DNA from: Escherichia coli | GTDB taxonomy: Bacteria > Pseudomonadota > Gammaproteobacteria > Enterobacterales > Enterobacteriaceae | NCBI RefSeq assembly: GCF_024223415.1 | Contig: NZ_CP100500.1 | Reading direction: 5' to 3' (one strand) | Length of the DNA stretch: 64,000 nucleotides | In this document: positions 1 through 64,000 of the stretch, one piece after another | Layout: every line of letters begins with the position of its first letter | How positions within the stretch are numbered: position 1 is the first letter of the stretch | Notes under the pieces: generated by a model | Database searches by the model: none | What the model was told of the DNA's origin: nothing | What the model saw: the letters and a program-made list of their open reading frames with translations, nothing else | Position numbers and translations under genes: made by a program

Positions 1-232
1 AACTCGCACATCTTTTTCACGTAAGCTATTGTTTATTCCGTTGAACCTCATTTTGAGGTTGATTGACATACCCGGGGTAAACTCATCTGCGTTGCGGTTG
101 TATATCTGGGTGATTTTATCGCCGCGCGAATACCCCAGCGCAGTAGCCAGCGTTGCGGCGGTGAACCACTGCCTGCCGTTGTGTTCGGTAGTTTCGAGAA
201 CGTGAGATTTGAATACGAGTTGGGTACTCATA
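1..232 (-). CDS. Bro-N / antirepressor-like protein, N-terminal part only (gene runs off the window start)
   Basis: Own translation of the reverse strand from the ATG at 230-232: MSTQLVFKSHVLETTEHNGRQWFTAATLATALGYSRGDKITQIYNRNADEF..., which resembles phage Bro-N domain proteins. Not in the ORF track because it is open-ended. Confidence 0.45.
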
Positions 233-613
233 GTTTTATGTCCTTTGCAATATTTTGAATTCACCCCTTTTGAGAGGGCGGTCAGGCGCTCAAAACCGTG
301 CAAAGTCGGCGGGCGTATTTCCCTTACGGGTATTGTATTAGCCTCACGCCCGACCATTGAATTCTCAATATCGTGGACATAAAAAATCCGCATGTCTGTC
401 GGGTGCGGTTTCCGCTTTGCAAGGTGTTTTGAGCACCATGACGCGGAATATAGCCCCGTTAACGCGACATTGTCAAACTGAAGAATTTTACGGATAGCAA
501 AAACCCCCGAACTGGTGAGGAACAGGGGTTTTTACTTTACTACTGATTTCGCGGTACGCTGATCTCAAACAGACGAGATTATCACCAGACTTGTAAAGTA
601 AGCAATGGGCGGA

Positions 614-1357
614 TTAAGATGAAGCGTTCGCTATCTGAGCGTCGCTGAATGTGAAACCCGCCTGTTTAAGACGCTGGATTAAGCGGGGTACTGTCTCCCG
701 AACATGGTCATTAAAGTTGAGATAAAGAATACCGGCGGCATCAGAAGGCTGCTCAAGGTGTTGTTTCTGCAGGATGACCACGTTACTGCGACCGAGTGAA
801 GATAACAGCATCCCCATTTCTAAAACTACGTTTTGGCGTGCCCTGGGCTGGGCTGCTTCCTGGCCGTCTCTTTTGGCGTATCCCACATCATCGGGAGTGA
901 GGAGAACAATGCCGAAACGCGTCGCTGTCCGTCCCTGACCAATTTCACGTTCAAGCTCTTCAATTATCGTAAGCCCGGTCCCACCGGTATTCTGCAAAAT
1001 AAAATGGTCAGGTAATCCAAGCTTATGAAGAATAAGTTCAAGCTGCTCTTTTGCTACATGATCGTGACCGTGAACGATGAAAATCTTTTTTGCTGGTTCT
1101 TGCATCATGACTGGAGCGTTACCCAGGTGTTCATTAATAATGGCTTCAACCTCAGGTTTTGCCGCTTGTGAACCCTGAATCAAAATCGTTCCGGTGTGGT
1201 AAAGCGTTATGATGGCACCATTACTTAAACGATAACAATCATGACCGGTTTTGTTTTCTTCTCCGGTAACATCAAATCCGGATTCGACTAAAAATTGACG
1301 AAAAGTATCGACAGCGTATGGGTATTTGAGTGCCATTTCATTGAGTTCCTGCATCAT
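614..1357 (-). CDS. Two-domain protein: unknown ~85-aa N-terminal domain plus C-terminal TIR-like domain (FIVHGHD ... LLTPDDVG ... RARQNVVLEMG ... LGR motifs, as in the CAP12/PycTIR-type TIR-like family). Candidate defence/abortive-infection effector
   Basis: 247-aa ORF; motif pattern recalled from the predicted nucleotide-binding TIR-like family; gene is bracketed by an exact 15-bp direct repeat and followed by a hairpin with T-tract. Confidence 0.5.
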   Translation of the reverse strand: MMQELNEMALKYPYAVDTFRQFLVESGFDVTGEENKTGHDCYRLSNGAIITLYHTGTILIQGSQAAKPEVEAIINEHLGNAPVMMQEPAKKIFIVHGHDHVAKEQLELILHKLGLPDHFILQNTGGTGLTIIEELEREIGQGRTATRFGIVLLTPDDVGYAKRDGQEAAQPRARQNVVLEMGMLLSSLGRSNVVILQKQHLEQPSDAAGILYLNFNDHVRETVPRLIQRLKQAGFTFSDAQIANASS

Positions 1358-1410
1358 TGTGTTCCTGTAAAGTAAGCAATAGTTAACAAAGTTGCAACGA
1401 CAACGATCAC

Positions 1411-3477
1411 CTAATCTTTTCTGTAACGGTACGCCTCGAATCCTCCGGCGTTTAGTGGAATGCTCGTGGCCCAGTCAGGAACGGTTGCCAGTAACTGGCT
1501 GAGATGTTCTGCTGAGTAATCGGGTGAGTCAGGGGCCTCACTTATAATTTCATCGTGTACCGTCAGCACAATGCTGTAACCGGCATCTTCGATAAGCGGC
1601 ATGTTTCCGGCCAGAACGTCGCGGGCGGCCGCCTGGGTGACGTTCTCCACCAGCTTTCCGCCGTAGGTTTTGAGTCGTTGCCATTTACGCGAATAAGAGT
1701 TAACACCCATATAGGTGATATCCCCTTTTTCGATAACCGGAGACGGGTAGCATACAGCGCGTCCGGATGGTAGCTGTATGCGCAGCCACGCGCCATCGCG
1801 GCGGATTTTAAGATAACCGCAATACAATGTTTTTTGCGGTGTGGCGATTGCAGTGCGGACGGTGCGCTCCAGTTCGTACCAGAAATCGCAGGTCGCCGGG
1901 TGCGCCCTGCGCCACAGGCGCTTGAGCGAGTCACATGCGATGAATACACGCTCGGACAGGCCAAAGGTCGACTTACGTTTAACCGATTCGTCGTACCAGC
2001 TTTTCGCCTCGCGGATAACATCGCGGGGAATGTTTGGCAGTGCGGCGTTCGCCAGCTCGTCGAGATCGAGACCGTAAACCAGAGCAAAAGTGATGAAAGC
2101 CGATACACCACCTCCATAACCCAGACCGAGTTCCATGACTTTACCGATCTGACGCATGTGTTTATCAACATCATCTGGTGCAATATCGAAAGCTTTTGCA
2201 TACGCCAGTTTATATAAGTCCGGACCCGTTCCGGCGTCGTACTCTCTGAATGCATTCAGTTTCCATTCTTCTCCCGCCAGCCATGCCAGCATACGGCCTT
2301 CAATGTTCGACAAGTCACTTACCACCAGTTTTTTGCCTGTTGGCGCGATAATGCAGCCACGTAACGCTGAACTGGTTAGTTCCATGATATTGTCAAACAG
2401 CAGGTCTGCACATCCGGCTTTCAGTGCTTCGATGCCTTCGTCTATTTGTTCCTGTTTTAGTGAAGGGCGGGGAAGGTTCTGGGGCTGGAATAGCCGTCCG
2501 GCCCAACGACCGGTACGTGACGCCCCGCAGAACTGTAGCGTACCGCGTAAGCGCCCGTCGTGGCTTACGCCTTTCATCAGTGCCTTGTATTTACTGGTGC
2601 TGGTAGTACTGGCCTGCAGGCGGATAGCCAGCAGTTCTTTCACGGCAGATGGTAAATTGGGGTCGGCAATACGACGTTCCAGAGTACTGCGTTGCATGTC
2701 TGGTAGCTCCACACCGTAGGATTCAACAATGTGCTTAATCAACGCGTCCCGTTGTGTGGCTGCCTGCACTTCGCCATCAGTCATTTCCTGTGTACGCTTT
2801 GCCAGGCGCTTTTGCTCCTGGTCTACCGCTTCGATCGCAGCGCGCGCGAGTTGAATGTCCATGCAGACGCCCCGGTCGTTGATCTGCTGATCACGATGCC
2901 AGAGTGCCAGTTCTGTCCCCTGATAATTCCACTTCGGCAGACGTTTATAGACTTCGCGCATTGCCTCGATATCCAGTCCGGCGTAAGCAACAAAGCGCCG
3001 CCATTCTTCCGGGTGGGTTTTGCTGGTGGCCCGGCGCAGTTTGCTGTTTTTCGGGCGTGGTTTGCACAGTAGCTGAATTAGTGACTTGCCTTCTTTATCC
3101 TTCGCTTTGTCCTGCGGGACGCCCAGCACTTCGCAAAGAGCGCCCAGCGCCCCCGGAAGACCATGCGCCAGCGCCTGCACCATTGTGTCGCGCCAGCGTT
3201 CAGTAGCTGGTGACATGTCTGGCATACAATGACGAAGTATCGTGCGGTCAAAGTGCGAATTGTGCGCCCAAACCTCCACATCCGGGTTTTTGAGTGCGAG
3301 ACGTAATTCCGGGGGGATTTTTTCGCCTGCGGTCAGGTCCCACACCTGCACGGGATCGTTATTGATGGCCCAGGCAAAAAGCATAATTTCAGCGCCTTCT
3401 GCATATGCGTGGGTACCGTTTTTTATCGGTATTTCAGAGAAGGTTTCAAGATCGAGCCAGAGAATGTTTGCAGGCAA
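1411..3477 (-). CDS. Phage family-A DNA polymerase with N-terminal DnaQ-like 3'-5' exonuclease
   Basis: 688-aa ORF; exonuclease motif LDLETFS near the N-terminus; polymerase motifs [16 protein letters not shown] (motif B-like K...YG) and VHDEI (motif C-like). Confidence 0.85.
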
Positions 3478-3546
3478 AACAGGACCCTCCGTAAATTAAA
3501 CGGCTACAAAAAGCCCCTGACAGTGCAGGGGCGGGATTGATTTGAA

Positions 3547-4311
3547 TTAACGAGGTAAGGCTGGTGGAATGTATCTGCCGATGCGGTCTTCTATGGTCGG
3601 CAGAATGCACATGCTGTCGCTGAAGCGGTCATGCAACTGGTAAACCAGTTTAGAATCCATTTTTTCGAGAGCAGGCATTAACTGCGCCCGCCAGATTTCG
3701 TTGATGCGCCGGAAGTTATGACAGACGGCGCGGAGATTGTTGATGAACATTTCCTTCTCTGCGTCAGTGACTTCTGTCTGTGTTTTCTGAATACGCTTTG
3801 TGCTGCCATTCCGATAGAAGCGTTCCTGAGCAGCAACAGCCTCATCCACGGTTGGATAGCACCCTACGTAAACGCTCTTCTCTCCGTTCCATGCGTAGGC
3901 TCTGTACGGGTTGTATTTGCTCCGGTGATGGTAAACCATCTTCGGCAGACACTCCCTGTGTGGCGCCAGTATCGTGGAGGATTGCTGGTGCAGTTTGCGT
4001 TCGCACTCGATGAAGTATCGGCGGATCTGGCGGCCTTTTTCGTTGCGCTCCACCATCGCCAGTTCTTTGGCCGTGTCGAGGGTGAGGTGGTAGTCCTTAC
4101 AAAGAACATTTTTACGCTTTCCAGTTTTGGAAAACGTTACGATATAATCCTGATTTTCAACGAATTCATAGTCTGCAATTCGTGATGTAATCCACGCTGC
4201 AAACACTTTCCCTACCCCAAGGAATGCGTGCAGATCGCGAGCATTGCAGAGCAGGGTGGTTTCGTTGGCGATAGCGCCGTTGAAAACGGGGATGAGTTGA
4301 GTTGCCATCAC
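3547..4311 (-). CDS. Protein with AntA/AntB-type antirepressor N-terminal domain
   Basis: 254-aa ORF; N-terminal LIPVFNG ... LHAFLGVGKVFAAWITSRIADYEFVENQDY ... YHLTLDTAKELAMVERNEKGRQIRRYF resembles the AntA/AntB antirepressor domain. Confidence 0.55.
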   Translation of the reverse strand: MMATQLIPVFNGAIANETTLLCNARDLHAFLGVGKVFAAWITSRIADYEFVENQDYIVTFSKTGKRKNVLCKDYHLTLDTAKELAMVERNEKGRQIRRYFIECERKLHQQSSTILAPHRECLPKMVYHHRSKYNPYRAYAWNGEKSVYVGCYPTVDEAVAAQERFYRNGSTKRIQKTQTEVTDAEKEMFINNLRAVCHNFRRINEIWRAQLMPALEKMDSKLVYQLHDRFSDSMCILPTIEDRIGRYIPPALPR

Positions 4312-4469
4312 AGTTACCTCTAACGGTGAAATTCACCGCCACCACTGAGTTGCAAATCTCATATGGGTGGCGAACTGACGAGGTTTGCAATACCGGCGTT
4401 AGAGGAAACCGGCGCGCCGAAGCGCCCCCGCCAGCCCGCCATAATGCGAACGTGGCAAAGCTTGCGACA

Positions 4470-4500
4470 ATAAAAAAGACGCTGGCGCGTCTGGTGTCGC
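4470..4500 (-). terminator. Rho-independent terminator-like hairpin downstream of the DUF2815 gene
   Basis: On the minus strand, AGACGCGCCAGCGTCT hairpin followed by TTTTTTATT (plus-strand aataaaaaagacgctggcgcgtct). Confidence 0.5.
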
Positions 4501-4691
4501 CCCTAACAATTCCGGGTTGCAAATCCCGATCTCCATTTGGGAGATTCGGTGAGCATAAACCGGAAGGGGGCGATGAGTCAATATCGGGGTAGCAGGGCGA
4601 CTGGGTGCTAACCAGAACAATACAGGTAGCTCCGGGCATATTCCCCTTTGCAAAAACACCCGGCGTTTAACCGGGCGTCTGTGAAGCAGGA

Positions 4692-5240
4692 TTAAATCAG
4701 TGCTTCAGCATCAGCACCTTCGCTGATATCGTCGAAATCGTCAGCGCTTGCCACTCCGCCGCCAGCGAATGCATCGCCGTCTCGCAGGAACTGGACTCCG
4801 CCGAGTGAGGCATTAATGCGTTTACCGAAATTATTGTCCTGTGCCCAGATATCGATAACGGCGTTTACATAGCACCCTGCATAGGGACGTCCATCAGCCT
4901 GAGTAAGTGGCGAACGATCGCGATCAAGAACAGCCGGGCGCGCTTTGTTAGCAGCATTCAGGAAGAAATTACCGGGGAAACCTTCATACTCTGCTTTTTC
5001 ATCGCCGTCATGCAGGCACAGATTGAGTTTCTTCTCCAGTTGGTTATAAACAGCCTCCCACTTCTCTCCCCATTTTTCCTTTGCGACCTGCTTCATTGCT
5101 TTACGGATTTCTTCCAGTTGTGGGTGTTCGGGAGACATTAAAAATACAGCGGAGAAACGCGGATCGCCTTCGCCGTTTACAGTTTTAGCTTCAAACAGCG
5201 CAGGAAAAGCCAGACGAACATTGTTCAGCTTCAGTTTCAT
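4692..5240 (-). CDS. DUF2815-type phage protein (putative ssDNA-binding protein of the PolA/DUF2800 replication module)
   Basis: 182-aa ORF starting MKLKLNNVRLAFPALFEAK, acidic C-terminal tail; adjacent to DUF2800-like gene as commonly seen in phages. Confidence 0.55.
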   Translation of the reverse strand: MKLKLNNVRLAFPALFEAKTVNGEGDPRFSAVFLMSPEHPQLEEIRKAMKQVAKEKWGEKWEAVYNQLEKKLNLCLHDGDEKAEYEGFPGNFFLNAANKARPAVLDRDRSPLTQADGRPYAGCYVNAVIDIWAQDNNFGKRINASLGGVQFLRDGDAFAGGGVASADDFDDISEGADAEALI

Positions 5241-5255
5241 TATATGTCTCCTTAA

Positions 5256-6560
5256 TCAGATGAGGTCAGCGGCGAGCGCGTCGTCGGACACGTCATCGAA
5301 ATCATTTACAGGGTTAATATTGAGTGCGGGGCGCGGATCTGAATCAGGAACGACGGTGGGTTTACCGTCCGCTCGTGTTATCAGGGCCTCGACTTTTGGC
5401 CAGCGGCGCGGACTGGCTTTTTTGATGAGTTTTTCTGCTTTGGCAGGGCTAATCAGTTTAAAGTCGAAAACTTCTTCAGTTTTATACCTGAACTGATCCT
5501 TCAGAAGAGCTCGAGCTGCTTCCTCATCACTCCAGGTCCGGTTACCTTGTTTTCCTGTTACCAGTTTAAACCCCGGTACCGTATGCCCGGCATGGAGTTC
5601 ATTGTGAACCCGGTCACGTAGCGCTTTGCAAAAAGACTCAATCAGGTCAACATGGCTGTAAATGTCTGCCAGTTGTTCAGCGGTCAGTAGTGGTACACGC
5701 TTAACGGCATCTGCGAGTTGCTCGCCAACGGGTCTGCTCAGGTCAACGAAGTCGTCCGCAACGGCGTTAAGTCTGGCCTGTGCTTCTGCTGAACACAGCC
5801 CACCTTTTGCTTTACAGAAGAGGCACTGTTTCTCGCCTGGTGTGAAGTTTTCAGGTGGCAGGGTTTCGACGCCTTCGCAATCGGCGATGTTGAACATCAC
5901 GATCACACTGGCGGCAGCTTCCTGCGCCCGTTTGCCGAATGCCTGCAGTTCCTCCACCGTCAGGGACCACTCTGAAACGTGGTTAATCCGCGGCTGGTGG
6001 ATGAACAGGCGCACCGTCTCGAAGTCGTACAGAAGGCTGAACTGCTCGAGCACGCCCAGGGCATACAGCTGCAACTGCTCGTTCTGCTCAGCGTCGACAC
6101 GCACTCCCTTACCGTATTTCAGGTCGTGGATCTGCAGTTCGTTACCCGCGATGATTATGCAGTCGGCAGTTCCGAAAGAGTCTTCCACACCGACGATGTG
6201 GGAGAAGTCTACGCGTTGCTCAACCAGCAGCGTGTTGCCCTGTGCCAGTGACCAGACTGTATCAACATACCGGCCAACGGCTTCGACCATTTCCTCATCC
6301 ACCTGTGGGCCAGATGTATCATCAGGATTTGCGCGAAGGGGGTATGAGCCGAGAAACATAGAAACATTGCATCCGGCGTAGTGTTCCGGGTGACTTTGCC
6401 TGTTTCGCAGGACTTTTTCTGCAAGCGCGTGCGCCGCAGTACCTTCAACAGCAAAGGATGTTTCTTTGTCAGGCTGAGTGGACTCCAGCGCCAGACTGCC
6501 GCTACAACGCATCCATCTGTGGGCGGCTGATGGAGATAATTTTGCATGAACCTCGGGCAT
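5256..6560 (-). CDS. DUF2800-type PD-(D/E)XK nuclease-like phage protein
   Basis: 434-aa ORF; N-terminal [15 protein letters not shown] motif typical of DUF2800; C-terminal cysteines ([11 protein letters not shown]). Confidence 0.6.
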
Positions 6561-6562
6561 AA

Positions 6563-7486
6563 TTAACCCTCCAGCGCTTTTTCAGCAAGGGCTATCACGT
6601 CTGCGAGTTTATCGTCAGCGACTTCACCGAGTTTTCTGGCTCCCTGTTTTTCCAGAATGGCAATAGCTTCTGCCCGGTAACCGCCTTTTGCAAGCTGGAG
6701 GATCAACCCTTCGGCCTGTTTACGCAGTGCAGCAAAATCGGTCTGTTCGCCAGTATCTTCCACGGCATCACCACCAGTTTCGGTACCGCTTTTTGCTGCG
6801 TCTCTGCGTGCAAATTCTTCCTGCAGCTGAAGGTACTCAACACGGTTGATCTCGATATGGCCTTTTTTCAGCATCTCGTTCAACTTGCGTAAGGTGTGGA
6901 GTTCACTGGCTGCTGTGCCGGATACATTTTTGACGTAAAACGGCCCCGTGCGTTCTCCATCTTTGTTACTGGCCTTTTTCGGCTTAACTTCATCACGCCC
7001 ATCTGCAGGTGCATCAAGTAGCTGCTCGGCAAAAGCACGTCGCTCGCCGATAGTTGGCAGGTCGTCCCAGAACTTAAGAATGTTGCGGGACAGGTCCAGA
7101 AGAGCGGGTTTATGCAGTGCCCTGGCTCGTTTGACGCACTGCAATGTGCTGTCGAGAGCATCAATCTGAACTACTCGTTTATCACCTTCAGCATCACGGT
7201 AAGCAACAGCTCGTTGCAGCATGTCTTCAGTAACAGGGGTAGCTGACGGGTAGAAACCAGCCAGTGCGATAACGTCGCTGAACTCCAGATCATCCAGTGT
7301 CATTACCGCTTTATTTTCAGTTTCATCTGCTGTTTCGGTTGCTGTATCCCGACATTCCTGTACTTGTGAAATGGCGTCAGGATGCATAACAATACCTGAT
7401 GCCATTGTGCGGATAAGACGTTCAAGCAGCACATTATGTTGCGCCAGAAGTTGGTTATTAAGTTCGAGACTGGTTTCTAAGCTCAT
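6563..7486 (-). CDS. Hypothetical phage protein
   Basis: 307-aa ORF, tightly packed in the leftward operon (ends 1 bp before the next gene); no motif recognised. Confidence 0.5.
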
Positions 7487-7665
7487 ACTGTGGTCCTCGC
7501 TACAAGGAGAATGAAAGTGATGATCAGGCCAAGTGCAGTGGCAACGACCAGACCTGTCATCAAATCGAAGTGTTTACGGCGATAACGGAGAACATCGCGC
7601 CCCGTCAGTCGATGGATGTGTTCAGGTTTCATCGGTTGTATTCCTTTTTTCATATCGGGGAGCAC
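7483..7665 (-). CDS. Small hypothetical protein with C-terminal hydrophobic helix
   Basis: 60-aa ORF overlapping the start of the downstream gene by 4 bp; C-terminus LVVATALGLIITFILLVA. Confidence 0.35.
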   Translation of the reverse strand: MLPDMKKGIQPMKPEHIHRLTGRDVLRYRRKHFDLMTGLVVATALGLIITFILLVARTTV

Positions 7666-7748
7666 GCTGTTGCGAGTGCGCTTTCAGACATAAAAAAGCC
7701 CGTCACTTGCGGCGGGCAAAGACTACACACAGCAATTACATGGATGAT

Positions 7749-7943
7749 TCAGTTGGTATTGTGCGTACGTGGTACCACGAGGTTGAAGCGGACACGCCAG
7801 TGCGTTGCAATGGTATGCAGGAAAGCACCACATCTAGGGCAGTGCTCATAACATTCGTTGATTTGGTATCGTTTTGGCTTTGGTGTCTGAAGTTGTGTTT
7901 GGCAAGCAGGGCATTCACCTTTGAGCGGTTTATACGTTTTCAC
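7749..7943 (-). CDS. Small zinc-ribbon-like hypothetical protein
   Basis: 64-aa ORF with CPAC ... CPRC cysteine pairs. Confidence 0.35.
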   Translation of the reverse strand: MKTYKPLKGECPACQTQLQTPKPKRYQINECYEHCPRCGAFLHTIATHWRVRFNLVVPRTHNTN

Positions 7944-8224
7944 GCCGTTTCCTCATTCAGTTCACTTTGGTGGTTCGGCGGCTTCGACTTGTATCAGTAG
8001 ACAGTGCTTCGCCGCACCCCAAAGGGAACTTACTGACCCGTATTGCCGACATCCTGTCCCGCCACGGTCCCGACGCATGGTTTAGAGTCGCGCCGTTCGA
8101 CTTGATGAGGGATAAATTACTATGTTTATTGTATTACGTAAACCACAAATATGGTATTTATGGTTGCAAAAATACCATATTATTGATATTTAAGTTAATT
8201 TAGTTGGTAGACAATCGGGGCGGG

Positions 8225-8262
8225 CGGTATGGCGGGAGGGCTTTTTCGCCCTCTTTCTGGAT
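8225..8262. terminator. Hairpin GAGGGC-TTTTTC-GCCCTC with T-rich flank just downstream of the cI-like gene
   Basis: Inverted repeat read directly in gggagggctttttcgccctctttctgg. Confidence 0.4.
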
Positions 8263-8266
8263 GGGA

Positions 8267-8893
8267 TTATCTTTTGCGGCGGTAAATACGATGTTCAATC
8301 ATGACCCCTACGATCTGTAAGGGGACATCTGCACTTCGTAGCACGGGATAGTCGGGATTCAGGGGGACCAGTTCAAAATCATCAACGCCGATACCCAACG
8401 GGCGGTATTTTTTGAAAGTGGCCTCATACCCGTTGTTCTTTGCAACGACGAATTCGCCAGGCATGGGGCATAAATCCGGGTCAATTATTACAATATCGCC
8501 TTCCTTAAACTCCGGTTGCATACTGTCACCATCTATCCGCAGGGCGAAGCAGGACTCAGGTACGTCGGAATCCGCGAGAACGTATTCCATATTTCCATCC
8601 ATGTCCGTAGCGTCTTTTGCTTCCGTTAGCGCACCGGCCTGTACGTAACTGAGGATCGGGATGCGGCGGGTACTTATTTCCGCCAGGGGCATTATATTCC
8701 TGCCATTTAAAAGCCAGTCGGGACTGCATTTCAGTGCCTTTGAAAGCTCTATGATGTTGCGGGGCTTCCGGGTCTTTCCGCTTTCAATAGTCTCAATGGA
8801 TTGCTGGCTGACCCCCGCGATTGCTGCAACTTCTGTTTGTGTCATCCCGAGTTCTGTACGGCGTGCTTTAAAGCGTTCTGCAAGTGACATGGT
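8267..8893 (-). CDS. cI: cI-like prophage repressor (XRE-family HTH plus S24 LexA-like peptidase domain)
   Basis: HTH GMTQTEVAAIAGVSQQSIETIESGK and peptidase region LRIDGDSMQPEFKEGDIVIIDP; start taken at MSLAERF (AGGGGG RBS) rather than the ORF-track start at 8956; divergent from the cro-like gene. Confidence 0.85.
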   Translation of the reverse strand, partial: TMSLAERFKARRTELGMTQTEVAAIAGVSQQSIETIESGKTRKPRNIIELSKALKCSPDWLLNGRNIMPLAEISTRRIPILSYVQAGALTEAKDATDMDGNMEYVLADSDVPESCFALRIDGDSMQPEFKEGDIVIIDPDLCPMPGEFVVAKNNGYEATFKKYRPLGIGVDDFELVPLNPDYPVLRSADVPLQIVGVMIEHRIYRRKR

Positions 8894-9006
8894 GTACCCC
8901 CTGATTCCTGATTTTTTGCTCTCCCTTATTAATACAATTTTTGTTGTAGTTGACAAACATCATTTATTGTCGCTAAATACCACATAAATTGTAGGAGACA
9001 ATAATC
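8894..9006. promoter_or_regulatory. Divergent cI/cro intergenic control region (oR/pRM/pR analogue)
   Basis: 113-bp AT-rich spacer between divergent repressor genes containing ACCACA-type half-site repeats (taccacataaattgtagg) also seen left of cI. Confidence 0.5.
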
Positions 9007-9216
9007 ATGACACTTGCTACCCGAGTAAAAAACCAGCGTAAGGCTCTTGGCCTGACGCAGGTTATGCTGGCAGAACGCACAGGGATTAGCCAGCAGGCCA
9101 TTAACCGCATTGAAAGCGGCCTTATATCCCGTCCCCGTTATCTGCTGGAAATAGCTGTTGCCCTGAACTGCGACCCTAACTGGCTGTTGCATGGTACTCC
9201 CGCGGATAAGACGTAA
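9007..9216 (+). CDS. cro: Cro-like HTH repressor
   Basis: 69-aa ORF with XRE HTH (LGLTQVMLAERTGISQQAINRIESG), first rightward gene. Confidence 0.8.
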   Translation: MTLATRVKNQRKALGLTQVMLAERTGISQQAINRIESGLISRPRYLLEIAVALNCDPNWLLHGTPADKT

Positions 9217-9219
9217 CTT

Positions 9220-11364
9220 ATGGCCCAGATCAATCTCTCATACGGCCGGGAACTGGTAGACAACCTTCCTGTGCCCTGTACTGATGCCGATTTTAACCGG
9301 ACATTTAAGCGTGTTAAAAAGTGGGCTCGTGCTATCGGCGCAACCAAACAGGATACAAAAAGCCAGCTTAACGCCAAAAAAGCGCGTCTGCCCTACATCT
9401 GGCACGCAATGAAGGACGTCACCAAAGGTCGTAACGCTGCTAATGCGGGCAACCGTGATGTGCTCTTCATGGATATGGACGGCTGTAACGCGCCTGCATG
9501 GGGCGCTTTACGCGATGCGCTGGCCTGTTTCTCATGTTTCACCTATTCAACGCCAAGTCATCTGCACCCCACTGCAAACGGGGAACATCGCTGGCGTATC
9601 TGCCTGGAGCTGAGTCGCCAGGTCACGCCCGAAGAGTACAAGCGTCTTGGCCTTGCGGTTGAAAACTGGCTGATGGATTGTATCAGCCTGCTGGACGATT
9701 ACACCGTCAAGTGGGACCACAGCGTTTACAACCCGGACCATATGGTTTTTGCCCCTGATGAAAAGGCCATCTTTGAACGTTTTACCGGGGAACCTGTTGA
9801 CGTTGATATCCTGTTGGCCAGCGCACCGGAAGTTACCATCCCTGAAAAAGCATCTTCCACAGACCGCGATGATTTGTCACGCGCTGTCGAACTGAACGGC
9901 ATCAGTCAGGAAACTTTTGACGACCTGCGCGAAGTGATGTGGCATCCGGCTGTACTGGCAGACGCTGAGCCGGGTTGCGGTAAATACCATAGCTGGGCGG
10001 CGATGGGAAATCGTCTGGCATGGTTTAAGGGAACCGACTGGGAAGACGCAGCCCGTCAGCTTTGGGTCGACTGGTCGATAGCGGGTGGTGGCGATGGCAT
10101 CAGCGCTGAACATAAATGGGACAGTAACCAGCTTACCGCCGAACGAACCGGTTACCAGGCCATTTTCGCCCATGCGCAGAAAGCAGGGGTCGCTAACCCC
10201 GCGACCGACCGTATGCGCGGTTTTGTCGCCGGTGCGAATGACTTCGACGAGTTGCCACCGGAAAAACCGGAGCTGCCAAAGTCCAGACCGCACACAGGCG
10301 GCTACGGTAAGCCGGGAAAGTTCATCATTGAAGGGATGGTGCCGCACGGGGTGACCATGCTCTATGGAGCTTCGTCATCGTTCAAATCCTATGGCGTTAT
10401 CTCCATGCTCTGCCGTGTGGCGACGAAAACTCATCGCTGGGGCGGGCGTAACCTCAAAGGTGGCGCTGTTCTGTATGTTGCCGCTGAGGGTGGCAGCTCC
10501 GTTATGCCGCGTGTCGGCGCATGGGCGGATAAGTACAATGACGGTAAGCCACTGGATTTGTTCTACACCCTGCCACTGGCGGTTGATCTCTCTGTCCCCG
10601 CAAACGTCACAAAGATGGTAAACGAGATTAAGCGCATAGCGTACCACACCGGCGAACCTGTCCGGCTTGTGGCCGTCGACACGCTGTCGCAGTCCATGAT
10701 GCAGGGCGAGGAAAACAGCGCCAGTGATGTGGCAAAATTCATGGCGGGCGCAACCAGGGTGTTCACCGAAACGGGCGCAGCGGTGATTATCGTTCACCAC
10801 AGCGGCAAAGACAGCAGTAAGGGGATGCGTGGCTCTTCTGCTGCCTTTGCTAACGCCGATGCGGTCATTCGCGTGGAACGCATCGGCGACGCGGTGAACC
10901 TGATTAACGAGAAACAGCGTACCGGTCCGGTACAGCCGACCCGCGGTTACATGGTACCGACAGTGCAGCTTCCTGACGACGTTATCGCGGCTAACGAAAC
11001 GTACGATGATGAGTATACCAGCACTGAAGGGGAAGTATATGACCCTGTAAGGCTTACCACCGAGCGCGTGTTTGAAGATGCACCAATGGCGGAGATCACC
11101 CCACTGCTGGTGGATAAGGGCGACGGGAATACCAAAGGCAGCAGCGATGAATCCTGGGTATGGGAAAAGCTGGAGGCCTCCGGCGGCAGCATCAACCGTT
11201 CTGCGCTTCGCGAGTTATGGAAGGATGAAACCGATAAAAGTACCGGTCAGTTACGTGCGGTTCTGGGGCGCATGAAAGAGAAGTATTACATCGTTGAGCG
11301 CGACGGCGTAATCAGGGATCCGCTATGCAATGGCGTACCACCTGGAGGGGATGAAATTGCTTAA
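9220..11364 (+). CDS. Replicative primase-helicase (N-terminal primase-like region, C-terminal RecA-fold AAA_25/RepA-like helicase)
   Basis: 714-aa ORF; C-terminal Walker-type region with LVAVDTLSQS and IIVHHSGKD motifs typical of AAA_25/DnaB-like helicases. Confidence 0.7.
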   Translation: MAQINLSYGRELVDNLPVPCTDADFNRTFKRVKKWARAIGATKQDTKSQLNAKKARLPYIWHAMKDVTKGRNAANAGNRDVLFMDMDGCNAPAWGALRDALACFSCFTYSTPSHLHPTANGEHRWRICLELSRQVTPEEYKRLGLAVENWLMDCISLLDDYTVKWDHSVYNPDHMVFAPDEKAIFERFTGEPVDVDILLASAPEVTIPEKASSTDRDDLSRAVELNGISQETFDDLREVMWHPAVLADAEPGCGKYHSWAAMGNRLAWFKGTDWEDAARQLWVDWSIAGGGDGISAEHKWDSNQLTAERTGYQAIFAHAQKAGVANPATDRMRGFVAGANDFDELPPEKPELPKSRPHTGGYGKPGKFIIEGMVPHGVTMLYGASSSFKSYGVISMLCRVATKTHRWGGRNLKGGAVLYVAAEGGSSVMPRVGAWADKYNDGKPLDLFYTLPLAVDLSVPANVTKMVNEIKRIAYHTGEPVRLVAVDTLSQSMMQGEENSASDVAKFMAGATRVFTETGAAVIIVHHSGKDSSKGMRGSSAAFANADAVIRVERIGDAVNLINEKQRTGPVQPTRGYMVPTVQLPDDVIAANETYDDEYTSTEGEVYDPVRLTTERVFEDAPMAEITPLLVDKGDGNTKGSSDESWVWEKLEASGGSINRSALRELWKDETDKSTGQLRAVLGRMKEKYYIVERDGVIRDPLCNGVPPGGDEIA

Positions 11365-11379
11365 TTTTACCAATTTGCA

Positions 11380-11640
11380 GAAAGCTACAAATTTGCATAA
11401 AAATGCAAAAATAAAATATATGCAATTTATTTGCATAAATAGTCAGCGCAACAAAAATTTTAAGCAGCAAGCGCAACACGATGCGCAACAGCGCAACAAA
11501 AAATGTTGCGCCGCTGATTTTAAAGGCTTTTTTAACCGCAACAAGAGCAACACGACGGCTAGCGTAGTGGCGCAACACAATACCCCTCTCCCCCCTTTAG
11601 GGGGGAGGGGTTTGTTGCGCCCGAGCCGTTGCGGTTTTTA
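11380..11640. repeat. Candidate replication origin: AT-rich tract, multiple GCGCAACA iterons (direct and inverted) and a perfect 12-bp-arm palindrome
   Basis: GCGCAACA or its complement TGTTGCGC occurs repeatedly; palindrome cccctctcccccctttaggggggagggg at 11583..11610; TGCATAAA/TTTGCATAAA repeats at 11391..11445. Confidence 0.5.
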
Positions 11641-11687
11641 TTCATTTAAATGCATATGCAATGCTGGTGAATGATAAGGGGGTGCAG

Positions 11688-12386
11688 ATGCTGACAGCAA
11701 TCAACAACGAAAAAATTGTCATCGCAAGGGACGCGCAGAAACCGGGAATTTTCGCCTGCCCGGAATGTGGTGAAGTTGTCACCCTGCGGAAAGGTTCGGT
11801 GAAAGTTCACCATTTCGCCCATCGCAGCACCACATCCTGCGGTTACGGGAAAGGCGAATCTGAGTTGCACATGGATTTGAAAATGCAGGTCTATGACGCG
11901 TTGAACGCGCATCGTGAGGTGGAATATGTTGCGATGGAGGTCGCAGTCGGTGATGTTCGTCCCGATGTGCTGGCGATTATTCGGGGTCAGAAGGTTGCTT
12001 TTGAGATTCAGGTTAGTTCGCTGAGTATTGAAGACCTCTATCGCCGCACGGTTGCGTACGCAGCTCAGGACATTGCGATGATCTGGATCCTGCACTGGCC
12101 TGAAGGTACTGCACTGGACCGGCTTTATCACCCTGCATCATGGGAGCGATGGTTACATACTTGCGGAATGGCAACTCTGTACTTCTGGGCGGGCGATGGC
12201 TGGGTCAGGCCAGTGCGTCTGGGAAACCGACAACATGGATTACAAAGAGCACCTCGTGCCCATCTGGTTGATGATTTCGAACCAAAGCGAACAGGCGGGT
12301 GGATTAAAGGTGATTTTCTGATACCTGCTCGCTTTATCTGGAATCGTGTGCGACGGCAAAAACGTAGAGGTCAGAGCTATGCGTAA
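11688..12386 (+). CDS. CoiA-like protein (competence protein CoiA-like family, predicted nuclease)
   Basis: Start at ATG 11688 (AAGGGGG RBS); N-terminal CPECGEVVTLRKGSVKVHHFAH zinc-finger-like segment typical of the CoiA-like family. Confidence 0.5.
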   Translation: MLTAINNEKIVIARDAQKPGIFACPECGEVVTLRKGSVKVHHFAHRSTTSCGYGKGESELHMDLKMQVYDALNAHREVEYVAMEVAVGDVRPDVLAIIRGQKVAFEIQVSSLSIEDLYRRTVAYAAQDIAMIWILHWPEGTALDRLYHPASWERWLHTCGMATLYFWAGDGWVRPVRLGNRQHGLQRAPRAHLVDDFEPKRTGGWIKGDFLIPARFIWNRVRRQKRRGQSYA

Positions 12387-12813
12387 TATTCAACAGGTTT
12401 TAGAGCGCTGGGGTGGCTGGGCTGCCAATAGCAACACCACAGTGAGCTGGGCTCCAATAGCGGCGGGATTTAAAGGGCTGGTAGTCAGCAGCCTGCCTGG
12501 CAGGCTGAGTTGCTGCGACGACGATGGCCTGATTATCGATGCTTGCGTCTGTCGGCTGCAGCAGGTCCGTAAGCCTGAGGAACTGGACGTCATTATGCTG
12601 TACTACGTCTACGGGTTAAGCAAACGTGAGATAGGACGGCGGCGTCGATGTTCTGAAGGATTTATCCGCCAGCAGTTGCAGGTAGCTGAGGGATTCATTG
12701 AGGGGTGTCTCTGCATGCTGGGTGTGAGCCTTCAGATGGATCCTGAGGTCGAAATTCAAAGGGATGAAAAAAGTATTAGTGCGCTACGCAAAAACTGCGC
12801 TACGCTGGTATGA
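12379..12813 (+). CDS. Q: Late-gene antiterminator Q (phage 21/82-type Q family)
   Basis: Sequence MRNIQQVLERWGGWAA ... resembles lambdoid Q antiterminators; position immediately upstream of the lysis cassette. Confidence 0.7.
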   Translation: MRNIQQVLERWGGWAANSNTTVSWAPIAAGFKGLVVSSLPGRLSCCDDDGLIIDACVCRLQQVRKPEELDVIMLYYVYGLSKREIGRRRRCSEGFIRQQLQVAEGFIEGCLCMLGVSLQMDPEVEIQRDEKSISALRKNCATLV

Positions 12814-12989
12814 GTTGAATTTCTGACCTCAACGAAGAGCTCCAAATTATTGGGGGTTTTTTGTACGCACAACAGGTAATAGTATTGAACCCGCAGACCT
12901 CGCGGAACTGGTGAAAGGTGCCGCGCAGTGCTCTTATCGTTGTGGTGAAGCTCAATGGCGAGCTAGCAGATAGGCGACAGTGAAAATAC

Positions 12990-13070
12990 TAGTCATGTAT
13001 CTGACCGCCGCGCGTACTGCAATCGGCAGCGCACCGATGGAAGCCGGTTCGATTCCGGCCGCCACAACCC
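12990..13070 (+). other. tRNA-like element (canonical T-arm GCCGG-TTCGATT-CCGGC and a foldable anticodon-like stem) that does not fold as a complete canonical tRNA
   Basis: gaagccggttcgattccggccgccaca read directly; possible anticodon stem atcgg-cagcgca-ccgat; no convincing D-arm or 5' acceptor strand at the correct spacing. Confidence 0.3.
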
Positions 13071-13187
13071 AAACTGAGCCGTAGCCACTGGCTGTCCTGA
13101 ACTCCTCAGTGATAGTTACGCTGCGGCCTTCTTTTTCCCCTTCCTAATACAAGAACTACGCAATCCGTTACTGGCGGAGGCGTTGCT

Positions 13188-13403
13188 ATGAAATCAATGG
13201 ACAAAATCTCAACTGGCATTGCCTACGGAACATCCGCTGGTAGTGCGGGATACTGGTTTTTACAGTGGTTGGATCAGGTCAGTCCGTCACAGTGGGCTGC
13301 TATTGGTGTGCTGGGGAGTCTGGCACTGGGCTTTCTGACTTATCTGACGAATCTGTACTTCAAGATAAAAGAGGACCGTCGCAAGGCGGCGCGGGGAGAG
13401 TAA
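13188..13403 (+). CDS. S: Class II holin, phage 21 S-type (pinholin) with dual starts MKSMDK
   Basis: 71-aa [74 protein letters not shown], closely resembling the phage 21 S holin as recalled; GGAGG RBS. Confidence 0.85.
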
Positions 13404-13536
13404 TTCAATGGAACATAATAATGAAAAATCCAGAGAGCACTCTGGAAACAGCAAACATTATTCCATTGCTCATTCATTCGGCGGCTTTCGTGATGTAGTC
13501 GGACAGGGTGCTGAGAGAGAACAGGAGAGTAATACA

Positions 13537-14343
13537 ATGACTCAAAACCATGAACTGGTTGTTAAAGGAACCCGAAATTTTGAGAATAAAATTGCGGTGA
13601 TTTTAACCCTGCGTGACAAAAAGCGTTTTGCCTGTGAGATATTTGACTTACACATCAACCTTGAACGACAGGAAGGCGCCACTCTGGAGTTTTATGAGTC
13701 AGAGGCAATAAAACGGGCAAAGACATTGTTCCGGGATGTTGCTGCAGGGTTATGTGAAGGGGACGAGCTGTCGCCGGAAAAGCGCCCCATAATTTTACAG
13801 GCGCACAATGTGTGGATAACCTACAAAGGAAAGCTACCGGGAAGAATTACTGGTTCTCTGAAGATGCCGCCGTCAACACTGCGGTCAGAAAAAGAGGCGT
13901 CTTGTCTGCAGTCTGAGTACTCCATTACGGTTAAAAGTGCCGGAGAGGAAGGAAATAAACGTTATTTTATTGCGTCTGCACCTGATAAAGATCAGGAATG
14001 GGAGTGTAACCGGCCATCCTTTGTTGTATACGGAGATGGCGGGAAAATAACCATCTCAGAAAATGGGAAATTAACACCGCCATCGCACCAGCATAGTGAG
14101 GCGCTCATTGAATTTGCCATTGATTACCTGAAGAACAATAAAAAGCAGGGGCTGATGAAGCGCATTGGTCGTTGCATGGGATATCTGCAGGTAGCAGCTG
14201 AGATTGAAATGATGGCCAGTGGTGCTGACAATGATGCAGTTGTGCTGGAGGCTCTTCTGCGTGATTTTGATAATACGCCCTTTAAGAAAGCACCTGTTGA
14301 CTGGATGCAGCCGGGGATGACTTATCTGAAAGGGCGTATATAA
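13537..14343 (+). CDS. Hypothetical protein (moron inserted between holin and endolysin)
   Basis: ORF track frame 13408..14343; preferred start ATG 13537 preceded by AGGAG; no recognised domain. Confidence 0.45.
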   Translation: MTQNHELVVKGTRNFENKIAVILTLRDKKRFACEIFDLHINLERQEGATLEFYESEAIKRAKTLFRDVAAGLCEGDELSPEKRPIILQAHNVWITYKGKLPGRITGSLKMPPSTLRSEKEASCLQSEYSITVKSAGEEGNKRYFIASAPDKDQEWECNRPSFVVYGDGGKITISENGKLTPPSHQHSEALIEFAIDYLKNNKKQGLMKRIGRCMGYLQVAAEIEMMASGADNDAVVLEALLRDFDNTPFKKAPVDWMQPGMTYLKGRI

Positions 14344-14352
14344 GGTGGCTCG

Positions 14353-14667
14353 TTATCTGTTGCTGGATAATCGACTGAAGATGCGTTCTTTTTGTGTTTT
14401 TGCGTAATGATTGTCCCACTCACAATCAAGGTAGCTTAATTCTTCATTCAACCAGTTATTTATATTGGTCTTAATACGCATAAGCATGGGCTGTGTTAAT
14501 GCTCTGGCGATAATGCCGAGAGTCACAGGTGTGAGATGTCCATACGGCTCAGCCTGAATGGATTTTACTGCATCGTGTTCTTGTGGGAGGAGTAAGAGGC
14601 ACTCTGATTTTACCCGCTCATTTATGGCTTGCAGGCATAAATCATAATTATGTTGATCGTTATGCAT
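14353..14667 (-). CDS. Hypothetical protein, convergent partner of the 13537..14343 moron gene
   Basis: 104-aa ORF on the opposite strand to the late operon; no recognised domain. Confidence 0.4.
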   Translation of the reverse strand: MHNDQHNYDLCLQAINERVKSECLLLLPQEHDAVKSIQAEPYGHLTPVTLGIIARALTQPMLMRIKTNINNWLNEELSYLDCEWDNHYAKTQKERIFSRLSSNR

Positions 14668-14795
14668 GGTTAATCCTCTACTGAAATTGTCAGATATATT
14701 TCAGCCATCAGGAAAAACGCCAGTGTCCTACCGCTGGCGGGCTGAAGATTTAACATATCCAGGGATTCGGAACCGATAAATCCTGATAAATATCC

Positions 14796-15329
14796 ATGAA
14801 CACCAAAATCAAATATGGCCTGTCGGCTGCCGTTCTGGCACTGATTGCCGTCGGTGCGCCTGCGCCTGATATTCTCGACCAGTTTCTGGATGAAAAAGAA
14901 GGTAACCACACAACGGCATACCGCGATGGTTCCGGTATATGGACCATCTGTCGTGGTGCCACAATGGTGGATGGTAAGCCCGTCATACCGGGAATGAAGC
15001 TGTCGAAGGAAAAATGCGTTCAGGTTAATGCCATTGAGCGTGATAGGGCGCTGGCATGGGTGGAGCGCAATATTAAAGTACCTCTGACCGAAGCACAGAA
15101 AGCGGGTATTGCGTCATTCTGTCCCTATAACATTGGCCCCGGTAAGTGTTTCCCGTCGACGTTTTATAAGCGGCTTAATGCCGGTGATCGTAAAGGTGCC
15201 TGTGAGTCGATTCGCTGGTGGATTAAGGACGGTGGGCGTGATTGCCGCACACGTTCAAATAACTGCTACGGACAGGTTATTCGTCGTGACCAGGAAGCAG
15301 CACTTGTGTGCTGGGATATCGACAGATGA
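14796..15329 (+). CDS. R: SAR-endolysin (T4-lysozyme-like muramidase with N-terminal signal-anchor-release domain)
   Basis: N-terminal GLSAAVLALIAVGAPAP SAR-like segment; E...D...T catalytic spacing (DEKEGN, YRDGSG, WTICRG). Confidence 0.8.
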   Translation: MNTKIKYGLSAAVLALIAVGAPAPDILDQFLDEKEGNHTTAYRDGSGIWTICRGATMVDGKPVIPGMKLSKEKCVQVNAIERDRALAWVERNIKVPLTEAQKAGIASFCPYNIGPGKCFPSTFYKRLNAGDRKGACESIRWWIKDGGRDCRTRSNNCYGQVIRRDQEAALVCWDIDR

Positions 15330-15419
15330 GCAGAATATTTTGCTGAAAAATGACGTTGGCCAACGCGGACGGATAACACGATATTCGACATAAATGAATT
15401 TAAATAGTGAATAAAAGCA

Positions 15420-15460
15420 GAAACCCCGATTGTTGGTCGCAATCGGGGTTTTGTGTTTCT
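15420..15460 (+). terminator. Strong hairpin (12-bp stem AAACCCCGATTG / CAATCGGGGTTT) followed by T-rich tract, downstream of the endolysin gene
   Basis: aaaccccgattgttggtcgcaatcggggttttgtgtttc read directly. Confidence 0.55.
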
Positions 15461-15644
15461 GGCAGTAAGTTATGGGAGGCTGCCTTGATTAATTTTAGCG
15501 GAGGAGACTGGATTGTGGAAGCTCTGAAATTGCTCGAAAGAAGTCCGGTTCTGAGAAGAATGTTTTATATAGCTCTTATAGTTATCGGAGCATTCGCCGT
15601 TGCGAAATCACTTCCGGGAATAGCTGAAATCATAAAGGCGCTGA

Positions 15645-15818
15645 ATGCATAAAGAATACCTGGCTGAGGCTGACAAACAGGTCTCTGAATTGAAAGCTCC
15701 GGTAACCGATGACATCAGCGGAGCGGTGGCTTTTGCCATTAAGTGGGTGGCAGTCGGCGTTGCTATATCACCGGTACTGTATGGGCTGGCAAAGCTGGTT
15801 ATTGCGTTGAAATCATAA
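15645..15818 (+). CDS. Small hydrophobic protein (57 aa, one predicted TM helix) within the endolysin-Rz insertion
   Basis: Own translation MHKEYLAEADKQVSELKAPVTDDISGAVAFAIKWVAVGVAISPVLYGLAKLVIALKS; below the ORF-track size cutoff. Confidence 0.3.
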   Translation: MHKEYLAEADKQVSELKAPVTDDISGAVAFAIKWVAVGVAISPVLYGLAKLVIALKS

Positions 15819-15819
15819 C

Positions 15820-15884
15820 TGTTACGGCCAGGTTATTCGTCGTGACCAGGAAAGTGCATTAGCCTGTTGGGGGATAGATCAGTG
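15820..15884 (+). pseudogene. Duplicated 3' end of an endolysin gene (remnant coding ...[20 protein letters not shown]), marking an insertion boundary
   Basis: ctgttacggccaggttattcgtcgtgaccaggaa at 15820 nearly repeats ctgctacggacaggttattcgtcgtgaccaggaa at the 3' end of R (about 15268..15301). Confidence 0.6.
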
Positions 15885-16349
15885 AGCAGAGTCGCCGCGA
15901 TTATTTATGCTCTGGTTATCTGCATCATCGTCTGCCTGTCGTGGGCGGTCAATCATTACCGTGATAACGCCATCGCCTACAAAGAACAGCGTGATAAAAA
16001 AGTCAGTGAGCTGAAGCAGGCGACCGCCACCATTACTGACATGCAGCAACGCCAGCGTGCTGCTGATGTACTCGATGCTAAATACACGAAGGAGTTGGCT
16101 GATGCGAAAGCTGAAAATGATGCTCTTCGGCGCAAGCTTGATAATGGTGGTCGGGTGCTCGTCAAAGGAAAATGCTCTGTGCCATCCTCAGCCGAAACCT
16201 CCAGCGCCTCCGGCATGGGCAATGATGCCACCGTCGAACTCTCTCCAGTTGCTGGACGAAACGTTCTCGGTATCCGGGACGGAATCATCAGAGACCAGAC
16301 AGCACTGAGAACGCTTCAGGAATATATCAGGACGCAATGCCTTCGATGA
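15867..16349 (+). CDS. Rz: Rz i-spanin (inner-membrane spanin subunit); true start probably GTG at 15882
   Basis: [33 protein letters not shown] ... closely resembles lambda Rz as recalled. Confidence 0.8.
16102..16308 (+). CDS. Rz1: Rz1 o-spanin lipoprotein embedded in the +1 frame of Rz
   Basis: [21 protein letters not shown] lipobox and proline-rich [11 protein letters not shown] segment inside the Rz gene. Confidence 0.7.
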
Positions 16350-16550
16350 TAGCGATAATTTTACTGATCATCCTTCACATCTGGCTCTGTAGACAGGGTG
16401 GTGATCACTTCTGGAGTGAATCCAGATTAAACATCTCATTGCTGATGCTTGAAGTTGAGCATCTGGCGCGCGGTAAGGGGCTGCGTTGAAATAAGAGCCA
16501 GTCATTAAAAATACCTGGATTTAGCCTCGCATTCGCGGGGCTTTTTATTG

Positions 16551-16774
16551 CCATTACAAAAGCCACTCCCTACAGAGTGGCTTTGATAATGGCTTATACC
16601 CTACACGGGATAACTTAACTGATATCCCTTTTAACGGATAAAGGTATTCAAGCCTGACACATCATGCGCTGTATCGTCGCCGTATTCCCGTATTAACAGA
16701 GACCGTAGCCCGACGGGGAACTCCTTCTGCGAGAGTGTGCGGGAATAATCAAAAACGATGCACACCGGGTTTTT
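16551..16774. repeat. Direct repeat copy 1 (~224 bp) upstream of the two-gene cassette
   Basis: Near-identical to 18338..18560, with only a few mismatches by eye. Confidence 0.8.
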
Positions 16775-16899
16775 ACCGCGCTAATGATTCGCGGGTTTGT
16801 CCCTCATGCTCGCCAGTCCTGTGCGAGGGTGGAAGAAACAGGGCATGTATTCAGGAGCGTGCGACCGTGGTCGCACGGTATCTTTGTCAGGAGGTTTTG

Positions 16900-17760
16900 A
16901 TGAAAGAGTTGCAAAAAATTAATTCAATAATGGAAAGGTTAAGTGCTCTTGAGCGTAAGCTGGACGATTGTGGAAAGCTGTGTGTTGAAAAGCAAAATGA
17001 GCTTTACCGGGAATTTTTTACAATCGTAAGTGAGCTGATGCCAATTGTTAATAACTGCCTGATGACATCCAGATTTTTTAATGTCGATGCTACTACATCC
17101 AGAAAATTTTCTGTGAAAATTCAAGAAAGAGTTTCTGGTAGTGTGACAAGAGAGATGGCTGAACAGTTGGTGGCAATGAGCAATAAAACAAAAAGAAAAA
17201 AGGCATTGCTTGTAACAGCAAATCAGCTTTCAGGGCGCGTTGACTTTCAGGTCAGACAGGGTGGGCGTGTACTGGTAAATGATGCGTTCGTTGGACGTAG
17301 CTTTAGTCCTTACTCGATAAAATATGATGTTGATGCAGATGATCAGGATATCAGCATTTCCTGGAAATCTGAGACAGCAGGGATTGTATTAACAGCAGAG
17401 TTGTTGAGTGATGATAAAAATGATGTCCAGCATCATTTGGACGAAAAGAATCATATTTCTGAAATTTGTATGAAGCCACGCAGCGGAATGACTTTATTGT
17501 CACGCACTCTTGCTGCTGGCTTTTCTGCACCGGAAAAACGTGTGCTTCTGGTAGTGCCTGAAGATGCAGATATTCGACCACTGAATGGCTGTGATGTTAT
17601 TAGTGCAAAAACATTGCATACCCGCGTCATTCCTGTACCGGATGTGGTCATTATTGATGATGTTGAGAAATGCAAGTCTGTTTCCTCAACTGCCACAATC
17701 AAGCGAATTTTACGTTGTAGCACGTCGGCTGTTGTATTCCGGAAGCAGTTACATAACTAA
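16900..17760 (+). CDS. Hypothetical soluble protein (~286 aa), first gene of the repeat-flanked cassette
   Basis: ORF-track frame 16735..17760; preferred start ATG 16900 with AGGAGG RBS; N-terminal coiled-coil-like segment. Confidence 0.5.
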   Translation: MKELQKINSIMERLSALERKLDDCGKLCVEKQNELYREFFTIVSELMPIVNNCLMTSRFFNVDATTSRKFSVKIQERVSGSVTREMAEQLVAMSNKTKRKKALLVTANQLSGRVDFQVRQGGRVLVNDAFVGRSFSPYSIKYDVDADDQDISISWKSETAGIVLTAELLSDDKNDVQHHLDEKNHISEICMKPRSGMTLLSRTLAAGFSAPEKRVLLVVPEDADIRPLNGCDVISAKTLHTRVIPVPDVVIIDDVEKCKSVSSTATIKRILRCSTSAVVFRKQLHN

Positions 17761-17886
17761 CCAGTTTTGTTTTGCAGAACATCCTCAACTAAAAGCTTAT
17801 AGAAAGAGAGCCTGAGATATTTTTTCTGTCTCTCGTAGTTGTTTGTTTTTTTTTTCGAACAGGCTTACAACTTACAGGATATAAAC

Positions 17887-18336
17887 ATGCAAGAAGAAGC
17901 AAATAAAATTCTTGTTGATTTATTGAAGAAGGCCAGCGATGGAATTGATTCCGCCATTGCATTCAGTCAGGCTCAGATTCCGGATGTTGTTCATCAGTTG
18001 CTGGTATGGAATATGGTTGATAGCCTGATTAAAACATTAATAGCCATTTCAACAATCCCTCTGGTTTTCTGGTTTATGAAGAAGCAGTGCCAAAGAGTTG
18101 AGACAGGTAAAATCGGTGATGAAGGATATTCATGGGAGAAGGGAAATCCCAAATACAGGCCGACAATGGTTTGGGATAGCAAAGGTGATATTAATCTTCT
18201 TATCGTGCCATTGGTTGGAGTTTTGACTATGTGGGGGATTTTTATTATTTGTGCAGTAACCAATATGACATGGTTAAAAATCTGGCTGGCACCTAAGTTA
18301 TATCTAATCGAATACGCAGCATCACTAATTAAATAG
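17887..18336 (+). CDS. Small membrane protein (~150 aa, two predicted TM helices), second gene of the repeat-flanked cassette
   Basis: ORF-track frame 17839..18336; start ATG 17887; hydrophobic segments LIKTLIAISTIPLVFWFM and LLIVPLVGVLTMWGIFIICAV. Confidence 0.5.
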   Translation: MQEEANKILVDLLKKASDGIDSAIAFSQAQIPDVVHQLLVWNMVDSLIKTLIAISTIPLVFWFMKKQCQRVETGKIGDEGYSWEKGNPKYRPTMVWDSKGDINLLIVPLVGVLTMWGIFIICAVTNMTWLKIWLAPKLYLIEYAASLIK

Positions 18337-18337
18337 T

Positions 18338-18560
18338 CCATTACAAAAGCCATTCGCTACAGAGTGGCTTTGATAATGGTTTATACCCTGTACGGGATAA
18401 CTTAACTGATATCCCTTTTAACGGATAAAGGTATTCAAGCCTGACACATCATGCGCTGTATCGTCGCCGTATTCCCGTATTAACAGAGACCGTAGCCCGA
18501 CGGGGAACTCCTTCTGCGCGAGTGTGCGGGAATAATCAAAAACGATGCACACCGGGTTTT
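18338..18560. repeat. Direct repeat copy 2 (~223 bp), immediately after the membrane-protein stop codon
   Basis: Near-identical to 16551..16774. Confidence 0.8.
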
Positions 18561-18631
18561 ACTGTGCTGACAGACGCAGGGTTACTCTCATAGTCGCTTT
18601 TCCGGTGCGATGGTGGAAGAAACCGGGATGT

Positions 18632-18826
18632 TTATTCATCATCTATTTGGATTGATGTATATGCTCTCTTTTCTGACGTTAGTCTCCGACGGCAGGCTTC
18701 AATGACCCAGGCTGAGAAATTCCCGGACCCTTTTTGCTCAAGAGCGATGTTAATTTGTTCAATCATTTGGTTAGGAAAGCGGATGTTGCGGGTTGTTGTT
18801 CTGCGGGTTTTGTTCTTCGTTGACAT
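18632..18826 (-). CDS. Small DNA-binding-like protein (possible ribbon-helix-helix fold) with basic N-terminal tail
   Basis: 64-aa ORF MSTKNKTRRTTTRNIRFPNQMIEQINIALEQKGSGNFSAWVIEACRRRL...; fold assignment is inference. Confidence 0.35.
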   Translation of the reverse strand: MSTKNKTRRTTTRNIRFPNQMIEQINIALEQKGSGNFSAWVIEACRRRLTSEKRAYTSIQIDDE

Positions 18827-19014
18827 GAGGTTGCCCCGTATTCAGTGTCGCTGATTTGTATTGTCTGAAGTTGTTTTTACGTTAAGTTGATGCAGATCAA
18901 TTAATACGATACCTGCGTCATAATTTATTATTTGACGTGGTTTGATGGCGTAGATGCACGTTGTGACATGTAGATGATAATTATTATCATTTTGCGGGTC
19001 CTTTCCGGCATGTG

Positions 19015-19060
19015 GACCGTTACGGGGCGTCGACCTCGCGGTTTTTCGCTATTTATGAGA
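19015..19060. other. cos site (cosN with lambda-like cohesive-end sequence, start of cosB)
   Basis: ggggcgtcgacctcgcggtttttcgctatttatga closely resembles the lambda cos sequence GGGCGGCGACCTCGCGGGTTTTCGCTATTTATGA as recalled; located ~200 bp upstream of Nu1. Confidence 0.8.
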
Positions 19061-19252
19061 TTTTTTGAGGGGGTGGTTGTTGTTTAATTGTTTGGTATAT
19101 CTAATTGATAAGTAAGGTGAAAATAAAATAAATACAACAACCTTACGATGTGCTTTGATGTCATTAATGTGAAAAAATTAAATGATATCAAATGGTTTTG
19201 TAAAAACACATGGTTGTTGTATCGCTTTTTATCGATGACTTATGGAGAGGAG

Positions 19253-19759
19253 ATGGCCTTTTTATTGAATAAAAGTGATATGGCCTCCTCCATCGGTATC
19301 TCTGTTCAGGCATTTGATAAATGGGGTGTTCCTCCTGTCGAGCGTCGGGGGAGGGAAGTTTTTTATGACGTTAAAACTGTACTGGAGATAGATCGCGAGC
19401 GGCGACAACACAATCATAGAACACCTGATGACGGGGGCGATCTGGAGGAAAGGCTGCTTCGGGCCAGAGCTGAACTGACAGAAGAACAGGCCGTAGCTCA
19501 AAAACTTAAAAATCAGGTAACCGAAGGTAAGCTCATCGATTCAGACTTCTGCGTTTTCGCCCTCAGCAAGCTGGCGATGGCATTGTCCAGTACGCTTGAT
19601 TCTATTCCGTTATCCATGCAGCGACAGTTCCCGGATTTAACGCCACGTCATCTTGACCATCTGAAAACCCTTATTGCGAAGGGCGCAAATCAGTGTGCGC
19701 GGGCAGGGGATAAATTACCGGATTTGCTGGATGAATATATCAGAGCAACAACTGAATAA
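19253..19759 (+). CDS. nu1: Terminase small subunit (lambda Nu1-like)
   Basis: FCVFALSKLAMALSSTLDSIPLSMQRQFPDLTPRHLDHLK resembles lambda Nu1; start at ATG 19253 (GGAGAGGAG RBS). Confidence 0.8.
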   Translation: MAFLLNKSDMASSIGISVQAFDKWGVPPVERRGREVFYDVKTVLEIDRERRQHNHRTPDDGGDLEERLLRARAELTEEQAVAQKLKNQVTEGKLIDSDFCVFALSKLAMALSSTLDSIPLSMQRQFPDLTPRHLDHLKTLIAKGANQCARAGDKLPDLLDEYIRATTE

Positions 19760-21659
19760 TCTGATGGCTGCCGTTTCGGTTGCGCTGCAGCCTCTGGTCA
19801 GGGTTGTACCGATGACGGCAGTTGAATGGGCTGATCAAAATTATTATCTGCCGAAAGAATCCTCATACGGTGACGGCGAATGGAAAACGCTGCCGTTCCA
19901 GATCGCCATCATGAACAGTATGGGGAATGATCAGGTCCGCACTGTTAATCTGATTAAATCTGCCCGTATTGGTTATACAAAGATGTTGCTGGGGGTGGTC
20001 GGGTATTTTATTGAGCATAAATCCCGAAACAGTCTGCTTTTTCAGCCCACGGATTCTGCCGCTGAAGATTTTATGAAGTCTCACGTGGAGACGACGATTA
20101 GGGACGTGCCATGCCTGAAAGACCTTTCCCCATGGCTGGGTCGTAAACATCGTGATAATACCCTCACGCTGAAACGCTTTTCATCGGGCGTCGGTTTCTG
20201 GTGCCTGGGCGGCGCTGCCGCCAAAAACTACCGTGAAAAATCCGTGGACGTGGTCTGCTATGACGAACTCTCATCGTTTGAACCTGATGTTGAAAAAGAG
20301 GGCTCGCCAACCCTGCTGGGGGATAAGCGTATTGAGGGCTCTGTATGGCCAAAATCCATTCGCGGCTCGACGCCTAAAATCAAAGGCTCCTGCCAGATCG
20401 AAAAAGCCGCTAACGAGTCGGCACATTTCATGCGTTTTTATGTGCCCTGTCCGCACTGTGGGGAGGAGCAGTATCTGAAATTTGGTGATGATGCCTCGGC
20501 TTTCGGTCTTAAGTGGGAGAAGAATAAGCCAGAAAGTGTTTTCTACCTTTGTGAGCATCATGGCTGTGTGATCCATCAGTCTGAGCTTGACCAGAGTAAC
20601 GGGCGGTGGATCTGTGAAAACACGGGGATGTGGACCCGTGACGGTCTGACGTTTTTCAGCGCCCGGGGTGATGAAATTCCGCCGCCGCGCTCCATCACTT
20701 TCCATATCTGGACGGCGTACAGTCCGTTCACCACCTGGGTACAGATAGTCTATGACTGGCTGGATGCACTGAAAGATCCCAACGGCCTGAAAACCTTTGT
20801 GAACACCACGCTGGGCGAGACCTGGGAAGAGGCCGTGGGCGAAAAACTCGATCACCAGGTACTGATGGATAAGGTTGTGCGTTACACGGCGGCGGTGCCT
20901 GCCCGGGTGGTTTATCTGACGGCGGGCATTGACTCGCAGCGAAACCGTTTTGAGATGTATGTCTGGGGATGGGCTCCGGGAGAGGAAGCCTTTCTGGTGG
21001 ATAAAATCATCATTATGGGACGTCCCGATGAGGAAGAGACGCTGTTACGTGTGGATGCGGCGATCAACAAAAAATACTGCCATGCAGACGGAACCGAAAT
21101 GACCATTTCCCGTGTCTGCTGGGACATCGGGGGGATCGATGGCGAAATCGTTTATCAGAGGTCAAAAAAACACGGTGTTTTCCGGGTGCTGCCGGTAAAA
21201 GGCGCATCTGTCTATGGCAAGCCGGTGATCACCATGCCAAAAACCCGCAATCAGCGGGGCGTGTATCTGTGTGAAGTGGGGACGGACACCGCAAAAGAAA
21301 TTCTCTATGCCCGTATGAAAGCCGCTCCCACGCCTGCGGATGAATCCACGTCGTATGCCATCCGTTTTCCTGATGATCCGGAGATTTTTTCGCAGACAGA
21401 GGCGCAGCAACTGGTCGCGGAAGAGCTTGTGGAGAAGTGGGAAAAAGGAAAGATGCGTCTGCTGTGGGATAACAAAAAGCGGCGTAACGAAGCGCTGGAC
21501 TGCCTGGTGTATGCCTACGCGGCATTACGTGTGTCCGTGCAACGCTGGCAGCTTGATCTGGCTGTACTGGCAAAATCCCGGGAAGAAGAGACGACCCGGC
21601 CAACCCTTAAAGAACTGGCAGCGAAGCTGTCCGGAGGAGTGAATGGTTACAGTCGCTGA
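19731..21659 (+). CDS. A: Terminase large subunit (lambda gpA-like)
   Basis: MNISEQQLNNLMAAV ... TAVEWADQNYYLPKES ... closely resembles lambda A; overlaps the Nu1 end. Confidence 0.9.
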   Translation: MNISEQQLNNLMAAVSVALQPLVRVVPMTAVEWADQNYYLPKESSYGDGEWKTLPFQIAIMNSMGNDQVRTVNLIKSARIGYTKMLLGVVGYFIEHKSRNSLLFQPTDSAAEDFMKSHVETTIRDVPCLKDLSPWLGRKHRDNTLTLKRFSSGVGFWCLGGAAAKNYREKSVDVVCYDELSSFEPDVEKEGSPTLLGDKRIEGSVWPKSIRGSTPKIKGSCQIEKAANESAHFMRFYVPCPHCGEEQYLKFGDDASAFGLKWEKNKPESVFYLCEHHGCVIHQSELDQSNGRWICENTGMWTRDGLTFFSARGDEIPPPRSITFHIWTAYSPFTTWVQIVYDWLDALKDPNGLKTFVNTTLGETWEEAVGEKLDHQVLMDKVVRYTAAVPARVVYLTAGIDSQRNRFEMYVWGWAPGEEAFLVDKIIIMGRPDEEETLLRVDAAINKKYCHADGTEMTISRVCWDIGGIDGEIVYQRSKKHGVFRVLPVKGASVYGKPVITMPKTRNQRGVYLCEVGTDTAKEILYARMKAAPTPADESTSYAIRFPDDPEIFSQTEAQQLVAEELVEKWEKGKMRLLWDNKKRRNEALDCLVYAYAALRVSVQRWQLDLAVLAKSREEETTRPTLKELAAKLSGGVNGYSR

Positions 21660-21849
21660 ACTGCAGGCGCTGCGTCAGGCGCGCCTTGATTTATTAACCG
21701 GTAAACGGGTGGTGTCTGTCCAGAAAGATGGTCGCAGAATTGAATATACGGCGGCTTCTCTGGATGAGCTTAACCGGGCGATCAATGATGCGGAGTCGGT
21801 ACTGGGGACAACCCGACGTCGCCGTCGTCCGCTGGGAGTGAGGTTATGA
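21643..21849 (+). CDS. W: Head-tail joining protein W
   Basis: 68-aa ORF with LTGKRVVSVQKDGRRIEYTAAS resembling lambda gpW. Confidence 0.8.
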   Translation: MVTVAELQALRQARLDLLTGKRVVSVQKDGRRIEYTAASLDELNRAINDAESVLGTTRRRRRPLGVRL

Positions 21850-23438
21850 AAAGAACGCCTGTCCTGATTGATGTGAACGGCGTTCCGCTTCGTGAGAGTC
21901 TCAGCTACAACGGGGGCGGCGCAGGATTTGGCGGGCAAATGGCGGAGTGGTTGCCACCGGCGCAGAGTGTCGATGCGGCCCTGCTGCCCGCGTTGCGTCT
22001 GGGGAATGCCCGGGCAGATGATCTGGTGCGCAATAACGGAATAGCGGCTAATGCGGTGGCCCTGCATAAGGATCACATAGTCGGGCATATGTTTCTGATC
22101 AGCTACCGTCCGAACTGGCGCTGGCTGGGGATGCGGGAGACCGCAGCAAAAAGCTTTGTCGATGAGGTGGAGGCGGCCTGGTCGGAATACGCCGAAGGGA
22201 TGTCTGGCGAGATCGACGTGGAAGGAAAACGCACGTTCACGGAATTTATCCGTGAAGGTGTGGGCGTTCATGCGTTTAACGGCGAAATCTTTGTGCAGCC
22301 GGTCTGGGATACGGAAACCACGCAGTTATTCCGTACGCGTTTTAAAGCCGTGAGTCCGAAACGGGTGGACACGCCTGGACACGGTATGGGGAACCGCTTT
22401 CTGCGGGCCGGGGTGGAGGTCGATCGGCATGGACGGGCCGTTGCGTACCATATCTGTGAGGATGATTTTCCGCTCTCTGGTAGTGGACGATGGGAACGGA
22501 TCCCGCGTGAACTTCCCACCGGGCGTCCGGCCATGCTGCATATTTTCGAGCCGGTTGAGGACGGGCAGACCCGTGGGGCTAATCAGTTTTACAGCGTCAT
22601 GGAACGGCTGAAAATGCTCGATTCCCTGCAGGCAACACAGCTTCAGTCAGCCATAGTGAAGGCGATGTATGCAGCGACGATTGAAAGTGAACTTGATACC
22701 GAAAAGGCCTTTGAATATATCGCCGGTGCGCCGGAGGGGCAGAAGGATAATCCGCTTATTAATATTCTGGAGAAGTTCTCCAGCTGGTATGACACGAATA
22801 ACGTGACACTGGGCGGTGTCAAAATTCCGCACCTTTTCCCCGGTGATGATCTGAAACTACAGACTGCGCAGGATTCAGACAATGGATTTTCTGCGCTTGA
22901 ACAGGCGCTGCTGCGGTATATCGCCGCCGGTCTTGGCGTTTCCTACGAACAGTTGTCCCGTGATTACTCGAAGGTCAGTTATTCAAGTGCCCGCGCCTCC
23001 GCCAATGAGTCGTGGCGCTATTTTATGGGGCGGCGAAAATTTATTGCGGCCCGGCTGGCCACGCAGATGTTTTCCTGCTGGCTGGAAGAGGCTCTTCTGC
23101 GGGGGATTATTCGTCCGCCACGGGCGCGTTTTGATTTTTATCAGGCGCGTTCATCCTGGTCACGGGCAGAGTGGATTGGAGCCGGAAGAATGGCCATTGA
23201 CGGGCTCAAGGAGGTCCAGGAATCGGTGATGCGCATTGAGGCCGGACTGAGCACGTATGAGAAAGAGCTGGCGCTGATGGGTGAGGATTATCAGGACATT
23301 TTCCGCCAGCAGGTCAGGGAATCTGCAGAGCGGGAAAAAGCCGGACTCTCACGTCCGGTGTGGATAGCGCAGGCGTATCAGCAGCAGATAGCGGCGAGTC
23401 GCAGGCCGGAAGAGGAGACAACACCACGTGAGACGTAA
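21846..23438 (+). CDS. B: Portal protein (lambda gpB-like)
   Basis: 530-aa ORF in the lambda B position. Confidence 0.85.
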   Translation: MKRTPVLIDVNGVPLRESLSYNGGGAGFGGQMAEWLPPAQSVDAALLPALRLGNARADDLVRNNGIAANAVALHKDHIVGHMFLISYRPNWRWLGMRETAAKSFVDEVEAAWSEYAEGMSGEIDVEGKRTFTEFIREGVGVHAFNGEIFVQPVWDTETTQLFRTRFKAVSPKRVDTPGHGMGNRFLRAGVEVDRHGRAVAYHICEDDFPLSGSGRWERIPRELPTGRPAMLHIFEPVEDGQTRGANQFYSVMERLKMLDSLQATQLQSAIVKAMYAATIESELDTEKAFEYIAGAPEGQKDNPLINILEKFSSWYDTNNVTLGGVKIPHLFPGDDLKLQTAQDSDNGFSALEQALLRYIAAGLGVSYEQLSRDYSKVSYSSARASANESWRYFMGRRKFIAARLATQMFSCWLEEALLRGIIRPPRARFDFYQARSSWSRAEWIGAGRMAIDGLKEVQESVMRIEAGLSTYEKELALMGEDYQDIFRQQVRESAEREKAGLSRPVWIAQAYQQQIAASRRPEEETTPRET

Positions 23439-24933
23439 TCTTTCACACATTATTGCCGCAGCATTCAATGAACCGCTGCTTCTGGAGCCCGCCTATGCGC
23501 GGGTTTTCTTTTGCGCGCTCGGGCGCGAGATGGGGGCAGCAAGTCTTTCGGTACCACAACAGCAGGTACAGCTTGATGCTCCCGGAATGCTGGCTGAAAC
23601 GGACGAGTACATGGCCGGAGGTAAACGACCGGCCCGTGTTTACCGGGTGGTGAACGGTATTGCTGTACTGCCGGTGACCGGCATGCTGGTGCACCGGCTG
23701 GGTGGTATGCGGCCATTTTCCGGAATGACAGGCTATGACGGCATTGTCGCCTGTCTTCAGCAGGCAATGGCGGACACCGCTGTCCGGGGCGTACTGCTGG
23801 ACATTGACAGTCCGGGCGGGCAGGTCGCAGGCGCGTTTGACTGCGCTGACATGATTTACCGCCTCCGTCAGCAGAAGCCGGTCTGGGCACTGTGCAATGA
23901 CACGGCCTGTTCTGCAGCCATGCTGCTGGCGTCGGCCTGCTCCCGACGGCTGGTTACCCAGACATCCCGTATCGGCTCCATTGGCGTGATGATGAGCCAT
24001 CTCAGCTATGCCGGTCATCTGGCGCAGGCCGGTGTGGATATCACGCTGATTTATGCCGGGGCGCACAAGGTGGATGGCAATCAGTTTGAAGCCTTACCGG
24101 AAGAGGTGCGTCAGGACATGCAGCAGCGCATTGATGCGGCACACCGGATGTTTGCCGAAAAAGTGGCGATGTATACCGGGCTGTCTGTGGATGTGGTCAC
24201 GGGAACAGAGGCCGCCGTTTTTGAAGGTCAGTCCGGCATTGAGGCCGGGCTGGCGGATGAATTAGTCAATGCGTCGGATGCCATCAGTGTGATGACCACG
24301 GCGCTGTACACACATGATACAGGAGGCACTATGCCGCAATTAACTGCAACGGAAGCCGCCGCGCAGGAGAACCAGCGAGTGATGGGGATCCTGACGAGTA
24401 AGGAAGCGAAAGGACGTGAACAGCTTGCCACGATGCTGGCGGGACAACAGGGCATGAGCGTTGAACAGGCCCGGGAGATCCTGGCCGCGGCGGCACCACA
24501 GCAGCCGGTGGCATCCGCGCAGAGTGAAGCCGATCGCATTATGGCGTGTGAAGAGGCGAAAGGTCGTGAACAACTGGCGGCAACGCTGGCGGCGATGCCG
24601 GAGATGACGGTGGAAAAAGCCCGCCCGATCCTGGCAGCTTCACCGCAGGCGGATGCCGGACCATCACTCCGTGATCAGATCATGGCCCTGGATGAGGCAA
24701 AAGGGGCTGAGGCGCAGGCTGAACAGCTGGCTGCCTGCCCGGGAATGACCGTGGAGAACGCCCGGGCTGTGCTGGCTGCGGGATCAGGTAAGGCAGAACC
24801 GGTCTCTGCATCCACAACCGCCATGTTTGAACATTTCATGGCGAACCATTCACCGGCAGCGGTACAGGGTGGCGTGCCACAGACGTCAGCAGACGGTGAT
24901 GCGGACGTGAAAATGCTCATGGCCATGCCATGA
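23428..24933 (+). CDS. C: Head maturation protease / scaffold (lambda gpC-like, S49 peptidase family) with three C-terminal ~40-aa tandem repeats
   Basis: 501-aa ORF in the lambda C position; repeats of the form EAKGREQLA...M..E.AR.ILAA. Confidence 0.8.
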   Translation: MRRNLSHIIAAAFNEPLLLEPAYARVFFCALGREMGAASLSVPQQQVQLDAPGMLAETDEYMAGGKRPARVYRVVNGIAVLPVTGMLVHRLGGMRPFSGMTGYDGIVACLQQAMADTAVRGVLLDIDSPGGQVAGAFDCADMIYRLRQQKPVWALCNDTACSAAMLLASACSRRLVTQTSRIGSIGVMMSHLSYAGHLAQAGVDITLIYAGAHKVDGNQFEALPEEVRQDMQQRIDAAHRMFAEKVAMYTGLSVDVVTGTEAAVFEGQSGIEAGLADELVNASDAISVMTTALYTHDTGGTMPQLTATEAAAQENQRVMGILTSKEAKGREQLATMLAGQQGMSVEQAREILAAAAPQQPVASAQSEADRIMACEEAKGREQLAATLAAMPEMTVEKARPILAASPQADAGPSLRDQIMALDEAKGAEAQAEQLAACPGMTVENARAVLAAGSGKAEPVSASTTAMFEHFMANHSPAAVQGGVPQTSADGDADVKMLMAMP

Positions 24934-24969
24934 AGCCAGTGCTGACCATCAATAGGAGGTTTTTACAAT

Positions 24970-25317
24970 ATGGTAACGAAAACCATCACTGAACAGCGTG
25001 CGGAAGTACGTATTTTTGCCGGTAATGATCCGGCTCATACCGCCACAGGCAGCAGCGGGATTTCCTCGCCAACACCGGCACTGACGCCCCTGATGCTGGA
25101 TGAAGCCACCGGGAAACTGGTGGTCTGGGACGGACAGAAAGCCGGTAGTGCGGTTGGCATACTGGTACTGCCGCTTGAAGGCACAGAGACGGTGCTGACG
25201 TATTACAAGTCGGGAACCTTTGCGACGGAGGCAATCCGCTGGCCTGACAGTGTGGATGAACACAAAAAGGCCAACGCCTTTGCCGGTAGTGCCCTGAGTC
25301 ACGCGGCGCTGCCGTAA
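24970..25317 (+). CDS. D: Head decoration protein (lambda gpD-like)
   Basis: DPAHTATG ... TPLMLD ... WDG ... YKSGTF ... FAG motifs shared with lambda D. Confidence 0.85.
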   Translation: MVTKTITEQRAEVRIFAGNDPAHTATGSSGISSPTPALTPLMLDEATGKLVVWDGQKAGSAVGILVLPLEGTETVLTYYKSGTFATEAIRWPDSVDEHKKANAFAGSALSHAALP

Positions 25318-25374
25318 CACGTTATCAGGCCACCGCGGTGGCCTGACTGATTTCTGAATGAAAGGAACTGATTT

Positions 25375-26403
25375 ATGGGATTGTTTACGACCCGCCAGTT
25401 ACTCGGTTATACCGAACAAAAAGTGAAATTTCGTGCGCTGTTTCTGGAGCTGTTTTTCCGTCGTACGGTGAATTTCCATACCGAAGAGGTGATGCTGGAC
25501 AAAATTACCGGAAAAACGCCGGTGGCGGCCTATGTCTCCCCGGTTGTTGAAGGAAAAGTGCTGCGTCATCGTGGTGGTGAAACCCGCGTGTTGCGTCCGG
25601 GCTACGTCAAGCCGAAACACGAATTTAATTCCCGGCAGGCGGTTGAGCGCCTTCCTGGTGAAGATCCGGCTCAACTGAACGATCCGGCTTACCGCCGTCT
25701 GCGTATCATTACCGATAACCTCAAACAGGAAGAGCACGCGATTGTCCAGGTGGAAGAAATGCAGGCGGTAAATGCCGTGCTGTATGGCAAATACACCATG
25801 GAAGGAGACCAGTTCGAGAAAATTGAGGTCGATTTTGGCAGGTCGACGAAGAATAACATTACGCAGGCCAGTGGTAAAAAATGGTCTGAGCACGATCGTG
25901 ACACGTTCGATCCTGCGCATGATATTGACCTCTACTGCGACCAGGCCAGCGGCCTTGTGAATATTGCCATTATGGACGGTACCGTCTGGCGTCTGCTGAA
26001 TGGTTTTAAGCTGTTCCGCGAAAAACTGGATACCCGTCGCGGTTCAAATTCGCAACTCGAAACGGCAGTGAAAGACCTGGGGGCGGTGGTGTCTTTCAAA
26101 GGGTATTACGGTGATCTGGCCATTGTGGTGGCGAAAACGTCTTATGTGGCAGAGGACGGTACCGAAAAACGTTATCTGCCAGACGGCACGCTGGTCCTGG
26201 GGAATACTGCTGCAGATGGGATCCGTTGTTACGGTGCCATTCAGGATGCACAGGCGTTGTCTGAAGGAGTGGTGGCCTCTTCCCGTTATCCGAAACACTG
26301 GCTGACGGTGGGGGATCCCGCCCGTGAATTTACCATGACGCAGTCCGCGCCGCTGATGGTGTTGCCGGACCCGGATGAGTTTGTGGTGGTACAGGTGAAA
26401 TAA
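25375..26403 (+). CDS. E: Major capsid protein (lambda gpE-like)
   Basis: PGYVKPKHE ... QVEEMQAV ... KLDTRRGSNS ... TGDPAREFTM ... SAPLM resemble lambda E. Confidence 0.9.
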   Translation: MGLFTTRQLLGYTEQKVKFRALFLELFFRRTVNFHTEEVMLDKITGKTPVAAYVSPVVEGKVLRHRGGETRVLRPGYVKPKHEFNSRQAVERLPGEDPAQLNDPAYRRLRIITDNLKQEEHAIVQVEEMQAVNAVLYGKYTMEGDQFEKIEVDFGRSTKNNITQASGKKWSEHDRDTFDPAHDIDLYCDQASGLVNIAIMDGTVWRLLNGFKLFREKLDTRRGSNSQLETAVKDLGAVVSFKGYYGDLAIVVAKTSYVAEDGTEKRYLPDGTLVLGNTAADGIRCYGAIQDAQALSEGVVASSRYPKHWLTVGDPAREFTMTQSAPLMVLPDPDEFVVVQVK

Positions 26404-26454
26404 TCCGTGAGCGGGGGCGAAATGCCCCCGTGTCTTTTTTCACAGGGGGCTGAT

Positions 26455-26817
26455 ATGGCAACGAAAGAGCAAAATCTGAAACGGCTTGATGAACTGGCCC
26501 TGATTCTGGGGCGTGAGCCGGATATATCCGGGAGTGCCGCAGAGATAGCGCAGCGGGTGGCGGAATGGGAAGAGGAAGCAGAGGACAAAAACCAGGAGAG
26601 TGATGAGAACGAAAGGCATTTGATGACGTATAGCCACTCCACTGGCGGGGATGAAATGAGCACTGTTCGTGTACTCAAAACCCTGCATGTGGCGGGAAAA
26701 CATCCGCATGATGACAGTGATATGGAGATTGTTGTTACAGGTATGACTGTCAGAGTTGATCCAGTGAATGTTGCGGAACTTGTCCTGGAGGGGCTTGTTA
26801 CAGATGAAAGTTATTAA
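26455..26817 (+). CDS. FI: DNA-packaging protein (lambda FI-like)
   Basis: Position between E and FII; start taken at MATKEQNLKRL. Confidence 0.6.
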   Translation: MATKEQNLKRLDELALILGREPDISGSAAEIAQRVAEWEEEAEDKNQESDENERHLMTYSHSTGGDEMSTVRVLKTLHVAGKHPHDDSDMEIVVTGMTVRVDPVNVAELVLEGLVTDESY

Positions 26818-27166
26818 TATCAGGGATAACGGTTTTGATACAGCCATTGCCCGGGCTGATGAAACGATACGCGGGCATATGGGAACGTCAGCCACCATTA
26901 CATCCGGTGAGCAGCCCGGCGCAGTAATACGTGGTGTTTTTGATGACCCTGAAAATATCAGCTATGCCGGACAGGGCGTGCGCGTTGAAGGCTCCAGCCC
27001 GTCCCTGTTTGTCCGGACTGATGATGTGCGGCAACTGCGGCGTGGAGACACGCTGACCATCGGTGAGGAAAACTTCTGGATAGACCGGGTTTCGCCGGAT
27101 GATGGCGGAAGCTGTCATCTCTGGCTTGGGCGGGGCGTACCGCCTGCCGTTAATCGTCGCCGCTGA
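26804..27166 (+). CDS. FII: Head-tail connector protein (lambda FII-like)
   Basis: FDTAIARADETIRGHMGTSATITSGEQPGAVIRGVFDDPENISYAGQGVRVEGSSPSLFVRTDD closely resembles lambda FII. Confidence 0.85.
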   Translation: MKVINIRDNGFDTAIARADETIRGHMGTSATITSGEQPGAVIRGVFDDPENISYAGQGVRVEGSSPSLFVRTDDVRQLRRGDTLTIGEENFWIDRVSPDDGGSCHLWLGRGVPPAVNRRR

Positions 27167-27177
27167 AAGGGGGATGT

Positions 27178-27753
27178 ATGGCCATACAGGGTCTTGAGCA
27201 GGCCGTTGAAAACCTCAGCCGTATCAGCAGAACGGCGGTGCCTGGTGCCGCCGCAATGGCCATTAACCGCGTGGCCACAACGGCGATTAATCAGTCTTCG
27301 TCTCAGGTCGCCCGTGAAACCCGGGTGCCGAGAAAACTTGTTAAAGAGCGATCCAGACTGAAACGGGCTACGGTCAGAAATCCGAACGCAAAAATTATCG
27401 TTAACCGCGGCGATCTTCCTGTGATTAAGCTGGGGATCAGGATGCTGGGACGTCGCCCGAACAGCATACTCAAAGCCGGTCAGCATCGTTATCAGCGGGC
27501 ATTCATCCAGCGACTGAATAATGGGCGCTGGCATGTTATGCAACGTCTGCCAGAAGCCAGGTATGCGAAGGGCAATGACGATAAGGGAAGGAAAAAGCGT
27601 AATCGTCTTCCCATTCAGGTGGTGAAAATTCCGATGTCGGCCCCACTGAAACAGGCTTTTGATGAGAACGTTAACCGTATCCGACGCGAACGTCTGCCAA
27701 AAGAACTGAGCTATGCGCTGAAACAACAACTGAGGATTGTGATAAAGCGATGA
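27178..27753 (+). CDS. Z: Tail completion protein (lambda gpZ-like)
   Basis: 191-aa ORF in the lambda Z position. Confidence 0.8.
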   Translation: MAIQGLEQAVENLSRISRTAVPGAAAMAINRVATTAINQSSSQVARETRVPRKLVKERSRLKRATVRNPNAKIIVNRGDLPVIKLGIRMLGRRPNSILKAGQHRYQRAFIQRLNNGRWHVMQRLPEARYAKGNDDKGRKKRNRLPIQVVKIPMSAPLKQAFDENVNRIRRERLPKELSYALKQQLRIVIKR

Positions 27754-28145
27754 AAAATACTGATATCCGTACAGCCGTACTGGATGCACTGGAGAAGCAT
27801 GACACCGGGGCGACGTTTTTTGATGGTCGCCCCGCTGTTTTTGATGAGGCGGATTTTCCGGCAGTTGCCGTTTATCTCACCGGCGCTGAATACACGGGCG
27901 AAGAGCTGGACAGCGATACCTGGCAGGCGGAGCTGCATATTGAAGTTTTCCTGCCTGCTCAGGTGCCGGATTCAGAGCTGGATTCGTGGATGGAGTCCCG
28001 GATTTATCCGGTGATGAGCGATATCCCGGCACTGTCAGATTTGATCACCAGTATGGTGGCCAGTGGCTATGACTACCGGCGCGACGATGATGCGGGCCTG
28101 TGGAGTTCAGCCGATCTGACTTATGTCATTACCTATGAAATGTGA
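27750..28145 (+). CDS. U: Tail terminator protein (lambda gpU-like)
   Basis: [55 protein letters not shown] closely resembles lambda U. Confidence 0.9.
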
Positions 28146-28152
28146 GGACGAT

Positions 28153-28905
28153 ATGCCAACACCAAATCCTCTGGCACCGGTGAAAGGGGCCGGGACCACA
28201 CTGTGGGTTTATAAGGGGAACGGTGACCCTTATGCGAATCCGCTTTCAGACAATGACTGGTCGCGTCTGGCTAAAGTTAAAGACCTGACGCCCGGCGAAC
28301 TGACCGCTGAGTCCTATGACGACAGTTATCTCGATGATGAAGATGCGGACTGGGCCGCGACCGGACAGGGGCAGAAATCCGCCGGAGATACCAGCTTCAC
28401 GCTGGCGTGGATGCCCGGAGAGCAGGGGCAGCAGGCGCTGCTGGCGTGGTTTAATGAAGGTGATACCCGTGCCTATAAAATCCGCTTCCCGAACGGCACG
28501 GTCGATGTGTTCCGCGGCTGGGTCAGCAGCATCGGTAAGGCGGTGACAGCGAAGGAAGTGATCACCCGCACGGTGAAAGTCACTAACGTGGGTAAACCTT
28601 CTGTAGCGGAAGAACGCAGCAAAATTACGCCGGTCAGTGCGATTAAGGTGACGCCGACATCCGGTACGGTGGCAAAAGGGAAAACAACCACCCTGACGGT
28701 TTCTTTTGAGCCGGAAAGTGCAACCGACAAGACGTTCAGAGCGGTTTCCGCCGATCCGTCGAAAGCCACCATTAGTGTGAAAGATATGACAATTACGGTA
28801 AACGGCGTGGCGACAGGTAAGGTGCAGATCCCTGTGGTGAGCGGAAATGGTCAGTTCGCCGCAGTGGCTGAAGTCACCGTTACTGAAGCGGGCGCTGCAG
28901 GGTAA
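28153..28905 (+). CDS. V: Major tail tube protein (lambda gpV-like) with C-terminal Ig-like domain
   Basis: [13 protein letters not shown] ... DPYANPLSD ... closely resembles lambda V; start ATG 28153. Confidence 0.9.
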
Positions 28906-28918
28906 ACGGAGGTAATAC

Positions 28919-29341
28919 ATGTTTCTGAAAACAGAACAATTTGAATATAACGGTGTGTCTGTCACGCTTTCCGAATTGTCTGCGCTGCAGCGTATCGAGC
29001 ATCTTGCCCTCCTGAAACGGCGTGCAGAACAGGCAGAATCCAGCGGCAACCTGCAGGTAAGCGTGGAAGATCTCGTCAGAACCGGCGCGTTTCTGGTGGC
29101 GATGTCCCTGTGGCATAACCATCCACAGAAAACGCAGATGCCGTCCATGAATGAAGCCGTTAAACAGATTGAGCAGGAAGTGCTTACCACCTGGCCCACG
29201 CAGGCAATTTCTCATGCTCAAAACGTGGTGTACCGGCTGTCCGGAATGTATGAGTTTGTGGTGAATAATGCCCCTGAACAGACAGAGGACGCCGGGCCCG
29301 CAGAGCCTGTTTCTGCGGGAAAGTGTTCGACGGTGAGCTGA
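28919..29341 (+). CDS. G: Tail assembly chaperone G
   Basis: 140-aa ORF in the lambda G position. Confidence 0.8.
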   Translation: MFLKTEQFEYNGVSVTLSELSALQRIEHLALLKRRAEQAESSGNLQVSVEDLVRTGAFLVAMSLWHNHPQKTQMPSMNEAVKQIEQEVLTTWPTQAISHAQNVVYRLSGMYEFVVNNAPEQTEDAGPAEPVSAGKCSTVS

Positions 29342-29757
29342 GTTTTGCCCTGAAACTGGCGCGCGAGATGGGGCGACCCGACTGGCGCGCCATGCTTGCC
29401 GGGATGTCATCCACGGAGTATGCCGACTGGCACCGCTTTTACAGTACCCATTATTTTCATGATGTTCTGCTGGATATGCACTTTTCCGGGCTGACGTACA
29501 CCGTGCTCAGCCTGTTTTTCAGCGATCCGGATATGCATCCGCTGGATTTCAGTCTGCTGAACCGGCGCGAGGCTGACGAAGAGCCTGAAGATGATGTGCT
29601 GATGCAGAAAGCGGCAGGGCTTGCCGGAGGCGTCCGCTTTGGCCCGGACGGGAATGAAGTTATCCCTGCATCCCCGGATGTGGCGGACATGACGGAGGAT
29701 GACGTAATGCTGATGACAGTATCAGAAGGGATCGCAGGAGGAGTCCGGTATGGCTGA
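28919..29757 (+). CDS. T: Tail assembly chaperone G-T fusion made by programmed -1 ribosomal frameshift at GGGAAAG (29312..29318)
   Basis: Slippery heptamer GGGAAAG near the end of G, with the -1 frame open through 29757 (ORF track 29323..29757), as for the lambda G/gpGT frameshift. Confidence 0.7.
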
Positions 29758-32329
29758 ACCGGTAGGCGATCTGGTCGTTGATTTAAGTCTGGATGCGGCC
29801 AGGTTTGACGAGCAGATGGCCAGAGTCAGGCGTCATTTTTCCGGTACGGAAAGTGATGCGAAAAAAACAGCGGCAGTCGTTGAACAGTCAATGAACCGGC
29901 AGGCGCTGGCTGCACAGAAAGCGGGGATTTCCGTCGGACAGTATAAAGCCGCCATGCGTATGCTGCCTGCACAGTTCACCGACGTGGCCACACAGCTTGC
30001 AGGCGGGCAGAGTCCGTGGCTGATCCTGCTGCAACAGGGTGGTCAGGTGAAGGACTCCTTCGGCGGGATGATCCCCATGTTCAGGGGGCTTGCCGGTGCG
30101 ATCACCCTGCCGATGGTCGGGGCCACCTCGCTGGCGGTGGCGACCGGTGCGCTGGCGTATGCCTGGTATCAGGGCAACTCAACCCTGTCCGATTTCAACA
30201 AAACGCTGGTCCTTTCCGGCAATCAGGCGGGACTGACGGCAGATCGTATGCTGGTCCTGTCCAGAGCCGGGCAGGCGGCAGGGCTGACGTTTAACCAGAC
30301 CAGCGAGTCACTCAGCGCACTGGTTAAGGCGGGGGTAAGCGGTGAGGCTCAGATTGCGTCCATCAGCCAGAGTGTGGCGCGTTTCTCCTCTGCATCCGGC
30401 GTGGAGGTGGACAAGGTCGCTGAAGCCTTCGGGAAGCTGACCACAGACCCGACGTCGGGGCTGACGGCGATGGCGCGCCAGTTCCATAACGTGACGGCGG
30501 AGCAGATTGCGTATGTTGCTCAGTTGCAGCGTTCCGGCGATGAGGCAGGGGCATTGCAGGCGGCGAACGAGGCCGCAACGAAAGGGTTTGATGACCAGAC
30601 CCGCCGCCTGAAAGAGAACATGGGCACGCTGGAGACCTGGGCAGACAGGACAGCGCGGGCATTCAAATCCATGTGGGATGCGGTGCTGGATATTGGTCGC
30701 CCGGACACTGCCCGGGAAATGCTGGAGAAAGCAGAAAAGGCTTTTGATGAGGCGGACAAAAAATGGCAGTGGTATCAGAGCCGGAGCCACCGGCGCGGTA
30801 AAGCCTCAGCATTTCTTGCCAATCTCCGGGGAGCATGGGAGGACAGAGCGAATGCGCAACTTGGGCTTTCAGCCGCCACGTTGCAGGCCGATCTTGAAAA
30901 GGCCAGAGAGATGGCAGCAAAGGACTGGGCCGACTCTGAGGCATCACGGCTGAAATATACCGAAGAGGCGCAGAAGGCTTACGAACGCCTGCAGACGCCG
31001 CTGGAGAAATATACCGCCCGTCAGGAAGAACTGAACAAGGCACTGAAAGACGGAAAAATCCTGCAGGCAGATTACAACACGCTGATGGCGGCGGCGAAAA
31101 AGGATTATGAAGCGACGCTGAAAAAGCCGAAACAGTCCGGCGTGAAGGTGTCTGCGGGCGATCGTCAGGAAGACAGTGCTCATGCCGCCCTGCTGACGCT
31201 TCAGGCAGAACTCCGGACGCTGGAGAAGCATGCCGGAGCAAATGAGAAAATCAGCCAGCAGCGCCGGGATTTGTGGAAGGCGGAGAGTCAGTTCGCGGTA
31301 CTGGAGGAGGCGGCGCAACGTCGCCAGCTGTCTGCACAGGAGAAATCCCTGCTGGCGCATAAAGATGAGACGCTGGAGTACAAACGCCAGCTGGCTGCAC
31401 TTGGCGACAAGGTTACGTATCAGGAGCGCCTGAACGCGCTGGCGCAGCAGGCGGATAAATTCGCACAGCAGCAACGGGCAAAACGGGCCGCCATTGATGC
31501 GAAAAGCCGGGGGCTGACTGACCGGCAGACAGAACGGGAAGCCACGGAACAGCGCCTGAAGGAACAGTATGGCGATAATCCGCTGGCGCTGAATAACGTC
31601 ATGTCAGAGCAGAAAAAGACCTGGGCGGCTGAAGACCAGCTTCGCGGGAACTGGATGGCAGGCCTGAAGTCCGGCTGGAGTGAGTGGGAAGAGAGCGCCA
31701 CGGACAGTATGTCGCAGGTAAAAAGTGCAGCCACGCAGACCTTTGATGGAATTGCACAGAATATGGCGGCGATGCTGACCGGCAGTGAGCAGAACTGGCG
31801 CAGCTTCACCCGTTCCGTGCTGTCCATGATGACAGAAATTCTGCTTAAGCAGGCAATGGTGGGGATTGTCGGGAGTATCGGCAGCGTCATTGGCGGTGCT
31901 GCCGGTGGTGGCGCATCAGTGTCAGGCGGTACAGCCATTCAGGCTGCTGCGGCAAAATTCCATTTTGCGACCGGAGGATTTACGGGAACCGGCGGCAAAT
32001 ATGAGCCAGCGGGGATTGTTCACCGTGGTGAATTTGTCTTCACGAAGGAGGCAACCAGCCGGATTGGCGTGGGGAATCTCTACCGGCTGATGCGCGGCTA
32101 TGCCACTGGTGGTTATGTCGGTGGCACCGGAAGTCCGGCGCAGATGCGGCGGGCTGAAGGCATTAATTTTAATCAGAACAATCACGTGGTGATTCAGAAC
32201 GACGGTACGAATGGTCTGCCAGGTCCACAGATGATGAAGGCAGTGTATGACATGGCCCGCAAGGGTGCCCGTGATGAAATTCAGGCACAGATGCGCGATG
32301 GTGGTCTGTTCTCCGGAGGTGGACGATGA
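29750..32329 (+). CDS. H: Tail tape-measure protein (lambda gpH-like)
   Basis: 859-aa ORF in the lambda H position with coiled-coil-rich middle and Gly-rich C-terminal region. Confidence 0.9.
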   Translation: MAEPVGDLVVDLSLDAARFDEQMARVRRHFSGTESDAKKTAAVVEQSMNRQALAAQKAGISVGQYKAAMRMLPAQFTDVATQLAGGQSPWLILLQQGGQVKDSFGGMIPMFRGLAGAITLPMVGATSLAVATGALAYAWYQGNSTLSDFNKTLVLSGNQAGLTADRMLVLSRAGQAAGLTFNQTSESLSALVKAGVSGEAQIASISQSVARFSSASGVEVDKVAEAFGKLTTDPTSGLTAMARQFHNVTAEQIAYVAQLQRSGDEAGALQAANEAATKGFDDQTRRLKENMGTLETWADRTARAFKSMWDAVLDIGRPDTAREMLEKAEKAFDEADKKWQWYQSRSHRRGKASAFLANLRGAWEDRANAQLGLSAATLQADLEKAREMAAKDWADSEASRLKYTEEAQKAYERLQTPLEKYTARQEELNKALKDGKILQADYNTLMAAAKKDYEATLKKPKQSGVKVSAGDRQEDSAHAALLTLQAELRTLEKHAGANEKISQQRRDLWKAESQFAVLEEAAQRRQLSAQEKSLLAHKDETLEYKRQLAALGDKVTYQERLNALAQQADKFAQQQRAKRAAIDAKSRGLTDRQTEREATEQRLKEQYGDNPLALNNVMSEQKKTWAAEDQLRGNWMAGLKSGWSEWEESATDSMSQVKSAATQTFDGIAQNMAAMLTGSEQNWRSFTRSVLSMMTEILLKQAMVGIVGSIGSVIGGAAGGGASVSGGTAIQAAAAKFHFATGGFTGTGGKYEPAGIVHRGEFVFTKEATSRIGVGNLYRLMRGYATGGYVGGTGSPAQMRRAEGINFNQNNHVVIQNDGTNGLPGPQMMKAVYDMARKGARDEIQAQMRDGGLFSGGGR

Positions 32330-32655
32330 AGACCTTCCGCTGGAAAGTGAAACCCGGTATGGATGTGGCTTCGGCCCCTTCCGTCAGGAAAGTGCGCTTT
32401 GGTGATGGCTATTCCCAGCGAGCGCCTGCCGGGCTGAATGCCGACCTGAAAACGTACAGCGTGACGCTTTCTGTCCCCCGTGAGGAGGCCACGGCGCTGG
32501 AGTCGTTTCTGGCTGAGCACGGGGGCTGGAAGGCCTTTCTGTGGACGCCGCCTTATGAGTGGCGGCAGATAAAGGTGACCTGCGCAAAATGGTCGTCGCG
32601 GGTCAGTATGCTGCGTGTTGAGTTCAGCGCAGAGTTTGAACAGGTGGTGAACTGA
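32326..32655 (+). CDS. M: Minor tail protein M
   Basis: 109-aa ORF in the lambda M position. Confidence 0.8.
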   Translation: MKTFRWKVKPGMDVASAPSVRKVRFGDGYSQRAPAGLNADLKTYSVTLSVPREEATALESFLAEHGGWKAFLWTPPYEWRQIKVTCAKWSSRVSMLRVEFSAEFEQVVN

Positions 32656-33353
32656 TGCAGGATATCCGGCAGGAAACACTGAATGAATGCACCCGTGCGG
32701 AGCAGTCGGCCAGCGTGGTGCTCTGGGAAATCGATCTGACAGAGGTCGGTGGCGAACGTTATTTTTTCTGTAATGAGCAGAACGAAAAAGGTGAGCCGGT
32801 CACCTGGCAGGAGCGGCAGTATCAGCCGTATCCCATTCAGGGGAGTGGTTTTGAACTGAATGGCAAAGGCACCAGTACGCGCCCCACGCTGACGGTTTCT
32901 AACCTGTACGGTATGGTCACCGGTATGGTGGAAGATATGCAGAGTCTGGTCGGCGGAACGGTGGTCCGGCGTAAAGTTTATGCCCGTTTTCTGGATGCGG
33001 TGAACTTCGTCAACGGAAACAGTGACGCCGATCCGGAGCAGGAGGTTATCAGCCGCTGGCGCATCGAGCAGTGCAGTGATTTGACAGCGGTCAGCGCGAC
33101 CTTTGTACTGGCCACGCCGACGGAAACGGACGGCGCTGTTTTTCCGGGACGTATTATGCTGGCCAACACCTGCACCTGGACCTATCGCGGTGACGAGTGC
33201 GGTTATAGCGGTCCGGCGGTCGCGGATGAATATGATCAGCCGACGTCCGATATCACGAAGGATAAATGCAGCAAATGCCTGAGCGGCTGTAAGTTTCGCA
33301 ATAACGTCGGCAACTTTGGCGGCTTCCTTTCCATTCACAAACTTTCGCAGTAA
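32655..33353 (+). CDS. L: Minor tail protein L
   Basis: 232-aa ORF with C-terminal cysteine cluster, lambda L position. Confidence 0.8.
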   Translation: MQDIRQETLNECTRAEQSASVVLWEIDLTEVGGERYFFCNEQNEKGEPVTWQERQYQPYPIQGSGFELNGKGTSTRPTLTVSNLYGMVTGMVEDMQSLVGGTVVRRKVYARFLDAVNFVNGNSDADPEQEVISRWRIEQCSDLTAVSATFVLATPTETDGAVFPGRIMLANTCTWTYRGDECGYSGPAVADEYDQPTSDITKDKCSKCLSGCKFRNNVGNFGGFLSIHKLSQ

Positions 33354-33357
33354 TTCC

Positions 33358-34101
33358 ATGACAGAGACAGAATCAGCGATTCTGGCGCACGCCCGGCGAT
33401 GTGCGCCAGCGGAGTCGTGCGGCTTCGTGGTGAGAGCGCCGGAGGGGGAAAGATATTTCCCCTGCGTGAATATCTCCGGTGAGCCGGAGGCGTATTTCCG
33501 GATGTCGCCGGAGGACTGGCTGCAGGCAGAGATGCAGGGTGAGATTGTGGCGCTGGTCCACAGTCACCCCGGTGGTCTGCCCTGGCTGAGTGAGGCCGAC
33601 CGGCGGCTGCAGGTGCAGAGTGATTTGCCGTGGTGGCTGGTCTGCCGGGGGGCGATTCACAAGTTCCGCTGTGTGCCGCATCTCACCGGGCGGTGCTTTG
33701 AGCACGGGGTGACGGACTGTTACACGCTGTTCCGGGATGCTTACCATCTGGCGGGAATTGAGATGCCGGATTTTCATCGCGGGGATGACTGGTGGCGTAA
33801 CGGTCAGAATCTCTATCTTGACAATATGGAGGCGACTGGTTTTTACCGTGTCGCACTGACAGAGGCGCAGCCCGGCGACGTGCTGCTGTGCTGTTTTGGT
33901 TCATCGGTGCCGAATCATGCCGCCATTTACTGCGGCGACGGCGGGCTGCTGCACCATATTCCTGAACAACTGAGCAAACGAGAGAGGTATACCGACAAAT
34001 GGCAGCGACGCACACACTCCCTCTGGCGTCACCGGGCATGGCACGCATCTGCCTTTACGGGGATTTGCAACGATTTGGCCGCCGCATCGACCTTCGTGTG
34101 A
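33358..34101 (+). CDS. K: Tail assembly protein K (JAB/MPN plus NlpC/P60-like domains)
   Basis: HSHP motif (JAB) and later Cys/His region; lambda K position; start ATG 33358. Confidence 0.8.
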   Translation: MTETESAILAHARRCAPAESCGFVVRAPEGERYFPCVNISGEPEAYFRMSPEDWLQAEMQGEIVALVHSHPGGLPWLSEADRRLQVQSDLPWWLVCRGAIHKFRCVPHLTGRCFEHGVTDCYTLFRDAYHLAGIEMPDFHRGDDWWRNGQNLYLDNMEATGFYRVALTEAQPGDVLLCCFGSSVPNHAAIYCGDGGLLHHIPEQLSKRERYTDKWQRRTHSLWRHRAWHASAFTGICNDLAAASTFV

Positions 34102-34646
34102 AAACGGGAGCCGAAGCCATCCGGGCGCTGGCCACGCAGCTCCCTGCGTTTCGTCAGAAACTGAGCGACGGCTGGTATCAGGTGCGTATTGCCGGGCGTG
34201 ATACAGGCGAAAACGAATTATCAGCCCGTCTTAATGAACCGCTGGCAAATGGTGCCGTGATCCACATCGTGCCGCGTCTGGCGGGAGCCAAACGTGGTGG
34301 TGTGTTTCAGGCAGTGCTGGGCGCGGCGCTGATTGCGGTGGCATGGTGGAACCCTGCAGGCTGGCTGGGGGCTGCGGCTTTATCGGGCATGTATGCGGCA
34401 GGGGCCAGTATGGTGCTCGGTGGTGTGGCGCAGATGCTGGCACCGAAAGCCAGAATGCCCGGAGTATCAGCCACGGATAACGGCAAACAGAACACCTATT
34501 TCTCCTCACTGGAAAACATGGTTGCCCAGGGGAATGCTCTGCCCGTTCTGTACGGTGAAATGCGCGTGGGGTCACGGGTAATTTCGCAGGAGATCAGCAC
34601 AGCGGATGAGGGGGATGGCGTCCGGGTTGTGGTGATTGGTCGCTGA
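33999..34646 (+). CDS. I: Tail assembly protein I
   Basis: 215-aa ORF in the lambda I position. Confidence 0.75.
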   Translation: MAATHTLPLASPGMARICLYGDLQRFGRRIDLRVKTGAEAIRALATQLPAFRQKLSDGWYQVRIAGRDTGENELSARLNEPLANGAVIHIVPRLAGAKRGGVFQAVLGAALIAVAWWNPAGWLGAAALSGMYAAGASMVLGGVAQMLAPKARMPGVSATDNGKQNTYFSSLENMVAQGNALPVLYGEMRVGSRVISQEISTADEGDGVRVVVIGR

Positions 34647-34706
34647 TGAAAAACGTTTTATGTGAAACCGCCTCCGGGCGGTTTTGTCGTTTATGGAGCG
34701 TGAGGA

Positions 34707-37700
34707 ATGGGTAAAGGCAGCAGTAAGGGGCATACCCCGCGCGAAGCGAAGGACAACCTGAAGTCCACGCAGTTGCTGAGTGTGATCGATGTCATCAGCG
34801 AAGGGCCGATACAAGGACCGGTGGATGGATTAAAAAGCGTGCTGCTGAACGGTACGCCGGTGCTGGACAGTGAGGGGAATACCAATATATCCGGCGTCAC
34901 GGTGGTATTCCGGGCCGGTGAGCAGGAGCAGACGCCGCCGGAGGGATTTGAATCCTCCGGCTCCGAGACGGTGCTGGGTACGGAAGTGAAGTACGACACG
35001 CCGATTACCCGGACCATCACGTCGGCAAACATCGACCGTCTGCGCCTGACCTTCGGTGTGCAGGCACTGGTGGAAACCACCTCAAAGGGGGACCGGAATC
35101 CGTCGGAAGTCCGCCTGCTGGTTCAGATACAGCGTAACGGTCGCTGGTTAACGGAAAAAGACATCACCATTAAGGGAAAAACCACTTCACAGTATCTGGC
35201 TTCGGTGGTGGTGGATAACCTGCCGCCGCGCCCGTTCAGTATCCGGATGCGCAGGATGACACCGGACAGCACCACAGACCAGCTGCAGAACAAAACGCTC
35301 TGGTCGTCATACACCGAAATCATCGATGTGAAACAGTGCTACCCGAACACGGCACTGGTCGGTGTGCAGGTGGATTCGGAGGAGTTCGGCAGCCAGCAGG
35401 TGAGCCGTAATTATCATTTTCGCGGGCGCATTCTGCAGGTGCCGTCGAACTATAACCCGCAGACGCGGCAATACAGCGGTATCTGGGACGGAACGTTTAA
35501 ACCGGCATACAGCGATAACCCGGCCTGGTGTCTGTGGGATATGCTGACCCACCCGCGCTACGGCATGGGGAAACGTGTTGGCGCAGCGGATGTGGACAAA
35601 TGGGCGCTGTATGTCATCGGCCAGTACTGCGACCAGTCGGTGCCGGACGGCTCTGGTGGCACGGAGCCGCGCATCACCTGTAATGCCTGGCTGACCAGGC
35701 AGCGTAAGGCGTGGGATGTGCTCAGTGATTTCTGCTCGGCGATGCGCTGTATGCCGGTATGGAACGGGCAGACGCTGACGTTCGTGCAGGACCGACCGTC
35801 GGATAAGGTGTGGACCTATAACCGCAGTAATGTGGTGATGCCGGATGATGGCGCGCCGTTCCGCTACAGCTTCAGCGCCCTGAAGGACCGCCATAATGCC
35901 GTTGAGGTGAACTGGAGTGACCCGGATAACGGCCAGGAGACGGCGACAGAGCTTGTGGAGGACACGCAGGCCATTGCCCGTTACGGTCGTAACGTCACGA
36001 AGATGGATGCCTTTGGCTGTACCAGCCGGGGGCAGGCACACCGCGCCGGGCTGTGGCTGATTAAAACAGAACTGCTGGAGACGCAGACCGTGGATTTCAG
36101 CGTGGGTGCTGAAGGGCTTCGCCATGTACCGGGCGATGTCATTGAAATCTGTGATGATGACTATGCCGGTATCAGCACCGGTGGTCGTGTGCTGGCGGTG
36201 AACAGCCAGACCCGGACGCTGACGCTCGACCGTGAAATCACGCTGCCATCCTCCGGTACCACGCTGATAAGTCTGGTTGACGGAAGTGGCAATCCGGTCA
36301 GCGTGGAGGTTCAGTCCGTCACCGACGGCGTGAAGGTAAAAGTGAGCCGGGTTCCTGACGGCGTTGCCGAGTACAGCGTGTGGGGGCTGAAGCTGCCGAC
36401 GCTGCGCCAGCGCCTGTTCCGCTGCGTGAGTATCCGTGAGAACGACGACGGCACGTATGCCATCACTGCCGTGCAGCATGTACCGGAAAAAGAGGCCATC
36501 GTGGATAACGGGGCGCACTTTGACGGCGACCAGAGCGGAACGGTGAATGGTGTCACGCCGCCAGCGGTGCAGCACCTGACCGCAGAAGTCACCGCAGACA
36601 GCGGGGAATATCAGGTGCTGGCGCGCTGGGACACGCCGAAGGTGGTGAAGGGCGTGAGCTTCCTGCTTCGCCTGACCGTGGCCGCGGATGACGGCAGTGA
36701 GCGGCTGGTCAGCACGGCCCGGACGACGGAAACCACATACCGCTTCAGGCAGCTGGCGCCGGGGAACTACAGGCTGACAGTCCGGGCAGTAAATTCCCGG
36801 GGGCAGCAGGGAGACCCGGCGTCGGTATCGTTCCGGATTGCCGCACCGGCAGCGCCGTCGCGGATTGAGCTGACGCCGGGCTATTTTCAGATAACCGCCA
36901 CGCCGCATCTTGCCGTTTATGATCCGACGGTACAGTTTGAGTTCTGGTTTTCGGAAAAGCGGATTACCGATATCAGGCAGGTTGAAACCACAGCCCGTTA
37001 TCTTGGTACCGGAAGTCAGTGGCTTGTCTCCGGCCAGAATATTAAACCTGGCCATGATTATTACTTTTATATCCGCAGTGTTAACACTGTCGGTAAATCG
37101 GCATTCGTGGAGGCAGTCGGTCGGGCGAGTAATGATCCTGCCGGTTACCTTAATTTTTTCAGGGGGGCGATAAATAAAACGCATCTGGGACGGGAGATCA
37201 ATGAACGCATTGATGCCTCTGCACTGCGCACTGAAGTTGAGCAACTGGAGAATGAGATTAACCGCGAAATGACGCAGCTGGAGAAAGATGTGAGGCAGCG
37301 TGCGGAGCGTGATATCGCCGAGGTGACGAAAAAAATCACGGCGTCTGAAAACAGCATAACGGAACTGGTGGCGAAAAAGAGCGGTGAACAGTCGCTGGCC
37401 ATTGCGAAAGTCGACAGGAAAGTTGACAGCGTGAGCAGTGAAATCCGGCAGACAGTGAGCAGGAGCACGGAGGAGAACAGCCGACAGATAGCGCAGGTCA
37501 GGCAGTATGTTGATGATAAAAGTGCGCAAATAAGTACTGTTGTGGCGAAAAAGAGCGCTGAACAGTCAATGGCCATTGCGGAAGTTGACAGAAAAGTTGA
37601 CAGGATGGGAAGCGAAATCCGGCAGACAGTAAGCAGGAGCACGGAGGAGAACAGCCGACAGATAGCGCAGATCAGACAGTATGTTGATGATAAGGGAAGT

Positions 37701-38216
37701 CAGATCAAACAGAGCACGGATAAAAAACTGGGATCCTGGAATGCCAGCATTGAGCAGATACAGAAAGTTCAGGAGGACACGCGCCGGAACCTGAACAGCA
37801 TGTGGGCTGTGAAGCTGCAGCAGACACGGGATGGACGTCTCTATATTGCAGGTATTGGTGCCGGAATCGAAAATACGTCTGACGGAATTCAGAGTCAGAT
37901 CCTGATGCAGGCAGATCGTATTGCGATGATTAACCCGGAAAATGGCAATACAACACCTTTGTTTGTGGCTCAGGGTGATCAGCTGTTCATGAATGATGTT
38001 TTCATGAAAAAACTGACCGTGGATTTTGCCAGAGTGACGGGAGATATCCGGTCAGATAATTTTCATTCCGGTAGTCCGGGGTGGCGTTTATCAAGAAACG
38101 GCAGCCTTGAAATTAACTCAGGAAGGCCCGGCGCAGGCCGCCTGTTTTTCAATGGCGAGCGAATCGACGTATATGACGATAACAATGTGTTAAGAGTACG
38201 ACTGGGGAGACTGTAA
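34707..38216 (+). CDS. J: Central tail fibre / host-specificity protein (lambda gpJ-like) with an internal ~174-bp tandem duplication (about 37368..37716) and a C-terminal region I cannot match to lambda J
   Basis: 1169-aa ORF in the lambda J position; tandem repeat read directly. Confidence 0.85.
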
Positions 38217-38476
38217 TGTTCGGAGTCCGGGTATGGCGCAAAGGGCGCCTTGTGACACATGAAATAAACCCAACAGGGGTGCTGGATGTGATCACTGAAG
38301 GGACGGGGCAGCGTTCTTATACTCCTTTGCAGGGCTGGCGTCTGGAAGTCTGTTCACCGGCCATTCTGATTAACGGTCAGGGAAGTCATACCAGTGCCAG
38401 TGTATCCGGCTGGACAGTGCACTATGCCAACACAAGCTGGCTAAGACCCGTGCTGGTCATGATAAGGGGGATCTGA
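38216..38476 (+). CDS. Hypothetical protein downstream of J
   Basis: 86-aa ORF, start overlapping the J stop. Confidence 0.4.
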   Translation: MFGVRVWRKGRLVTHEINPTGVLDVITEGTGQRSYTPLQGWRLEVCSPAILINGQGSHTSASVSGWTVHYANTSWLRPVLVMIRGI

Positions 38477-39138
38477 TGTTTGCACTTAAATTAACTGATG
38501 AGCGGGGGAGAGAATGGATATCACCTGTTGCGCCGCCACTGAACCTTGTGCGCCGTTTTCATTTCACACTGAGTGCGCGTGATGCGGTGATGCAGTTTAT
38601 CGACACCGGGGTGCCGACGAATTATCGTTGCGTGATTTTTATTAAACAGATAAGCGGTAATCAGTCCTTCCATGGTGAAATGGTTCAGCTTAACGGTACC
38701 TGGCAGTATGACATTTTCAGCGCTGGTACAGGGCAGGAGCCGGGCATGGAACAGGACAGCACATATGTTGTTTATGTTTTTGCCAACATGGTGAATGTAT
38801 GGCCGCAATGGGGAATACAGTTGTGCGACAGTCATGGCAGGGTGGTCTGGAACACGGAAATGCTGCCACTGGAAGTAAAAATGACGCGAATATGGGAAAA
38901 GGATGTACCGATCAGTGTGGGACATGATGTGGCCGTAATGCCGGGGTGTACCCAGTGGACGACAGTTCAGGAAGGGGAGAGTTATTACTGGTATACCGCC
39001 AGTTTTAATGCCAGAAACTCACAGTTATGGCGTCAGTCAACTTTTGCTGAAGATAACGTAGCGGCGCCCAATGATAATTCAGGTGTTGTTAATAACCTCT
39101 GTTATTACATAAATGCAGAAATTTATGATGCGTACTGA
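38476..39138 (+). CDS. Hypothetical protein downstream of J
   Basis: 220-aa ORF, translationally coupled to the upstream ORF. Confidence 0.45.
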   Translation: MFALKLTDERGREWISPVAPPLNLVRRFHFTLSARDAVMQFIDTGVPTNYRCVIFIKQISGNQSFHGEMVQLNGTWQYDIFSAGTGQEPGMEQDSTYVVYVFANMVNVWPQWGIQLCDSHGRVVWNTEMLPLEVKMTRIWEKDVPISVGHDVAVMPGCTQWTTVQEGESYYWYTASFNARNSQLWRQSTFAEDNVAAPNDNSGVVNNLCYYINAEIYDAY

Positions 39139-39159
39139 TAGTTATGTTGAGGGCATGTA

Positions 39160-39405
39160 ATGAAAATAATCGTCTGCACTTTTTTGCTGTTTCTTGTATC
39201 AGGTTGCGCGGGGTACCGTTCAGTTACGGAGAGAGTCCGGTGCACCGGTGTGCTGAGTCCCGGGGTTTTACAGCGAGCTTATACGGTAGATCTTACAGGG
39301 AAAATAGAAACGAAAAGCGGCACTGTGTATAAAGTATCAGCTCCGAGATTTTATGGTCAGTGGGTGAGTGAAGATATGTTTACGAAAGTTTCGTGCGTGA
39401 AGTAA
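39160..39405 (+). CDS. Small lipoprotein, Cor-like candidate (superinfection exclusion against FhuA-dependent phages)
   Basis: Signal peptide with lipobox (FLVSGC); ~80-aa lipoprotein between J and side tail fibre gene, the position cor occupies in phi80/N15/HK022-type phages as recalled. Confidence 0.4.
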   Translation: MKIIVCTFLLFLVSGCAGYRSVTERVRCTGVLSPGVLQRAYTVDLTGKIETKSGTVYKVSAPRFYGQWVSEDMFTKVSCVK

Positions 39406-39477
39406 TCATAAAAACACCCGATTGTAAATGAATGACGACGCCCGCAATTTTGCGGGATTATTTTTTATGGAGCGAGT

Positions 39478-41292
39478 ATGGCGGCTGTAAAAATTTCAGG
39501 CGTGCTGAGGGACGGAACCGGAAAACCGGTACCGGGATGCATTATTGAGCTGAAAGCGAAGAGAACCAGCGAGACAGTCATCGCCACGACAGTGGCTTAT
39601 GGCATGCCGGAAGAGACGGGGAGTTACAGTATGGATGTGGAGCCAGGAATATACAGGGTGACACTCAATACAGAAGGTTACCGTCCTTCGTATGTGGGAG
39701 ATATCGTGGTCAGGGAGGATTCTTCACCGGGAACACTGAATAAATTTCTGATGGAGATGGAAGATGCTCCTTATTATCCGAAGGCGTTGTCAGAGCTGGA
39801 GGCTGTGGTGCAGTCCATACTGCACAGAGCAGAGTCCGCGGCATCTGAGGCGGAGGAAGCCCGGAAACGAGCAGCATCTGCCCGGGGACCACGAGGAGAG
39901 AAAGGGGATACCGGCGCTCGTGGTGAAAGAGGCATTACCGGGCCACAGGGGCCAAAAGGTGAAACAGGAGCACGTGGCCCGGCAGGACCACAGGGACCAA
40001 AAGGTGAAACAGGTGAACGCGGTCCGGCAGGTCCACAGGGACTAAAGGGCGATACAGGTGAACGCGGCCCGGCAGGTCCACAGGGACCAAAGGGTGAAAC
40101 AGGTGCACGCGGCCCGGCAGGTCCACAGGGAGCAAAGGGCGAAACAGGTGAACGCGGCCCGGCAGGTCCACAGGGAGCAAAGGGCGAAACAGGTGCACGT
40201 GGTCCGGAAGGCCCTCAGGGTCTGAAGGGAGAAAAGGGTGAGCGAGGAGAAAAAGGCCCTAAGGGGGATAAAGGAGATCCGGGAGGTCCACAGGGACCAA
40301 AGGGGGATACAGGTGAACGCGGCCCGGCAGGTCCACAGGGATCAAAGGGCGATACAGGTGAACGTGGCCCGGCAGGTCCTCAGGGACCAAAGGGGGATAC
40401 AGGTGAACGTGGCCCGGAAGGTCCACAGGGAGCAAAGGGTGAAACAGGTGAACGCGGCCCGGCAGGACCACAGGGACCAAAAGGTGAAACAGGTGAACGC
40501 GGTCCGACAGGTCCACAGGGAGCAAAAGGTGAAACAGGAGCACGCGGTCCGGCAGGTCCTCAGGGACCAAGAGGAGAGTCAGCCCGTGGACAACTGCTGA
40601 ATGGTGATCTGAACCGACTGGGACGAGTGACCGATCAGGGTGATTATTATCAGCCATCAGACAGTGGGGCTACACGAGAAAATAATTATCCGATTCAGAG
40701 AGCGGGTTATCTTCAGGTAAGAGTTGGTGCATGGGGATATTGCCAGCATGAATATACAACCTGGAACCCACCACGAAAGTTCGTAAGAACTGTTACTGGT
40801 AATTTTACCGGTAATGGCCCCTGGTCTGAATGGAAAGAGCTGGGAGCCCAGGGGGAGCGTGGTCCACAGGGACCAAAAGGTGAAACAGGTGCACGCGGTC
40901 CGGCAGGTCCACAGGGACTAAAGGGCGAAACAGGTGCACGTGGCCTGGCAGGTCCTCGGGGGCCAAGAGGGTATACAGGTGAACGCGGCCCGGCAGGTCC
41001 ACAGGGGCCAAGAGGAGAAGCGGGGCGGCCAGCGAGCGTCGGAAGTGTTTATTCCGTGGGGTCTTATGTTCTGGGGATCATAGAACGAAATCATGAGATA
41101 ACAAATACCCGTCAAATACCCGGGTATCGTATCAGACAGGCCGTTATTGTGTCGTCGTCATCGGATAAACTTACAGATATCCGCTTTTTATTTGGCAATC
41201 CTATGCTTGGTACATGGATGTTATGCACAACTAACATGACGGTGAATAATATCAGTGGGACGATTTGGGGCCTGTTTCAGAGAATACTGTGA
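39478..41292 (+). CDS. stf: Side tail fibre protein (Stf-like N-terminus) with long collagen-like Gly-X-Y repeat region
   Basis: N-terminus [18 protein letters not shown] resembles lambda Stf; two blocks of GXY triplets ([19 protein letters not shown]...). Confidence 0.8.
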
Positions 41293-41307
41293 CAGGGGGA
41301 GAAATGA

Positions 41308-41883
41308 ATGAAGGTCGATAAAATCACGTCACCAGTGTGGGCTGACAGGGGTCATACGACCATAAACTGTATAGTGAAGTTTTCAGACGCGGAAACAGAA
41401 TGTGTATTTACAGCAAGTGCGGATGATCCTGAGTCTTACGGTCGTGAAATATTTGAAGCCTGCATAAGAGGTGATGCAGGGCCGGTAGGTGAGTACCGGG
41501 CAAATGATGATATGGCTGTGGAAGAAGCACGCAGGATGAAAAACGCGGAGATAAATGCCTGGCGTGATGCGATGGAGGCGTCAGGGTATGTTTTTGAGCA
41601 CAGAGGACGGAAATGGGATTATGGAAAGGAAACCATGACACGTCTTGGAATGTCGGCATCAGCGGCCAGAGGCGGTGTGTTGCCGGAAGGATTTTTCTGG
41701 ACGGACGCAGAGAATAATGATGTACCGATGACGGCAGATGAACTGATATCCCTGAGTGATGCTGCTGGTAAAGCGATGTTCAGGAAAGGCCTTGAAATAC
41801 ATATAAGGCAAAGGGAGATGAAAAAGGCAATAGCAGAACTGAGTGACAGTGAAACCATTCTGGCGTACAGGGTTGGATGGTGA
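41308..41883 (+). CDS. tfa: Tail fibre assembly/chaperone-like protein
   Basis: 191-aa ORF immediately after the fibre gene; assignment by position and weak similarity. Confidence 0.45.
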   Translation: MKVDKITSPVWADRGHTTINCIVKFSDAETECVFTASADDPESYGREIFEACIRGDAGPVGEYRANDDMAVEEARRMKNAEINAWRDAMEASGYVFEHRGRKWDYGKETMTRLGMSASAARGGVLPEGFFWTDAENNDVPMTADELISLSDAAGKAMFRKGLEIHIRQREMKKAIAELSDSETILAYRVGW

Positions 41884-41892
41884 AACTGATAA

Positions 41893-41930
41893 AAAAACCC
41901 CTCTGAAAATTCTGTCAGAGGGGTGTAGTC
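41893..41930. terminator. Hairpin CCCCTCTGA ... TCAGAGGGG flanked by an A-tract upstream; likely end of the late operon
   Basis: aaaaaaacccctctgaaaattctgtcagaggggtg read directly. Confidence 0.4.
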
Positions 41931-42321
41931 AATAAGGGAATAATATTCAACATGAAGATGTCTTCTGGGAATGTTTACATAGCAAATGCTTTCACTCCGG
42001 TAATTAATTTCTGTGATTAACTGCTTTCGATCAATAAAGGAATTGCAAAAAAGGTGAACTGATTCACAATTGAGTCTGTGATGAATGTAGACTGATGTAG
42101 GAAACGGTTATTCTGACAGCTATATCTGAATGCTCTGCTGACATATGGGGACAAGAACGCTCATATTGTTTTATCGGGGTGCATTTATCCTATAATTCCA
42201 TGTTAACTGTATTGATTGTTAAAATCAATGCAGTGGTGACTCTGAAAGGTATCCTGGAAAAGAATCTCGCCTGCTTATTCAGGGGGGGTTACAGTTTAAT
42301 CTTCTTAACAGGATATACCAT

Positions 42322-43731
42322 ATGAAATTTATAATGGCAAAGAATGTATTGGCAATGGCGGTTACCGGTGCGCTGTTATGTTACTCTGTGGGGGTTATGG
42401 CAGAAGAGAGTTTTAATGTAGATGGATATGAGGTTACTCTGTATGATAATGGTGCGGCAGTAATATCAAAAGGTAATGATGTTAATCTTATTAATACTAT
42501 TACTGGAGCTAATACAGGGCGTATTGTCCCGAATGATTCTATTACGCGTGCTATATTAGCAGCTCCTGAGAATGCTAGGCATATTGTTGCTCAGGATTTG
42601 CTAACTTACCCCATCTACTCAGATGCATTAAAAGCCGAAAACATCAGAAATATAAAAGCAGAAGATATAAAGTCCATTGTTGATACAAAAGAATCACTAC
42701 AAAAAATAATCAAGCCAGAAAACAAGGATGATTATATCGCCGCTGTTAATGCTGGTGGTACCGCTGAGGATTTTATTAAAATTAGTAATACAACATCGGG
42801 ATTGTCATCATTGTATAAAAATGTAGTTGAAGGCCAGAATTTTGTTCTGGATTCATCAGGCCGAATCACTGCTGACGGAAGGGCTGACGGAAATGCTCAG
42901 ACAGTCCCTGTTAAAGAATTCGTCGTGGAGCTGGATAATCGTACCCGCAACCTTGGGGTTGAAGTGAAATCACAGGGAGACAGTCTGCGTGGTGAGATAG
43001 GTGGTGTATACAGAGATGCCCGTGCTCATACTGACAGTCAGGTCACAGCAGTACGTGATGAACTGAAGGCAGAGGGAGACAGTCTGCGCGGTGAGATAGG
43101 CGGTGTATACAGAGATGCCCGTGCTCATACTGACAGTCAGGTTACAGCAGTACGTGATGAACTCAGCAGGGATATTATTGCAGGCACATCGGCAGCGGTG
43201 GCGTATACGGATGCATCTTCTCTTGCTCTTCAGGATGAAATAAAAGAAAAAGCGGATGAAACAGTTCAGGTTTCCCGGGCTTATACAGATAAAAGTGTAC
43301 GGGATGCCCGTAAAGAAGCGAAAAGCCAGGCAGAACATCTCAGCGATGTGCTTGTGAAGAACAGGGCGCAGACGGATGCAGCAATAGCCTCAAATACAGC
43401 AGCGATAAGGAATAACAGTCATCGTCTGGATTTGACGGAAGCCTGGCAGAAGATGGCGACAGAGAGAATGAATAATATGCAGGAGCAGATTAAAGAGAAC
43501 CGGAAGGAGTTAAGGGAGAGTGCAGCCCAGAGCGCGGCACTGGCCGGTCTTTTCCAGCCATACAGTGTTGGAAAATTTAACGCGACAGCAGCCGTTGGTG
43601 GTTACCGTGATGAGCAGGCCATTGCGGTGGGCGTGGGCTACCGTTTCACAGAGAATGTGGCAGGAAAAGTTGCAGTTGCTGCAGGTGGGTCATCCGCATC
43701 GTGGAATGCTGGTGTGAATTTTGAGTTCTGA
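42322..43731 (+). CDS. Trimeric autotransporter adhesin-like protein (YadA-like C-terminal anchor); resembles prophage-encoded Eib immunoglobulin-binding proteins
   Basis: Signal peptide; coiled-coil stalk with 33-aa tandem repeat; C-terminal anchor [10 protein letters not shown] ... [20 protein letters not shown]. Confidence 0.7.
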
Positions 43732-43791
43732 CAGGTCAGGATTTAGATATCTGTCCCGGGGGAGTCCCCCGGGATATAATGAGGTACAGAG

Positions 43792-44247
43792 ATGCTGGAT
43801 ATAATCCTGGCGACGAGAGATATTTATTTTGAAAAAGCCCTGCGAGAGATATTTGGAACCGTAAGCAGTCGAATCAGATATATAGAAGATGCCATATCAG
43901 ACAGAAGAAGGGTGCAGTCAGGCAGGTCATTCAGATATTATTTTGTATTCTGTGATGATGAGTATACAGATATTGTTCGTATTCTTTTTACCGGAGAGGC
44001 CTGCTGTATTCTGAATAAGTCGATGCTGAATCTGAGAGCGGCCGGAGGTGTGTTGACGCTGGAAGAGCGCAGAGCGGTACTGAACCGGTATTACAGAGGT
44101 TTAAGTATTGCGGAGATTACAGAAGAGACGGGGCAGAATGACAAGACGGTATACGGTCATCTTCGTCGTGCACTGCAGCGGTCTGGATTCCGGAAGGGGC
44201 GTTTTATAAAGGGGAGAGAAGCTGCGGGGGATTCAGGTGTTGAATAA
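43792..44247 (+). CDS. Putative LuxR/GerE-type HTH transcriptional regulator
   Basis: C-terminal LTLEERRAVLNRYYRGLSIAEITEETGQNDKTVYGHLRRALQ fits a LuxR-type HTH. Confidence 0.4.
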   Translation: MLDIILATRDIYFEKALREIFGTVSSRIRYIEDAISDRRRVQSGRSFRYYFVFCDDEYTDIVRILFTGEACCILNKSMLNLRAAGGVLTLEERRAVLNRYYRGLSIAEITEETGQNDKTVYGHLRRALQRSGFRKGRFIKGREAAGDSGVE

Positions 44248-44358
44248 TGTATCTTATATTGTGATATCGGTGCTGCTGCTGTTATTTTTTGTTGTATTTG
44301 TGACGAATGGTTAAGAATAAAACATGAGTTGGTGATTATCAGGACAGGTTGCTTGTAT

Positions 44359-44454
44359 ATGAAGATAACAAAGGCGGCATTTATTTTTGCGCTGTCAGTG
44401 TGGAGTGTTGCTGTGATATGTCTTTTATTATTTGTACTGGTTGTTCTGGGATAG
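44359..44454 (+). CDS. Very small hydrophobic peptide (31 aa), possible small membrane protein
   Basis: Own translation MKITKAAFIFALSVWSVAVICLLLFVLVVLG in an AT-rich spacer. Confidence 0.2.
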   Translation: MKITKAAFIFALSVWSVAVICLLLFVLVVLG

Positions 44455-44630
44455 CTATAGTGGAATTATTATTTTTTTAAGACTATGGTTTATATTTTTA
44501 TTCGGCAATATTTCTGTAAACAATTAAATATCAGAAAGGCGTGTTGTATGCGTGAACACGCCTGAGTATGTATACAGAGATTGTTAATTTGGAGAGAATA
44601 ATTACAGTTGTTATTTATTTGACGTCCTGA

Positions 44631-44879
44631 TTAGTGAAAAAACCAGTCATCAGCAGTTTCCCAGACTTCCTGCAGCGTTTCCTGTATGAACTTCTGAGCG
44701 TTTTCTTTATCTACGGCTCTTAAAATTGTCAGTCCGTCATTACTGGCGGATTTTACTATAACCTCCACATCGTCATATCGTTTTCTGATACGGCGAGACA
44801 TTTCCTGTTGTAGAGCAGGTACAGAGCCTTTTGGCATTTTGCTGAATTTTTCTTTAGCGATACAGATCTCAATACGCAT
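44631..44879 (-). CDS. DinI-like protein (prophage-encoded DinI family)
   Basis: [35 protein letters not shown] ... [14 protein letters not shown] resembles E. coli DinI as recalled. Confidence 0.7.
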
Positions 44880-45184
44880 AAAAGTCCCTCTACACTGTGT
44901 TTGTATACAGTATTATTTTTAACTGTATGGATAAACAGTGTCAAGGTTTTCAATTTCGAAGCGGGAGTCAAGGGCTTTGTGTTGCTGAACTTATGCAAAA
45001 TTTTTTTGCATCATAAATCCAACAACACATTCAATAACACATTACTGCATAACCATGAAAATAAATGTATTTTTATTTAATTTCACACATATCACAATTG
45101 ATGCATTTTTTAGTGATTAACAGCGCCATAAGGAAACTCTCAAAACAACACAAACCGGGCGGGCATTATACGCGCATTCTTTAC

Positions 45185-46033
45185 TCAAACCAGTTTTTTC
45201 ACCAGTGCCTCGCTGTGACGAATGCGCTCAGGGGCCAGTTCGAGATCCTGCTGGATTAGCGCAATGAACAGCAAATCTGTAAGCATTCCCTGAGCGTGAC
45301 AAGCGGAGATCGACGCACTATTCGTCGCCTGTTCTTCGGCAATAGTATACAGGCAATGGGATGCTCGTTGTTGCAGAGCATTCGGCGTGAAACCGGTAAT
45401 TGCCAGCACCTTTCCACCCACGCGCAGCATCTCATCCGCCGCGAGATTCAACTCACGTCGTACACCAGTGTAAGAGATGGCTAATAACAGATCGTCCGGT
45501 GAGGATGCCTGTACAGTAGCGAGCAACGCATGCATATCGCGTTCTGCGGCAGCATTGAAACCAATCTTCATCAGTTTCCAGGCAAAGTTTTGCGCTACCA
45601 GACCCGAAGCGCCAATGCCAGTCAAAATAATCCGCCGTGCAGAACGCAACATCACCACGCATTCATGTAATTTCTCTTCACTGTTAACGTTCAGTGTCGC
45701 ATACATGGCAGCCGTGTTTTCTTTTATGAGCTTTTCACCCACCAGTCGCAGCGGATCATCACCGCGAATTTGGTTATGAATGGGGACAGAAGGGGATTCC
45801 GGCTGGCTCGCCAGAGCTTCGCTTAACGCGAGTTTTAAGGCAGGAAAACCTTTATAGCCGAGTTTTTGCGCGAACTTCACGACGCTGGACTGACTGACTC
45901 CGGCTTCGTTGGCCAGTTGCTGAGAGCTTAAATGGCGCGCCGTATCAGGTTGTAGCAGCAGATAATCCGCCAGTTTTTTATCACTCTGGGCAAGCCCCTG
46001 GTAACGCTGACGGATACGAAGTAAGCCGTTCAT
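45185..46033 (-). CDS. yfhH: RpiR-family transcriptional regulator (HTH plus SIS domain), YfhH-like
   Basis: HTH SQQLANEAGVSQSSVVKFAQKLGYKGF and SIS-domain region; conserved neighbour of pgpC/tadA; start taken at MNGLLRIRQ. Confidence 0.85.
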   Translation of the reverse strand: MNGLLRIRQRYQGLAQSDKKLADYLLLQPDTARHLSSQQLANEAGVSQSSVVKFAQKLGYKGFPALKLALSEALASQPESPSVPIHNQIRGDDPLRLVGEKLIKENTAAMYATLNVNSEEKLHECVVMLRSARRIILTGIGASGLVAQNFAWKLMKIGFNAAAERDMHALLATVQASSPDDLLLAISYTGVRRELNLAADEMLRVGGKVLAITGFTPNALQQRASHCLYTIAEEQATNSASISACHAQGMLTDLLFIALIQQDLELAPERIRHSEALVKKLV

Positions 46034-46241
46034 ATCTTTCCTCGCGATGAAATAGTGGCGACAACAGGCAATATGAGACACACGCGAGTGAATTTTATAT
46101 TCCATTGCCGCTAATTGCCATGAATTAAAAATTCCAGTTAGCCATGATGCGGTCGATTGTTGCCGGAAAAGTGATGATCTATCTGTTAGGCTATGTAGTA
46201 GCGAAAATTAATCAGGATGTTTCAGTCCAGAGGAGTATGGT

Positions 46242-46877
46242 TTGGCAACTCACGAGCGTCGTGTGGTGTTTTTTGACTTAGATGGAACATTGCATCAGCA
46301 GGATATGTTCGGCAGTTTTCTGCGCTATTTACTGCGTCGCCAACCGCTGAATGCGTTACTTGTCCTGCCGTTGTTGCCGATTATAGCCATTGCGTTATTG
46401 ATAAAAGGTCGTGCGGCACGCTGGCCGATGAGTCTGCTTCTGTGGGGATGCACTTTTGGTCACAATGAAGCGCGTTTGCAGGCGTTGCAGGCCGATTTCG
46501 TACGCTGGTTTCGTGACAATGTTACCGCCTTTCCGCTGGTTCAGGAGCGATTAACCACCTACCTGTTAAGTTCTGATGCTGATATCTGGTTGATTACCGG
46601 CTCTCCGCAGCCGCTGGTTGAAGCGGTTTATTTCGATACGCCCTGGCTGCCGCGAGTTAATCTTATCGCCAGCCAAATTCAGCGTGGCTATGGTGGTTGG
46701 GTATTGACGATGCGTTGTCTGGGACATGAAAAGGTCGCACAACTGGAGCGCAAAATCGGCACGCCGCTGCGGCTGTACAGTGGCTATAGCGACAGTAATC
46801 AGGACAATCCGCTGCTTTATTTCTGTCAGCATCGTTGGCGAGTAACCCCGCGCGGTGAACTCCAGCAACTGGAATAG
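46242..46877 (+). CDS. pgpC: Phosphatidylglycerophosphatase C (HAD-family)
   Basis: FFDLDGTL HAD motif I, TM helix; conserved position next to tadA. Confidence 0.85.
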   Translation: MATHERRVVFFDLDGTLHQQDMFGSFLRYLLRRQPLNALLVLPLLPIIAIALLIKGRAARWPMSLLLWGCTFGHNEARLQALQADFVRWFRDNVTAFPLVQERLTTYLLSSDADIWLITGSPQPLVEAVYFDTPWLPRVNLIASQIQRGYGGWVLTMRCLGHEKVAQLERKIGTPLRLYSGYSDSNQDNPLLYFCQHRWRVTPRGELQQLE

Positions 46878-46889
46878 AGTAAAGCATAG

Positions 46890-48991
<2,102 letters not shown>

Positions 48992-49156
48992 TTAGTTAAT
49001 TCTCTGTGTCGTGCGCGTCCCAGCTTGAAAAAACGTAATAATAGTGAAAGGTTTACTCATAAATGAGCGGCATTTTGCGTAAACCTGCGCCAGATGGCAA
49101 CTTATTACAGCCATTGGCGGCACGCGTTGCTAATTCACGATGGTGATTTTATTTCC

Positions 49157-49172
49157 ACGCAAACGGTTTCGT
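49157..49172. promoter_or_regulatory. PurR operator box upstream of purL, with a TATAAT -10 element at 49190..49195
   Basis: acgcaaacggtttcgt resembles the PurR box consensus (ACGCAAACGTTTGCGT). Confidence 0.75.
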
Positions 49173-49248
49173 CAGCGCATCAGATTCTTTATAATGACGC
49201 CCGTTTCCCCCCCTTGGGTACACCGAAAGCTTAGAAGACGAGAGACTT

Positions 49249-52200
49249 ATGATGGAAATTCTGCGTGGTTCGCCTGCATTGTCGGCATTCCGAATCAACA
49301 AACTGCTGGCACGTTTTCAGGCTGCCAGGCTCCCGGTTCACAATATTTACGCCGAGTATGTCCATTTTGCTGACCTCAATGCGCCGTTAAACGATGATGA
49401 GCACGCACAACTTGAACGCCTGCTGAAATATGGCCCGGCACTCGCCAGCCACGCCCCGCAAGGCAAACTCCTGCTGGTGACCCCGCGTCCTGGCACCATC
49501 TCTCCCTGGTCTTCGAAAGCGACCGATATTGCCCATAACTGCGGGCTACAACAGGTAAACCGCCTTGAGCGCGGCGTTGCTTACTATATAGAAGCCGGTA
49601 CGCTGACCAATGAACAATGGCAGCAGGTTACCGCTGAACTGCACGACCGCATGATGGAAACGGTCTTTTTTGCTTTAGATGATGCAGAGCAGTTGTTTGC
49701 CCACCATCAACCGACTCCGGTTACCAGCGTTGATTTGCTGGGGCAGGGCCGTCAGGCGCTGATCGACGCTAACCTGCGTCTTGGCCTGGCTCTGGCGGAA
49801 GATGAAATTGACTATCTGCAGGATGCTTTCACAAAGCTTGGTCGTAACCCGAACGACATCGAGCTGTATATGTTCGCTCAGGCGAACTCCGAGCACTGCC
49901 GCCACAAAATTTTTAACGCCGACTGGATTATCGACGGTGAACAACAGCCGAAATCGCTGTTCAGGATGATCAAAAATACTTTCGAAACCACGCCAGATCA
50001 CGTTCTCTCTGCTTATAAAGATAACGCCGCCGTAATGGAAGGTTCTGAAGTGGGCCGCTACTTTGCTGACCACGAAACGGGCCGCTACGATTTCCATCAG
50101 GAACCGGCGCATATTCTGATGAAAGTCGAAACTCACAACCACCCGACGGCGATTTCTCCGTGGCCGGGCGCGGCGACCGGTTCTGGCGGCGAAATTCGTG
50201 ATGAAGGCGCCACCGGACGCGGTGCGAAACCGAAGGCTGGTCTGGTTGGTTTCTCCGTATCCAACCTGCGAATTCCTGGCTTCGAACAGCCGTGGGAAGA
50301 AGATTTCGGTAAGCCTGAGCGCATTGTCACCGCGCTGGACATCATGACCGAAGGCCCGCTGGGCGGTGCGGCGTTTAACAACGAATTTGGTCGTCCGGCA
50401 CTGAACGGCTACTTCCGTACTTATGAAGAAAAAGTGAACAGCCACAATGGCGAAGAGCTGCGCGGTTATCACAAACCGATCATGCTGGCGGGCGGGATCG
50501 GCAACATTCGCGCCGATCACGTACAAAAAGGCGAGATCAACGTCGGTGCGAAGCTGGTCGTTCTCGGCGGCCCGGCAATGAACATCGGTCTTGGCGGCGG
50601 AGCGGCGTCTTCCATGGCGTCAGGTCAGTCTGATGCCGACCTCGACTTTGCTTCCGTACAGCGCGACAACCCGGAGATGGAGCGTCGCTGCCAGGAAGTG
50701 ATCGACCGTTGCTGGCAGCTTGGTGATGCCAACCCAATCCTGTTTATCCACGACGTCGGCGCTGGCGGTCTTTCTAACGCGATGCCGGAACTGGTGAGCG
50801 ATGGCGGGCGCGGCGGTAAATTTGAACTGCGCGATATTCTAAGCGACGAACCGGGCATGAGCCCGCTGGAAATCTGGTGTAACGAATCCCAGGAACGCTA
50901 CGTGCTGGCGGTTGCTGCCGATCAATTACCGCTGTTTGACGAACTGTGTAAGCGTGAGCGCGCACCCTACGCGGTGATTGGTGAAGCGACCGAAGAACTG
51001 CATCTTTCTCTGCACGATCGTCATTTTGATAATCAGCCGATCGATCTGCCGCTGGACGTCCTGCTTGGTAAAACGCCGAAGATGACCCGCGATGTACAAA
51101 CGCTGAAAGCGAAGGGCGATGCGCTGGTCCGTGAAGGGATCACCATTGCAGACGCGGTGAAACGCGTACTGCATCTGCCGACCGTGGCGGAGAAAACTTT
51201 CCTGGTGACCATCGGTGACCGCAGCGTAACCGGCATGGTGGCGCGCGATCAGATGGTGGGGCCGTGGCAGGTGCCGGTCGCTAACTGCGCGGTCACTACC
51301 GCCAGCCTCGACAGCTACTACGGTGAAGCGATGGCGATTGGCGAGCGTGCGCCGGTTGCGCTGCTGGATTTCGCCGCCTCTGCCCGTCTGGCGGTCGGTG
51401 AAGCGTTAACCAATATTGCCGCAACACAGATTGGCGATATCAAACGCATTAAACTTTCCGCCAACTGGATGGCGGCGGCAGGCCACCCTGGTGAAGATGC
51501 GGGCCTGTATGAAGCCGTTAAAGCCGTGGGCGAAGAGCTTTGTCCGGCGCTGGGCCTGACGATCCCGGTGGGTAAAGACTCTATGTCGATGAAAACCCGC
51601 TGGCAGGAAGGTAACGAAGAGCGCGAAATGACGTCGCCGCTGTCGCTGGTGATTTCTGCATTTGCCCGCGTGGAAGATGTACGTCACACCATCACGCCGC
51701 AGCTTTCTACCGAAGATAACGCACTGCTGCTGATTGATTTGGGCAAAGGCAATAACGCGCTGGGCGCAACGGCGCTGGCGCAGGTTTATCGTCAGCTTGG
51801 CGACAAACCGGCAGATGTACGCGATGTCGCGCAACTGAAAGGCTTCTATGACGCGATTCAGGCGCTGGTTGCACAGCGTAAGCTGCTGGCGTATCACGAC
51901 CGCTCTGATGGCGGTCTGCTGGTAACGCTGGCGGAAATGGCCTTTGCTGGTCATTGTGGCATTGACGCGGATATCGCCACTCTGGGTGACGATCGCCTGG
52001 CGGCGTTGTTTAACGAAGAACTGGGTGCGGTGATTCAGGTTCGTGCCGCTGACCGTGAAGCGGTCGAGTCCGTACTGGCACAGCATGGGCTTGCGGATTG
52101 CGTCCATTATGTTGGGCAGGCGGTTTCCGGTGACCGTTTTGTGATTACCGCCAACGGGCAGACTGTATTCAGCGAAAGCCGCACTACGTTGCGTGTCTGG

Positions 52201-53136
52201 TGGGCAGAAACTACCTGGCAGATGCAGCGCCTGCGTGACAACCCGGAGTGTGCCGACCAGGAGCACCAGGCGAAATCAAACGACGCCGATCCTGGCCTGA
52301 ATGTGAAACTGTCGTTCGATATCAACGAAGATGTGGCAGCACCGTATATTGCCACTGGCGCACGTCCGAAAGTTGCCGTGCTGCGTGAGCAGGGCGTGAA
52401 CTCGCATGTTGAAATGGCGGCAGCTTTCCACCGTGCGGGCTTCGATGCTATCGACGTGCATATGAGTGACCTGCTGACTGGACGCACGGGACTGGAGGAT
52501 TTTCACGCCCTGGTCGCGTGCGGAGGTTTCTCCTACGGTGATGTGCTGGGTGCCGGTGAAGGTTGGGCGAAGTCTATCCTGTTCAATGACCGTGTACGCG
52601 ATGAGTTTGCAACCTTCTTCCATCGTCCGCAAACGCTGGCTCTGGGGGTATGTAACGGTTGCCAGATGATGTCTAACCTGCGTGAACTGATCCCGGGGAG
52701 CGAGTTGTGGCCACGTTTTGTGCGCAATACCTCCGATCGCTTTGAAGCGCGTTTCAGCCTGGTAGAAGTAACCCAAAGCCCGTCTCTGCTGTTGCAGGGG
52801 ATGGTGGGCTCGCAAATGCCGATTGCTGTCTCTCACGGTGAAGGGCGCGTTGAAGTACGCGATGCGGCGCATCTGGCGGCGCTGGAAAGCAAAGGGCTGG
52901 TGGCGCTGCGCTACGTCGATAACTTCGGCAAAGTCACCGAAACCTACCCGGCTAACCCGAACGGTTCCCCGAACGGTATTACTGCGGTCACTACCGAAAG
53001 CGGTCGTGTCACCATTATGATGCCGCACCCGGAACGTGTATTCCGTACCGTCAGCAACTCCTGGCATCCGGAAAACTGGGGGGAAGATGGTCCGTGGATG
53101 CGCATTTTCCGCAATGCGCGTAAGCAGCTGGGGTAA
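49249..53136 (+). CDS. purL: Phosphoribosylformylglycinamidine synthase
   Basis: 1295-aa ORF starting [26 protein letters not shown]; C-terminal glutamine amidotransferase region. Confidence 0.95.
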
Positions 53137-53199
53137 GCCGTCAAACTCATTGGTTTTGCAGCCCGGATGAGGCATGGCATTAAATACAACCGCTATTAT

Positions 53200-53228
53200 A
53201 AGCTCCCAACTTCGGGAGCTTTTTTGTG
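53200..53228 (+). terminator. purL rho-independent terminator
   Basis: gctcccaacttcgggagc hairpin followed by TTTTTTG. Confidence 0.75.
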
Positions 53229-53340
53229 TCTGTAAATCACGACAATGGGTGGTTTGCCGTGTCGCTTTTTGGTGACACTTAACTGATTGATTTTAATGTG
53301 ATCTAATAAGTTTTTCTTAAGTTGTCTCTTTTTAGCGACA
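53227..53340. promoter_or_regulatory. Three TGTC-N10-GACA boxes (GlrR activator binding sites) upstream of glmY
   Basis: tgtctgtaaatcacgaca (53227..53244), tgtcgctttttggtgaca (53260..53277), tgtctctttttagcgaca (53323..53340). Confidence 0.8.
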
Positions 53341-53429
53341 TAGTGGCTGATTTACATTCAAATAGCGGGGAAGCCATAAACCCCTCAAAGCAACGTATAA
53401 TCAGTACGTTACCAAACTATTTTCTTTAT

Positions 53430-53445
53430 TGGCACAGTTACTGCA
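53430..53445 (+). promoter_or_regulatory. Sigma-54 promoter of glmY (TGGCAC-N5-CTGCA)
   Basis: tggcacagttactgcat read directly. Confidence 0.75.
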
Positions 53446-53456
53446 TAATAGTAACC

Positions 53457-53642
53457 AGTGGCTCATTCACCGACTTATGTCAGCCCCTTCGGGACGTGCT
53501 ACATAAAATTCGAATGACGCACAACAAGGTGCCTGCCGTCCAACTTCTGATATCAGCGTAGCTATATCAACCATCGGGCGAAACGTCGAGTTAGGCACCG
53601 CCTTATTCCATAACAAAGCCGGGTAATTCCCGGCTTTGTTGT
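53457..53642 (+). ncRNA. glmY: GlmY small regulatory RNA
   Basis: Begins agtggctcattcaccgacttatgtcagcccc downstream of the sigma-54 promoter, ends at terminator aaagccgggtaattcccggctttgttgt; located between purL and glrK as in E. coli K-12. Confidence 0.8.
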
Positions 53643-53698
53643 ATCTGAACTTCCCCTCGGTTAGCATCAGGCTATTCGCGTCTGACGAGAGTAACACC

Positions 53699-55126
53699 TT
53701 GAAACGCTGGCCCGTTTTTCCCCGCTCATTACGACAACTGGTAATGCTGGCATTTTTGCTGATTCTGCTGCCCCTGTTGGTGCTGGCATGGCAAGCCTGG
53801 CAAAGCCTGAATGCGCTTAGCGACCAGGCGGCGCTGGTCAACCGCACCACGCTTATCGATGCCCGGCGCAGCGAAGCAATGACCAACGCGGCGCTGGAGA
53901 TGGAGCGTAGCTACCGTCAGTATTGCGTGCTGGACGACCCTACGCTTGCGAAGGTTTATCAAAGCCAGCGCAAGCGTTACAGCGAAATGCTCGATGCCCA
54001 CGCAGGCGTACTGCCAGACGATAAACTTTACCAGGCATTGCGTCAGGACTTGAACAATCTGGCCCAACTTCAGTGCAACAACAGTGGTCCCGATGCTGCT
54101 GCTGCCGCGCGTCTGGAAGCCTTTGCCAGTGCCAATACCGAAATGGTACAGGCCACGCGCACAGTAGTGTTCTCTCGTGGGCAGCAACTTCAGCGTGAAA
54201 TCGCCGAACGTGGGCAATATTTTGGTTGGCAATCGCTGGTGCTATTTCTGGTGAGTCTGGTAATGGTACTGCTTTTCACGCGGATGATTATTGGTCCGGT
54301 GAAAAATATCGAGAGGATGATCAACCGGTTGGGGGAAGGGCGTTCTCTGGGCAATAGCGTTTCGTTCAGTGGACCGAGCGAGTTACGCTCGGTTGGGCAA
54401 CGTATTCTTTGGTTAAGTGAGCGCCTGTCATGGCTGGAATCCCAACGCCATCAATTTTTAAGACATTTATCTCATGAATTAAAAACGCCACTGGCGAGTA
54501 TGCGCGAGGGCACTGAATTACTGGCTGATCAGGTTGTCGGGCCGCTTACGCCAGAGCAAAAAGAGGTGGTGAGCATTCTTGATAGCAGCAGCCGCAATTT
54601 GCAAAAACTGATCGAACAACTGCTTGATTACAACCGTAAACAGGCGGACAGTGCGGTGGAACTGGAGAATGTTGAATTAGCACCGCTGGTGGAGACAGTG
54701 GTTTCTGCTCATAGCCTGCCCGCACGGGCTAAAATGATGCATACCGACGTCGATCTCAAAGCAACAGCTTGCCTGGCGGAGCCAATGCTGCTGATGAGCG
54801 TACTGGATAATCTTTACTCCAATGCGGTGCACTACGGGGCTGAATCCGGTAACATTTGCCTTCGCAGCAGTTTACATGGTGCGCGGGTTTATATTGATGT
54901 CATCAATACAGGCACGCCCATTCCGCAAGAGGAACGCGCCATGATCTTCGAACCCTTTTTTCAGGGAAGCCACCAGCGAAAAGGGGCGGTGAAGGGCAGC
55001 GGTCTGGGATTAAGCATTGCCAGGGATTGTATTCGCCGTATGCAAGGGGAACTGTATCTGGTCGACGAGAGCGGGCAAGACGTTTGTTTCCGCATTGAAT
55101 TACCGTCGTCGAAAAACACGAAATAA
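53699..55126 (+). CDS. glrK: Sensor histidine kinase GlrK
   Basis: TM helix, HAMP and HisKA (LSHELKTPLASM) / HATPase regions; start taken at the TTG preceding KRWPVFPRSL. Confidence 0.9.
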   Translation: MKRWPVFPRSLRQLVMLAFLLILLPLLVLAWQAWQSLNALSDQAALVNRTTLIDARRSEAMTNAALEMERSYRQYCVLDDPTLAKVYQSQRKRYSEMLDAHAGVLPDDKLYQALRQDLNNLAQLQCNNSGPDAAAAARLEAFASANTEMVQATRTVVFSRGQQLQREIAERGQYFGWQSLVLFLVSLVMVLLFTRMIIGPVKNIERMINRLGEGRSLGNSVSFSGPSELRSVGQRILWLSERLSWLESQRHQFLRHLSHELKTPLASMREGTELLADQVVGPLTPEQKEVVSILDSSSRNLQKLIEQLLDYNRKQADSAVELENVELAPLVETVVSAHSLPARAKMMHTDVDLKATACLAEPMLLMSVLDNLYSNAVHYGAESGNICLRSSLHGARVYIDVINTGTPIPQEERAMIFEPFFQGSHQRKGAVKGSGLGLSIARDCIRRMQGELYLVDESGQDVCFRIELPSSKNTK

Positions 55127-55290
55127 TGCTAACAGCCTATCCCATCAGGCTATTTTATTTGTCAGTTCGGCCCCGGGCAGTGCTCGAAATCCTCACGTAC
55201 GACATGTACGCTCCGGTTTCTCCGCGCTGTCCATGTCCAAACTGTCTGCAACAATTACGCCCACTGGGATAGGCTTTAAGTCTGGTGAAT

Positions 55291-56004
55291 ATGCGACACA
55301 TTTTTCAACGATTATTGCCCCGACGGCTGTGGCTGGCAGGGCTGCCATGTCTGGCATTGCTGGGTTGCGTGCAGAATCACAATAAGCCAGCCATTGATAC
55401 GCCAGCAGAAGAAAAAATTCCGGTTTATCAACTGGCTGACTATCTTTCTACTGAATGTAGCGACATCTGGGCGCTGCAAGGTAAATCAACCGAAACCAAT
55501 CCGCTTTACTGGCTGCGGGCGATGGATTGTGCTGATCGTTTAATGCCTGCGCAGTCGCGTCAGCAAGCTCGCCAATATGACGACGGCAGCTGTCAAAATA
55601 CCTTTAAACAAGGGATTTTGCTCGCCGACGCCAAAATTACGCCGTATGAGCGCCGCCAGCTGGTCGCGCGCATTGATGCGTTAAGTACCGAGATCCCGGC
55701 ACAGGTTCGCCCTCTGTATCAACTCTGGCGCGACGGTCAGGCGCTACAACTGCAACTGGCGGAAGAGCGCCAACGCTACGGCAAACTCCAGCAATCCAGC
55801 GACAGCGAGCTGGATACATTGCGCCAGCAACATCACGTTCTACAACAGCAGCTGGAACTCACCACCCGCAAGCTGGAAAACCTGACCGATATTGAACGCC
55901 AGCTCTCGACCCGCAAACCGGCTGGAAATTTCTCGCCGGATACGCCGCACGAGGGTGAAAAGCCCGCGCCATCCACCCATGAGGTCACTCCTGATGAGCC
56001 ATAA
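55291..56004 (+). CDS. qseG: Outer-membrane lipoprotein QseG
   Basis: MRHIFQRLLPRRLWLAGLPCLALLGC lipoprotein signal; conserved between glrK and glrR. Confidence 0.85.
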   Translation: MRHIFQRLLPRRLWLAGLPCLALLGCVQNHNKPAIDTPAEEKIPVYQLADYLSTECSDIWALQGKSTETNPLYWLRAMDCADRLMPAQSRQQARQYDDGSCQNTFKQGILLADAKITPYERRQLVARIDALSTEIPAQVRPLYQLWRDGQALQLQLAEERQRYGKLQQSSDSELDTLRQQHHVLQQQLELTTRKLENLTDIERQLSTRKPAGNFSPDTPHEGEKPAPSTHEVTPDEP

Positions 56005-57328
56005 ACCTGCGCATTTATTATTGGTCGATGACGATCCGGGATTGCTGAAACTGCTTGGCCTGCGCCTGACCAGCGAAGGCTACAGTGTGGTCACGGCGGA
56101 AAGTGGCGCTGAAGGATTACGGGTACTGAATCGCGAAAAAGTAGATTTAGTTATCAGCGACCTGCGGATGGATGAAATGGACGGTATGCAGCTGTTTGCT
56201 GAAATCCAGAAAGTGCAGCCGGGAATGCCGGTAATTATTCTTACCGCGCATGGTTCTATTCCCGATGCCGTTGCTGCAACACAGCAGGGCGTTTTTAGTT
56301 TCCTCACCAAGCCTGTCGATAAAGACGCGCTATATCAGGCAATTGATGATGCGCTGGAACAATCCGCGCCAGCCACCGACGAACGCTGGCGCGAGGCGAT
56401 TGTCACCCGCAGCCCGCTGATGCTGCGTTTGCTGGAACAGGCGCGGCTGGTGGCGCAATCAGACGTCAGCGTTTTGATTAATGGCCAGAGCGGCACCGGG
56501 AAAGAGATTTTCGCCCAGGCTATCCACAACGCCAGCCCGCGCAATAGCAAACCATTTATTGCTATTAACTGTGGTGCATTGCCTGAGCAATTGCTGGAGT
56601 CGGAGCTGTTTGGTCATGCGCGTGGCGCGTTTACTGGCGCTGTCAGCAATCGCGAAGGTTTATTCCAGGCAGCGGAAGGCGGAACGCTATTTCTCGATGA
56701 GATTGGCGATATGCCTGCGCCGTTGCAGGTCAAACTGTTGCGCGTGTTGCAGGAGCGTAAAGTGCGCCCGCTGGGCAGTAACCGCGATATTGATATCAAT
56801 GTGCGGATTATTTCTGCCACTCACCGTGATCTGCCAAAAGCGATGGCGCGCGGGGAATTCCGCGAAGATCTCTATTACCGCCTCAACGTTGTCAGCCTGA
56901 AAATTCCGGCACTGGCGGAGCGCACAGAAGACATTCCGCTACTGGCAAATCACCTGTTGCGCCAGGCGGCAGAGCGACATAAACCGTTTGTCCGCGCGTT
57001 TTCCACCGATGCGATGAAACGCCTGATGACCGCGAGCTGGCCGGGTAATGTGCGCCAGTTGGTCAACGTGATTGAACAGTGCGTGGCGCTGACCTCATCT
57101 CCGGTGATTAGCGATGCATTAGTAGAGCAGGCGCTGGAGGGTGAAAATACGGCGCTGCCAACCTTTGTTGAGGCACGTAATCAGTTTGAACTCAACTATT
57201 TGCGTAAGCTGCTGCAAATTACCAAAGGCAACGTCACCCACGCGGCGAGAATGGCGGGGCGCAACCGGACAGAATTTTATAAACTGCTTTCCCGACACGA
57301 GCTGGATGCAAACGATTTCAAGGAATGA
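55994..57328 (+). CDS. glrR: Sigma-54-dependent response regulator GlrR
   Basis: Receiver domain (LLVDDDPGL ... DLRMDEMDG), AAA+ sigma-54 interaction domain ([14 protein letters not shown]) and C-terminal HTH. Confidence 0.95.
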
Positions 57329-57352
57329 ATTGGCGTTATGTGTTACGTTTAG

Positions 57353-57727
<375 letters not shown>

Positions 57728-57738
57728 ACCGCGTCAAG

Positions 57739-57764
57739 GGTTGCCGGATGTTTCCATCCGGCAA
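57739..57764. terminator. Bidirectional terminator hairpin between glnB and hmp
   Basis: gttgccggatg tttc catccggcaac, a perfect 11-bp stem. Confidence 0.7.
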
Positions 57765-57771
57765 CATCAAA

Positions 57772-58962
57772 TCACAGCACCTTATGCGGGCCAAAGCATT
57801 CGTAATGAATGTTTTCCTGCTTCACGCCCAGATCCACTAACTGTTTCGCGGCAAACTGCATGAAGCCAACCGGGCCGCAGAGATAGAACTGCATTGTCGG
57901 ATCGCTGAACGCACCTTCCAGTTTGCTCAAATCCATCAGACCTTCGCTATCAAACTGACCTTTAGCGCGATCGGCTTCGCTCGGCTGACGATACCAGGTG
58001 TGCGCGGTAAAGCGCGGCAGTGACTGCCCCAGTTCCTTAACTTCATCGGCAAAGGCGTGAACATCGCCATTTTCTGCCGCATGGAACCAGTTCACTTGTG
58101 CTGTGTGGCCTGCTTTTGCCAGCGTGTCGAGCATTGCCAGCATTGGCGTTTGACCAACACCGGCAGAGATTAACGTCACTGGTGTGTCATCTGCGACAGC
58201 CATAAAGAAATCACCTGCCGGAGCGACCAGTTTCACGACATCGCCAACATTGGCGTGATTGTGCAACCAGTTGGATACCTGCCCACCCTCTTCGCGTTTC
58301 ACCGCAATACGATAGCCTTTGCCATCCGGTTTGCGAGTCAAAGAGTACTGACGAATTTCCTGATGCGGGAAACCTTCCGGCTTCAGCCAGACGCCGAGAT
58401 ATTGCCCCGGACGGTATTCTGCCACTGCGCCACCGTCGACCGGCTCCAGTTCGAAGCTGGTGATAAGCGCGCTGCGCGGTGTTTTAGCCACAATGCGGAA
58501 ATCGCGAGTACCTTCCCAACCACCGGCTTTGCTGGCGTTTTCGTTATAGATTTCCGCCTCGCGATTGATAAATACATTAGCCAGTACGCCATAGGCTTTA
58601 CCCCACGCGTCCAGCACTTCCTGCCCCGGGCTGAACATTTCGTCCAGCGTTGCCAACAGGTGTTCACCGACGATGTTGTACTGTTCCGGTTTGATCTGGA
58701 AACTGGTGTGCTTCTGCGCGATTTTTTCTACCGCTGGCAGCAGTGCAGGCAGGTTTTCAATATTACTGGCGTAGGCGGCAATAGCGTTAAACAGGGCTTC
58801 ACGTTGATCGCCATTACGCTGGTTACTCATGTTAAAAATTTCTTTGAGTTCTGGGTTATGAGTAAACATACGGTCGTAGAAATGGGCGGTTAACTTTGGC
58901 CCCGTTTCCACCAGTAAAGGGATGGTGGCTTTTACTGTAGCGATGGTTTGAGCGTCAAGCAT
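57772..58962 (-). CDS. hmp: Flavohaemoprotein (nitric oxide dioxygenase)
   Basis: Start taken at [17 protein letters not shown]; globin, FAD- and NAD-binding regions. Confidence 0.95.
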
Positions 58963-59291
58963 ATGGTCTTCCTTTTTTTGCATCTTAATTGATGTATTTC
59001 AAATGCATCTTATAAAAAATAGCCCTGCAATGTAAATGGTTCTTTGGTGTTTTTCAGAAAGAATGTGATGAAGTGAAAAATTTGCATCACAAACCTGAAA
59101 AGAAATCCGTTTCCGGTTGCAAGCTCTTTATTCTCCAAAGCCTTGCGTAGCCTGAAGGTAATCGTTTGCGTAAATTCCTTTGTCAAGACCTGTTATCGCA
59201 CAATGATTCGGTTATACTGTTCGCCGTTGTCCATCAGGACCGCCAAAATTAGGCGAAAAAATTTTATTGTTAGCTGAGTCAGGAGATGCGG

Positions 59292-60545
59292 ATGTTAAAG
59301 CGTGAAATGAACATTGCCGATTATGATGCCGAACTGTGGCAGGCTATGGAGCAGGAAAAAGTACGTCAGGAAGAGCACATCGAACTGATCGCCTCCGAAA
59401 ACTACACCAGCCCGCGCGTAATGCAGGCGCAGGGTTCTCAGCTGACCAACAAATATGCTGAAGGTTATCCGGGCAAACGCTACTACGGCGGTTGCGAGTA
59501 TGTTGATATCGTTGAACAACTGGCGATCGATCGTGCGAAAGAACTGTTCGGCGCTGACTACGCTAACGTCCAGCCGCACTCCGGCTCCCAGGCTAACTTT
59601 GCGGTCTACACCGCGCTGCTGGAACCAGGTGATACCGTTCTGGGTATGAACCTGGCGCATGGCGGTCACCTGACTCACGGTTCTCCGGTTAACTTCTCCG
59701 GTAAACTGTACAACATCGTTCCTTACGGTATCGATGCTACCGGTCATATCGACTACGCCGATCTGGAAAAACAAGCCAAAGAACACAAGCCGAAAATGAT
59801 TATCGGTGGTTTCTCTGCATATTCCGGCGTGGTTGACTGGGCGAAAATGCGTGAAATCGCTGACAGCATCGGTGCTTACCTGTTCGTTGATATGGCGCAC
59901 GTTGCGGGCCTGGTTGCTGCTGGCGTCTACCCGAACCCGGTTCCTCATGCTCACGTTGTTACTACCACCACTCACAAAACCCTGGCGGGTCCGCGCGGCG
60001 GCCTGATCCTGGCGAAAGGTGGTAGCGAAGAGCTGTACAAAAAACTGAACTCTGCCGTTTTCCCTGGTGGTCAGGGCGGTCCGTTGATGCACGTAATCGC
60101 CGGTAAAGCGGTTGCTCTGAAAGAAGCGATGGAGCCTGAGTTCAAAACTTACCAGCAGCAGGTCGCTAAAAACGCTAAAGCGATGGTAGAAGTGTTCCTG
60201 GAACGCGGCTACAAAGTGGTTTCCGGCGGCACTGATAACCACCTGTTCCTGGTTGATCTGGTTGATAAAAACCTGACCGGTAAAGAAGCAGACGCCGCTC
60301 TGGGCCGTGCTAATATCACCGTCAACAAAAACAGCGTACCGAACGATCCGAAGAGCCCGTTTGTGACCTCCGGTATTCGCGTGGGTACTCCGGCGATTAC
60401 GCGTCGCGGCTTCAAAGAAGCAGAAGCGAAAGAACTGGCTGGCTGGATGTGTGACGTGCTGGACAGCATCAATGATGAAGCCGTTATCGAGCGCATCAAA
60501 GGTAAAGTTCTCGACATCTGCGCACGTTACCCGGTTTACGCATAA
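59292..60545 (+). CDS. glyA: Serine hydroxymethyltransferase
   Basis: Start at [12 protein letters not shown]; PLP-lysine region [15 protein letters not shown]. Confidence 0.95.
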
Positions 60546-60564
60546 GCGAAACGGTTAATCTGTT

Positions 60565-60595
60565 GAAAAAAGGCTTCCTTCGGGAAGCCTTTCTA
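60565..60595. terminator. Bidirectional terminator between glyA and yphH
   Basis: aaaaaaggcttccttcgggaagcctttct hairpin with A-tract and T-tract flanks. Confidence 0.75.
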
Positions 60596-60608
60596 CGTTA
60601 TCGCGCCA

Positions 60609-61802
60609 TCAAATCTGTCGTAACTGCGCCTCAACATACAAATAGCCAATTCCCAGCACCTGTTGTGCGCGGCTTAATTGCCCGAAGCCAATTTGCGTCG
60701 CTTTCACGCTCGGTCCTTCGTCGCGGTCGAACGGGTTAAATCCCGTCTGGCGAATAATGGTATTAAGCCAGTGCTCACCAAAGGCACAACTGCGACCGTA
60801 CAACCAAATCTGATTAATATTGAGGATGTTGAGGAAGTTATACAGACTCAAACCAATGGCATTGGCACTGCGGTCAACCCAGCTGGTGATCCACGGTTCT
60901 CCACTCTGCCAGGCAGCGATTAACTGCGCTGTAGTCAGTTTTTCAGGATCAAGCTGAGTATTAACCGGTTGTGATTTTAGCCATACCCGCGCCTGTTTTT
61001 TTAAAGCACTTAACGAGGCGACGGTTTCCAGGCAGCCGTAACGTCCACAGTCGCAGACGACGCCATCCGGATTAACGATGGTGTGACCAATCTGTCCGCT
61101 ACCATACAAACTGCCGCGATAAATTTGCTCGTTAATCACGAACGACGAGCCAATGCCGTAATCAACGTTGATCACGCAGAAATCCCGTTCCTGCGAATTA
61201 TTTTGCCATTTCTCCGCCAGCGCCAGCATCACGCAGTCATTATCGACCATCACCCGAATGCCGAGCTTCTCTTCCAGCAGATACTTCACCTCAACCGGCG
61301 TTGTCCAGGGCGCTTGCGGCATGGTTTGCGACACTCCGGTCACAGGATCAACCTGACCGTGGATTGCCAGCGCCAGATTGATGGCGCGGTCCGGCCACAA
61401 TTTACGGTGGCGATGCCAGCATTTTTCGATTTCGGACAGCAGCGCCTGCGGCGTCGGTGCATCAATCTGTAAATACTCAAATTCACCTTTCGGACTTAAA
61501 CAAGCATTAGCAACCTGACACTCAATACTGGTGGGCGTCACGTTCAGACACAGCGTCCAGTCACCTTCCGGCGCAATCAGCCATGTACCGCTACTATGCC
61601 CGCGCGTCTGGCTTTCATCGTCGATATTCACCACCCGTTTTTCGCTTTCCAGTTCCTGCAAAATATTACTGACTGCCGGAATCGAAATTTGCGCCAGCCG
61701 GGCCAGCGTTGATTTATTGGCGCGCTTTTGCCGGTACAGCAGTTCCAGAATCACGCATTTGTTATGGTGGCGAATCTGTTGATTGTTAATGCAGGCTCTC
61801 AT
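60609..61802 (-). CDS. yphH: ROK-family (NagC/XylR-type) transcriptional regulator
   Basis: N-terminal HTH, ROK glucokinase-like core with CDCGRYGCLE zinc motif; conserved neighbour of glyA. Confidence 0.85.
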   Translation of the reverse strand: MRACINNQQIRHHNKCVILELLYRQKRANKSTLARLAQISIPAVSNILQELESEKRVVNIDDESQTRGHSSGTWLIAPEGDWTLCLNVTPTSIECQVANACLSPKGEFEYLQIDAPTPQALLSEIEKCWHRHRKLWPDRAINLALAIHGQVDPVTGVSQTMPQAPWTTPVEVKYLLEEKLGIRVMVDNDCVMLALAEKWQNNSQERDFCVINVDYGIGSSFVINEQIYRGSLYGSGQIGHTIVNPDGVVCDCGRYGCLETVASLSALKKQARVWLKSQPVNTQLDPEKLTTAQLIAAWQSGEPWITSWVDRSANAIGLSLYNFLNILNINQIWLYGRSCAFGEHWLNTIIRQTGFNPFDRDEGPSVKATQIGFGQLSRAQQVLGIGYLYVEAQLRQI

Positions 61803-61919
61803 CTTCACTAAACCTTGTTTAGTTAATTGCGTGATTATTCCGCGAAAACATTGCCAGATTGTTCAATACACTGCCACAAATCTTTTAATTCAGTATGTCT
61901 TGTTAATATTGAGGGCACC

Positions 61920-64000
61920 ATGACTCCAGTAAAAGTGTGGCAAGAGCGCGTTGAGATCCCGACCTATGAAACCGGGCCGCAGGATATACATCCCATGTTC
62001 CTGGAAAATCGCGTTTATCAGGGATCGTCCGGCGCGGTTTATCCCTACGGCGTGACCGATACGCTGAGCGAGCAGAAAACCCTGAAATCCTGGCAGGCGG
62101 TGTGGCTGGAAAACGACTACATCAAAGTGATGATCCTGCCGGAATTGGGCGGTCGGGTGCATCGCGCATGGGATAAAGTGAAACAACGCGATTTTGTCTA
62201 TCACAATGAAGTCATTAAACCTGCGCTGGTGGGGCTGCTGGGACCGTGGATCTCTGGCGGGATTGAGTTTAACTGGCCGCAACACCATCGCCCGACCACC
62301 TTTATGCCCGTTGATTTCACCCTCGAAGCCCATGAAGACGGTGCACAGACGGTGTGGGTCGGCGAAACGGAGCCGATGCATGGTTTACAGGTGATGACAG
62401 GTTTCACCCTGCGCCCTGACCGGGCGGCGCTGGAAATCGCCAGCCGCGTCTATAACGGCAACGCCACACCGCGTCATTTCTTGTGGTGGGCCAACCCGGC
62501 AGTGAAAGGGGGTGAAGGGCATCAGAGCGTTTTCCCGCCGGATGTGACTGCGGTGTTTGATCACGGCAAACGGGCCGTCTCCGCTTTCCCCATCGCCACC
62601 GGCACTTACTACAAAGTGGACTACTCCGCTGGAGTGGACATTTCTCGCTATAAAAATGTGCCTGTTCCAACCTCATATATGGCCGAAAAATCGCAGTACG
62701 ATTTTGTCGGCGCGTGGTGTCACGATGAAGATGGTGGTTTGCTGCACGTTGCCAACCACCATATTGCGCCAGGTAAAAAACAGTGGAGTTGGGGACACAG
62801 TGAATTTGGCCAGGCGTGGGATAAGAGTCTGACCGACAATAACGGCCCGTATATCGAACTGATGACCGGTATTTTTGCCGATAACCAGCCTGATTTTACC
62901 TGGCTTGATGCTTACGAAGAGAAGCGTTTCGAGCAGTATTTCCTGCCTTATCATTCTCTGGGCATGGTGCAAAATGCCTCCCGCGATGCGGTGATAAAAC
63001 TCCAGCGTAGTGAGCGGGGGATTGAGTGGGGGCTGTATGCCATCTCTCCGTTGAACGGATACCGCCTGGCGATCCGCGAAATCGGCAAATGCAACGCGTT
63101 ACTTGATGATGCCGTGGCACTGATGCCTGCGACCGCCATCCAGGGCGTGTTGCACGGTATCAATCCTGAAAGGCTGACCATTGAGCTCTCCGATGCCGAC
63201 GGCAATATTGTACTGAGTTATCAGGAACATCAGCCGCAAGAGTTGCCGTTGCCGGACGTCGCCAAAGCGCCACTGGCAGCACAAGACATTACCAGTACAG
63301 ATGAAGCCTGGTTTATCGGTCAGCATCTGGAGCAATATCATCACGCCAGCCGTTCACCGTTCGATTACTACCTGCGCGGCGTGGCGCTGGATCCGCTGGA
63401 TTACCGCTGTAACCTGGCGCTGGCGATGCTGGAGTATAACCGCGCAGATTTCCCGCAAGCGGTGGCGTATGCCACTCAGGCTCTGAAACGCGCACATGCG
63501 CTGAACAAAAATCCGCAGTGCGGACAGGCGAGTTTGATTCGCGCCAGTGCTTACGAACGTCAGGGACAATATCAACAAGCCGAAGAGGATTTCTGGCGTG
63601 CGGTCTGGAGCGGCAACAGTAAAGCCGGAGGCTATTATGGTCTGGCACGACTGGCGGCGCGTAATGGTAACTTCGACGCGGGTCTGGATTTTTGCCAACA
63701 AAGTCTTCGCGCCTGCCCAACCAATCAGGAAGTGCTTTGCCTGCATAATCTGCTGCTGGTGTTAAGTGGTCGTCAGGACAACGCGCGTTTGCAGCGCGAG
63801 AAACTGCTGCGCGATTATCCGCTGAACGCCACTCTGTGGTGGCTGAACTGGTTCGATGGTCGTAGCGAATCAGCTCTCGCGCAGTGGCGCGGTCTGTGTC
63901 AGGGACGCGACGTTAACGCCCTGATGACCGCCGGGCAACTGATTAACTGGGGAATGCCCACCCTGGCGGCAGAGATGCTGAACGCACTGGACTGCCAGCG
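61920..64000 (+). CDS. yphG: Large DUF4380/TPR-repeat protein, YphG-like; partial, continues beyond the window end
   Basis: Open frame from ATG 61920 (MTPVKVWQERVEIPTYETGP...) with no long ORFs in other frames; TPR-like C-terminal region; absent from the ORF track because it is open-ended. Confidence 0.8.
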   Translation, partial: MTPVKVWQERVEIPTYETGPQDIHPMFLENRVYQGSSGAVYPYGVTDTLSEQKTLKSWQAVWLENDYIKVMILPELGGRVHRAWDKVKQRDFVYHNEVIKPALVGLLGPWISGGIEFNWPQHHRPTTFMPVDFTLEAHEDGAQTVWVGETEPMHGLQVMTGFTLRPDRAALEIASRVYNGNATPRHFLWWANPAVKGGEGHQSVFPPDVTAVFDHGKRAVSAFPIATGTYYKVDYSAGVDISRYKNVPVPTSYMAEKSQYDFVGAWCHDEDGGLLHVANHHIAPGKKQWSWGHSEFGQAWDKSLTDNNGPYIELMTGIFADNQPDFTWLDAYEEKRFEQYFLPYHSLGMVQNASRDAVIKLQRSERGIEWGLYAISPLNGYRLAIREIGKCNALLDDAVALMPATAIQGVLHGINPERLTIELSDADGNIVLSYQEHQPQELPLPDVAKAPLAAQDITSTDEAWFIGQHLEQYHHASRSPFDYYLRGVALDPLDYRCNLALAMLEYNRADFPQAVAYATQALKRAHALNKNPQCGQASLIRASAYERQGQYQQAEEDFWRAVWSGNSKAGGYYGLARLAARNGNFDAGLDFCQQSLRACPTNQEVLCLHNLLLVLSGRQDNARLQREKLLRDYPLNATLWWLNWFDGRSESALAQWRGLCQGRDVNALMTAGQLINWGMPTLAAEMLNALDCQ

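Follow-up and report, generated by a model that had tools for sequence, protein, structure and literature searches.

The genes that follow the tail-tip gene J in phi80, N15, HK022 and T1 form a unit that has been described as the cor cassette, or as the receptor-binding protein (RBP) locus downstream of gpJ, in the BASEL paper (PMC8594841) and by Matusiak et al. 2025 (PMC12309495). The same cassette type is treated in the KanT1 paper (PMC13164509), in Wietzorrek et al. 2006 as cited there, and in a 2026 receptor-prediction preprint (bioRxiv 10.64898/2026.04.02.716166). Its layout in N15 and phi80 is J, gp22 of 100 aa, gp23 of about 225 aa, Cor of 77-78 aa, an annotated terminator and a tail fibre gene. 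The phages of the phi80/N15/HK022/T1 group use FhuA. Allelic variants of the RBP locus track receptor specificity (PMC8594841; bioRxiv 10.64898/2026.04.02.716166), and in AlphaFold-Multimer models a hand-like protein is positioned at the tip of the spike as well as on FhuA or BamA (PMC12309495). Blocking of the receptor from its periplasmic side has been demonstrated for Llp and FhuA and proposed for Cor (PMC13164509; bioRxiv 10.64898/2026.03.26.714494).

Related arrangements occur in other phages. The BtuB-type Drexlerviridae (Bas04 FritzSarasin, Bas06 KarlJaspers, tonn) have the same three protein families, but their genes lie on the opposite strand and converge on J, the lipoprotein gene comes first, and J ends in an extra TGxW. 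Oekolampad (Bas18) resembles the cassette in having an RBP and a small periplasmic exclusion lipoprotein of the Rtp45 type near J, both of which target LptDE; its RBP, however, is 321 aa long and has no separate small partner, and its receptor is not a TonB-dependent transporter. The Rtp45 lipoprotein blocks LptD from the periplasmic side (PMC12685063). The Stx phages phi24B, 933W and VT2-Sakai carry two of the families, as orf63 and orf64, after a gene that ends in a J-type tip, but in a podovirus context; the standard ones among them carry lom rather than a Cor-like lipoprotein, BamA is reported as their receptor, and extra density has been seen at the needle tip of phi24B (bioRxiv 10.64898/2026.04.10.717836). 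The pb5/Llp system of T5 differs further, with a pb5 that is much larger and unrelated in sequence and with its genes elsewhere in the genome.

Receptor choice sets the host range of a phage, its cross-resistance with other phages and the nutrient transporter whose use a lysogen may lose, and genome-based prediction of receptors leans on the few alleles of the RBP locus to which a receptor has been assigned. The locus described here lies in a stretch of 64,000 nucleotides of Escherichia coli DNA from contig NZ_CP100500.1, referred to below as the window. It is a divergent host-recognition and exclusion module, ordinary in kind: a new, rare allele of a cassette type already described and not a new kind of system. 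Its allele falls outside all those with assigned receptors and its lipoprotein gene was missed by RefSeq, which makes it a concrete test case for receptor prediction.

Layout of the cassette and the distal end of J

J (1169 aa) occupies positions 34707-38216 on the + strand and precedes the cassette. An 86-aa open reading frame follows at 38216-38476 (+), its ATG overlapping the J stop codon (TAATG), and then a 220-aa frame at 38476-39138 (+), whose ATG overlaps in turn the stop of the 86-aa frame (TGATG). After a gap of 21 nt comes the 81-aa frame of a lipoprotein (39160-39405, +), with a GAGGG ribosome-binding site 8 nt upstream and an N-terminus, MKIIVCTFLLFLVSGC, that contains a lipobox. 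An intrinsic terminator at 39441-39466 (+), found in a terminator scan as CCCGCAATTTTGCGGG followed by a run of T, closes the cassette; beyond it lie a side tail fibre gene with collagen-like repeats (39478-41292) and a side tail fibre assembly gene (41308-41883). Since lambda has lom between J and its side fibre genes, the three-gene block occupies the lom slot. The preliminary description of this DNA had placed three frames of 86, 220 and about 80 aa there, and its coordinates on the + strand are exact.

The series of J, a protein of about 90 aa, one of about 220 aa, a lipoprotein, a terminator and a side fibre gene is that of genes 21-25 of N15 and phi80. Position after J, gene order, terminator, side fibre and the motif at the end of the J tip are thus shared with the phi80/N15/HK022/T1 cor cassette. 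The interval before the lipoprotein gene, on the other hand, is 21 nt in the window versus about 110 nt in the phi80/N15 type, and cor of phi80 and N15 is separately transcribed, whereas no separate promoter is evident for the lipoprotein gene of the window. A promoter scan upstream of this gene returned no convincing promoter; the best candidate found by eye, TTATTA-N16-TATGAT at 39102-39129, agrees at 8 of 12 positions and stays below the threshold of the tool.

The three genes are real, are under purifying selection and are co-diverging as a unit. In comparison with a diverged copy of the cassette from a Stx-type podovirus prophage (locus L017), pN is 0.29-0.37 against a pS of 0.61-0.76 across all three genes, with values of 0.29 and 0.70 for the 86-aa gene. 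RefSeq calls a shorter, GVG-type version of that gene, starting at GTG; the N-terminus M-F/Y-G-V/I-R/Q-V-W-R-K-G is conserved (MYGIQVWRKG in L017), and the 86-aa start of the preliminary description is therefore the right one. The lipoprotein gene is absent from the RefSeq annotation of NZ_OY754357.

J itself is a chimera, with a lambda-like body and a T1/phi80-type tip. Residues 1-836 share 93% identity with lambda J and are followed by a 175-aa coiled-coil insert that contains a 174-bp tandem repeat; residues 1012-1104 correspond to lambda J 841-934 at 56% identity, and the protein ends 65 residues later. In lambda J, approximately residues 935-1132 make up the C-terminal receptor-binding domain, which binds LamB. 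The BLASTP alignment with lambda J stops at lambda residue 934, and the window J has no counterpart of lambda residues 935-1132, the last 198 of that protein. Its distal tip (about residues 1012-1169, at 37740-38216, +) is of the T1/phi80 type instead. The Pfam domain Phage_Tail_Tip spans residues 1015-1140, and the motif at its C-terminus can be aligned with the ends of J from phi80, N15, HK022 and small siphoviruses of the BASEL set, as well as with that of the Stx-phage needle; the TGxW tail common to every FhuA- or BtuB-type J in the comparison is missing. Because J lacks the LamB-binding end of the lambda protein and carries a T1/phi80-type tip, its sequence makes binding of LamB through J very improbable. 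Receptor binding is very probably left to a separately encoded RBP, as has been proposed for the phi80/BASEL-type groups (PMC8594841).

Proteins encoded by the cassette

The 86-aa protein matches phrog_557 ('outer membrane protein') at E 3e-4 in PHROGs, and it aligns end to end with the corresponding proteins of BtuB-type and other loci, with 13 invariant columns. A comparison by hhalign between its family and the gp22 family of N15, phi80 and the BASEL phages gives a probability of 96.9% and E 1.8e-10; the relationship to gp22 of the phi80/N15 type is detectable by profile comparison only. A gp22-family protein, expected at about 75-105 aa for this type of locus, is thus present directly after J. 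We regard the 86-aa protein as a small, soluble protein of the gp22 type and a putative accessory or adaptor at the tail tip, whose translation would be coupled to that of J. [quoted passage not shown]

The 220-aa protein matches phrog_425 ('membrane associated protein') at E 3.3e-27, residues 1-218 aligning with positions 3-224 of the 224 in the profile. It aligns over its full length with FhuA-type gp23, with the BtuB-type proteins and with orf64 of Stx phages, and the alignment shows shared N-terminal motifs, central ones (YxF-N; G-I-x-x-Y/F-N/D-x-x-G; M-x-P-L; A-V-x-P) and a C-terminal one (Y-I-N-x-x-x-Y-D). The preliminary description, correct as to the coordinates and sizes of these two genes, had left their products unassigned, a label that no longer applies since they are homologues of gp22 and gp23 of N15 and phi80. 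Identity to gp23 of the phi80/N15 type is about 21-24%. No signal peptide and no hydrophobic or membrane segment was found in the 86-aa protein or in the 220-aa protein, and the 'membrane' names of their PHROG families are therefore misleading; Matusiak et al. 2025 came to the same judgement for their own examples (PMC12309495).

In a structure comparison, the fold of the 220-aa protein matches that of the solved LptD-type RBP, which is encoded in the equivalent slot adjoining J. The LptD-type protein (Oekolampad/Bas18; PDB 9RPT, 9RPS) is an experimentally proven RBP (PMC12685063), and this fold match is the strongest single argument for the 220-aa protein as an RBP. Comparison of the gp23-family profile with the LptD-type and YncD-type RBPs gave short, non-significant matches only, so the link to the LptD-type RBP is a structural one. 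A single fold family unites the FhuA-type and BtuB-type proteins and, by structure, the LptD-type RBP as well. Other searches added little: Pfam gave no match above threshold for the 86-aa, 220-aa or 81-aa protein, a PDB sequence search gave no match, and a word-indexed protein search returned the 220-aa protein itself and a single relative, at 52% identity. The 220-aa protein is, then, a putative soluble, all-beta, gp23-like ('hand-like') receptor-binding protein.

The N-terminus of the 81-aa protein reads MKIIVCTFLLFLVSG-C, with a lipobox, with Ala at position +2 after the cysteine and with no signal for retention in the inner membrane; G15 and C16 are invariant or nearly so in family alignments. 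In the Lol pathway, Ala at +2 implies sorting to the outer membrane. Four of its residues (C16, C28, F74 and C79) fall in columns of a 54-sequence Cor alignment that do not vary, and two more (F64 and W68) in columns that hardly do; the mature protein thus has both conserved cysteines and the aromatic motif near the C-terminus. The protein matches PHROG 1119, Cor, at E 8e-7 and is also placed in phrog_27799. Its only family match is NCBIfam Cor (NF047972), which it hits over the full length at 28.4 bits (E 1.2e-6), just under the cut-off of 31, while phi80 Cor reaches 140.9 bits on the same model; this small shortfall may explain why the annotation pipeline neither named nor called the gene. 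Alignment with known Cor proteins gives 31-32% identity to phi80 Cor over the full length, with the conserved cysteines kept, and 26-31% for Cor of the phi80/N15/HK022/T1 cassettes; the best named matches are phi80 Cor (E 3e-8), N15 Cor (9e-6) and Bas05 (2e-4), all of the FhuA type. The predicted fold, an SH3-like barrel, is generic and matches many unrelated proteins, and a Foldseek search of the model against the PDB found no match with E < 0.1. From its sequence, we take the protein to be a Cor-like outer-membrane lipoprotein and presume that it serves in superinfection exclusion.

Receptor choice and alternative readings

Reference loci with experimentally determined receptors were taken from the BASEL S5 table, together with phi80 and N15. 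They comprise FhuA (Bas03, Bas05, Bas15, phi80, N15), BtuB (Bas04, Bas06), YncD (Bas10) and LptD (Bas02, Bas18) as receptors. The FhuA, BtuB and YncD loci all encode a small protein and one of about 200-220 aa and have, besides, a third gene, also small; its product carries a lipobox where the receptor is FhuA or BtuB. Among receptor-assigned phages, the BtuB-type loci give the best scores for both the 220-aa and the 86-aa protein, at 22-26% identity to the window. The 220-aa protein scores best against the BtuB-type proteins and orf64 of Stx phages (E ~1e-12 to 1e-13), against E 6e-8 or weaker for FhuA-type gp23, and it has no significant match to the YncD- or LptD-type proteins. In a neighbour-joining tree it forms, with two relatives at about 50% identity, a deep branch of its own, from which the FhuA clade is the most distant. 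A published criterion for receptor families asks for >30% identity over >99% coverage (bioRxiv 10.64898/2026.04.02.716166); the 220-aa protein is at most 26% identical to the FhuA- and BtuB-type RBPs compared, and so falls outside each of these families.

The preliminary description read the block as a Cor-like module and concluded that the phage uses FhuA rather than LamB. Its account of the architecture, the likeness of the lipoprotein to Cor and the departure from LamB all stand, the last being borne out by the missing C-terminal 198 residues of lambda J, but the step from Cor to FhuA was over-confident. On that reading, the 220-aa protein would bind FhuA and the lipoprotein would exclude T1, phi80 and T5 as a functional Cor, which we consider unlikely, though less so than the conversion-factor and moron readings treated below. 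It would agree with the FhuA-type Cor proteins being the best named matches of the lipoprotein and with NCBIfam Cor being its sole family match; the gene order is also that of FhuA-dependent lambdoid phages, and cassettes with both upstream genes have so far been tied mainly to FhuA phages (PMC13164509). The similarity of the lipoproteins, however, does not discriminate. As mature proteins, that of the window is 24-31% identical to FhuA-type Cor and 22-26% to the BtuB-type lipoproteins, while phi80 Cor is itself 28-30% identical to the BtuB-type ones; an identity between phi80 Cor and BtuB-type proteins as high as that between the window protein and Cor means that the level of similarity does not separate receptors. 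Lambdoid and T1-like Cor proteins that share FhuA are 33-40% identical to each other. Furthermore, the lipoprotein stays below the Cor cut-off and its homologue in L017 has no match to the Cor model at all, the 220-aa protein lies nearer to BtuB- and Stx-type proteins than to FhuA-type gp23 by score and by tree, its identity to every receptor-assigned family is below 30%, and the window J is without the TGxW tail. 'Cor-like' does not by itself mean FhuA, a point that, like the common fold family of the RBPs, bears on rules for receptor prediction. Reading the receptor directly from similarity level and tree was likewise set aside, as the FhuA-type and BtuB-type lipoproteins resemble each other as much as either resembles that of the window.

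The receptor is most likely a TonB-dependent transporter, and one other than FhuA is at least as likely as FhuA. Other barrels are possible too, since proteins of related fold bind LptD and, as inferred for Stx phages, BamA (PMC12309495). Somewhat ahead of the FhuA reading, and still tentatively, we suggest that the allele may represent a further receptor class of the gp22/gp23/Cor type. In that case the 220-aa protein would target something other than FhuA, BtuB, YncD, LptD and BamA, for example another TonB-dependent transporter, the lipoprotein would be the matched periplasmic blocker, and the unit would be mobile between J tips of lambda-like siphoviruses and needle tips of Stx-type podoviruses.

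It is considerably less probable that the lipoprotein serves in lysogenic conversion and has nothing to do with exclusion, acting for example in nutrient uptake or in a change of the envelope, and sharing with Cor an ancestral SH3-like fold only. The generic barrel with its many unrelated matches, the score below the Cor equivalog cut-off and the existence of relatives of the RBP pair without a lipoprotein would fit such a role. Yet homology to the Cor family runs over the full length with its cysteines conserved, the gene directly follows that of the RBP, a conserved position, and the two diverge together, and for the lipoproteins at the corresponding place in LptD, FhuA and BtuB loci a role in exclusion has been demonstrated or inferred (PMC12685063, PMC13164509). 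Hardly credible, finally, is the reading of all three proteins as an exclusion or moron cassette of the lysogen's cell envelope rather than parts of the virion, an interpretation put forward in PMC13164509 and in keeping with the PHROG names of phrog_557 and phrog_425 and with the slot of the lambda moron lom, given that the 86-aa and 220-aa proteins lack signal peptides and hydrophobic segments, that start codons overlap the preceding stops from J onwards as in late structural genes, that in Stx podoviruses, where extra density is seen at the tip, the needle gene is likewise followed by this pair, and that membrane-affinity estimates speak against insertion (PMC12309495).

Proposed mode of action and distribution

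We consider it probable that the block works as a module for host recognition and self-exclusion of the kind found in phi80, N15, HK022, T1 and the small BASEL siphoviruses. J and the 86-aa and 220-aa genes would be translated as one coupled late unit. The trimer of J would provide a tip without a receptor-binding domain of its own, and a single all-beta copy of the 220-aa protein would cap this trimeric tip and bind the terminal outer-membrane receptor, a capping geometry that we infer from the published AlphaFold-Multimer models of homologues and from the density at the needle tip of phi24B. The 86-aa protein may help to mount or stabilise the 220-aa protein. The lipoprotein, for its part, would reach the inner leaflet of the outer membrane and bind the periplasmic side of the same receptor, which, once blocked, would be unusable for the phage itself and for others that need it.

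The cassette is rare. Its DNA is found at an identity of at least 99.7% in 9 of 5426 complete E. coli genomes; carrier strains include F1022 (NZ_OY754357) and Ch1 (NZ_CP127316). A megablast search of 50,697 phage records picked up the lambda-like portion of J only, the cassette being found in none. Among 1.84 billion cluster representatives, 41 proteins match the 220-aa protein at E < 1e-3; the closest shows 50% identity and the next 31%, and a receptor has been assigned to none of them. Of 2.9 million viral contigs, only 5 contain the allele or a relative that is 46-48% identical. Diverged copies of the whole cassette, with order and lengths kept, are present in Stx-type podovirus prophages of E. 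coli (L016-L018). Compared with the L017 copy, the 86-aa protein is 63% identical over its full length, the 220-aa protein 52% and the lipoprotein 48%. In some Stx-type prophages a 52% identical copy of the window allele, together with the lipoprotein, fills the orf63/orf64 slot. Close relatives of the 220-aa protein also occur without a Cor-like partner (L027, L028, L029), and the pairing of RBP and lipoprotein is therefore not obligatory. The rare carriers of the cassette are prophages of avian and human E. coli, along with the Stx-type prophages.

The cassette in podovirus prophages and the chimeric J protein

The whole three-gene cassette, comprising the gp22-like protein, the 220-aa gp23-like receptor-binding protein (RBP) and the Cor-like lipoprotein, also occurs, with 48-63% identity, in Stx-type (933W/VT2-Sakai-like) podovirus prophages (L017 3476-5960; also L016 and L018). 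There it lies directly 3' of a 421-aa needle gene and replaces orf63, orf64 and lom, with hok/gef next. The three-gene module thus transfers between siphovirus and podovirus tips.

The J protein encoded upstream of the cassette in the window (34707-38216) is chimeric. Its first 836 residues are 93% identical to lambda J, and are followed by a 175-residue coiled-coil insert, which includes a 174-bp tandem duplication (repeat at 37368-37693), and then by a T1/phi80-type tip. In an alignment, every FhuA- and BtuB-type J compared ends in G-R/K/E-L/I-T-G-x-F/W/Y. The window J, the J of the YncD-type phage Bas10, and the Stx-type needles end about four residues earlier, lacking the TGx-aromatic tail; the final residues are GLF in Bas10 and GRL in the window J as well as in L017. 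The difference in this tail may reflect how the tip docks with a particular RBP type.

Variation in the third gene

The Cor-like gene is absent beside relatives of the 220-aa protein that share 46-48% identity with it (L027 4099-5139; L028 and L029 4720-5918). In L027, the gene pair is followed by a hok/gef-type toxin ORF. In L028 and L029, about 2 kb separates the pair from the J-like gene, and a gene for an 83-aa membrane and coiled-coil protein comes after the pair.

Two more distant cassette relatives, whose RBPs are 31-32% identical to the 220-aa protein, encode as their third gene product not a Cor-like lipoprotein but a secreted protein of 85-98 aa. Apart from a Sec-type signal peptide, it is made up of the C-terminal domain of TonB, scoring 36 and 51 bits on Pfam TonB_C (cut-off 24.6). 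Third genes of this type were located at L019 4696-4953 (minus strand), L020 4760-5056 (plus strand) and L021 1556-1852, while three other members of the same clade have no third gene. The TonB_C protein could be an exclusion protein of another type, acting by competition for a TonB-dependent receptor's TonB box. We found no published account of this.

Receptor assignment for orf64-type RBPs

The orf64-type protein of Stx phages, phi24B and 933W included (VT2-Sakai, L006 6001-6618), shows 44% full-length identity to the RBPs of Bas04 (L009 4382-4996) and tonn. These two phages are BtuB-dependent, whereas BamA has been published as the phi24B receptor, in conflict with a simple rule that identity above 30% means the same receptor. 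Either specificity shifts within 44% identity, or one of the two receptor assignments, BtuB or BamA, needs rechecking.

Annotation of the cassette and downstream genes

In NZ_OY754357, where L001 6553-7771 is identical to window 38252-39470, RefSeq starts the first cassette gene at an internal GTG, giving 74 aa, and misses the Cor-like lipoprotein gene entirely. For the other carrier genomes too, the hit tables contain only two hypothetical proteins in the cassette region.

Downstream of the cassette, the side tail fibre has a 45-bp collagen-like repeat (G-x-y) in two stretches, with about 14 copies at 39943-40570 and about 3.5 at 40861-41019. Beyond it lies a 469-aa ORF (42322-43731), which may be prophage cargo; it includes a 99-bp tandem repeat, and RefSeq labels the corresponding ORF of L001, the E. 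coli region of identical sequence, as a YadA-like family protein.

Follow-up and report, generated by a model that had tools for sequence, protein, structure and literature searches.

Two genes at the far right end of a lambda-like prophage of Escherichia coli, integrated in yfhL, probably form a moron cassette that consists of a trimeric autotransporter adhesin (type Vc) and a predicted DNA-binding protein of the ORF-156 family. The window analysed here is a stretch of 64,000 nucleotides (contig NZ_CP100500.1, assembly GCF_024223415.1), and all coordinates refer to it.

A lambda-like prophage carries the cassette at its right end

Both open reading frames of the cassette are uninterrupted, that of the adhesin encoding 469 residues and that of the helix-turn-helix (HTH) protein 151. 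The features of the locus are as follows.

41308..41883, + strand: ORF-191 homologue (DUF4376, tail-fibre-assembly-like; Pfam DUF4376, E=2e-20)
41897..41924, no strand assigned: G+C-rich hairpin just 3′ of ORF-191 (hairpin scan)
42068..42960, + strand: low-G+C module of promoter-proximal region, signal peptide and head (allele comparison)
42322..43731, + strand: trimeric autotransporter gene, 469 residues, product identical to WP_254539394.1 ('YadA-like family protein')
42322..42402, + strand: Sec signal peptide, residues 1-27, cleavage after VMA (read from the sequence)
42403..42966, + strand: head domain, residues 28-215 (~190 residues), without a Pfam family
42967..43551, + strand: coiled-coil stalk, residues 216-410 (recurring YTD/HTD motifs in the sequence)
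42976..43164, + strand: 33-residue (99-bp) stalk repeat, two copies (TRF and copy alignment)
43552..43728, + strand: YadA-type β-barrel membrane anchor, residues 411-469 (PF03895, 2lme and EibD alignment)
43755..43773, + strand: intergenic hairpin CCCGGGGG-AGT-CCCCCGGG, without a T-run (sequence scan)
43792..44247, + strand: ORF-156-family protein, 151 residues, with a receiver-like N-terminal domain (~1-80) and an HTH (87-130)
44631..44879, − strand: DinI-like gene (Pfam DinI, E=2.3e-19)
45082, no strand: right prophage/chromosome junction, inside the 5′ end of yfhL (prophage-free genomes)

The preliminary description of this DNA had placed the adhesin gene on a prophage, and this is borne out by the terminase, portal, major head, tape measure and J genes that lie upstream and by the junction in yfhL, ~1 kb from the cassette, where prophage-free E. 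coli genomes align at 99.9% from 45082 on and yfhL is annotated. Immediately upstream of the cassette are the genes for a collagen-like tail fibre and for the DUF4376 protein, the latter (191 residues, 59% identical to orf-191C of P-EibC) being the last virion-related gene ahead of it. Between the DinI-like gene and the junction there are no further prophage genes, and the same gene is also found 3′ of the cassette in other prophages. The locus had been called a virulence moron; position and low G+C content are consistent with the moron part of that term.

The hairpin at 41897..41924 follows an A-run and, on the + strand, is not followed by a T-run; on the − strand it resembles a terminator. 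Rfam returned no RNA families within 41800-45200, even at E≤1, and a scan for σ70 promoters gave 8 sites against 9.0 expected from shuffles; as there was no enrichment, we claim no promoter. A 29-bp imperfect palindrome at ~42206-42234 occurs in the window and in strain TUM9803 only.

The upstream gene encodes a predicted trimeric autotransporter

Sequence comparison confirmed 42322..43731 as an intact gene whose predicted product is a trimeric autotransporter, since a Sec signal peptide, a coiled-coil stalk ahead of the anchor and a 4-strand anchor, which are the marks of type Vc proteins, were all found in its sequence. The whole of the YadA_anchor model (PF03895) aligned with residues 411-469 at E=1.2e-16, scoring 61 bits where 22.7 is the cut-off; for 2lme, the solved anchor of YadA, E was 1.8e-17, and phrog_9547 aligned with residues 5-469 (E=5.9e-63). 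The signal peptide was read by eye, without a predictor, and has the n/h/c layout with V-x-A at −3/−1 and a cleavage site between VMA and EE; AGGA stands 8 nt 5′ of the ATG. Signal peptide, stalk, tandem repeat and anchor had all been described before and were all recovered, and neither of the two outcomes named beforehand as fatal to that description, a C terminus outside the YadA-anchor family or a disrupted gene, was found. A pseudogene was also considered and was ruled out by the integrity of the reading frame and its domain content.

From the signal peptide through head and coiled-coil stalk to the 4-strand anchor, the layout is shared with YadA of Yersinia. The NCBIfam model YadA_autotrans matched residues 309-468 (E=1.6e-18), albeit at 67 bits against a cut-off of 750 bits for YadA proper, and by Pfam the window adhesin has neither YadA_head repeats nor a neck. 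Moreover, its gene is borne on a prophage whereas that of YadA lies on a virulence plasmid.

The head is rare and appears to be exchanged as a unit

Database searches place the head in a rare family of N-terminal domains that appears only in short enterobacterial trimeric autotransporters. A word-indexed search of 5.8 billion proteins returned only six clusters, all of them near-identical fragments from E. coli. An exhaustive search gave nine matches at E≤0.001, and only there did the more distant relatives with a YadA anchor surface (P0021, 34% identity; P0023, 33%). Conserved motifs are visible in the family alignment, and the head DNA is present in only 2 of 5426 complete E. coli genomes.

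Comparison of alleles indicates that promoter-proximal region, signal peptide and head form one exchange unit. Cassette DNA of any kind was matched in 218 of the 5426 genomes (~4%); most matches begin at the stalk repeat and extend through the downstream HTH gene, the start in most of those listed being query position 861 or 866 (window 42960/42965). From 42960 on, the DNA that the window has in common with alleles annotated 'YadA-like family protein' is 99% identical, and across alleles stalk, anchor and downstream gene are 95.5-99% identical to those of the window. In strain TUM1886 (WP_097740341.1, 515 residues) identity to the window is 95.5% over stalk and anchor and 99% for the downstream HTH protein; the DNA upstream of the adhesin is 96% identical over 41884-42067, and there similarity ends. 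The heads of this allele and of that in strain 24A16CRGN010 (WP_106652286.1, 546 residues) are unrelated to the window head, and their signal peptides and promoter-proximal DNA differ as well. The TUM1886 protein gave a weak, sub-threshold match to Pfam YadA_stalk (neck), and YadA-head-like SVAIG/SVALG repeats can be seen by eye in the 24A16CRGN010 protein. The module 42068..42960 has a G+C content of 36-40% against ~50% in the stalk.

The stalk repeat varies in copy number

TRF reported a period of 99 bp with 2.1 copies over 42960..43163 and 93% matches. The well-matched copies (42973-43064 and 43072-43163) have three synonymous differences, and of the 33 residues encoded 30-31 are the same in both copies (G219-L248 = G252-L281), with differing flanks (KSQ/KAE and KAE/SRD). 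The repeat had been described as an exact 33-residue tandem repeat at 42975..43170; it is real and its coordinates were right to within a few bases, although exactness was slightly overstated. One copy is present in TUM9803 and P0020, two in the window and TUM1886 and three in 24A16CRGN010, and a 381-residue allele carries an additional deletion of 55 residues in the stalk. Hydrophobic residues in the repeat region recur with a period of 3.67 (11/3), a modest signal ~1.6 s.d. above the shuffle maxima. The 33-residue module would correspond to three hendecads, which suggests that copies could be gained or lost with the coiled-coil register kept. At ~0.15 nm per residue, each copy would alter the length of the fibre by ~5 nm.

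Such rapid head swapping and length variation would also be compatible with an arms race. Exclusion and receptor-modifying morons, of the lambda lom/bor type, are common after tail-fibre genes, and the cassette is directly 3′ of such genes. The proposal that it serves the phage, with a dense layer of fibres on the lysogen blocking the adsorption of competing phages (superinfection exclusion), nevertheless strikes us as very improbable. The characterised relatives, Eib and YadA, target host molecules or function in contacts between cells (PMC12511318, PMC7568254).

The adhesin resembles Eib proteins in its membrane-proximal parts

The window adhesin can be regarded as a fairly ordinary, uncharacterised relative of the Eib proteins that is without the parts defining that group. 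Eib proteins (EibA, C, D and E of the ECOR-9 prophages P-EibA/C/D/E; also EibF, G and H) are, like it, prophage-borne short trimeric autotransporters, and eibA/C/D/E occupy the same slot as the window gene, with an ORF-401-like tail fibre, ORF-191, the adhesin and then an ORF of ~155 residues. The BLASTP comparison that had been proposed, run against EibA/C/D/E, gave only 34-39% identity, over a C-terminal stretch of 213-346 residues according to the Eib compared. Against EibD, the anchor has 44 of 59 residues identical (75%) and the membrane-proximal coil (the last 34 residues of the stalk, the left-handed coil of EibD) 17 of 34 (50%). The likeness to Eib noted at the outset therefore stands for slot, anchor and membrane-proximal coil, but fails for the saddle, the upper left-handed coil and the head.

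A saddle with a left-handed coil is common to all Eibs (PMC12511318). By alignment, the Eib saddle (TTVGV..DGKLTRAEGA..) is absent from the window adhesin, the aligned segment having 6 of 35 residues identical to EibD, so that the complete module of saddle, left-handed coil and anchor was not found; the upper left-handed coil and the right-handed coil of Eib could not be aligned with the window stalk, which, unlike Eib, has a variable 33-residue repeat. The Eib N-terminal domain was likewise not found: hhalign of the head family against Eib N-terminal domains gave a probability of 2.5% (no homology), and YadA_head, the YadA-like β-roll, was unmatched in the window head by Pfam.

Could the adhesin still be a true Eib, the stalk of which binds IgG Fc and/or IgA non-immunologically and confers serum resistance? 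The shared slot and the 75% and 50% identities speak for this, as do two relatives with the same head, P0023 and P0026, which have an Eib-type saddle motif. Residues 329-344 of EibD reportedly bind IgA and residues 384-418 IgG; the window adhesin has only 6 of 35 identities to EibD 384-418, with a 10-residue gap. Besides the missing saddle, no significant match to the adhesin was found among the sequences of EibD crystal structures in the PDB. Antibody binding in EibD has been mapped to two regions of the stalk (PMC7247746, citing Leo 2011). Since saddle and upper left-handed coil are missing and the head is unrelated, antibody (Fc) binding is not supported by our comparisons, and we judge a genuine Eib protein distinctly unlikely. 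As a side observation, P0023 also has the left-handed coil and anchor, and P0026 is a sequence of 258 residues that ends at the start of the saddle.

The downstream gene encodes a remote homologue of ORF-156

Profile and alignment evidence identifies the 151-residue protein as a remote homologue of ORF-156, the gene for which is found 3′ of every eib gene. ORF-156 (orf-156A/C/D/E of the P-Eib phages) is uncharacterised and has the same position, size and predicted two-domain layout as the window protein, together with the motifs ILATR..Y.E in the N-terminal part and LT..E...YR...E.G...KTV..L in the HTH, and an invariant Asp after strand 3. Identity is only 22-26%, and the window protein has a 15-residue deletion in the linker. 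A BLASTP search with the HTH protein gave no ORF-156 match at E<1e-3, and the relationship is visible only by phmmer, profiles and alignment. A profile built without the window protein scored it at 27.2 bits (E=2.9e-7), where the best of 2000 shuffles reached 9.8 bits; the family alignment has eight invariant columns.

Residues 87-130 matched Sigma70_r4_2 (E=2.2e-7; 30.9 bits, cut-off 25.7), the window protein being the only branch of the family with an HTH that passes a Pfam threshold. GerE/LuxR (PF00196) was unmatched in the window protein by Pfam at E≤0.01 and at E≤1, and of 28 family members scanned only one reached E=0.056 for GerE. Single-sequence AlphaFold2 was unusable (pLDDT 37); with an alignment of 28 sequences it gave a model (pLDDT 79) of β-α repeats followed by a three-helix HTH, a predicted fold that would comprise a truncated receiver domain plus a LuxR/σ4 HTH. 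The earlier term LuxR-type regulator would hold at the level of the modelled fold only, whereas at the level of sequence the match is to Sigma70_r4_2.

Databases name such proteins 'sigma-70 family RNA polymerase sigma factor', and Sigma70_r4_2 does exceed the Pfam cut-off. However, region 4 alone was matched and region 2 was not, all NCBIfam sigma models scored 16-21 bits against cut-offs of 43-222, and the N-terminal half is an α/β domain rather than a helical region 2. On this domain content we rejected a sigma factor, which we consider extremely unlikely.

The best full-length structural matches were NarL/FixJ (LuxR-type) regulators (RcsB, FixJ, EvgA and StyR), which have the domain order predicted for the window protein, a receiver-like α/β domain followed by a GerE/σ4-type HTH; atypical NarL/FixJ members that lack phosphorylation are likewise among the closest known proteins. 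In contrast to theirs, the predicted receiver of the window protein is truncated to ~80 residues (four strands), and neither the strand-5 lysine nor an acidic pair following strand 1 is present. In place of that pair the family has the consensus T-R-N; assignment as a receiver therefore rests on topology and one invariant Asp (D55). No gene for a partner kinase was found near the HTH gene among the ORFs of the window.

The two genes are linked on different replicons

The gap between adhesin and HTH gene is 60 nt; it holds the hairpin at 43755-43773, and GAGG stands 7 nt before the ATG of the HTH gene. Four more of the clusters sampled have an ORF-156-family gene 83-88 nt 3′ of a YadA_anchor gene (one on a plasmid, two on other prophages and one at a contig end), and the same arrangement with YadA-anchor genes occurs in four P-Eib phages. 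This conserved pairing on different replicons supports an association of the two genes.

Three members of the family have no adjacent autotransporter. Their neighbours are hpaBC (PerC nearby), genes for type VI secretion and kpsF capsule genes, and an IS (PerC nearby); tblastn at the P0060 loci L007, L009 and L010 found no remnant of an autotransporter. Moreover, essentially the same HTH allele (99% identical) is joined to entirely different promoter-proximal modules in the window and TUM1886, and a search for an operator common to these two modules gave only 9-10-mers at chance level. One HTH allele with unrelated promoters, and the solitary members, make it less likely that the adhesin promoter has a dedicated operator. 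The earlier suggestion that the HTH gene may control the adhesin thus gains from the pairing conserved across replicons, but has to be set against the three solitary members and the lack of a common operator in the modules compared.

The same observations bear on whether the HTH gene is unrelated to the adhesin and has hitch-hiked as a horizontally acquired general regulator of host or phage genes. The solitary members and the mixing of one allele with unrelated adhesin promoters would fit this, as would the canonical stem and T-run terminators that separate both genes in Eib-type loci, where the window has a hairpin without a T-run. Against it, the order of YadA-anchor gene, hairpin and ORF-156-like gene, together with their spacing, is found again on a Rep3 plasmid and on prophages integrated at several different sites, and linkage persists despite divergence to 20-26% identity for the HTH protein and 34-39% for the adhesin. 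Linkage retained through such divergence suggests selection for the pair, and we regard hitch-hiking as somewhat unlikely.

Proposed mechanism and implications

YadA-type anchors form a trimeric barrel through which the passenger is threaded. After Sec export, three C-terminal segments of four strands would accordingly build a 12-strand barrel that threads the passenger of the window adhesin. The displayed passenger would be a trimeric coiled-coil stalk of an estimated ~30 nm, capped by a head of uncharacterised fold; with a mature chain of 442 residues, the predicted trimer has a mass of ~135-140 kDa. By analogy with short enterobacterial trimeric autotransporters, the most likely function of the adhesin would be to make the lysogen adhere and autoaggregate, and possibly to render it serum-resistant. 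The HTH protein would be a small cytoplasmic DNA-binding protein with a truncated, probably non-phosphorylatable receiver-like domain; its gene is probably co-transcribed with the adhesin gene by read-through of the hairpin without a U-tract, and we infer that it acts as a transcription factor on the cassette or on host genes.

Trimeric autotransporters encoded on prophages modify the cell surface of the E. coli lysogen and with it aggregation, adherence and the evasion of complement, and such genes are scored as virulence-associated in STEC and APEC genomics. The present locus shows that an eib slot and a YadA anchor are insufficient to name a gene an antibody-binding protein, and that cassette DNA in E. 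coli comes with interchangeable heads and one to three stalk repeats. If none of the readings discussed here holds, the locus would be one more uncharacterised adhesin moron.

A more far-reaching reading, which we offer tentatively and think rather unlikely to hold in all its parts, is that the ORF-156 family, the window protein included, is a long-missed cis-encoded regulator of eib-type genes within a mobile, self-contained module of adhesin and regulator, in which heads bring their own promoter-proximal DNA, 33-residue units are shuffled and the window head is a new ligand-binding domain. If so, the module would move between prophages and plasmids, and its interchangeable heads and stalk units would serve to retarget the fibre and alter its length. 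Regulation of Eib has been described as complex and unresolved (PMC5450701), and the conserved downstream gene of the ORF-156 type, encoding a predicted DNA-binding protein, provides a concrete hypothesis for it.

A YadA-anchored autotransporter beside the right prophage end

The preliminary description of this locus was confirmed in its observation and supported in part in its interpretation. From its sequence, the locus is predicted to be a prophage moron coding for a YadA-anchored trimeric surface fibre, with the following features.

39478..41292 (+): collagen-repeat tail fibre, which with the DUF4376 protein forms the next upstream genes
41308..41883 (+): DUF4376 protein (191 aa), between tail fibre and adhesin
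42068 to 42960 (+): variable module (promoter-proximal DNA, signal peptide and head)
42322..43731 (+): adhesin ORF, 469 codons, uninterrupted
43755-43773 (+): intergenic hairpin, an 8-bp G+C stem followed by GAGG and the HTH ATG
43792..44247 (+): HTH protein ORF, 151 codons
44631..44879 (-): DinI-like gene, downstream of the cassette
45185..46105 (-): yfhH, on the chromosomal side of the junction

The adhesin ATG has AGGA 8 nt 5' of it, and the protein begins, as had been proposed, with a typical Sec signal peptide (cleavage before EE, read from the sequence). The final 59 residues of the protein cover Pfam YadA_anchor end to end (E=1.2e-16, 61 bits; cut-off 22.7 bits) and match 2lme, the solved anchor of YadA, as well (E=1.8e-17). 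With the anchor matched and the gene undisrupted, the description of an intact autotransporter with a YadA-type C-terminal anchor holds. The adhesin belongs to a known group, the prophage-borne short trimeric autotransporters, and its existing annotation is generic: the identical protein in NCBI, WP_254539394.1 ('YadA-like family protein'), is on one 5.56-Mb contig only.

Lambda-type terminase, portal, major head, tape measure and J genes lie upstream of the cassette. The tail fibre has a phage_tail_N domain and then long collagen-like GXY repeats (Pfam Collagen E=5.6e-48, six stretches), which are broken by a globular insert. From 45082 onward prophage-free E. coli genomes match the window at 99.9%, which makes the cassette the final cargo ahead of the prophage's right end; this prophage/chromosome junction falls in the 5' end of yfhL, a ferredoxin gene. 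The cassette also occurs in sister prophages integrated elsewhere, near yodB/zinT and near ompW/yciE.

The minus-strand early region of the prophage (612..8997) shows matches to stretches annotated as DNA polymerase and DUF2800 protein; its closest relatives are only ~88% identical, and at the corresponding place they hold SIR2- and TIR-domain (defence-like) genes. An ORF in the early region (5256..6557) matches the phrog_69 exonuclease, and a C4 antisense RNA (4363..4446, minus strand, 70.6 bits) adjoins isrK (4472..4545, minus strand, 50.9 bits), a P1/P7-type antirepressor-control RNA pair. Prophage DNA near the window's left end matches the sRNA-Xcc1 family (272..355, minus strand, 79.8 bits; gathering score 53). 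The GlmY sRNA (53457..53604, plus strand, 147 bits) is chromosomal, expected near purL/glrK, and unrelated to the cassette.

Relationship to the Eib proteins

The ECOR-9 prophages P-EibA, P-EibC, P-EibD and P-EibE have the same gene order as the window: ORF-401-like tail fibre, ORF-191, eib, stem-loop and ORF-156, an uncharacterised ORF. ORF-191 and its 191-aa counterpart in the window have 57-59% identity. By BLASTP, however, the adhesin is only 34-39% identical to EibA, EibC, EibD and EibE, and the match is confined to a C-terminal stretch whose length varies with the Eib compared (213-346 residues).

Identity of the adhesin to EibD by region
Anchor: 44/59 identical; conserved
Coil, EibD 419-452: 17/34 identical; conserved
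Coil, EibD 384-418: 6/35 identical; 10-residue gap
Saddle region, EibD 349-383: 6/35 identical; saddle absent

Published work describes a characteristic N-terminal domain in Eibs, with saddle and left-handed coil common to all (PMC12511318), and maps EibD antibody binding to two stalk regions (PMC7247746). Unlike the Eibs, the window adhesin has no saddle; its head contains no YadA_head repeats (Pfam), hhalign detected no homology between this head and the Eib N-terminal domain (probability 2.5%), and a PDB search with the adhesin matched no EibD crystal sequence. Lacking these likenesses, the adhesin is a counterpart of the Eibs in position and a relative at the level of the anchor. It does not have the sequence features by which the group is defined, and no inference of antibody binding can be drawn for it. 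The resemblance to Eib proteins originally noted extends to the slot, the anchor and the membrane-proximal coil, but not to the saddle or the head.

Head and stalk modules

Megablast found matching DNA in 218 of 5426 complete E. coli genomes, and most listed matches start at window 42960/42965 and take in the HTH gene at 99% identity; DNA of the head was found in just two of the 5426, at ~97% identity. The first 184 bp after the ORF-191 homologue are 96% identical to the allele of strain TUM1886 with no similarity beyond, which places the start of the variable module at ~42068. G+C is 36-40% in this module versus ~50% in the stalk. Other alleles bear unrelated heads on the same stalk: that of strain 24A16CRGN010 has YadA-like SVAIG/SVALG repeats, seen by eye, and the TUM1886 protein has a sub-threshold match to Pfam YadA_stalk (neck). 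When 1.8 billion representatives were searched exhaustively, only a handful of relatives of the window head turned up, of which those bearing an anchor are short enterobacterial autotransporters (33-34% identity), some with an Eib-type saddle. Unrelated heads on one stalk, and head relatives with a saddle, indicate that heads, stalks and anchors are shuffled among these prophage proteins.

TRF reported a 99-bp tandem repeat of 2.1 copies at 42960..43163, the two good copies having three nucleotide differences, all synonymous. The protein has the 33-residue period previously described, but the repeat is not exact, 30-31 of 33 residues being identical between copies. There is one copy in TUM9803 (436 aa) and in the related protein P0020, which is without 55 further stalk residues, two in the window and TUM1886, and three in 24A16CRGN010 (546 aa). 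Within the repeat the hydrophobic residues follow a 4-4-3 spacing, and the best hydrophobic period over residues 203-285 is 3.67 = 11/3 (a modest signal, ~1.6 sd above shuffle maxima), which with the conserved EibD coil bears out a coiled-coil stalk. Since 33 residues are three hendecads, a copy can be gained or lost without disturbing the coiled-coil register, and each such change would shift fibre length by ~5 nm (~0.15 nm per residue). The predicted fibre is a rare head on a copy-number-variable hendecad stalk module, and its putative partner is a divergent ORF-156-family DNA-binding protein.

The HTH protein

Residues 87-130 of the HTH protein match Sigma70_r4_2 (E=2.2e-7, over the Pfam cut-off), and Pfam gave no GerE match. 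A sigma factor reading was rejected, NCBIfam sigma-factor models scoring far under their cut-offs. BLASTP detected no similarity to ORF-156; in alignment the two have a common N-terminal motif, ILATR..Y.E, and common HTH motifs, and a profile of 27 ORF-156-family sequences, the window protein left out, scored the HTH protein at 27.2 bits (E=2.9e-7; best of 2000 shuffles, 9.8 bits). AlphaFold2 on the family alignment (pLDDT 79) gave four beta-alpha units and then a three-helix HTH. Foldseek with the HTH-protein model returned FixJ at the top (E=8e-4), then RcsB and StyR (E ~8e-3 to 1e-2), and sigma region 4 domains too. These weak structural scores are consistent with a truncated receiver-like domain and a LuxR/sigma-4-type HTH, so that the earlier label 'LuxR-type' would be apt at the level of fold but not of sequence. 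D55, the Asp after strand 3, is invariant in the family alignment; phosphorylation nevertheless seems unlikely because the protein has neither the acidic pair that follows strand 1 nor the lysine of strand 5.

Transcription and linkage of the two genes

The hairpin between the two genes is followed by a T-run in Eib-type loci, making a canonical terminator, whereas the window hairpin has no T-run. Neither inspection by eye nor a promoter scan found a sigma-70 promoter in the 60-nt adhesin-HTH gap, and so co-transcription by read-through would be likeliest.

An imperfect 29-bp palindrome (42206..42234, plus strand; core ATTGATT-gttaaa-ATCAAT) lies ~90-115 nt upstream of the adhesin start, preceded by a perfect TATAAT (42191-42196) with a poor -35; it is in the TUM9803 allele and absent from TUM1886. 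A small ORF (44359..44454, plus strand), 112 nt after the HTH gene, encodes a nearly all-hydrophobic 31-aa peptide, MKITKAAFIFALSVWSVAVICLLLFVLVVLG. The peptide may belong to the cassette as its third member, a membrane peptide, or be there by chance; in P-Eib phages orf-60, with a single C-terminal hydrophobic helix, directly follows orf-156.

In the four P-Eib phages an ORF-156-family gene is 83-88 nt downstream of the YadA-anchor gene, and one follows a YadA-anchor gene at this same spacing in the prophages of P0044 and P0042, at the contig end of P0047 and on the Rep3/CcdAB/VapBC plasmid of P0057. The HTH protein might still be unrelated to the adhesin, acting on other genes and merely hitch-hiking beside it. 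We consider this rather unlikely: it would accommodate three family members without an adjacent adhesin, and the one HTH allele linked to unrelated adhesin promoter modules that have no motif in common, but it sits poorly with a linkage to YadA-anchor genes kept although both protein families strongly diverged. The stand-alone members (loci L007-L010 and L020-L025) are in chromosomal islands, after hpaBC with PerC near, beside IS with PerC near, or flanked by the type VI secretion genes ImpA/VasL on one side and the capsule-cluster gene kpsF on the other; they suggest that E. coli has a broader family of small regulators gained by horizontal transfer.

On the Rep3/CcdAB/VapBC plasmid (loci L011-L014) the ORF-156-family gene is preceded, in this order, by a YadA-type autotransporter of 1439 aa, an OmpA/BamE-like gene and a short Eib-like autotransporter with 60% identity to EibD.

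Published work ascribes eib activation to IbrAB, an island unlinked to eib (PMC7649339, citing Sandt 2002), and describes Eib regulation as complex (PMC5450701); our literature search, which did not reach the primary Eib papers, found no study of ORF-156. The most useful product of this analysis is a testable idea, that the ORF-156 family may be a cis-linked regulator of these cassettes.

What the first reader, a model, noticed from the sequence alone, without database searches (positions are those of the whole stretch)
44250..44630. AT-rich spacer with several very short hydrophobic ORFs next to the DinI-like gene
Between the regulator and the DinI-like gene the sequence is AT-rich and contains short ORFs encoding almost purely hydrophobic peptides (for example MKITKAAFIFALSVWSVAVICLLLFVLVVLG). 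These could be type I toxin-like small membrane proteins or noise; the DinI-like gene suggests modulation of the host SOS response.
Basis: seen in the sequence. Interest (0 to 1): 0.3.

Follow-up and report, generated by a model that had tools for sequence, protein, structure and literature searches.

The report
Small membrane protein of adhesin cassette
The AT-rich gap holds one probably real, unannotated 31-residue membrane protein gene that belongs to a prophage adhesin-plus-regulator cassette, while the other tiny hydrophobic reading frames are unproven or by-products of T-rich DNA, and nothing points to a toxin-antitoxin pair.

Summary
Window 44248-44630 is AT-rich (GC 0.32-0.38) and T/G-skewed, and it carries the quoted hydrophobic ORFs.

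The spacer is a composite at the right end of a lambdoid prophage. The left part (to about 44466) travels with the upstream Eib-like trimeric adhesin and HTH regulator in 183 E. coli genomes. The right part is the 3' region and terminator of the convergent, LexA-boxed DinI-like gene.

The quoted peptide, ORF2 (44359-44454, 31 aa), is most likely a diverged counterpart of ORF-60 (phrog_9340).
- ORF-60 is a 41-43 aa single-pass protein found after eib and orf-156 in P-Eib phages.
- It is under purifying selection (pN/pS 0.06-0.36).
- The window regulator is a remote ORF-156 homologue (hhalign E 1.8e-7).
- ORF2 aligns to ORF-60 without gaps and with flush C-termini (3 of 200,000 shuffles; hhalign P 4e-4).

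ORF1 (44237-44314, 25 aa) is unresolved. The other short ORFs look like noise.

Type I toxin features are absent: no family match, no antitoxin RNA, no own promoter, no structured RNA. The function of ORF2 is unknown. My best guess is an operonic membrane partner in the adhesin/regulator cassette.

Overall this is a new member of a known but uncharacterised family, of modest interest.

The parts
42322..43731 (+). Eib-like trimeric autotransporter adhesin (469 aa), first gene of the cassette
   Evidence: YadA_anchor PF03895, E 1.2e-16. It is 57% identical over the C-terminal 118 aa to the adhesin of an ORF-156/ORF-60 locus. RefSeq names it 'YadA-like family protein'.
43754..43774 (.). Perfect 10-nt-arm hairpin between the adhesin gene and the regulator
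   Evidence: 'stem_loop' features are annotated at the same position in P-EibC and P-EibE.
43792..44247 (+). 151-aa HTH regulator, a remote homologue of ORF-156 (phrog_6585)
   Evidence: Sigma70_r4_2, E 2.2e-7. BLASTP to orf-156C: 22% identity, E 4e-5. hhalign to the ORF-156 profile: probability 93.7%, E 1.8e-7 over 129 columns. phrog_6585, E 3.3e-4. A low-confidence model shows beta-alpha x4 plus HTH, with weak FixJ/RcsB-type matches.
44237..44314 (+). ORF1, 25 aa (V/M)LNNVSYIVISVLLLLFFVVFVTNG; status unresolved
   Evidence: GTG start overlaps the end of the regulator and has GGGGGA 5 nt upstream. The only variant seen is an in-frame loss of one CTG repeat unit. No similarity to ORF-60, and similarity to ORF2 does not reach significance (p 0.06-0.08). 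Not in the 15-billion-protein collection.
44359..44454 (+). ORF2, 31-aa single-pass small membrane protein, probable diverged ORF-60 (phrog_9340) counterpart
   Evidence: MAFFT aligns it without gaps and with flush C-termini; T, A, F, L, V, W are invariant. C-terminus-anchored PSSM: z 5.0, 3 of 200,000 shuffles reach the score. No natural 31-mer scores above 11, against 37 for ORF2. hhalign P 4.4e-4. Local HMM only 6 bits, p 0.011. Same position as ORF-60 in other loci. Gene callers call it on more than 200 contigs, and its variants are all conservative (V27I, L30M, I20M, F10L). The upstream TTG start is lost in some strains.
44464..44470 (.). Homology breakpoint between the adhesin/regulator/small-ORF module and the DinI-side sequence
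   Evidence: In about 160 genomes identity ends here, 10-15 nt after the ORF2 stop codon.
44537..44563 (-). 9-bp GC-rich hairpin followed by UUUCUGAUAUUU on the - strand; likely terminator of the DinI-like gene
   Evidence: It is a different hairpin, but in the same position, as the GGGGAG/CTCCCC hairpin between ORF-60 and DinI in L020 and L010.
44631..44879 (-). DinI-like gene (82 aa), a separate convergent module
   Evidence: PF06183, E 2.3e-19. Related DNA occurs in 2084 E. coli genomes and 103 phage records, including P-EibC.
44895..44938 (.). Two LexA-box-like CTGT-N8-ACAG sites upstream of the DinI-like gene
   Evidence: sites at 44895-44910 and 44923-44938; 0.68 expected in the whole window..

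Best explanation
The spacer has three parts.

(1) 44359-44454 encodes ORF2, a 31-residue single-pass inner-membrane protein. It has a short basic N-terminus (K2, K5), probably cytoplasmic, followed by about 25 hydrophobic residues. ORF2 is the diverged counterpart of ORF-60 (phrog_9340) and is the last gene of a three-gene lysogenic-conversion cassette: Eib-like trimeric adhesin, ORF-156-like HTH regulator, small membrane protein. It is most likely transcribed together with the regulator.

(2) 44237-44314 (ORF1) may be a second small membrane protein whose start is coupled to the regulator's stop, or it may be a by-product of T-rich DNA. This is unresolved.

(3) About 44470-44630 is non-coding. 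It carries the terminator of the convergent, SOS-controlled DinI-like gene, and the ORFs there are noise.

Shown here: synteny, remote homology of the regulator, the alignment statistics for ORF2, and purifying selection on the ORF-60 family.

Inferred: that ORF2 is translated, its membrane topology, and co-transcription with the regulator.

Speculative: what it does. My preferred guess is that it works through specific helix-helix contacts, with itself or with a partner, to modulate the cassette's regulator or adhesin output, rather than acting as a membrane poison. I rate this at about 0.3, given that the gene is real.
For: - Module boundary. 183 of 5426 complete E. coli genomes share regulator + ORF1 + ORF2 at 95-100% identity. 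In most of them identity stops 10-15 nt after the ORF2 stop, whatever lies beyond.
- Family precedent. GenBank AF151674 (P-EibC) annotates eibC, then orf-156C, then orf-60C. The same order, YadA_anchor protein then a 157-175 aa protein then a 41-44 aa protein, often followed by a convergent DinI gene and host DNA, occurs in L010, L011, L014-L022.
- ORF-60 is a real coding gene. pN/pS is 0.06-0.36 with pS of 0.2-0.7. Variable sites by codon position are 11/6/25. The core GAMCFMLFVWLGG is near-invariant.
- Regulator homology. hhalign probability 93.7%, E 1.8e-7. phrog_6585 E 3.3e-4.
- ORF2 versus ORF-60. Ungapped alignment with flush C-termini. Anchored score z 5.0, 3 of 200,000 shuffles. None of 1722 natural C-terminal 31-mers and none of 157 hydrophobic 31-mers comes close. 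hhalign P 4.4e-4, 36% identity over 25 columns.
- ORF2 variants are all conservative hydrophobic swaps.
- No + strand terminator or promoter between the regulator and ORF2.
Against: - Standard profile searches do not place ORF2 in the family. There is no phrog_9340 hit at E <= 1, and the local HMM score is 6 bits with p about 0.011.
- No intermediates exist. An exhaustive HMMER search of 1.84 billion proteins finds only copies of the window regulator, so homology of the small ORF rests on 31 residues plus synteny.
- All copies of the window-type cassette are at least 95% identical, so there is no independent coding signature for ORF2 or ORF1.
- The Shine-Dalgarno is weak (AGG 10 nt upstream of the ATG), and the gap to the regulator is 111 nt, against -4 to +53 nt in ORF-60 loci.
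- RefSeq does not annotate ORF2.
- An IS3 element interrupts ORF2 in one strain, so it is dispensable there.
- Regulators of this family occur without the small ORF (L012, L013).
- There are no expression data.
Confidence: 0.6

Rival explanations
1. All the short ORFs, including ORF2, are untranslated by-products of a T/G-rich, C-poor spacer. The resemblance to ORF-60 would then be chance between two hydrophobic strings, or ORF2 is a decaying remnant.
For: Every + strand frame here yields hydrophobic peptides. The composition is extreme. PGAP annotates nothing. Local HMM p is only 0.011. The SD is weak. An IS insertion in ORF2 is tolerated.
Against: An ORF of at least 31 aa with GRAVY >= 2 arises in only 0.8% of shuffles. 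Anchored similarity reaches 3 of 200,000 shuffles, and no natural peptide comes near. hhalign P is 4.4e-4. ORF2 has the same position and strand as a demonstrably selected gene, next to a homologous regulator. The frame is intact, with only conservative changes, in more than 200 contigs.
Confidence: 0.17
2. ORF2 (and/or ORF1) is a type I toxin: a membrane-depolarising peptide whose mRNA is held in check by an antisense small RNA.
For: Size, a single hydrophobic helix and prophage location resemble TisB, DinQ, ShoB or Ldr-type toxins (my own knowledge). There is one - strand promoter-like site at 44363-44335 (TTCATA-17-GATAAT, 9 of 12 matches), which would make an RNA antisense to the ORF2 leader and ORF1. 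An SOS-regulated gene lies next door.
Against: No Pfam/NCBIfam toxin family hit. No Rfam antitoxin RNA at E <= 10. Promoter-like hits are fewer than chance (3 found, 4.5 expected). The antisense strand is essentially unstructured (z +0.85) and the sense strand is unremarkable (z -0.55). There is no own promoter. ORF-60 relatives are operonic with the regulator and can overlap its stop codon. The near-invariant TM core of ORF-60 suggests a specific interaction rather than generic membrane damage. It is single-copy in the window.
Confidence: 0.07
3. ORF1 is also a real gene. The cassette would then end with two small hydrophobic proteins, with ORF1 translationally coupled to the regulator and ORF2 following. 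This can hold together with the best explanation.
For: The GTG start overlaps the regulator's last codons and has GGGGGA 5 nt upstream, the same kind of overlap seen between regulator and small ORF in L014. GRAVY is 2.05. Two strongly hydrophobic ORFs occur in 5.5% of shuffles. The only indel seen keeps the frame.
Against: No homologue anywhere. No similarity to ORF-60 (p 0.19; hhalign P 0.15). No gene call in 15 billion proteins. The in-frame indel is slippage of a CTG repeat and would be in frame anyway. There are no charged flanking residues. ORF-60 loci have no second small ORF.
Confidence: 0.25

Closest known systems
ORF-60 of P-Eib prophages (orf-60C, AAF63037, GenBank AF151674; 'oRF-60D'; PHROG phrog_9340, function unknown)
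   Same: It is the gene immediately after an ORF-156-type regulator, which itself follows an Eib-type trimeric adhesin, near the attR end and often facing a DinI-like gene. It has a basic N-terminus and one TM helix that ends at the C-terminus. Positions T, A, F, L, V, W are shared in an ungapped alignment.
   Different: ORF2 is 31 aa against 41-43 aa. It lacks the long basic stretch (GRKRY) and the hallmark core GAMCFMLFVWLGG (only 5 of 13 core residues are kept). It does not reach the phrog_9340 HMM. It sits 111 nt, not -4 to +53 nt, after the regulator, with ORF1 in between.
ORF-156 regulators of P-Eib phages (phrog_6585)
   Same: The upstream partner gene is a remote homologue over nearly its full length, with shared motifs ILATR..Y.E..L, a conserved Asp after the third strand, and LT..E...YR...E.G.N.KTV.
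   Different: Only 22-27% identity. The window protein matches Pfam Sigma70_r4_2 whereas ORF-156C matches no Pfam family. No intermediates are known.
Type I toxins of E. coli (TisB, DinQ, ShoB, Ldr, Hok, Ibs, ZorO)
   Same: Length of 20-50 aa, a single hydrophobic helix, and frequent prophage or SOS-associated neighbourhoods (my own knowledge).
   Different: No family match, no antitoxin RNA, no own promoter or structured leader, and an operonic position behind a regulator.
ECF sigma / single-pass anti-sigma gene pairs, and small membrane modulators of regulators (e.g. MgrB-PhoQ)
   Same: A region-4-type HTH protein is followed on the same strand, sometimes with overlapping stop and start codons, by a single-pass membrane protein. 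This is a resemblance in gene arrangement only.
   Different: The regulator has no sigma region 2, and its weak fold matches are to FixJ/NarL-type response regulators. The small protein has only 5-20 cytoplasmic residues, too few for a known anti-sigma domain. No interaction has been tested.

Membership tests
ORF-60 / phrog_9340 small membrane protein | Significant match to the family profile | tested here: inconclusive
   No phrog_9340 hit at E <= 1. Own local HMM gives 6.0 bits, with 226 of 20,000 shuffles at least as good. hhalign gives P 4.4e-4 but probability only 33%. The C-terminus-anchored ungapped score has z 5.0, reached by 3 of 200,000 shuffles, and no natural peptide comes near it.
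ORF-60 / phrog_9340 small membrane protein | Core motif (Y)T(T/A)GAMCFMLFVWLGG | tested here: not met
   ORF2 has ITKAAFIFALSVWSV. Only T, A, F, L, V, W are retained.
ORF-60 / phrog_9340 small membrane protein | Position: same strand, directly after an ORF-156-type regulator that follows a YadA-anchor adhesin | tested here: met
   Window gene order 42322-43731, 43792-44247, 44359-44454, compared with L009-L011 and L014-L022. Regulator homology.
ORF-60 / phrog_9340 small membrane protein | Architecture: basic N-terminus plus one TM helix running to the C-terminus, 41-43 aa | tested here: met
   K2 and K5 followed by 25 uncharged residues, with C-termini flush in the alignment. ORF2 is shorter, at 31 aa.
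ORF-60 / phrog_9340 small membrane protein | Purifying selection on the coding frame | tested here: inconclusive
   Shown for the canonical family. For ORF2 only four conservative amino-acid variants exist among near-identical copies.
Type I toxin-antitoxin system | Toxin belongs to a described toxin family | tested here: not met
   No Pfam or NCBIfam hit apart from a spurious Doppel match at E 0.016. PADLOC gives nothing.
Type I toxin-antitoxin system | Antisense or divergent small RNA gene with its own promoter and terminator | tested here: not met
   Rfam gives nothing at E <= 10. There is one weak - strand promoter-like site, fewer than chance. The antisense RNA is unstructured, z +0.85. 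Computational evidence only.
Type I toxin-antitoxin system | Independent toxin transcript with a structured leader | tested here: not met
   No + strand promoter-like site in 44248-44358. Fold z -0.55.
Type I toxin-antitoxin system | Toxicity on over-expression | not testable with these tools
   Needs an experiment.
DinI family (neighbouring gene) | DinI domain and SOS (LexA) control | tested here: met
   PF06183 E 2.3e-19 and NF007893 E 7e-20, though the latter is below the equivalog cut-off. Two CTGT-N8-ACAG sites lie upstream. LexA binding itself was not tested.

The most novel reading that the evidence does not exclude
The Eib-type adhesin cassettes end with a conserved two-gene switch. 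An atypical FixJ/NarL-like regulator with a sigma-region-4-type HTH would be paired with a 31-43 aa single-pass membrane protein. The small protein would tether or gate the regulator at the membrane and so couple adhesin expression to envelope or growth state. EibG synthesis is known to respond to static versus shaken growth (PMC4352079). The window would carry a deeply diverged second lineage of this switch, possibly with an extra peptide (ORF1).
Probability: 0.12. Interest if true: 0.55.

Novelty: new member of a known kind. Interest (0 to 1): 0.3.

Why it matters
Small membrane proteins are routinely missed. RefSeq leaves this one unannotated in all of the listed carrier genomes.

If ORF2 is real, it shows that the adhesin, regulator and small-protein order of the P-Eib prophages persists in a second, highly diverged lineage. 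That lineage is found in about 3% of complete E. coli genomes, many of them avian or extra-intestinal isolates, and it often lies beside the aerobactin island.

Conservation of gene order across that much divergence argues that the small protein has a function tied to the cassette. It also names a concrete candidate for the unexplained regulation of Eib-type adhesins.

The result also removes a false lead. There is no sign of a toxin-antitoxin pair, and the DinI-like gene is an unrelated neighbouring module.

Tried and rejected
- Rfam on 43000-46000 at E <= 10: only three spurious eukaryotic or archaeal families.
- Window-type spacer and regulator against the phage and plasmid collections (blastn and tblastn): no match.
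- IMG/VR scan with the regulator: one near-identical locus only.
- Word-based and exhaustive HMMER searches with the regulator: only copies or fragments of itself plus generic HTH hits, so no intermediates to bridge to ORF-156.
- Profile search with ORF-60 plus ORF2: more canonical ORF-60 members and ORF2 variants. The one apparent intermediate (P0069, RRRYTTGA...) sits in an unrelated metagenomic context and was rejected as chance.
- ORF1 as a duplicate of ORF2: not significant at DNA or protein level (p 0.06-0.08).
- ORF1 as an ORF-60 relative: rejected.
- The 41-aa TTG-extended form of ORF2: rejected, because the TTG is CTG in some strains.
- RNA structure on either strand of the ORF region: not different from shuffles.
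- PADLOC defence models: nothing.
- The breakpoint at about 44466 as a natural module end: weakened, because in many genomes an IS256 copy follows soon after. However, loci with different downstream sequence share about 65 more nt among themselves and still diverge from the window at the same point.
- Literature: no paper in the library mentions orf-60, orf-156 or the peptide strings. The original Sandt & Hill 2000 paper (PMC97405) is not held.
- Regulator structure: pLDDT of only 61, so fold matches (FixJ, RcsB, DesR, E about 1e-3) are used only as a hint.

Full report
**Context**

The window is E. coli chromosome carrying a lambdoid prophage. Its right arm ends next to yfhH, a MurR/RpiR-family gene at 45185-46105. 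The last prophage genes run as follows:
- tail fibre, then a DUF4376 protein (41308-41883);
- a YadA-anchor trimeric adhesin (42322-43731, +);
- a 151-aa HTH protein (43792-44247, +);
- the spacer in question;
- a DinI-like gene on the opposite strand (44631-44879).

Prophage homology ends near 44946. RefSeq annotates nothing between the HTH gene and the DinI-like gene in any of the listed genomes.

**Observation**

The spacer is AT-rich (GC 0.32-0.38) and strongly skewed towards G and T on the + strand. Composition of 44230-44640 is T 40%, C 9.5%.

Two are strongly hydrophobic. ORF1 is GTG 44237-44314, 25 aa, GRAVY 2.05. ORF2 is ATG 44359-44454, 31 aa, the quoted peptide.

In 2000 dinucleotide-preserving shuffles, an ORF of at least 31 aa with GRAVY >= 2 occurs in 0.8%. 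One of at least 25 aa occurs in 2.75%. Two hydrophobic ORFs occur in 5.5%. The other four ORFs are only moderately hydrophobic, overlap ORF2 or the DinI terminator, mostly start with TTG, and are what a 40%-T sequence yields in any frame.

**The spacer is a composite**

A blastn search of 44230-44640 against 5426 complete E. coli genomes finds 183 carriers at 95-100% identity. Only 22 match end to end. In the rest, identity covers the regulator's end, ORF1 and ORF2 and stops 10-15 nt after the ORF2 stop.

In those genomes the adhesin, regulator and small ORFs lie in an IS-rich island beside the aerobactin genes, not in this prophage.

The right-hand part (44467-44950) behaves differently. From about 44600 onwards it matches DinI-like genes of 2084 genomes and 103 phage records at 70-84% identity. 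It contains a 9-bp GC-rich hairpin at 44537-44563, followed on the minus strand by UUUCUGAUAUUU. That is the likely terminator of the DinI-like gene.

So ORF1 and ORF2 belong with the adhesin and regulator, and the rest belongs with DinI.

**The lead: the P-Eib cassette**

One of the phage records matching the DinI side is P-EibC from E. coli ECOR-9 (AF151674). Its GenBank annotation reads eibC, stem-loop, orf-156C, orf-60C.

ORF-60C ends in a transmembrane stretch...GRKRYTTGAMCFMLFVWLGGVVALFTAAAVLLQ. The same small ORF follows the ORF-156 homologue in phage PhiR12_1 and is followed there directly by a convergent DinI gene. It also follows the ORF-156 homologue in P-EibE.

A protein search recovers about 50 family members, all from E. 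coli. Most begin 41-43 residues before the stop codon, with varied basic N-termini (MMNKDRDRRYGRKRY, MKQANMKYGKKCY, MSSSGNQANKKRRY, MEQKKIRCGRRKY). PHROGs holds the family as phrog_9340 (43 positions) and ORF-156 as phrog_6585, both of unknown function.

Genomic look-ups for three divergent members show a constant order: YadA_anchor protein, a 157-175 aa protein, then the 41-42 aa protein. The gap to the regulator is -4 to +53 nt. In L020 and L021 a convergent DinI gene and host DNA follow. That is the architecture of the window.

About 95 complete E. coli genomes carry this canonical form, which PGAP sometimes annotates as a hypothetical protein.

**ORF-60 is a real gene**

Over the last 32 codons of six loci, pN/pS is 0.06-0.36 while pS reaches 0.4-0.7. 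Variable sites fall 11/6/25 on codon positions 1/2/3. The core GAMCFMLFVWLGG is almost invariant at the protein level despite near-saturated synonymous change.

**Does the window carry the same cassette?**

- Adhesin: shares the C-terminal anchor and stalk, 57% identity over 118 aa.
- Regulator: 22% identical to ORF-156C by BLASTP (E 4e-5). It matches a six-member ORF-156 profile with hhalign probability 93.7%, E 1.8e-7, over 129 columns. It hits phrog_6585 at E 3.3e-4.
- ORF2: MAFFT places it against the ORF-60 family with no internal gap and with the C-termini flush. T, A, F, L, V and W are invariant across all 17 sequences.

The statistics for ORF2 depend on the test used:
- a local HMM gives only 6 bits, with 226 of 20,000 composition-preserving shuffles doing as well;
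- an ungapped score anchored at the C-terminus gives z 5.0, with 3 of 200,000 shuffles as good;
- none of 1722 natural C-terminal 31-mers or 157 hydrophobic 31-mers from the window and three loci exceeds 11, against 37 for ORF2;
- hhalign gives P 4.4e-4 in the same register.

ORF1 shows nothing in the same tests (p 0.19; P 0.15).

Taking sequence and position together, I rate ORF2 at about 75-80% likely to be the diverged ORF-60 counterpart. It fails the family's hallmark motif and the PHROG model, so I call it a remote relative rather than a plain member.

**Other evidence on ORF2 and ORF1**

ORF2 is in the 15-billion-protein collection. It has been called on more than 200 contigs, with four sequence variants that differ only by V27I, L30M, I20M or F10L. 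The upstream TTG that would give a 41-aa form is CTG in some strains, so the ATG is the start.

Against ORF2: the Shine-Dalgarno is weak (AGG 10 nt upstream), the gap to the regulator is unusually long, and an IS3 element splits ORF2 in strain SFE8.

ORF1 has a plausible coupled start: its GTG overlaps the regulator's last codons, with GGGGGA 5 nt upstream. But it has no relatives and no gene call. Its only variant is a CTG-repeat slip, which is in frame by construction. It is not a detectable duplicate of ORF2. I leave it at about 25%.

**Type I toxin reading**

- No hit to any Pfam, NCBIfam or PADLOC model.
- No Rfam family at E <= 10.
- No + strand promoter-like site between the regulator and ORF2. 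There is one weak minus-strand site (44363-44335), in a region where 4.5 sites are expected by chance.
- No RNA structure beyond shuffles on either strand (z -0.55 and +0.85).
- The relatives are operonic with the regulator.

This does not exclude toxicity on over-expression, which many small hydrophobic proteins show. It does remove the specific features of a type I system. I give it about 0.07.

**How it most likely works**

Shown: gene order, remote homology of the regulator and ORF2, and selection on the canonical family.

Inferred: ORF2 is transcribed with the regulator, since there is no terminator or promoter between them. It probably inserts as an N-in single-pass helix.

A low-confidence model of the regulator (pLDDT 61) has four beta-alpha units followed by a three-helix HTH. 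Its best, weak, structural matches are full-length FixJ, RcsB, DesR and EvgA response regulators, and the HTH alone superposes on ECF sigma region 4. The near-invariant TM core of ORF-60 points to a specific helix-helix contact rather than generic membrane damage.

My preferred but speculative mechanism is therefore a small membrane partner that modulates the cassette's regulator or the adhesin output.

Two observations caution against an obligate pairing. The regulator occurs without the small ORF and without the adhesin in Stx1a phages and phage 2B8. The TM half of ORF-60 occurs fused to an unrelated N-terminus, without either partner, in L024.

**The DinI-like gene**

It is a true DinI-family member. 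Two CTGT-N8-ACAG sites lie upstream at 44895-44910 and 44923-44938, against 0.68 expected in the whole 64 kb. It is a common, separate module at the ends of lambdoid prophages. Its presence says nothing about the small ORFs.

**Verdict**

- Observation: confirmed.
It is a small membrane protein, but not noise and not a type I toxin.
- Novelty: a remote new member of a known but uncharacterised small-protein family.
- Interest: modest (0.3).

No paper in the searchable library discusses these ORFs.

Noticed in passing
window 44895-44910 and 44923-44938: Two LexA-box-like CTGT-N8-ACAG motifs lie directly upstream of the DinI-like gene, inside a 25-nt imperfect inverted repeat (44887-44911 / 44922-44946). 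Only 0.68 such motifs are expected in the whole 64 kb.
   Followed up: partly
window 42960-43163: The Eib-like adhesin gene contains a 99-nt tandem repeat (2.1 copies, 93% matches). It encodes a duplicated segment of about 33 aa (…[30 protein letters not shown]…) in the stalk.
   Followed up: no
window 43754-43774: A perfect 10-nt-arm hairpin (TCCCGGGGGA/TCCCCCGGGA) lies between the adhesin gene and the regulator, followed at once by TATAAT. This is the position where stem-loops are annotated in P-EibC and P-EibE.
   Followed up: no
L003 (NZ_CP173446) and about 160 other E. coli genomes: The same adhesin/regulator/ORF1/ORF2 module sits outside any prophage, in an IS-rich island next to the aerobactin genes (iucA). 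It is often interrupted by IS66, IS4 or IS256 elements. Many carriers are avian isolates.
   Followed up: partly
L004 (NZ_CP051219, strain SFE8), equivalent to window ~44367: An IS3-family element is inserted inside ORF2, a few codons after its start. ORF2 is therefore dispensable in that strain.
   Followed up: partly
L024/L025 4001-4135: A 44-aa protein carries the ORF-60 TM half (GAMCFMLFVWLGTVV…MMQ) behind an unrelated N-terminus. It follows a Gp38_N tail-fibre gene and faces DinI, with no adhesin or regulator. It is probably a recombination remnant.
   Followed up: no
L012/L013 3001-3543: Stx1a-converting phages and phage 2B8 encode a 180-aa ORF-156-like regulator with a C-terminal extension. 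They have no adhesin gene and no small TM ORF downstream.
   Followed up: partly
L002 (NZ_CP128970) versus window 44946 onward: The same prophage right end (adhesin to DinI, 99% identical) abuts yecD/aspS in some strains and yfhH in the window. The element therefore occupies different chromosomal sites.
   Followed up: no
L001 (NZ_OY754357) 1323-3938: In the closest relative of the window, an IS66/ISCro1 element lies between the DUF4376 gene and the adhesin gene. It is absent from the window.
   Followed up: no

Follow-up and report, generated by a model that had tools for sequence, protein, structure and literature searches.

Where exactly does the prophage at this Escherichia coli locus end, and what did its integration do to the host gene at that point? 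The interval between the DinI-like gene and yfhH comprises exactly positions 44880-45184 of the window (the whole stretch of DNA analysed, 64,000 nucleotides), and a preliminary description of this DNA had placed a prophage-host junction in it, with the insertion in the spacer between yfhH and yfhL. Our analysis makes it very probable that this interval is the attR of a prophage, ~47-49 kb long and carrying lambda-like tail genes, that a tyrosine integrase made the insertion into the 5' end of yfhL, and that yfhL is rebuilt at attL in related lysogens.

Table 1. Features of the attR interval and of the genes on either side, in window coordinates
Feature	Position	Strand	Evidence
DinI-like gene, last phage gene before the attachment site	44631..44879	(-)	Pfam DinI 2.3e-19; PHROG_189 (RecA filament binding protein DinI) 2.8e-27
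SOS-type promoter of the dinI-like gene	44893..44944	(-)	TTGACA-18 nt-AAAAAT (44944-44915), promoter-like site scoring 10/12
Two LexA-box-like CTGT-N8-ACAG sites	44895-44910, 44923-44938		Within or beside the dinI-like promoter
Conserved 107-bp attP arm from the phage (phage half of attR)	44975..45081	.	Conservation among lysogens
Candidate arm-type site 1, GCAACACAAA	44976..44985	(-)	RCAACACAWW motif; offset of -102/-103 relative to the crossover in both diverged attP types
Inverted repeat atgcaaaatttttttgcat (ATGCAAAA-TTT-TTTTGCAT), 19 nt	44993..45011	.	Perfectly complementary arms of 8 nt around a 3-nt loop
Candidate arm-type sites 2 and 3, ACAACACATT and ATAACACATT	45022..45043	(+)	Direct repeat, 12-bp spacing; -61 and -49 in both attP types
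TGAAAATAAATG block	45056..45067	.	Conserved in both attP types between arm sites and core; invariant in compared attR arms
yfhL 5' remnant, 18-codon ORF MALLITKKCINCDMCEIK followed by a stop	45073..45129	(-)	Translation; 16 host codons (45082-45129) and phage arm
att core, 18 bp, TTCACACATATCACAATT	45082..45099	.	Common to attB (SCU-316, ATCC 25922), attR (window, B771, O103) and attL (B771, O103)
Host yfhH-yfhL spacer, intact, 55 bp	45130..45184	.	Same length in K-12 and ATCC 25922
yfhH, RpiR/MurR-family regulator, first complete host gene	45185..46033	(-)	Pfam HTH_6 (RpiR-type) and SIS; 849-nt yfhH annotated in relatives

The prophage-host junction

The phage genes end at the DinI-like gene, as the preliminary description had proposed. 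Its second proposal, that the host genes begin at yfhH, holds for complete genes, but host DNA already starts at 45082, 103 nt before yfhH, and these 103 nt comprise the 55-nt spacer and 48 nt that code for the start of yfhL. The gene order beyond yfhH (pgpC, tadA, mltF and purL) matches that of K-12.

Alignment with a prophage-free yfhH-yfhL region, the check that the preliminary description had suggested, located the break precisely. In a base-by-base comparison the window equals the prophage-free strain SCU-316 from 45082 rightwards over 2,215 nt with no mismatch, and the sequences immediately to the left of this position are unrelated (0 nt identity). When window positions 44500-45500 were compared by megablast with 5,426 complete E. 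coli genomes, homology started in 5,400+ genomes at query position 583, which corresponds to window 45082, and the annotations under these matches are yfhH and yfhL. The yfhL start codon lies at 45129-45127, and the break falls 48 nt into the open reading frame. The same offset was obtained from the prophage-free strain ATCC 25922, in which the match begins at locus position 3001 and yfhL starts at 3048.

In K-12, yfhL directly follows yfhH, as the preliminary description had stated. This order, with no gene between the two, was also found in prophage-free strains, including ATCC 25922, as well as SCU-316 and NCTC9112, which lack the prophage at this site and have an intact 86-codon yfhL directly after yfhH. 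Between yfhH and the junction only the first 16 yfhL codons are present, and no additional host genes were found there. The yfhL stub reads MALLITKKCINCDMCE, followed by two phage codons and a stop, and it keeps the native upstream region at attR; the original 5' end of yfhL persists in this form at the distal border of the prophage.

A host other than E. coli was suspected from the ~89.5% identity of yfhH to most genomes and was ruled out, because only the 3' ~700 bp of yfhH diverge and because several E. coli strains, including SCU-316 and NCTC9112, match the 4.1-kb flank at 45100-49200 with 100% identity. The 3' ~700 bp of yfhH (window 45185-45880) show 83-88% identity to K-12, and the adjoining 3.4 kb show 95-100%. 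The same divergent allele, 100% identical, is present in the prophage-free strains SCU-316 and NCTC9112, and it looks like an imported allele beside the att site of which the prophage is not the cause.

Two minor observations concern the host flank. Positions 45145-45154 of the host spacer (ACAACACAAA) match the motif of the candidate arm-type sites described below and form a 9/9 inverted repeat with 44976-44984; this match could be due to chance or could be a host-side integrase contact. Copies of IS1 occur near the locus in relatives, between tadA and mltF in B771 (L001 23005-23702) and in NMBU_W05E18 (L017 1-352), in which the element truncates the attR arm.

The att core and the crossover region

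The preliminary description had expected attR to lie within 44880-45184 and had proposed that the core be defined by comparing the two ends of the prophage. This comparison was made in the related lysogens B771 and O103:H2 12009, in which attL and attR share 18 bp, 47,421 bp apart in B771 and 42,710 bp apart in O103:H2 12009; the corresponding 18 bp in the window lie inside the expected interval. On the minus strand the core corresponds to yfhL codons 11-16 of 86 (AAT TGT GAT ATG TGT GAA, N-C-D-M-C-E) and encodes part of the first CxxCxxC iron-sulfur motif of YfhL. Because this motif is conserved, the phage has a stable target.

The core is present once in the 64-kb window, and a BLAST search of 44850-45250 against the whole window for a second copy returned only chance matches of 11-12 nt. 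Since the core is unique in the window, attL must lie outside it, as had been stated for both attL and the integrase. Collinearity with B771 places attL ~4.4 kb before position 1, the window start being ~4.4 kb inside the prophage.

A natural variant allowed the exchange to be bracketed further. In Sx181-0-1 the attL core has the phage-type G at position 13, and the attR core has the host-type A at position 13 and the phage-type GGCG for TTCA at positions 1-4, so that the only core stretch shared by attP and attB of this strain is CACATATC. The crossover (overlap) most likely took place within CACATATC (45086-45093), as judged from this one variant, and the length of this stretch fits the typical exchange region of a tyrosine recombinase.

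The attP used in this study is a reconstruction of 482 nt. A megablast search for a contiguous attP among 50,697 phage records returned only matches to dinI and three vB_EcoM-6xx records, and an exact search for the attP junction in IMG/VR gave no match. The vB_EcoM-6xx records were rejected as a source of attP, as the one inspected, ON470588.1 ('Escherichia phage vB_EcoM-611R5', L004, described as 'complete phage genome'), contains the host genes yfhH, pgpC and tadA beyond its attachment site, which is an attR. This record is a prophage prediction with host flank and does not represent a packaged genome.

Separately, 20 nt of the phage arm to the left of the core (45055-45074, ATGAAAATAAATGTATTTTT) were found to be 75% identical to host positions 45091-45110 (ATCACAATTGATGCATTTTT). 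These stretches may be similar core-flanking binding sites, or the likeness may be due to chance.

The phage arm of attR and the dinI-like promoter

The left limit of the conserved arm was indicated by the matches to 44946-45099 in 154 E. coli genomes, which start at ~44973-44975, and by O103:H2 12009 and vB_EcoM-611R5, in which unrelated sequence turns into conserved sequence exactly at CTTTGTGTTGC. Within the arm, the motif RCAACACAWW is repeated: candidate sites 2 and 3 (45022-45031 and 45034-45043) are direct repeats of each other and site 1 is inverted. Five matches to RCAACACAWW were found in the 64-kb window, where 1.45 are expected, and three of the five are within 180 bp of the junction. 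In the reconstructed attP the shorter sequence AACACA is present six times (0.34 expected), a number reached in none of 2,000 shuffles. Five of these copies are located at essentially equal offsets from the crossover (-102/-103, -61, -49, +167 and +180) in two attP types, that of the window and B771 and that of Sx181, the left arms of which have otherwise diverged. The copies in the attL arm of B771, two in addition to the three in the attR arm, are conserved in all eight attL arms compared, which come from several genera. From this pattern and its conservation we infer that the AACACA repeats are candidate arm-type sites for the integrase. The TGAAAATAAATG block may be a site for an accessory or bending protein; a search of the attR arm for the IHF consensus, allowing up to one mismatch, found none.

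The inverted repeat that the preliminary description had noticed in this segment is indeed present; the att core, however, does not coincide with it and lies 71-89 bp to its right. The repeat is inside the phage arm, between the AACACA repeats, and forms the middle part of a longer, imperfect inverted repeat (44978-45029), the outer ends of which are candidate arm-type sites 1 and 2. Its sequence is not conserved in the arm of Sx181-0-1, which has a different A/T-rich quasi-palindrome at this place. The palindrome is better explained as a spacer that can bend, or as a site for an accessory protein, than as a specific signal. An intrinsic terminator was ruled out, as there is no U tract and the terminator scan made no call at the repeat. 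An Rfam search of 44300-45400 found no known RNA family, the sole match being a chance miRNA (E = 0.83).

To the left of the arm, the promoter of the dinI-like gene shows what appears to be the usual SOS-regulated arrangement, with LexA binding predicted from the two CTGT-N8-ACAG sites, which together form an inverted repeat (I1). This pattern has three matches in the 64-kb window (0.68 expected), two of which are at the dinI-like promoter. A gene of the DinI family is located at the same place in the divergent yfhL prophage of Sx181-0-1.

The rebuilt yfhL gene and the integrase at attL in related lysogens

The attL of B771, O103 and Sx181 contains an intact 86-aa YfhL (WP_000054752.1) beside a divergently oriented gene for a 465-aa tyrosine-type recombinase, the distance between the two genes being 214 bp in B771 and ~215 bp generally. 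The phage-borne start of yfhL supplies codons 1-10 (ATG TCT TTA CTA ATT ACT AAA CGC TGT ATT), which adjoin the core and encode MSLLITKRCI in place of the host MALLITKKCI. Both changes, A2S and K8R, are conservative. The 30 phage-borne nucleotides differ from those of the host at 12 positions, with five synonymous codons and two amino-acid changes. Because 12 of the 30 nucleotides are changed but eight of the ten residues are kept, and because the reading frame is open across species, the pattern points to purifying selection on coding function.

The integrase and attL stretch was found in 159 of the 5,426 complete E. coli genomes and the attR arm in 155. An annotated yfhL (PGAP) lies under the match in all 40 rows sampled from the 159 genomes. 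Sx181-0-1 has 91.9% nucleotide identity over the integrase-attL query. The integrase matches Pfam Phage_integrase (PF00589, 7.6e-7), partially, over residues 246-359, and the PHROG_1 integrase family (1.3e-25); no NCBIfam name was found for it or for the adjacent HTH protein. Eight integrase homologues all share, without variation, the candidate catalytic residues R, K, R, H and Y.

A scan of species-representative genomes identified integrase homologues in Kluyvera, Shimwellia, Enterobacteriaceae bacterium LSJC7, Pantoea, Serratia and two Erwinia MAGs, that is, in seven other species of six genera or groups. Amino-acid identity is 67-94% in the six complete genes, and the second Erwinia locus is partial (residues 22-203). 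Each homologue adjoins yfhL, at ~215 bp from the yfhL start where the integrase start is visible, and the yfhL match next to the homologues spans 81-86 of the 86 residues.

In B771 and the genera compared, the attL arm between yfhL and int keeps a CTGT-N8-ACAG-like site, a TGATAAACT element and the block CATGTGTGAGC. The LexA-box-like site, which is located just upstream of TGATAAACT, is perfect in Kluyvera, Shimwellia, LSJC7 and Pantoea and has one mismatch in the E. coli elements. The TGATAAACT element could be an extended -10 for int, and these features of the arm suggest direct SOS control of int. A consensus scan for a sigma-70 promoter on the yfhL strand of the attL phage arm found none, and sub-threshold candidates were seen by eye only. 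It is a tentative and rather doubtful extension of these observations that the phage might take over the regulation of yfhL by means of its own promoter region and ten codons, with int and possibly yfhL under SOS control and DinI marking the other border of the cassette.

Proposed integration event and alternative explanations

In the proposed mechanism, a tyrosine integrase would insert the prophage into the 5' end of yfhL, which encodes a 4Fe-4S ferredoxin. From left to right, the attR segment is made up of the dinI-like promoter, the 107-bp arm with three candidate AACACA sites around the A/T-rich palindrome, the core, 16 orphaned yfhL codons and the spacer. At the far end, in the related lysogens, the phage arm supplies yfhL codons 1-10 and the upstream region, resulting in a full-length 86-aa yfhL beside the divergent integrase gene, and this rebuilt yfhL would presumably be expressed. 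The attL of the window's own genome is likely to be built in the same manner, given the identical attR arm and the collinearity with B771; its arm is predicted to be ~215 bp long and to contain GCAACACA twice and also TACTGTATGTTGATCCAGTG. Excision would restore the attB sequence GATGCATTTTTTAGTGATTAACAGCGCCAT, and the attP would join a left arm ending in TATTTTTATTTAAT to the core, followed by AATACAGCG.

The spacer insertion of the preliminary description, in which both yfhH and yfhL would be untouched, is correct as to the order of the two genes and as to the position of the junction between yfhH and the remaining yfhL. However, the 55-bp spacer is intact, homology continues beyond it for 48 nt into the yfhL coding sequence, and the core itself translates as yfhL codons; the alignment with empty-site genomes refutes the spacer model, which retains virtually no probability. 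A different possibility is that integration inactivates yfhL and that the full-length open reading frame at attL is a side effect of the att sequence, either not expressed or without function. This possibility is in line with published passages that count yfhL as one of the genes that integrating prophages disrupt in E. coli (Bobay et al. 2013, PMC3603311), with the lack of a consensus promoter in the phage arm on the yfhL strand, and with the separation of yfhL from yfhH and from its native upstream region. It was nevertheless judged unlikely in view of the eight residues conserved in the phage-borne codons despite the nucleotide differences, the start codon and open frame retained beside the integrase in seven other species, and the yfhL call by PGAP in all sampled lysogens.

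Two further alternatives concern the arm and the completeness of the prophage. The inverted repeat at 44978-45029 might act as an RNA hairpin on the minus strand, blocking or processing read-through from the host promoter of yfhH and truncated yfhL into the dinI-like gene, in which case recombination proteins would not use it as a DNA site. The predicted fold is stronger on the minus strand (-24.3 kcal/mol, z = -4.9) than on the plus strand (-13 kcal/mol, z = -1.5), and all three mismatches between the arms turn into G-U pairs on the minus strand. A hairpin leaves unexplained, however, why its arms are AACACA motifs that also occur as direct repeats at conserved offsets in both att arms; Sx181 has another sequence in place of the central palindrome, and the lack of a U tract, a terminator call and an Rfam match also argues against this function, which we consider improbable. 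Still less probable is that the window's prophage is a remnant or mosaic with a different left end, without a matching integrase or yfhL attL, so that only attR is left. The left end is outside the window, window positions 1-1550 gave no megablast match to B771 and several stretches of the early region also had no close match, and decayed examples are known, such as L6-21, with a tail pseudogene next to attR, and NMBU_W05E18, with IS1 inside the arm. On the other hand, the structural and replication genes in the 45 kb of prophage in the window are long and open, ~30 kb of late genes are collinear with B771 at 96-98% identity, window and B771 have attR arms that are 100% identical, and arm and integrase occur together in nearly equal numbers of genomes. 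The preferred explanation is insertion of the prophage into yfhL, at the 5' end of this gene.

Comparison with other integration systems

Phage lambda integrates between genes (gal-bio), and its int gene is transcribed towards att and retroregulated by sib. The yfhL module resembles the Int/attP system of lambda, whose heterobivalent tyrosine integrase uses arm-type and core-type sites, in its short identity core, its exchange region of 7-8 bp and its five repeated arm motifs, which are candidate sites here, and its long asymmetric arms (~107 bp and ~215-245 bp) are also like those of lambda. In contrast to lambda, int of the yfhL module has its transcription starting within the arm and pointing away from att; the int arm holds a conserved LexA-box-like site and the attR arm has no IHF consensus.

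Phage 21 and e14 (icd), as well as P22 and P4 (tRNA genes), insert at the 3' ends of genes and duplicate these ends. Such integrators likewise carry a partial copy of the target gene, with the result that its function survives. Because the yfhL module replaces the 5' end, unlike the 3'-end integrators, the phage must supply a start codon, a ribosome-binding site and a promoter. Duplication of 3' ends on integration is mentioned in passages of PMC3603311.

A parallel in kind is provided by the dusA-specific integrases of islands and prophages, which insert within the 5' end of a conserved housekeeping gene, a new 5' end that maintains the reading frame being supplied by the element (Farrugia et al. 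2015, PMC4482086). In dusA elements a remnant of the gene, its old 5' end, stays behind at the far border (PMC4482086). The yfhL module is similar in its 5' insertion, in the reading frame kept open by the 5' end of the element and in the old 5' end at the far border. It differs in the target gene, and the 465-aa integrase gives a weak, partial match to PF00589 and no NCBIfam match.

As a prophage insertion site, yfhL is already known, and a rebuilt 5' end is a known kind of solution. In addition to the E. coli prophages of Bobay et al., which share target gene and species with the prophage of the window, Stx2b prophages have been placed at yfhL in passages of two recent reports (PMC10675304, PMC12029490); the prophage of the window differs from these in that no stx gene was seen in the window. 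The passages concerned name the prophages by site only, a site termed 'disrupted' or 'newly identified', and contain no nucleotide-level core, arm sites or rebuilt 5' end (PMC3603311, PMC10675304, PMC12029490). The sequences compared in this study suggest that yfhL, described as 'disrupted' in the literature, is rebuilt with a phage-borne 5' end, as is the case for dusA.

For annotation, these results set the prophage boundary to the nucleotide, at 45082, and identify the short open reading frame at 45073-45129 as a yfhL remnant. They also describe an integrase family that targets a sequence fixed by an iron-sulfur motif, in E. coli and seven other enterobacterial species. The integrase could serve as a broad-host integration tool, which is an application idea only.

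Relatives and cargo of the prophage

The integration cassette (int and att), together with a replication set consisting of a family-A DNA polymerase, DUF2800, DUF2815 and a helicase, was found in different phage types. In the window and in B771 the cassette is combined with lambda-like siphovirus genes, and in O103:H2 12009 and Sx181 with baseplate-J myovirus-type genes. The module is also present in O55:H7 strains and, overall, in ~3% of complete E. coli genomes.

Beside the family-A DNA polymerase gene of the window (1411-3477), positions 614-1357 (minus strand) encode a 247-aa protein with a TIR domain of the CAP12/Pycsar-effector type (PF10137, 5.6e-31), which is probably anti-phage defence cargo. 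A TIR-domain protein is encoded at the equivalent position in the yfhL prophage of Sx181-0-1.

The region that separates the tail-fibre genes from dinI, where lysogenic-conversion cargo is typically found, encodes at positions 42322-44247 (plus strand) a 469-aa trimeric autotransporter with a YadA anchor (PF03895, 1.2e-16; PDB YadA anchor, 1.8e-17) and, after it, a 151-aa protein that resembles sigma-70 region 4; the same pair is present in B771. A PDB sequence search did not reveal an Eib-type identity for the YadA-like protein, its matches being limited to the YadA anchor and two further chains of the adhesin type. The tail-fibre protein encoded at 39478-41292 (plus strand) contains very long collagen-like G-x-y repeats, and this region gives rise to overlapping repeat-derived open reading frames on both strands and to internal repeats in the alignment with B771.

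What the first reader, a model, noticed from the sequence alone, without database searches (positions are those of the whole stretch)
53227..53642. Intact glmY sRNA module (three TGTC-N10-GACA boxes, sigma-54 promoter, sRNA, terminator) between purL and glrK
Three perfectly spaced TGTC-N10-GACA boxes, a TGGCAC-N5-CTGCA sigma-54 promoter and a terminated ~185-nt transcript unit reproduce the known GlmY regulatory architecture. It is not novel, but it is a real non-coding gene that ORF-based annotation would miss.
Basis: partly seen in the sequence, partly recalled or inferred. Interest (0 to 1): 0.25.

Follow-up and report, generated by a model that had tools for sequence, protein, structure and literature searches.

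The report
Ordinary E. coli glmY sRNA gene
This is the well-known E. coli small RNA gene glmY with its complete, textbook control region, sitting where it always sits between purL and glrK/qseE; it is real and intact but entirely ordinary.

Summary
The finding is confirmed and is already known. Window 53457-53604 (+) matches Rfam RF00128 GlmY_tke1 over the full model at 147.1 bits (gathering score 33, E 8e-33). The 184-nt gene (53457-53640) aligns base for base with the annotated K-12 glmY (b4441) apart from one base (+54, in a predicted internal loop). It is 100% identical to the allele in many E. coli genomes, including O157:H7. All three TGTC-N10-GACA boxes in the 64-kb window lie here (53227-44, 53260-77, 53323-40), and the only TGGCAC-N5-YTGCW lies at 53430-45, 27 nt before +1. 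These are the overlapping sigma-70 -10 hexamer CATAAT (53444-49), two perfect IHF consensus sites flanking box 3 (53280-92, 53399-411), and the 148-nt processed core. Flanks are purL upstream and glrK/qseE, qseG, glrR/qseF and glnB downstream. The linker lacks the glmS-pairing site, so the RNA is GlmY rather than its paralogue GlmZ. In 95 loci from other Enterobacterales the synteny, box spacing (32-33 bp and 63-64 bp) and RNA structure are conserved (95.8% of cells paired, 8 pairs with compensatory changes). Novelty: none. The only practical point is that PGAP/RefSeq records leave this gene unannotated.

The parts
49249..53136 (+). purL (FGAM synthase), upstream neighbour (context)
   Evidence: Pfam FGAR-AT/AIRS_C/GATase_5 domains; annotated purL in SCU-316 and K-12
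53200..53221 (+). Terminator-like hairpin plus T-run after purL, immediately before ABS1
   Evidence: Terminator scan
53227..53244 (.). GlrR/QseF binding site ABS1, TGTCTGTAAATCACGACA (-230..-213)
   Evidence: Exact TGTC-N10-GACA match. Identical to K-12. ABS1 is reported as dispensable (PMC3045617)
53260..53277 (.). GlrR/QseF binding site ABS2, TGTCGCTTTTTGGTGACA (-197..-180)
   Evidence: Exact match. The two differences from K-12 lie only in the N10 spacer. Reported essential for sigma-54 activity
53280..53292 (-). IHF site 1 (distal), AATCAATCAGTTA
   Evidence: Perfect WATCARNNNNTTR match. Lies between ABS2 and ABS3, as published; site 1 is essential for the sigma-54 promoter (PMC3045617)
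53323..53340 (.). GlrR/QseF binding site ABS3, TGTCTCTTTTTAGCGACA (-134..-117)
   Evidence: Exact match; identical to K-12; reported essential
53399..53411 (+). IHF site 2 (proximal), AATCAGTACGTTA
   Evidence: Perfect WATCARNNNNTTR match, between ABS3 and the promoter. With site 1, two matches in 230 bp has P about 1e-4
53430..53445 (+). Sigma-54 promoter TGGCAC-N5-CTGCA (GG at -26/-25, GC at -14/-13 relative to A53457)
   Evidence: Only match in the window; identical to K-12; a GG-N10-GC element is conserved in 86 of 89 orthologous loci
53444..53449 (+). [quoted passage not shown]
   Evidence: Read directly from the sequence. Published -10 sequence overlapping the sigma-54 -12 element (PMC3045617). 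The generic sigma-70 scan finds nothing, which fits a weak -35
53457..53640 (+). glmY primary transcript, 184 nt
   Evidence: Aligns end to end with the K-12 ncRNA glmY b4441, with one difference at +54 (53510). MFE -64.2 kcal/mol, z = -5.5. 100% identical to many E. coli genomes
53457..53604 (+). 148-nt GlmY core (stem-loops 1 and 2), same length as the published processed, active form
   Evidence: Rfam RF00128, 147.1 bits, model positions 1-163 of 163. 184 to 148 nt processing is described in PMC4152352. Structure supported by covariation
53610..53642 (+). Terminator hairpin (14-bp stem, loop UAAUU) with an interrupted U-tract
   Evidence: Local fold of 53605-53648, -23.4 kcal/mol. In the fold of the 184-nt RNA the stem is 12 bp, 53612-53640. 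Read-through into qseE reported as virtually absent (PMC6075780)
53639..53674 (+). Inferred sigma-70 promoter of qseEGF (TTGTAT, 17 bp, TAGCAT, start at A53674)
   Evidence: Inference only. A53674 lies 25 nt before the TTG start codon, the distance published for the qseE start site (PMC6075780); hexamers read
53699..55126 (+). glrK/qseE sensor kinase (475 aa, TTG start)
   Evidence: HAMP, HisKA and HATPase_c domains; annotated qseE/glrK; start codon checked
55291..56004 (+). qseG/yfhG lipoprotein (237 aa)
   Evidence: Pfam YfhG lipoprotein, 263.6 bits; start position
55994..57328 (+). glrR/qseF, the sigma-54-dependent response regulator that binds ABS1-3 (444 aa)
   Evidence: Response_reg, Sigma54_activat and AAA_lid_14 domains; start position

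Best explanation
This is the chromosomal glmY gene of an Escherichia coli strain, complete with its native control region.

Shown here from sequence:
- a 184-nt transcription unit starting at A53457;
- a sigma-54 promoter (53430-45) overlapped by a sigma-70 -10 hexamer (CATAAT, 53444-49);
- three GlrR/QseF sites (ABS1-3) between -230 and -117;
- two IHF sites on either side of ABS3;
- a terminator hairpin ending the RNA 58 bp before the TTG start of glrK/qseE;
- intact genes for the cognate three-component system (glrK/qseE, qseG, glrR/qseF) immediately downstream.

Inferred from published work on the near-identical K-12 locus (PMC3045617, PMC4152352, PMC6075780, PMC7073468):
- Phosphorylated GlrR/QseF binds the ABS sites, and IHF bends the DNA so that the activator reaches sigma-54 RNA polymerase. 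The weak sigma-70 promoter gives basal transcription from the same start site.
- The 184-nt RNA is trimmed at its 3' end to 148 nt.
- When glucosamine-6-phosphate (GlcN6P) is scarce, GlcN6P-free RapZ stimulates QseE/QseF, glmY transcription rises, and GlmY binds and sequesters RapZ.
- With RapZ sequestered, RNase E no longer cleaves the paralogue GlmZ. Full-length GlmZ then pairs with the glmS 5' UTR with the help of Hfq and activates GlmS synthesis.
- GlmY itself does not pair with glmS. It acts as a protein-sequestering decoy.
For: - Family match: Rfam RF00128, 147.1 bits against a gathering score of 33, E 8e-33, full model.
- Identity: collinear with K-12 glmY b4441 and differing at one base of 184; every consensus base of ABS1-3, both IHF sites, the sigma-54 element and CATAAT is identical to K-12. 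The 184-nt sequence is 100% identical to many E. coli genomes, and 5,425 of 5,426 genomes have a match covering at least 80% of it, with one copy at the median.
- Control elements: three exact TGTC-N10-GACA boxes clustered in 114 bp (cluster expectation about 1.3e-6). Unique sigma-54 motif 27 nt before +1. Two perfect IHF consensus sites flanking ABS3.
- Structure: the fold gives SL1, SL2 and a terminator, z = -5.5.
- Synteny: purL, glmY, glrK, qseG, glrR, glnB.
- GlmY rather than GlmZ: the linker's duplex with glmS -45..-16 is -7.2 kcal/mol, no better than shuffles (49% reach it). The K-12 GlmZ linker gives -21.1 kcal/mol (0.6% of shuffles reach it).
- Cross-genus check on 95 loci: purL upstream and/or glrK downstream was found in every locus, and both in most; a gene was missed only in some loci, most of them with the match close to an end of the stored sequence. 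Three boxes with at most one mismatch in 80 of 89 loci, spacings 32/33 and 63/64 bp, sigma-54 element in 86 of 89. Rfam structure 95.8% paired against 30-44% for slid controls, 8 pairs with compensatory changes, covariation score 0.099 against 0.042 for shuffles (0 of 500 reach it).
- Mechanism: from PMC3045617, PMC4152352, PMC7073468 and PMC6075780.
Against: Nothing in the sequence contradicts this explanation.

Limits of the evidence:
- Expression, the start site, 3' processing and RapZ binding are inferred from near-identity to K-12, not measured for this strain.
- rpoN, rapZ, glmZ and glmS lie outside the window, so the rest of the circuit could not be checked.
- The generic scans did not flag the sigma-70 promoter or the glmY terminator. 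This fits a weak -35 and an interrupted U-tract, but it means those two elements rest on homology and folding.
- In the covariation test, helices 3, 4 and 6 lie partly inside the search pattern used to fetch the loci, so their invariance is partly imposed by the search.
Confidence: 0.98

Rival explanations
1. The RNA is GlmZ, or a GlmZ-like base-pairing sRNA, rather than the decoy GlmY. The two are homologous and belong to the same Rfam clan (CL00011).
For: GlmY and GlmZ share sequence and structure through the two stem-loops (alignment; PMC4152352). The Rfam output keeps only the best family of a clan, so the GlmZ score was not shown.
Against: RF00128 GlmY was the best-scoring family of the clan. 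The linker between SL2 and the terminator shows no glmS complementarity beyond chance, whereas the K-12 GlmZ linker does. The location between purL and glrK is the glmY locus; glmZ lies next to hemY. E. coli glmZ has a plain sigma-70 promoter with no ABS or sigma-54 motifs (PMC3045617).
Confidence: 0.01
2. The region encodes a small protein: one of the mechanical ORFs at 53322-53561 (+, 79 aa) or 53467-53886 (-, 139 aa). The RNA match would then be secondary.
For: Both ORFs exist in the six-frame list.
Against: Neither ORF matches any Pfam family at E up to 1. Both start with TTG, and the plus-strand ORF would begin inside ABS3. Orthologous RNA cores differ in length by amounts that are not multiples of three (144, 148, 149, 150, 153 ... 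171 nt), which would break any reading frame. Variation follows base-pair covariation. The minus-strand ORF overlaps the real glrK start on the opposite strand.
Confidence: 0.01
3. The motifs are chance matches, or this is a decayed, non-functional copy of glmY.
For: Three TGTC-N10-GACA hits in 64 kb is within the range of shuffles (6 of 100). Four IHF consensus hits equals the chance expectation for the whole window.
Against: The hits are clustered in the published order and spacing. The cluster expectation is about 1.3e-6 for the boxes, and P is about 1e-4 for two IHF sites in 230 bp. The same geometry recurs in about 80 other species. The gene is 100% identical to the allele carried by many E. 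coli genomes, and the cognate regulator genes are intact.
Confidence: 0.005

Closest known systems
E. coli K-12 glmY (b4441; formerly tke1/sroF), Rfam RF00128
   Same: Same locus between purL and glrK. Same length (184 nt) and same +1. Identical sigma-54 and sigma-70 promoter, identical consensus bases in ABS1-3 and both IHF sites, and identical terminator. 183 of 184 RNA bases are identical.
   Different: One base in the RNA (U instead of A at +54, in a predicted internal loop of SL1). Eleven substitutions between -188 and -83, all outside the consensus positions of the listed elements. A different deletion end-point in a REP-like remnant upstream of the purL terminator. The +54 U allele is itself common, for example in O157:H7.
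GlmZ (sraJ/ryiA), Rfam RF00083, the paralogue in the same clan
   Same: Homologous 5' two-thirds with the same two-stem-loop architecture, the part reported to be recognised by RapZ (PMC4152352).
   Different: GlmZ carries a 15-nt glmS-pairing site in the linker, lies next to hemY, and in E. coli has only a sigma-70 promoter. The window RNA lacks the pairing site and has the sigma-54, ABS and IHF architecture.
glmY loci of other Enterobacterales (Salmonella, Yersinia, Serratia, Pectobacterium, Dickeya and others)
   Same: Synteny, three ABS with spacings of 32-33 and 63-64 bp, a sigma-54 promoter and the RNA fold.
   Different: The window has the short SL1 and SL2 apices (148-nt core, against 164-171 nt in Yersinia, Serratia and Pectobacterium). 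ABS3 starts 107 bp before the promoter motif, against about 122-135 bp in most of the loci with longer cores. It also has the CATAAT sigma-70 hexamer that Göpel et al. report for Escherichia, Klebsiella, Salmonella, Citrobacter, Enterobacter and Cronobacter.

Membership tests
GlmY sRNA (Rfam RF00128) | Scores above the curated gathering threshold of the GlmY covariance model over the full model | tested here: met
   147.1 bits against a gathering score of 33, E 8e-33, model positions 1-163 of 163, window 53457-53604
GlmY sRNA (Rfam RF00128) | Two large stem-loops followed by a single-stranded linker and a terminator hairpin, with pairs maintained in evolution | tested here: met
   The MFE structure reproduces SL1, SL2 and the terminator, z = -5.5. 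On 76 distinct orthologues, 95.8% of cells are paired (30-44% when slid) and 8 pairs show compensatory changes
GlmY sRNA (Rfam RF00128) | Conserved position between purL and the glrK(qseE)-qseG-glrR(qseF) operon, on the same strand | tested here: met
   The same synteny holds in the 95 loci from other genera, as far as the stored flanks allow
GlmY sRNA (Rfam RF00128) | Sigma-54 promoter (-24 GG, -12 GC) placed so as to start transcription at the first base of the RNA | tested here: met
   TGGCAC-N5-CTGCA at 53430-45, 27 nt before A53457, unique in the window and identical to K-12. Promoter activity was not measured
GlmY sRNA (Rfam RF00128) | Three GlrR/QseF sites TGTC-N10-GACA more than 100 bp upstream | tested here: met
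   Three exact sites between -230 and -117; spacing of 33 and 63 bp, as in orthologues; definition from PMC3045617
GlmY sRNA (Rfam RF00128) | Two IHF sites (WATCARNNNNTTR) flanking ABS3 | tested here: met
   Perfect matches at 53280-92 (-) and 53399-411 (+); definition from PMC3045617
GlmY sRNA (Rfam RF00128) | Escherichia-type overlapping sigma-70 promoter (-10 CATAAT over the sigma-54 -12 element) | tested here: met
   CATAAT at 53444-49; definition from PMC3045617
GlmY sRNA (Rfam RF00128) | No glmS base-pairing site (the feature that separates GlmY from GlmZ) | tested here: met
   Duplex of the linker with glmS -45..-16 is -7.2 kcal/mol (49% of shuffles reach it), against -21.1 kcal/mol for GlmZ (0.6%)
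GlmY sRNA (Rfam RF00128) | Processed to about 148 nt, binds and sequesters RapZ, accumulates when GlcN6P is depleted | not testable with these tools
   Inferred from 183 of 184 bases being identical to the K-12 RNA on which this was shown (PMC4152352; PMC7073468)
GlmZ sRNA (Rfam RF00083) | 15-nt glmS-complementary site in the linker between SL2 and the terminator | tested here: not met
GlmZ sRNA (Rfam RF00083) | Located next to hemY (the hemY-aslA intergenic region) | tested here: not met
   The window locus lies between purL and glrK. K-12 glmZ lies next to hemY

The most novel reading that the evidence does not exclude
The least ordinary reading the evidence leaves open concerns natural variation at this locus. 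The +54 U allele lies in the SL1 internal loop and is shared with O157:H7 and many other strains. The substitutions in the ABS2 spacer and around IHF site 1 also differ from K-12. Either could measurably change RapZ binding or QseF/IHF-dependent induction, giving strain-specific tuning of GlcN6P homeostasis or, in EHEC-like strains, of virulence-gene control. Nothing here supports this beyond the existence of the polymorphisms.
Probability: 0.05. Interest if true: 0.2.

Novelty: already known. Interest (0 to 1): 0.07.

Why it matters
It matters only for annotation. GlmY is a well-studied regulator of cell-envelope precursor synthesis and, in EHEC, of virulence genes. Even so, PGAP-annotated RefSeq E. 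coli records list no feature at this position, so pipelines that rely on ORFs or on those records will leave a gap of about 560 bp between purL and qseE. Recording glmY and its control elements closes that gap. It raises no new biological question.

Tried and rejected
- Generic promoter and terminator scan. It found neither the sigma-70 promoter nor the glmY terminator, only the purL terminator. This was uninformative for those two elements, which I settled by homology and folding instead.
- Unrestricted RNAduplex of whole GlmY or GlmZ against the glmS leader. Energies were indistinguishable from shuffles for both RNAs, so I dropped the test. I replaced it with a test restricted to the published interaction regions, which separates the two RNAs cleanly.
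- Longest stop-free run across the RNA core in orthologues. This was uninformative, because a 148-nt stretch nearly always has an open frame among the six. I used length differences that are not multiples of three and the absence of Pfam hits instead.
- Window-wide IHF consensus count. It equals the chance expectation (4 against 4.04). Only the local clustering and the published positions give it meaning.
- GlmZ identity, a protein-coding reading and chance or decayed motifs were each considered and rejected (see the rival explanations).
- I did not use the protein-homology, structure-prediction or metagenome tools, because nothing in the question needed them.

Full report
**Observation.** TGTC-N10-GACA occurs exactly three times in the 64-kb window, at 53227-53244, 53260-53277 and 53323-53340. 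A count of three is not remarkable in itself: 0.93 are expected and 6 of 100 shuffles reach three. What is remarkable is that all three fall within 114 bp, for which the expected number of such clusters is about 1.3e-6. TGGCAC-N5-YTGCW occurs once, at 53430-53445. Rfam RF00128 (GlmY_tke1) matches 53457-53604 on the + strand over the whole model at 147.1 bits, against a gathering score of 33, with E 8e-33.

**Identity and organism.** The region 53137-53700 matches 5,425 of 5,426 complete E. coli genomes. Aligned with K-12 MG1655 and strain SCU-316, the window is identical to SCU-316 apart from a 13-bp indel in a REP-like remnant just after purL, outside the module. The K-12 record annotates ncRNA glmY (b4441, 184 nt) between glrK and purL, and this maps onto window 53457-53640. 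Listing every difference from K-12 shows that none touches a consensus base of ABS1-3, the IHF sites, the sigma-54 element or the sigma-70 hexamer. Two differences lie in the N10 spacer of ABS2 and one in the NNNN of IHF site 1. The single RNA difference is U for A at +54 (53510), in a predicted internal loop of stem-loop 1. The 184-nt sequence is 100% identical to the allele in many E. coli genomes, including O157:H7.

Göpel et al. 2011 (PMC3045617) describe the E. coli glmY control region. It has three GlrR sites (TGTCN10GACA) more than 100 bp upstream, of which ABS2 and ABS3 are essential and ABS1 dispensable. Two IHF sites (WATCARNNNNTTR) flank ABS3, and the distal one is essential. A sigma-54 promoter is perfectly overlapped by a sigma-70 promoter whose -10 hexamer, CATAAT, covers the -12 element, and both start at the same base. 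The window has all of these:
- perfect IHF consensus matches at 53280-53292 (-) and 53399-53411 (+). The window-wide count equals chance, but two matches in this 230-bp stretch has P of about 1e-4;
- CATAAT at 53444-53449.

The generic sigma-70 scan finds nothing, as expected for a weak promoter with a poor -35.

**The RNA.** The 184-nt RNA folds into stem-loop 1 (nt 2-66), stem-loop 2 (nt 72-143) and a terminator hairpin (nt 156-184), with MFE -64.2 kcal/mol and z = -5.5. Folded alone, the 3' region forms a 14-bp stem at -23.4 kcal/mol. Its U-tract is interrupted (UUUGUUGU), which is probably why the simple scan missed it. The 148-nt Rfam hit has the same length as the published processed, active form (PMC4152352).

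**Flanks.** Upstream are mltF and purL. Downstream are glrK/qseE (HAMP, HisKA and HATPase_c; TTG start at 53699), qseG (YfhG lipoprotein), glrR/qseF (Response_reg plus Sigma54_activat), glnB and hmp. The regulator that reads the three boxes is therefore encoded intact about 2.3 kb downstream. The 58-bp spacer between glmY and glrK contains TTGTAT, 17 bp, TAGCAT, with A53674 lying 25 nt before the start codon. That is the distance published for the qseEGF start site (PMC6075780). This promoter assignment is an inference.

**GlmY or GlmZ.** The two RNAs are homologous through the stem-loops, so I tested the feature that separates them. An unrestricted duplex calculation was uninformative. I then restricted it to the published regions: the linker between SL2 and the terminator, against glmS -45..-16, using K-12 glmZ and glmS. 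The GlmZ linker pairs at -21.1 kcal/mol and only 0.6% of shuffles do as well. The window RNA's linker gives -7.2 kcal/mol, and 49% of shuffles do as well. The window RNA therefore lacks the glmS-pairing site, as GlmY should.

**Related loci elsewhere.** One plain-DNA scan of the species-representative genome collection, using a GlmY-specific 3' pattern, returned 95 loci. They come from Serratia, Yersinia, Pectobacterium, Dickeya, Brenneria, Klebsiella, Citrobacter, Kluyvera, Kosakonia, Raoultella, Escherichia and others.
- Every locus shows purL upstream and/or glrK downstream, and most show both; the few misses are mostly loci where the match lies close to an end of the stored sequence.
- Of the 89 loci with at least 420 bp upstream, 80 have three boxes with at most one mismatch, and 36 have three perfect boxes, as the window does.
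- ABS1 to ABS2 spacing is 32 or 33 bp, and ABS2 to ABS3 spacing is 63 or 64 bp.
- 86 of the 89 have the GG-N10-GC element.

The window's geometry (33 bp, 63 bp, and 107 bp from ABS3 to the promoter) is the layout of the Escherichia, Citrobacter and Klebsiella group. I aligned 76 distinct RNA cores (A2) and projected the Rfam structure onto the alignment. On it, 95.8% of cells are paired, against 30-44% when partners are slid. Eight pairs show compensatory changes, for example A-U/U-A split 40:36 and C-G/A-U split 41:31. The covariation score is 0.099 against 0.042 for shuffles, and none of 500 shuffles reaches it. One caveat applies: helices 3, 4 and 6 lie partly within the search pattern, so their invariance is partly imposed by the search.

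**Mechanism.** The sequence shows the parts; the function is inferred from published work on the near-identical K-12 locus. GlcN6P-free RapZ stimulates QseE/QseF phosphorylation. QseF-P bound at the ABS sites, with IHF, activates the sigma-54 promoter. GlmY is trimmed to 148 nt and sequesters RapZ. RNase E then no longer cleaves GlmZ, and GlmZ with Hfq activates glmS translation. GlmY bound to RapZ also damps QseE/QseF, closing a negative feedback loop (PMC7073468; PMC4152352). The partners rpoN, rapZ, glmZ and glmS are outside the window and could not be checked.

**Rivals.** The GlmZ reading is rejected. A protein-coding reading of the overlapping mechanical ORFs is rejected for three reasons: no Pfam hit at E up to 1, orthologue lengths that differ by amounts not divisible by three, and variation that follows base-pairing. 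Chance motifs or a decayed copy are rejected by clustering, cross-genus conservation and 100% identity to a widespread allele.

**Verdict.** This is an already known gene in its usual place. Interest is low; the only practical value is filling an annotation gap.

Noticed in passing
window 1-45080: Most of the window is a lambdoid-type prophage. PHROGs hits: DNA polymerase 1411-3477(-), exonuclease 5256-6560(-), helicase-primase 9220-11364, large terminase 19674-21659, portal 21846-23438, tape measure 29750-32329, tail fibre J 34707-38216, tail fibre 39478-41292, and an adhesin/YadA-like protein 42322-43731. The core chromosome (yfhH, yfhB, tadA, mltF, purL) resumes near 45083. Only 2 of 5,426 complete E. 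coli genomes cover at least 80% of 41000-53700.
   Followed up: partly
window 272-355 (-), 4363-4446 (-), 4472-4545 (-): Three further Rfam hits above gathering score lie inside the prophage: sRNA-Xcc1 (79.8 bits), C4 antisense RNA (70.6 bits) and isrK (50.9 bits, just above its threshold of 50). C4 and isrK are adjacent.
   Followed up: no
window 53170-53181: A 13-bp indel in a REP-like palindrome between the purL stop codon and the purL terminator. The window lacks TCACGCCGCATCC (between 53175 and 53176), which SCU-316 has. The other best-matching genomes show the same 577-bp span against the 564-bp query. K-12 lacks 17 bp at the same spot. Because of this indel, no complete E. coli genome in the collection is 100% identical over 53137-53700; the best is 97.7%.
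   Followed up: partly
window 53457-53640 and RefSeq hits H1, H13-H18: PGAP-annotated RefSeq E. coli records carry no feature under glmY ('none'). Only the curated K-12 record annotates it.
   Followed up: yes
window 53639-53674: The probable sigma-70 promoter of qseEGF overlaps the end of the glmY terminator: TTGTAT, 17 bp, TAGCAT, with A53674 lying 25 nt before the TTG start codon. This matches the published start-site distance. Inference only.
   Followed up: partly
L049 (CACSKA010000009.1), match at 1691-1721: An assembly labelled 'Chryseobacterium sp. 18061' carries a typical enterobacterial purL-glmY-glrK locus with the Escherichia/Citrobacter-type promoter geometry. The assembly is probably contaminated or mislabelled.
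   Followed up: no
L051 and L052 (Brenneria sp. hezel4-2-4, two scaffolds): The same species has two scaffolds with an identical glmY upstream geometry (383/351/288, with the sigma-54 motif at 164). glrK was detected on only one of them. This is probably an assembly duplication or a real duplication at a contig end.
   Followed up: no
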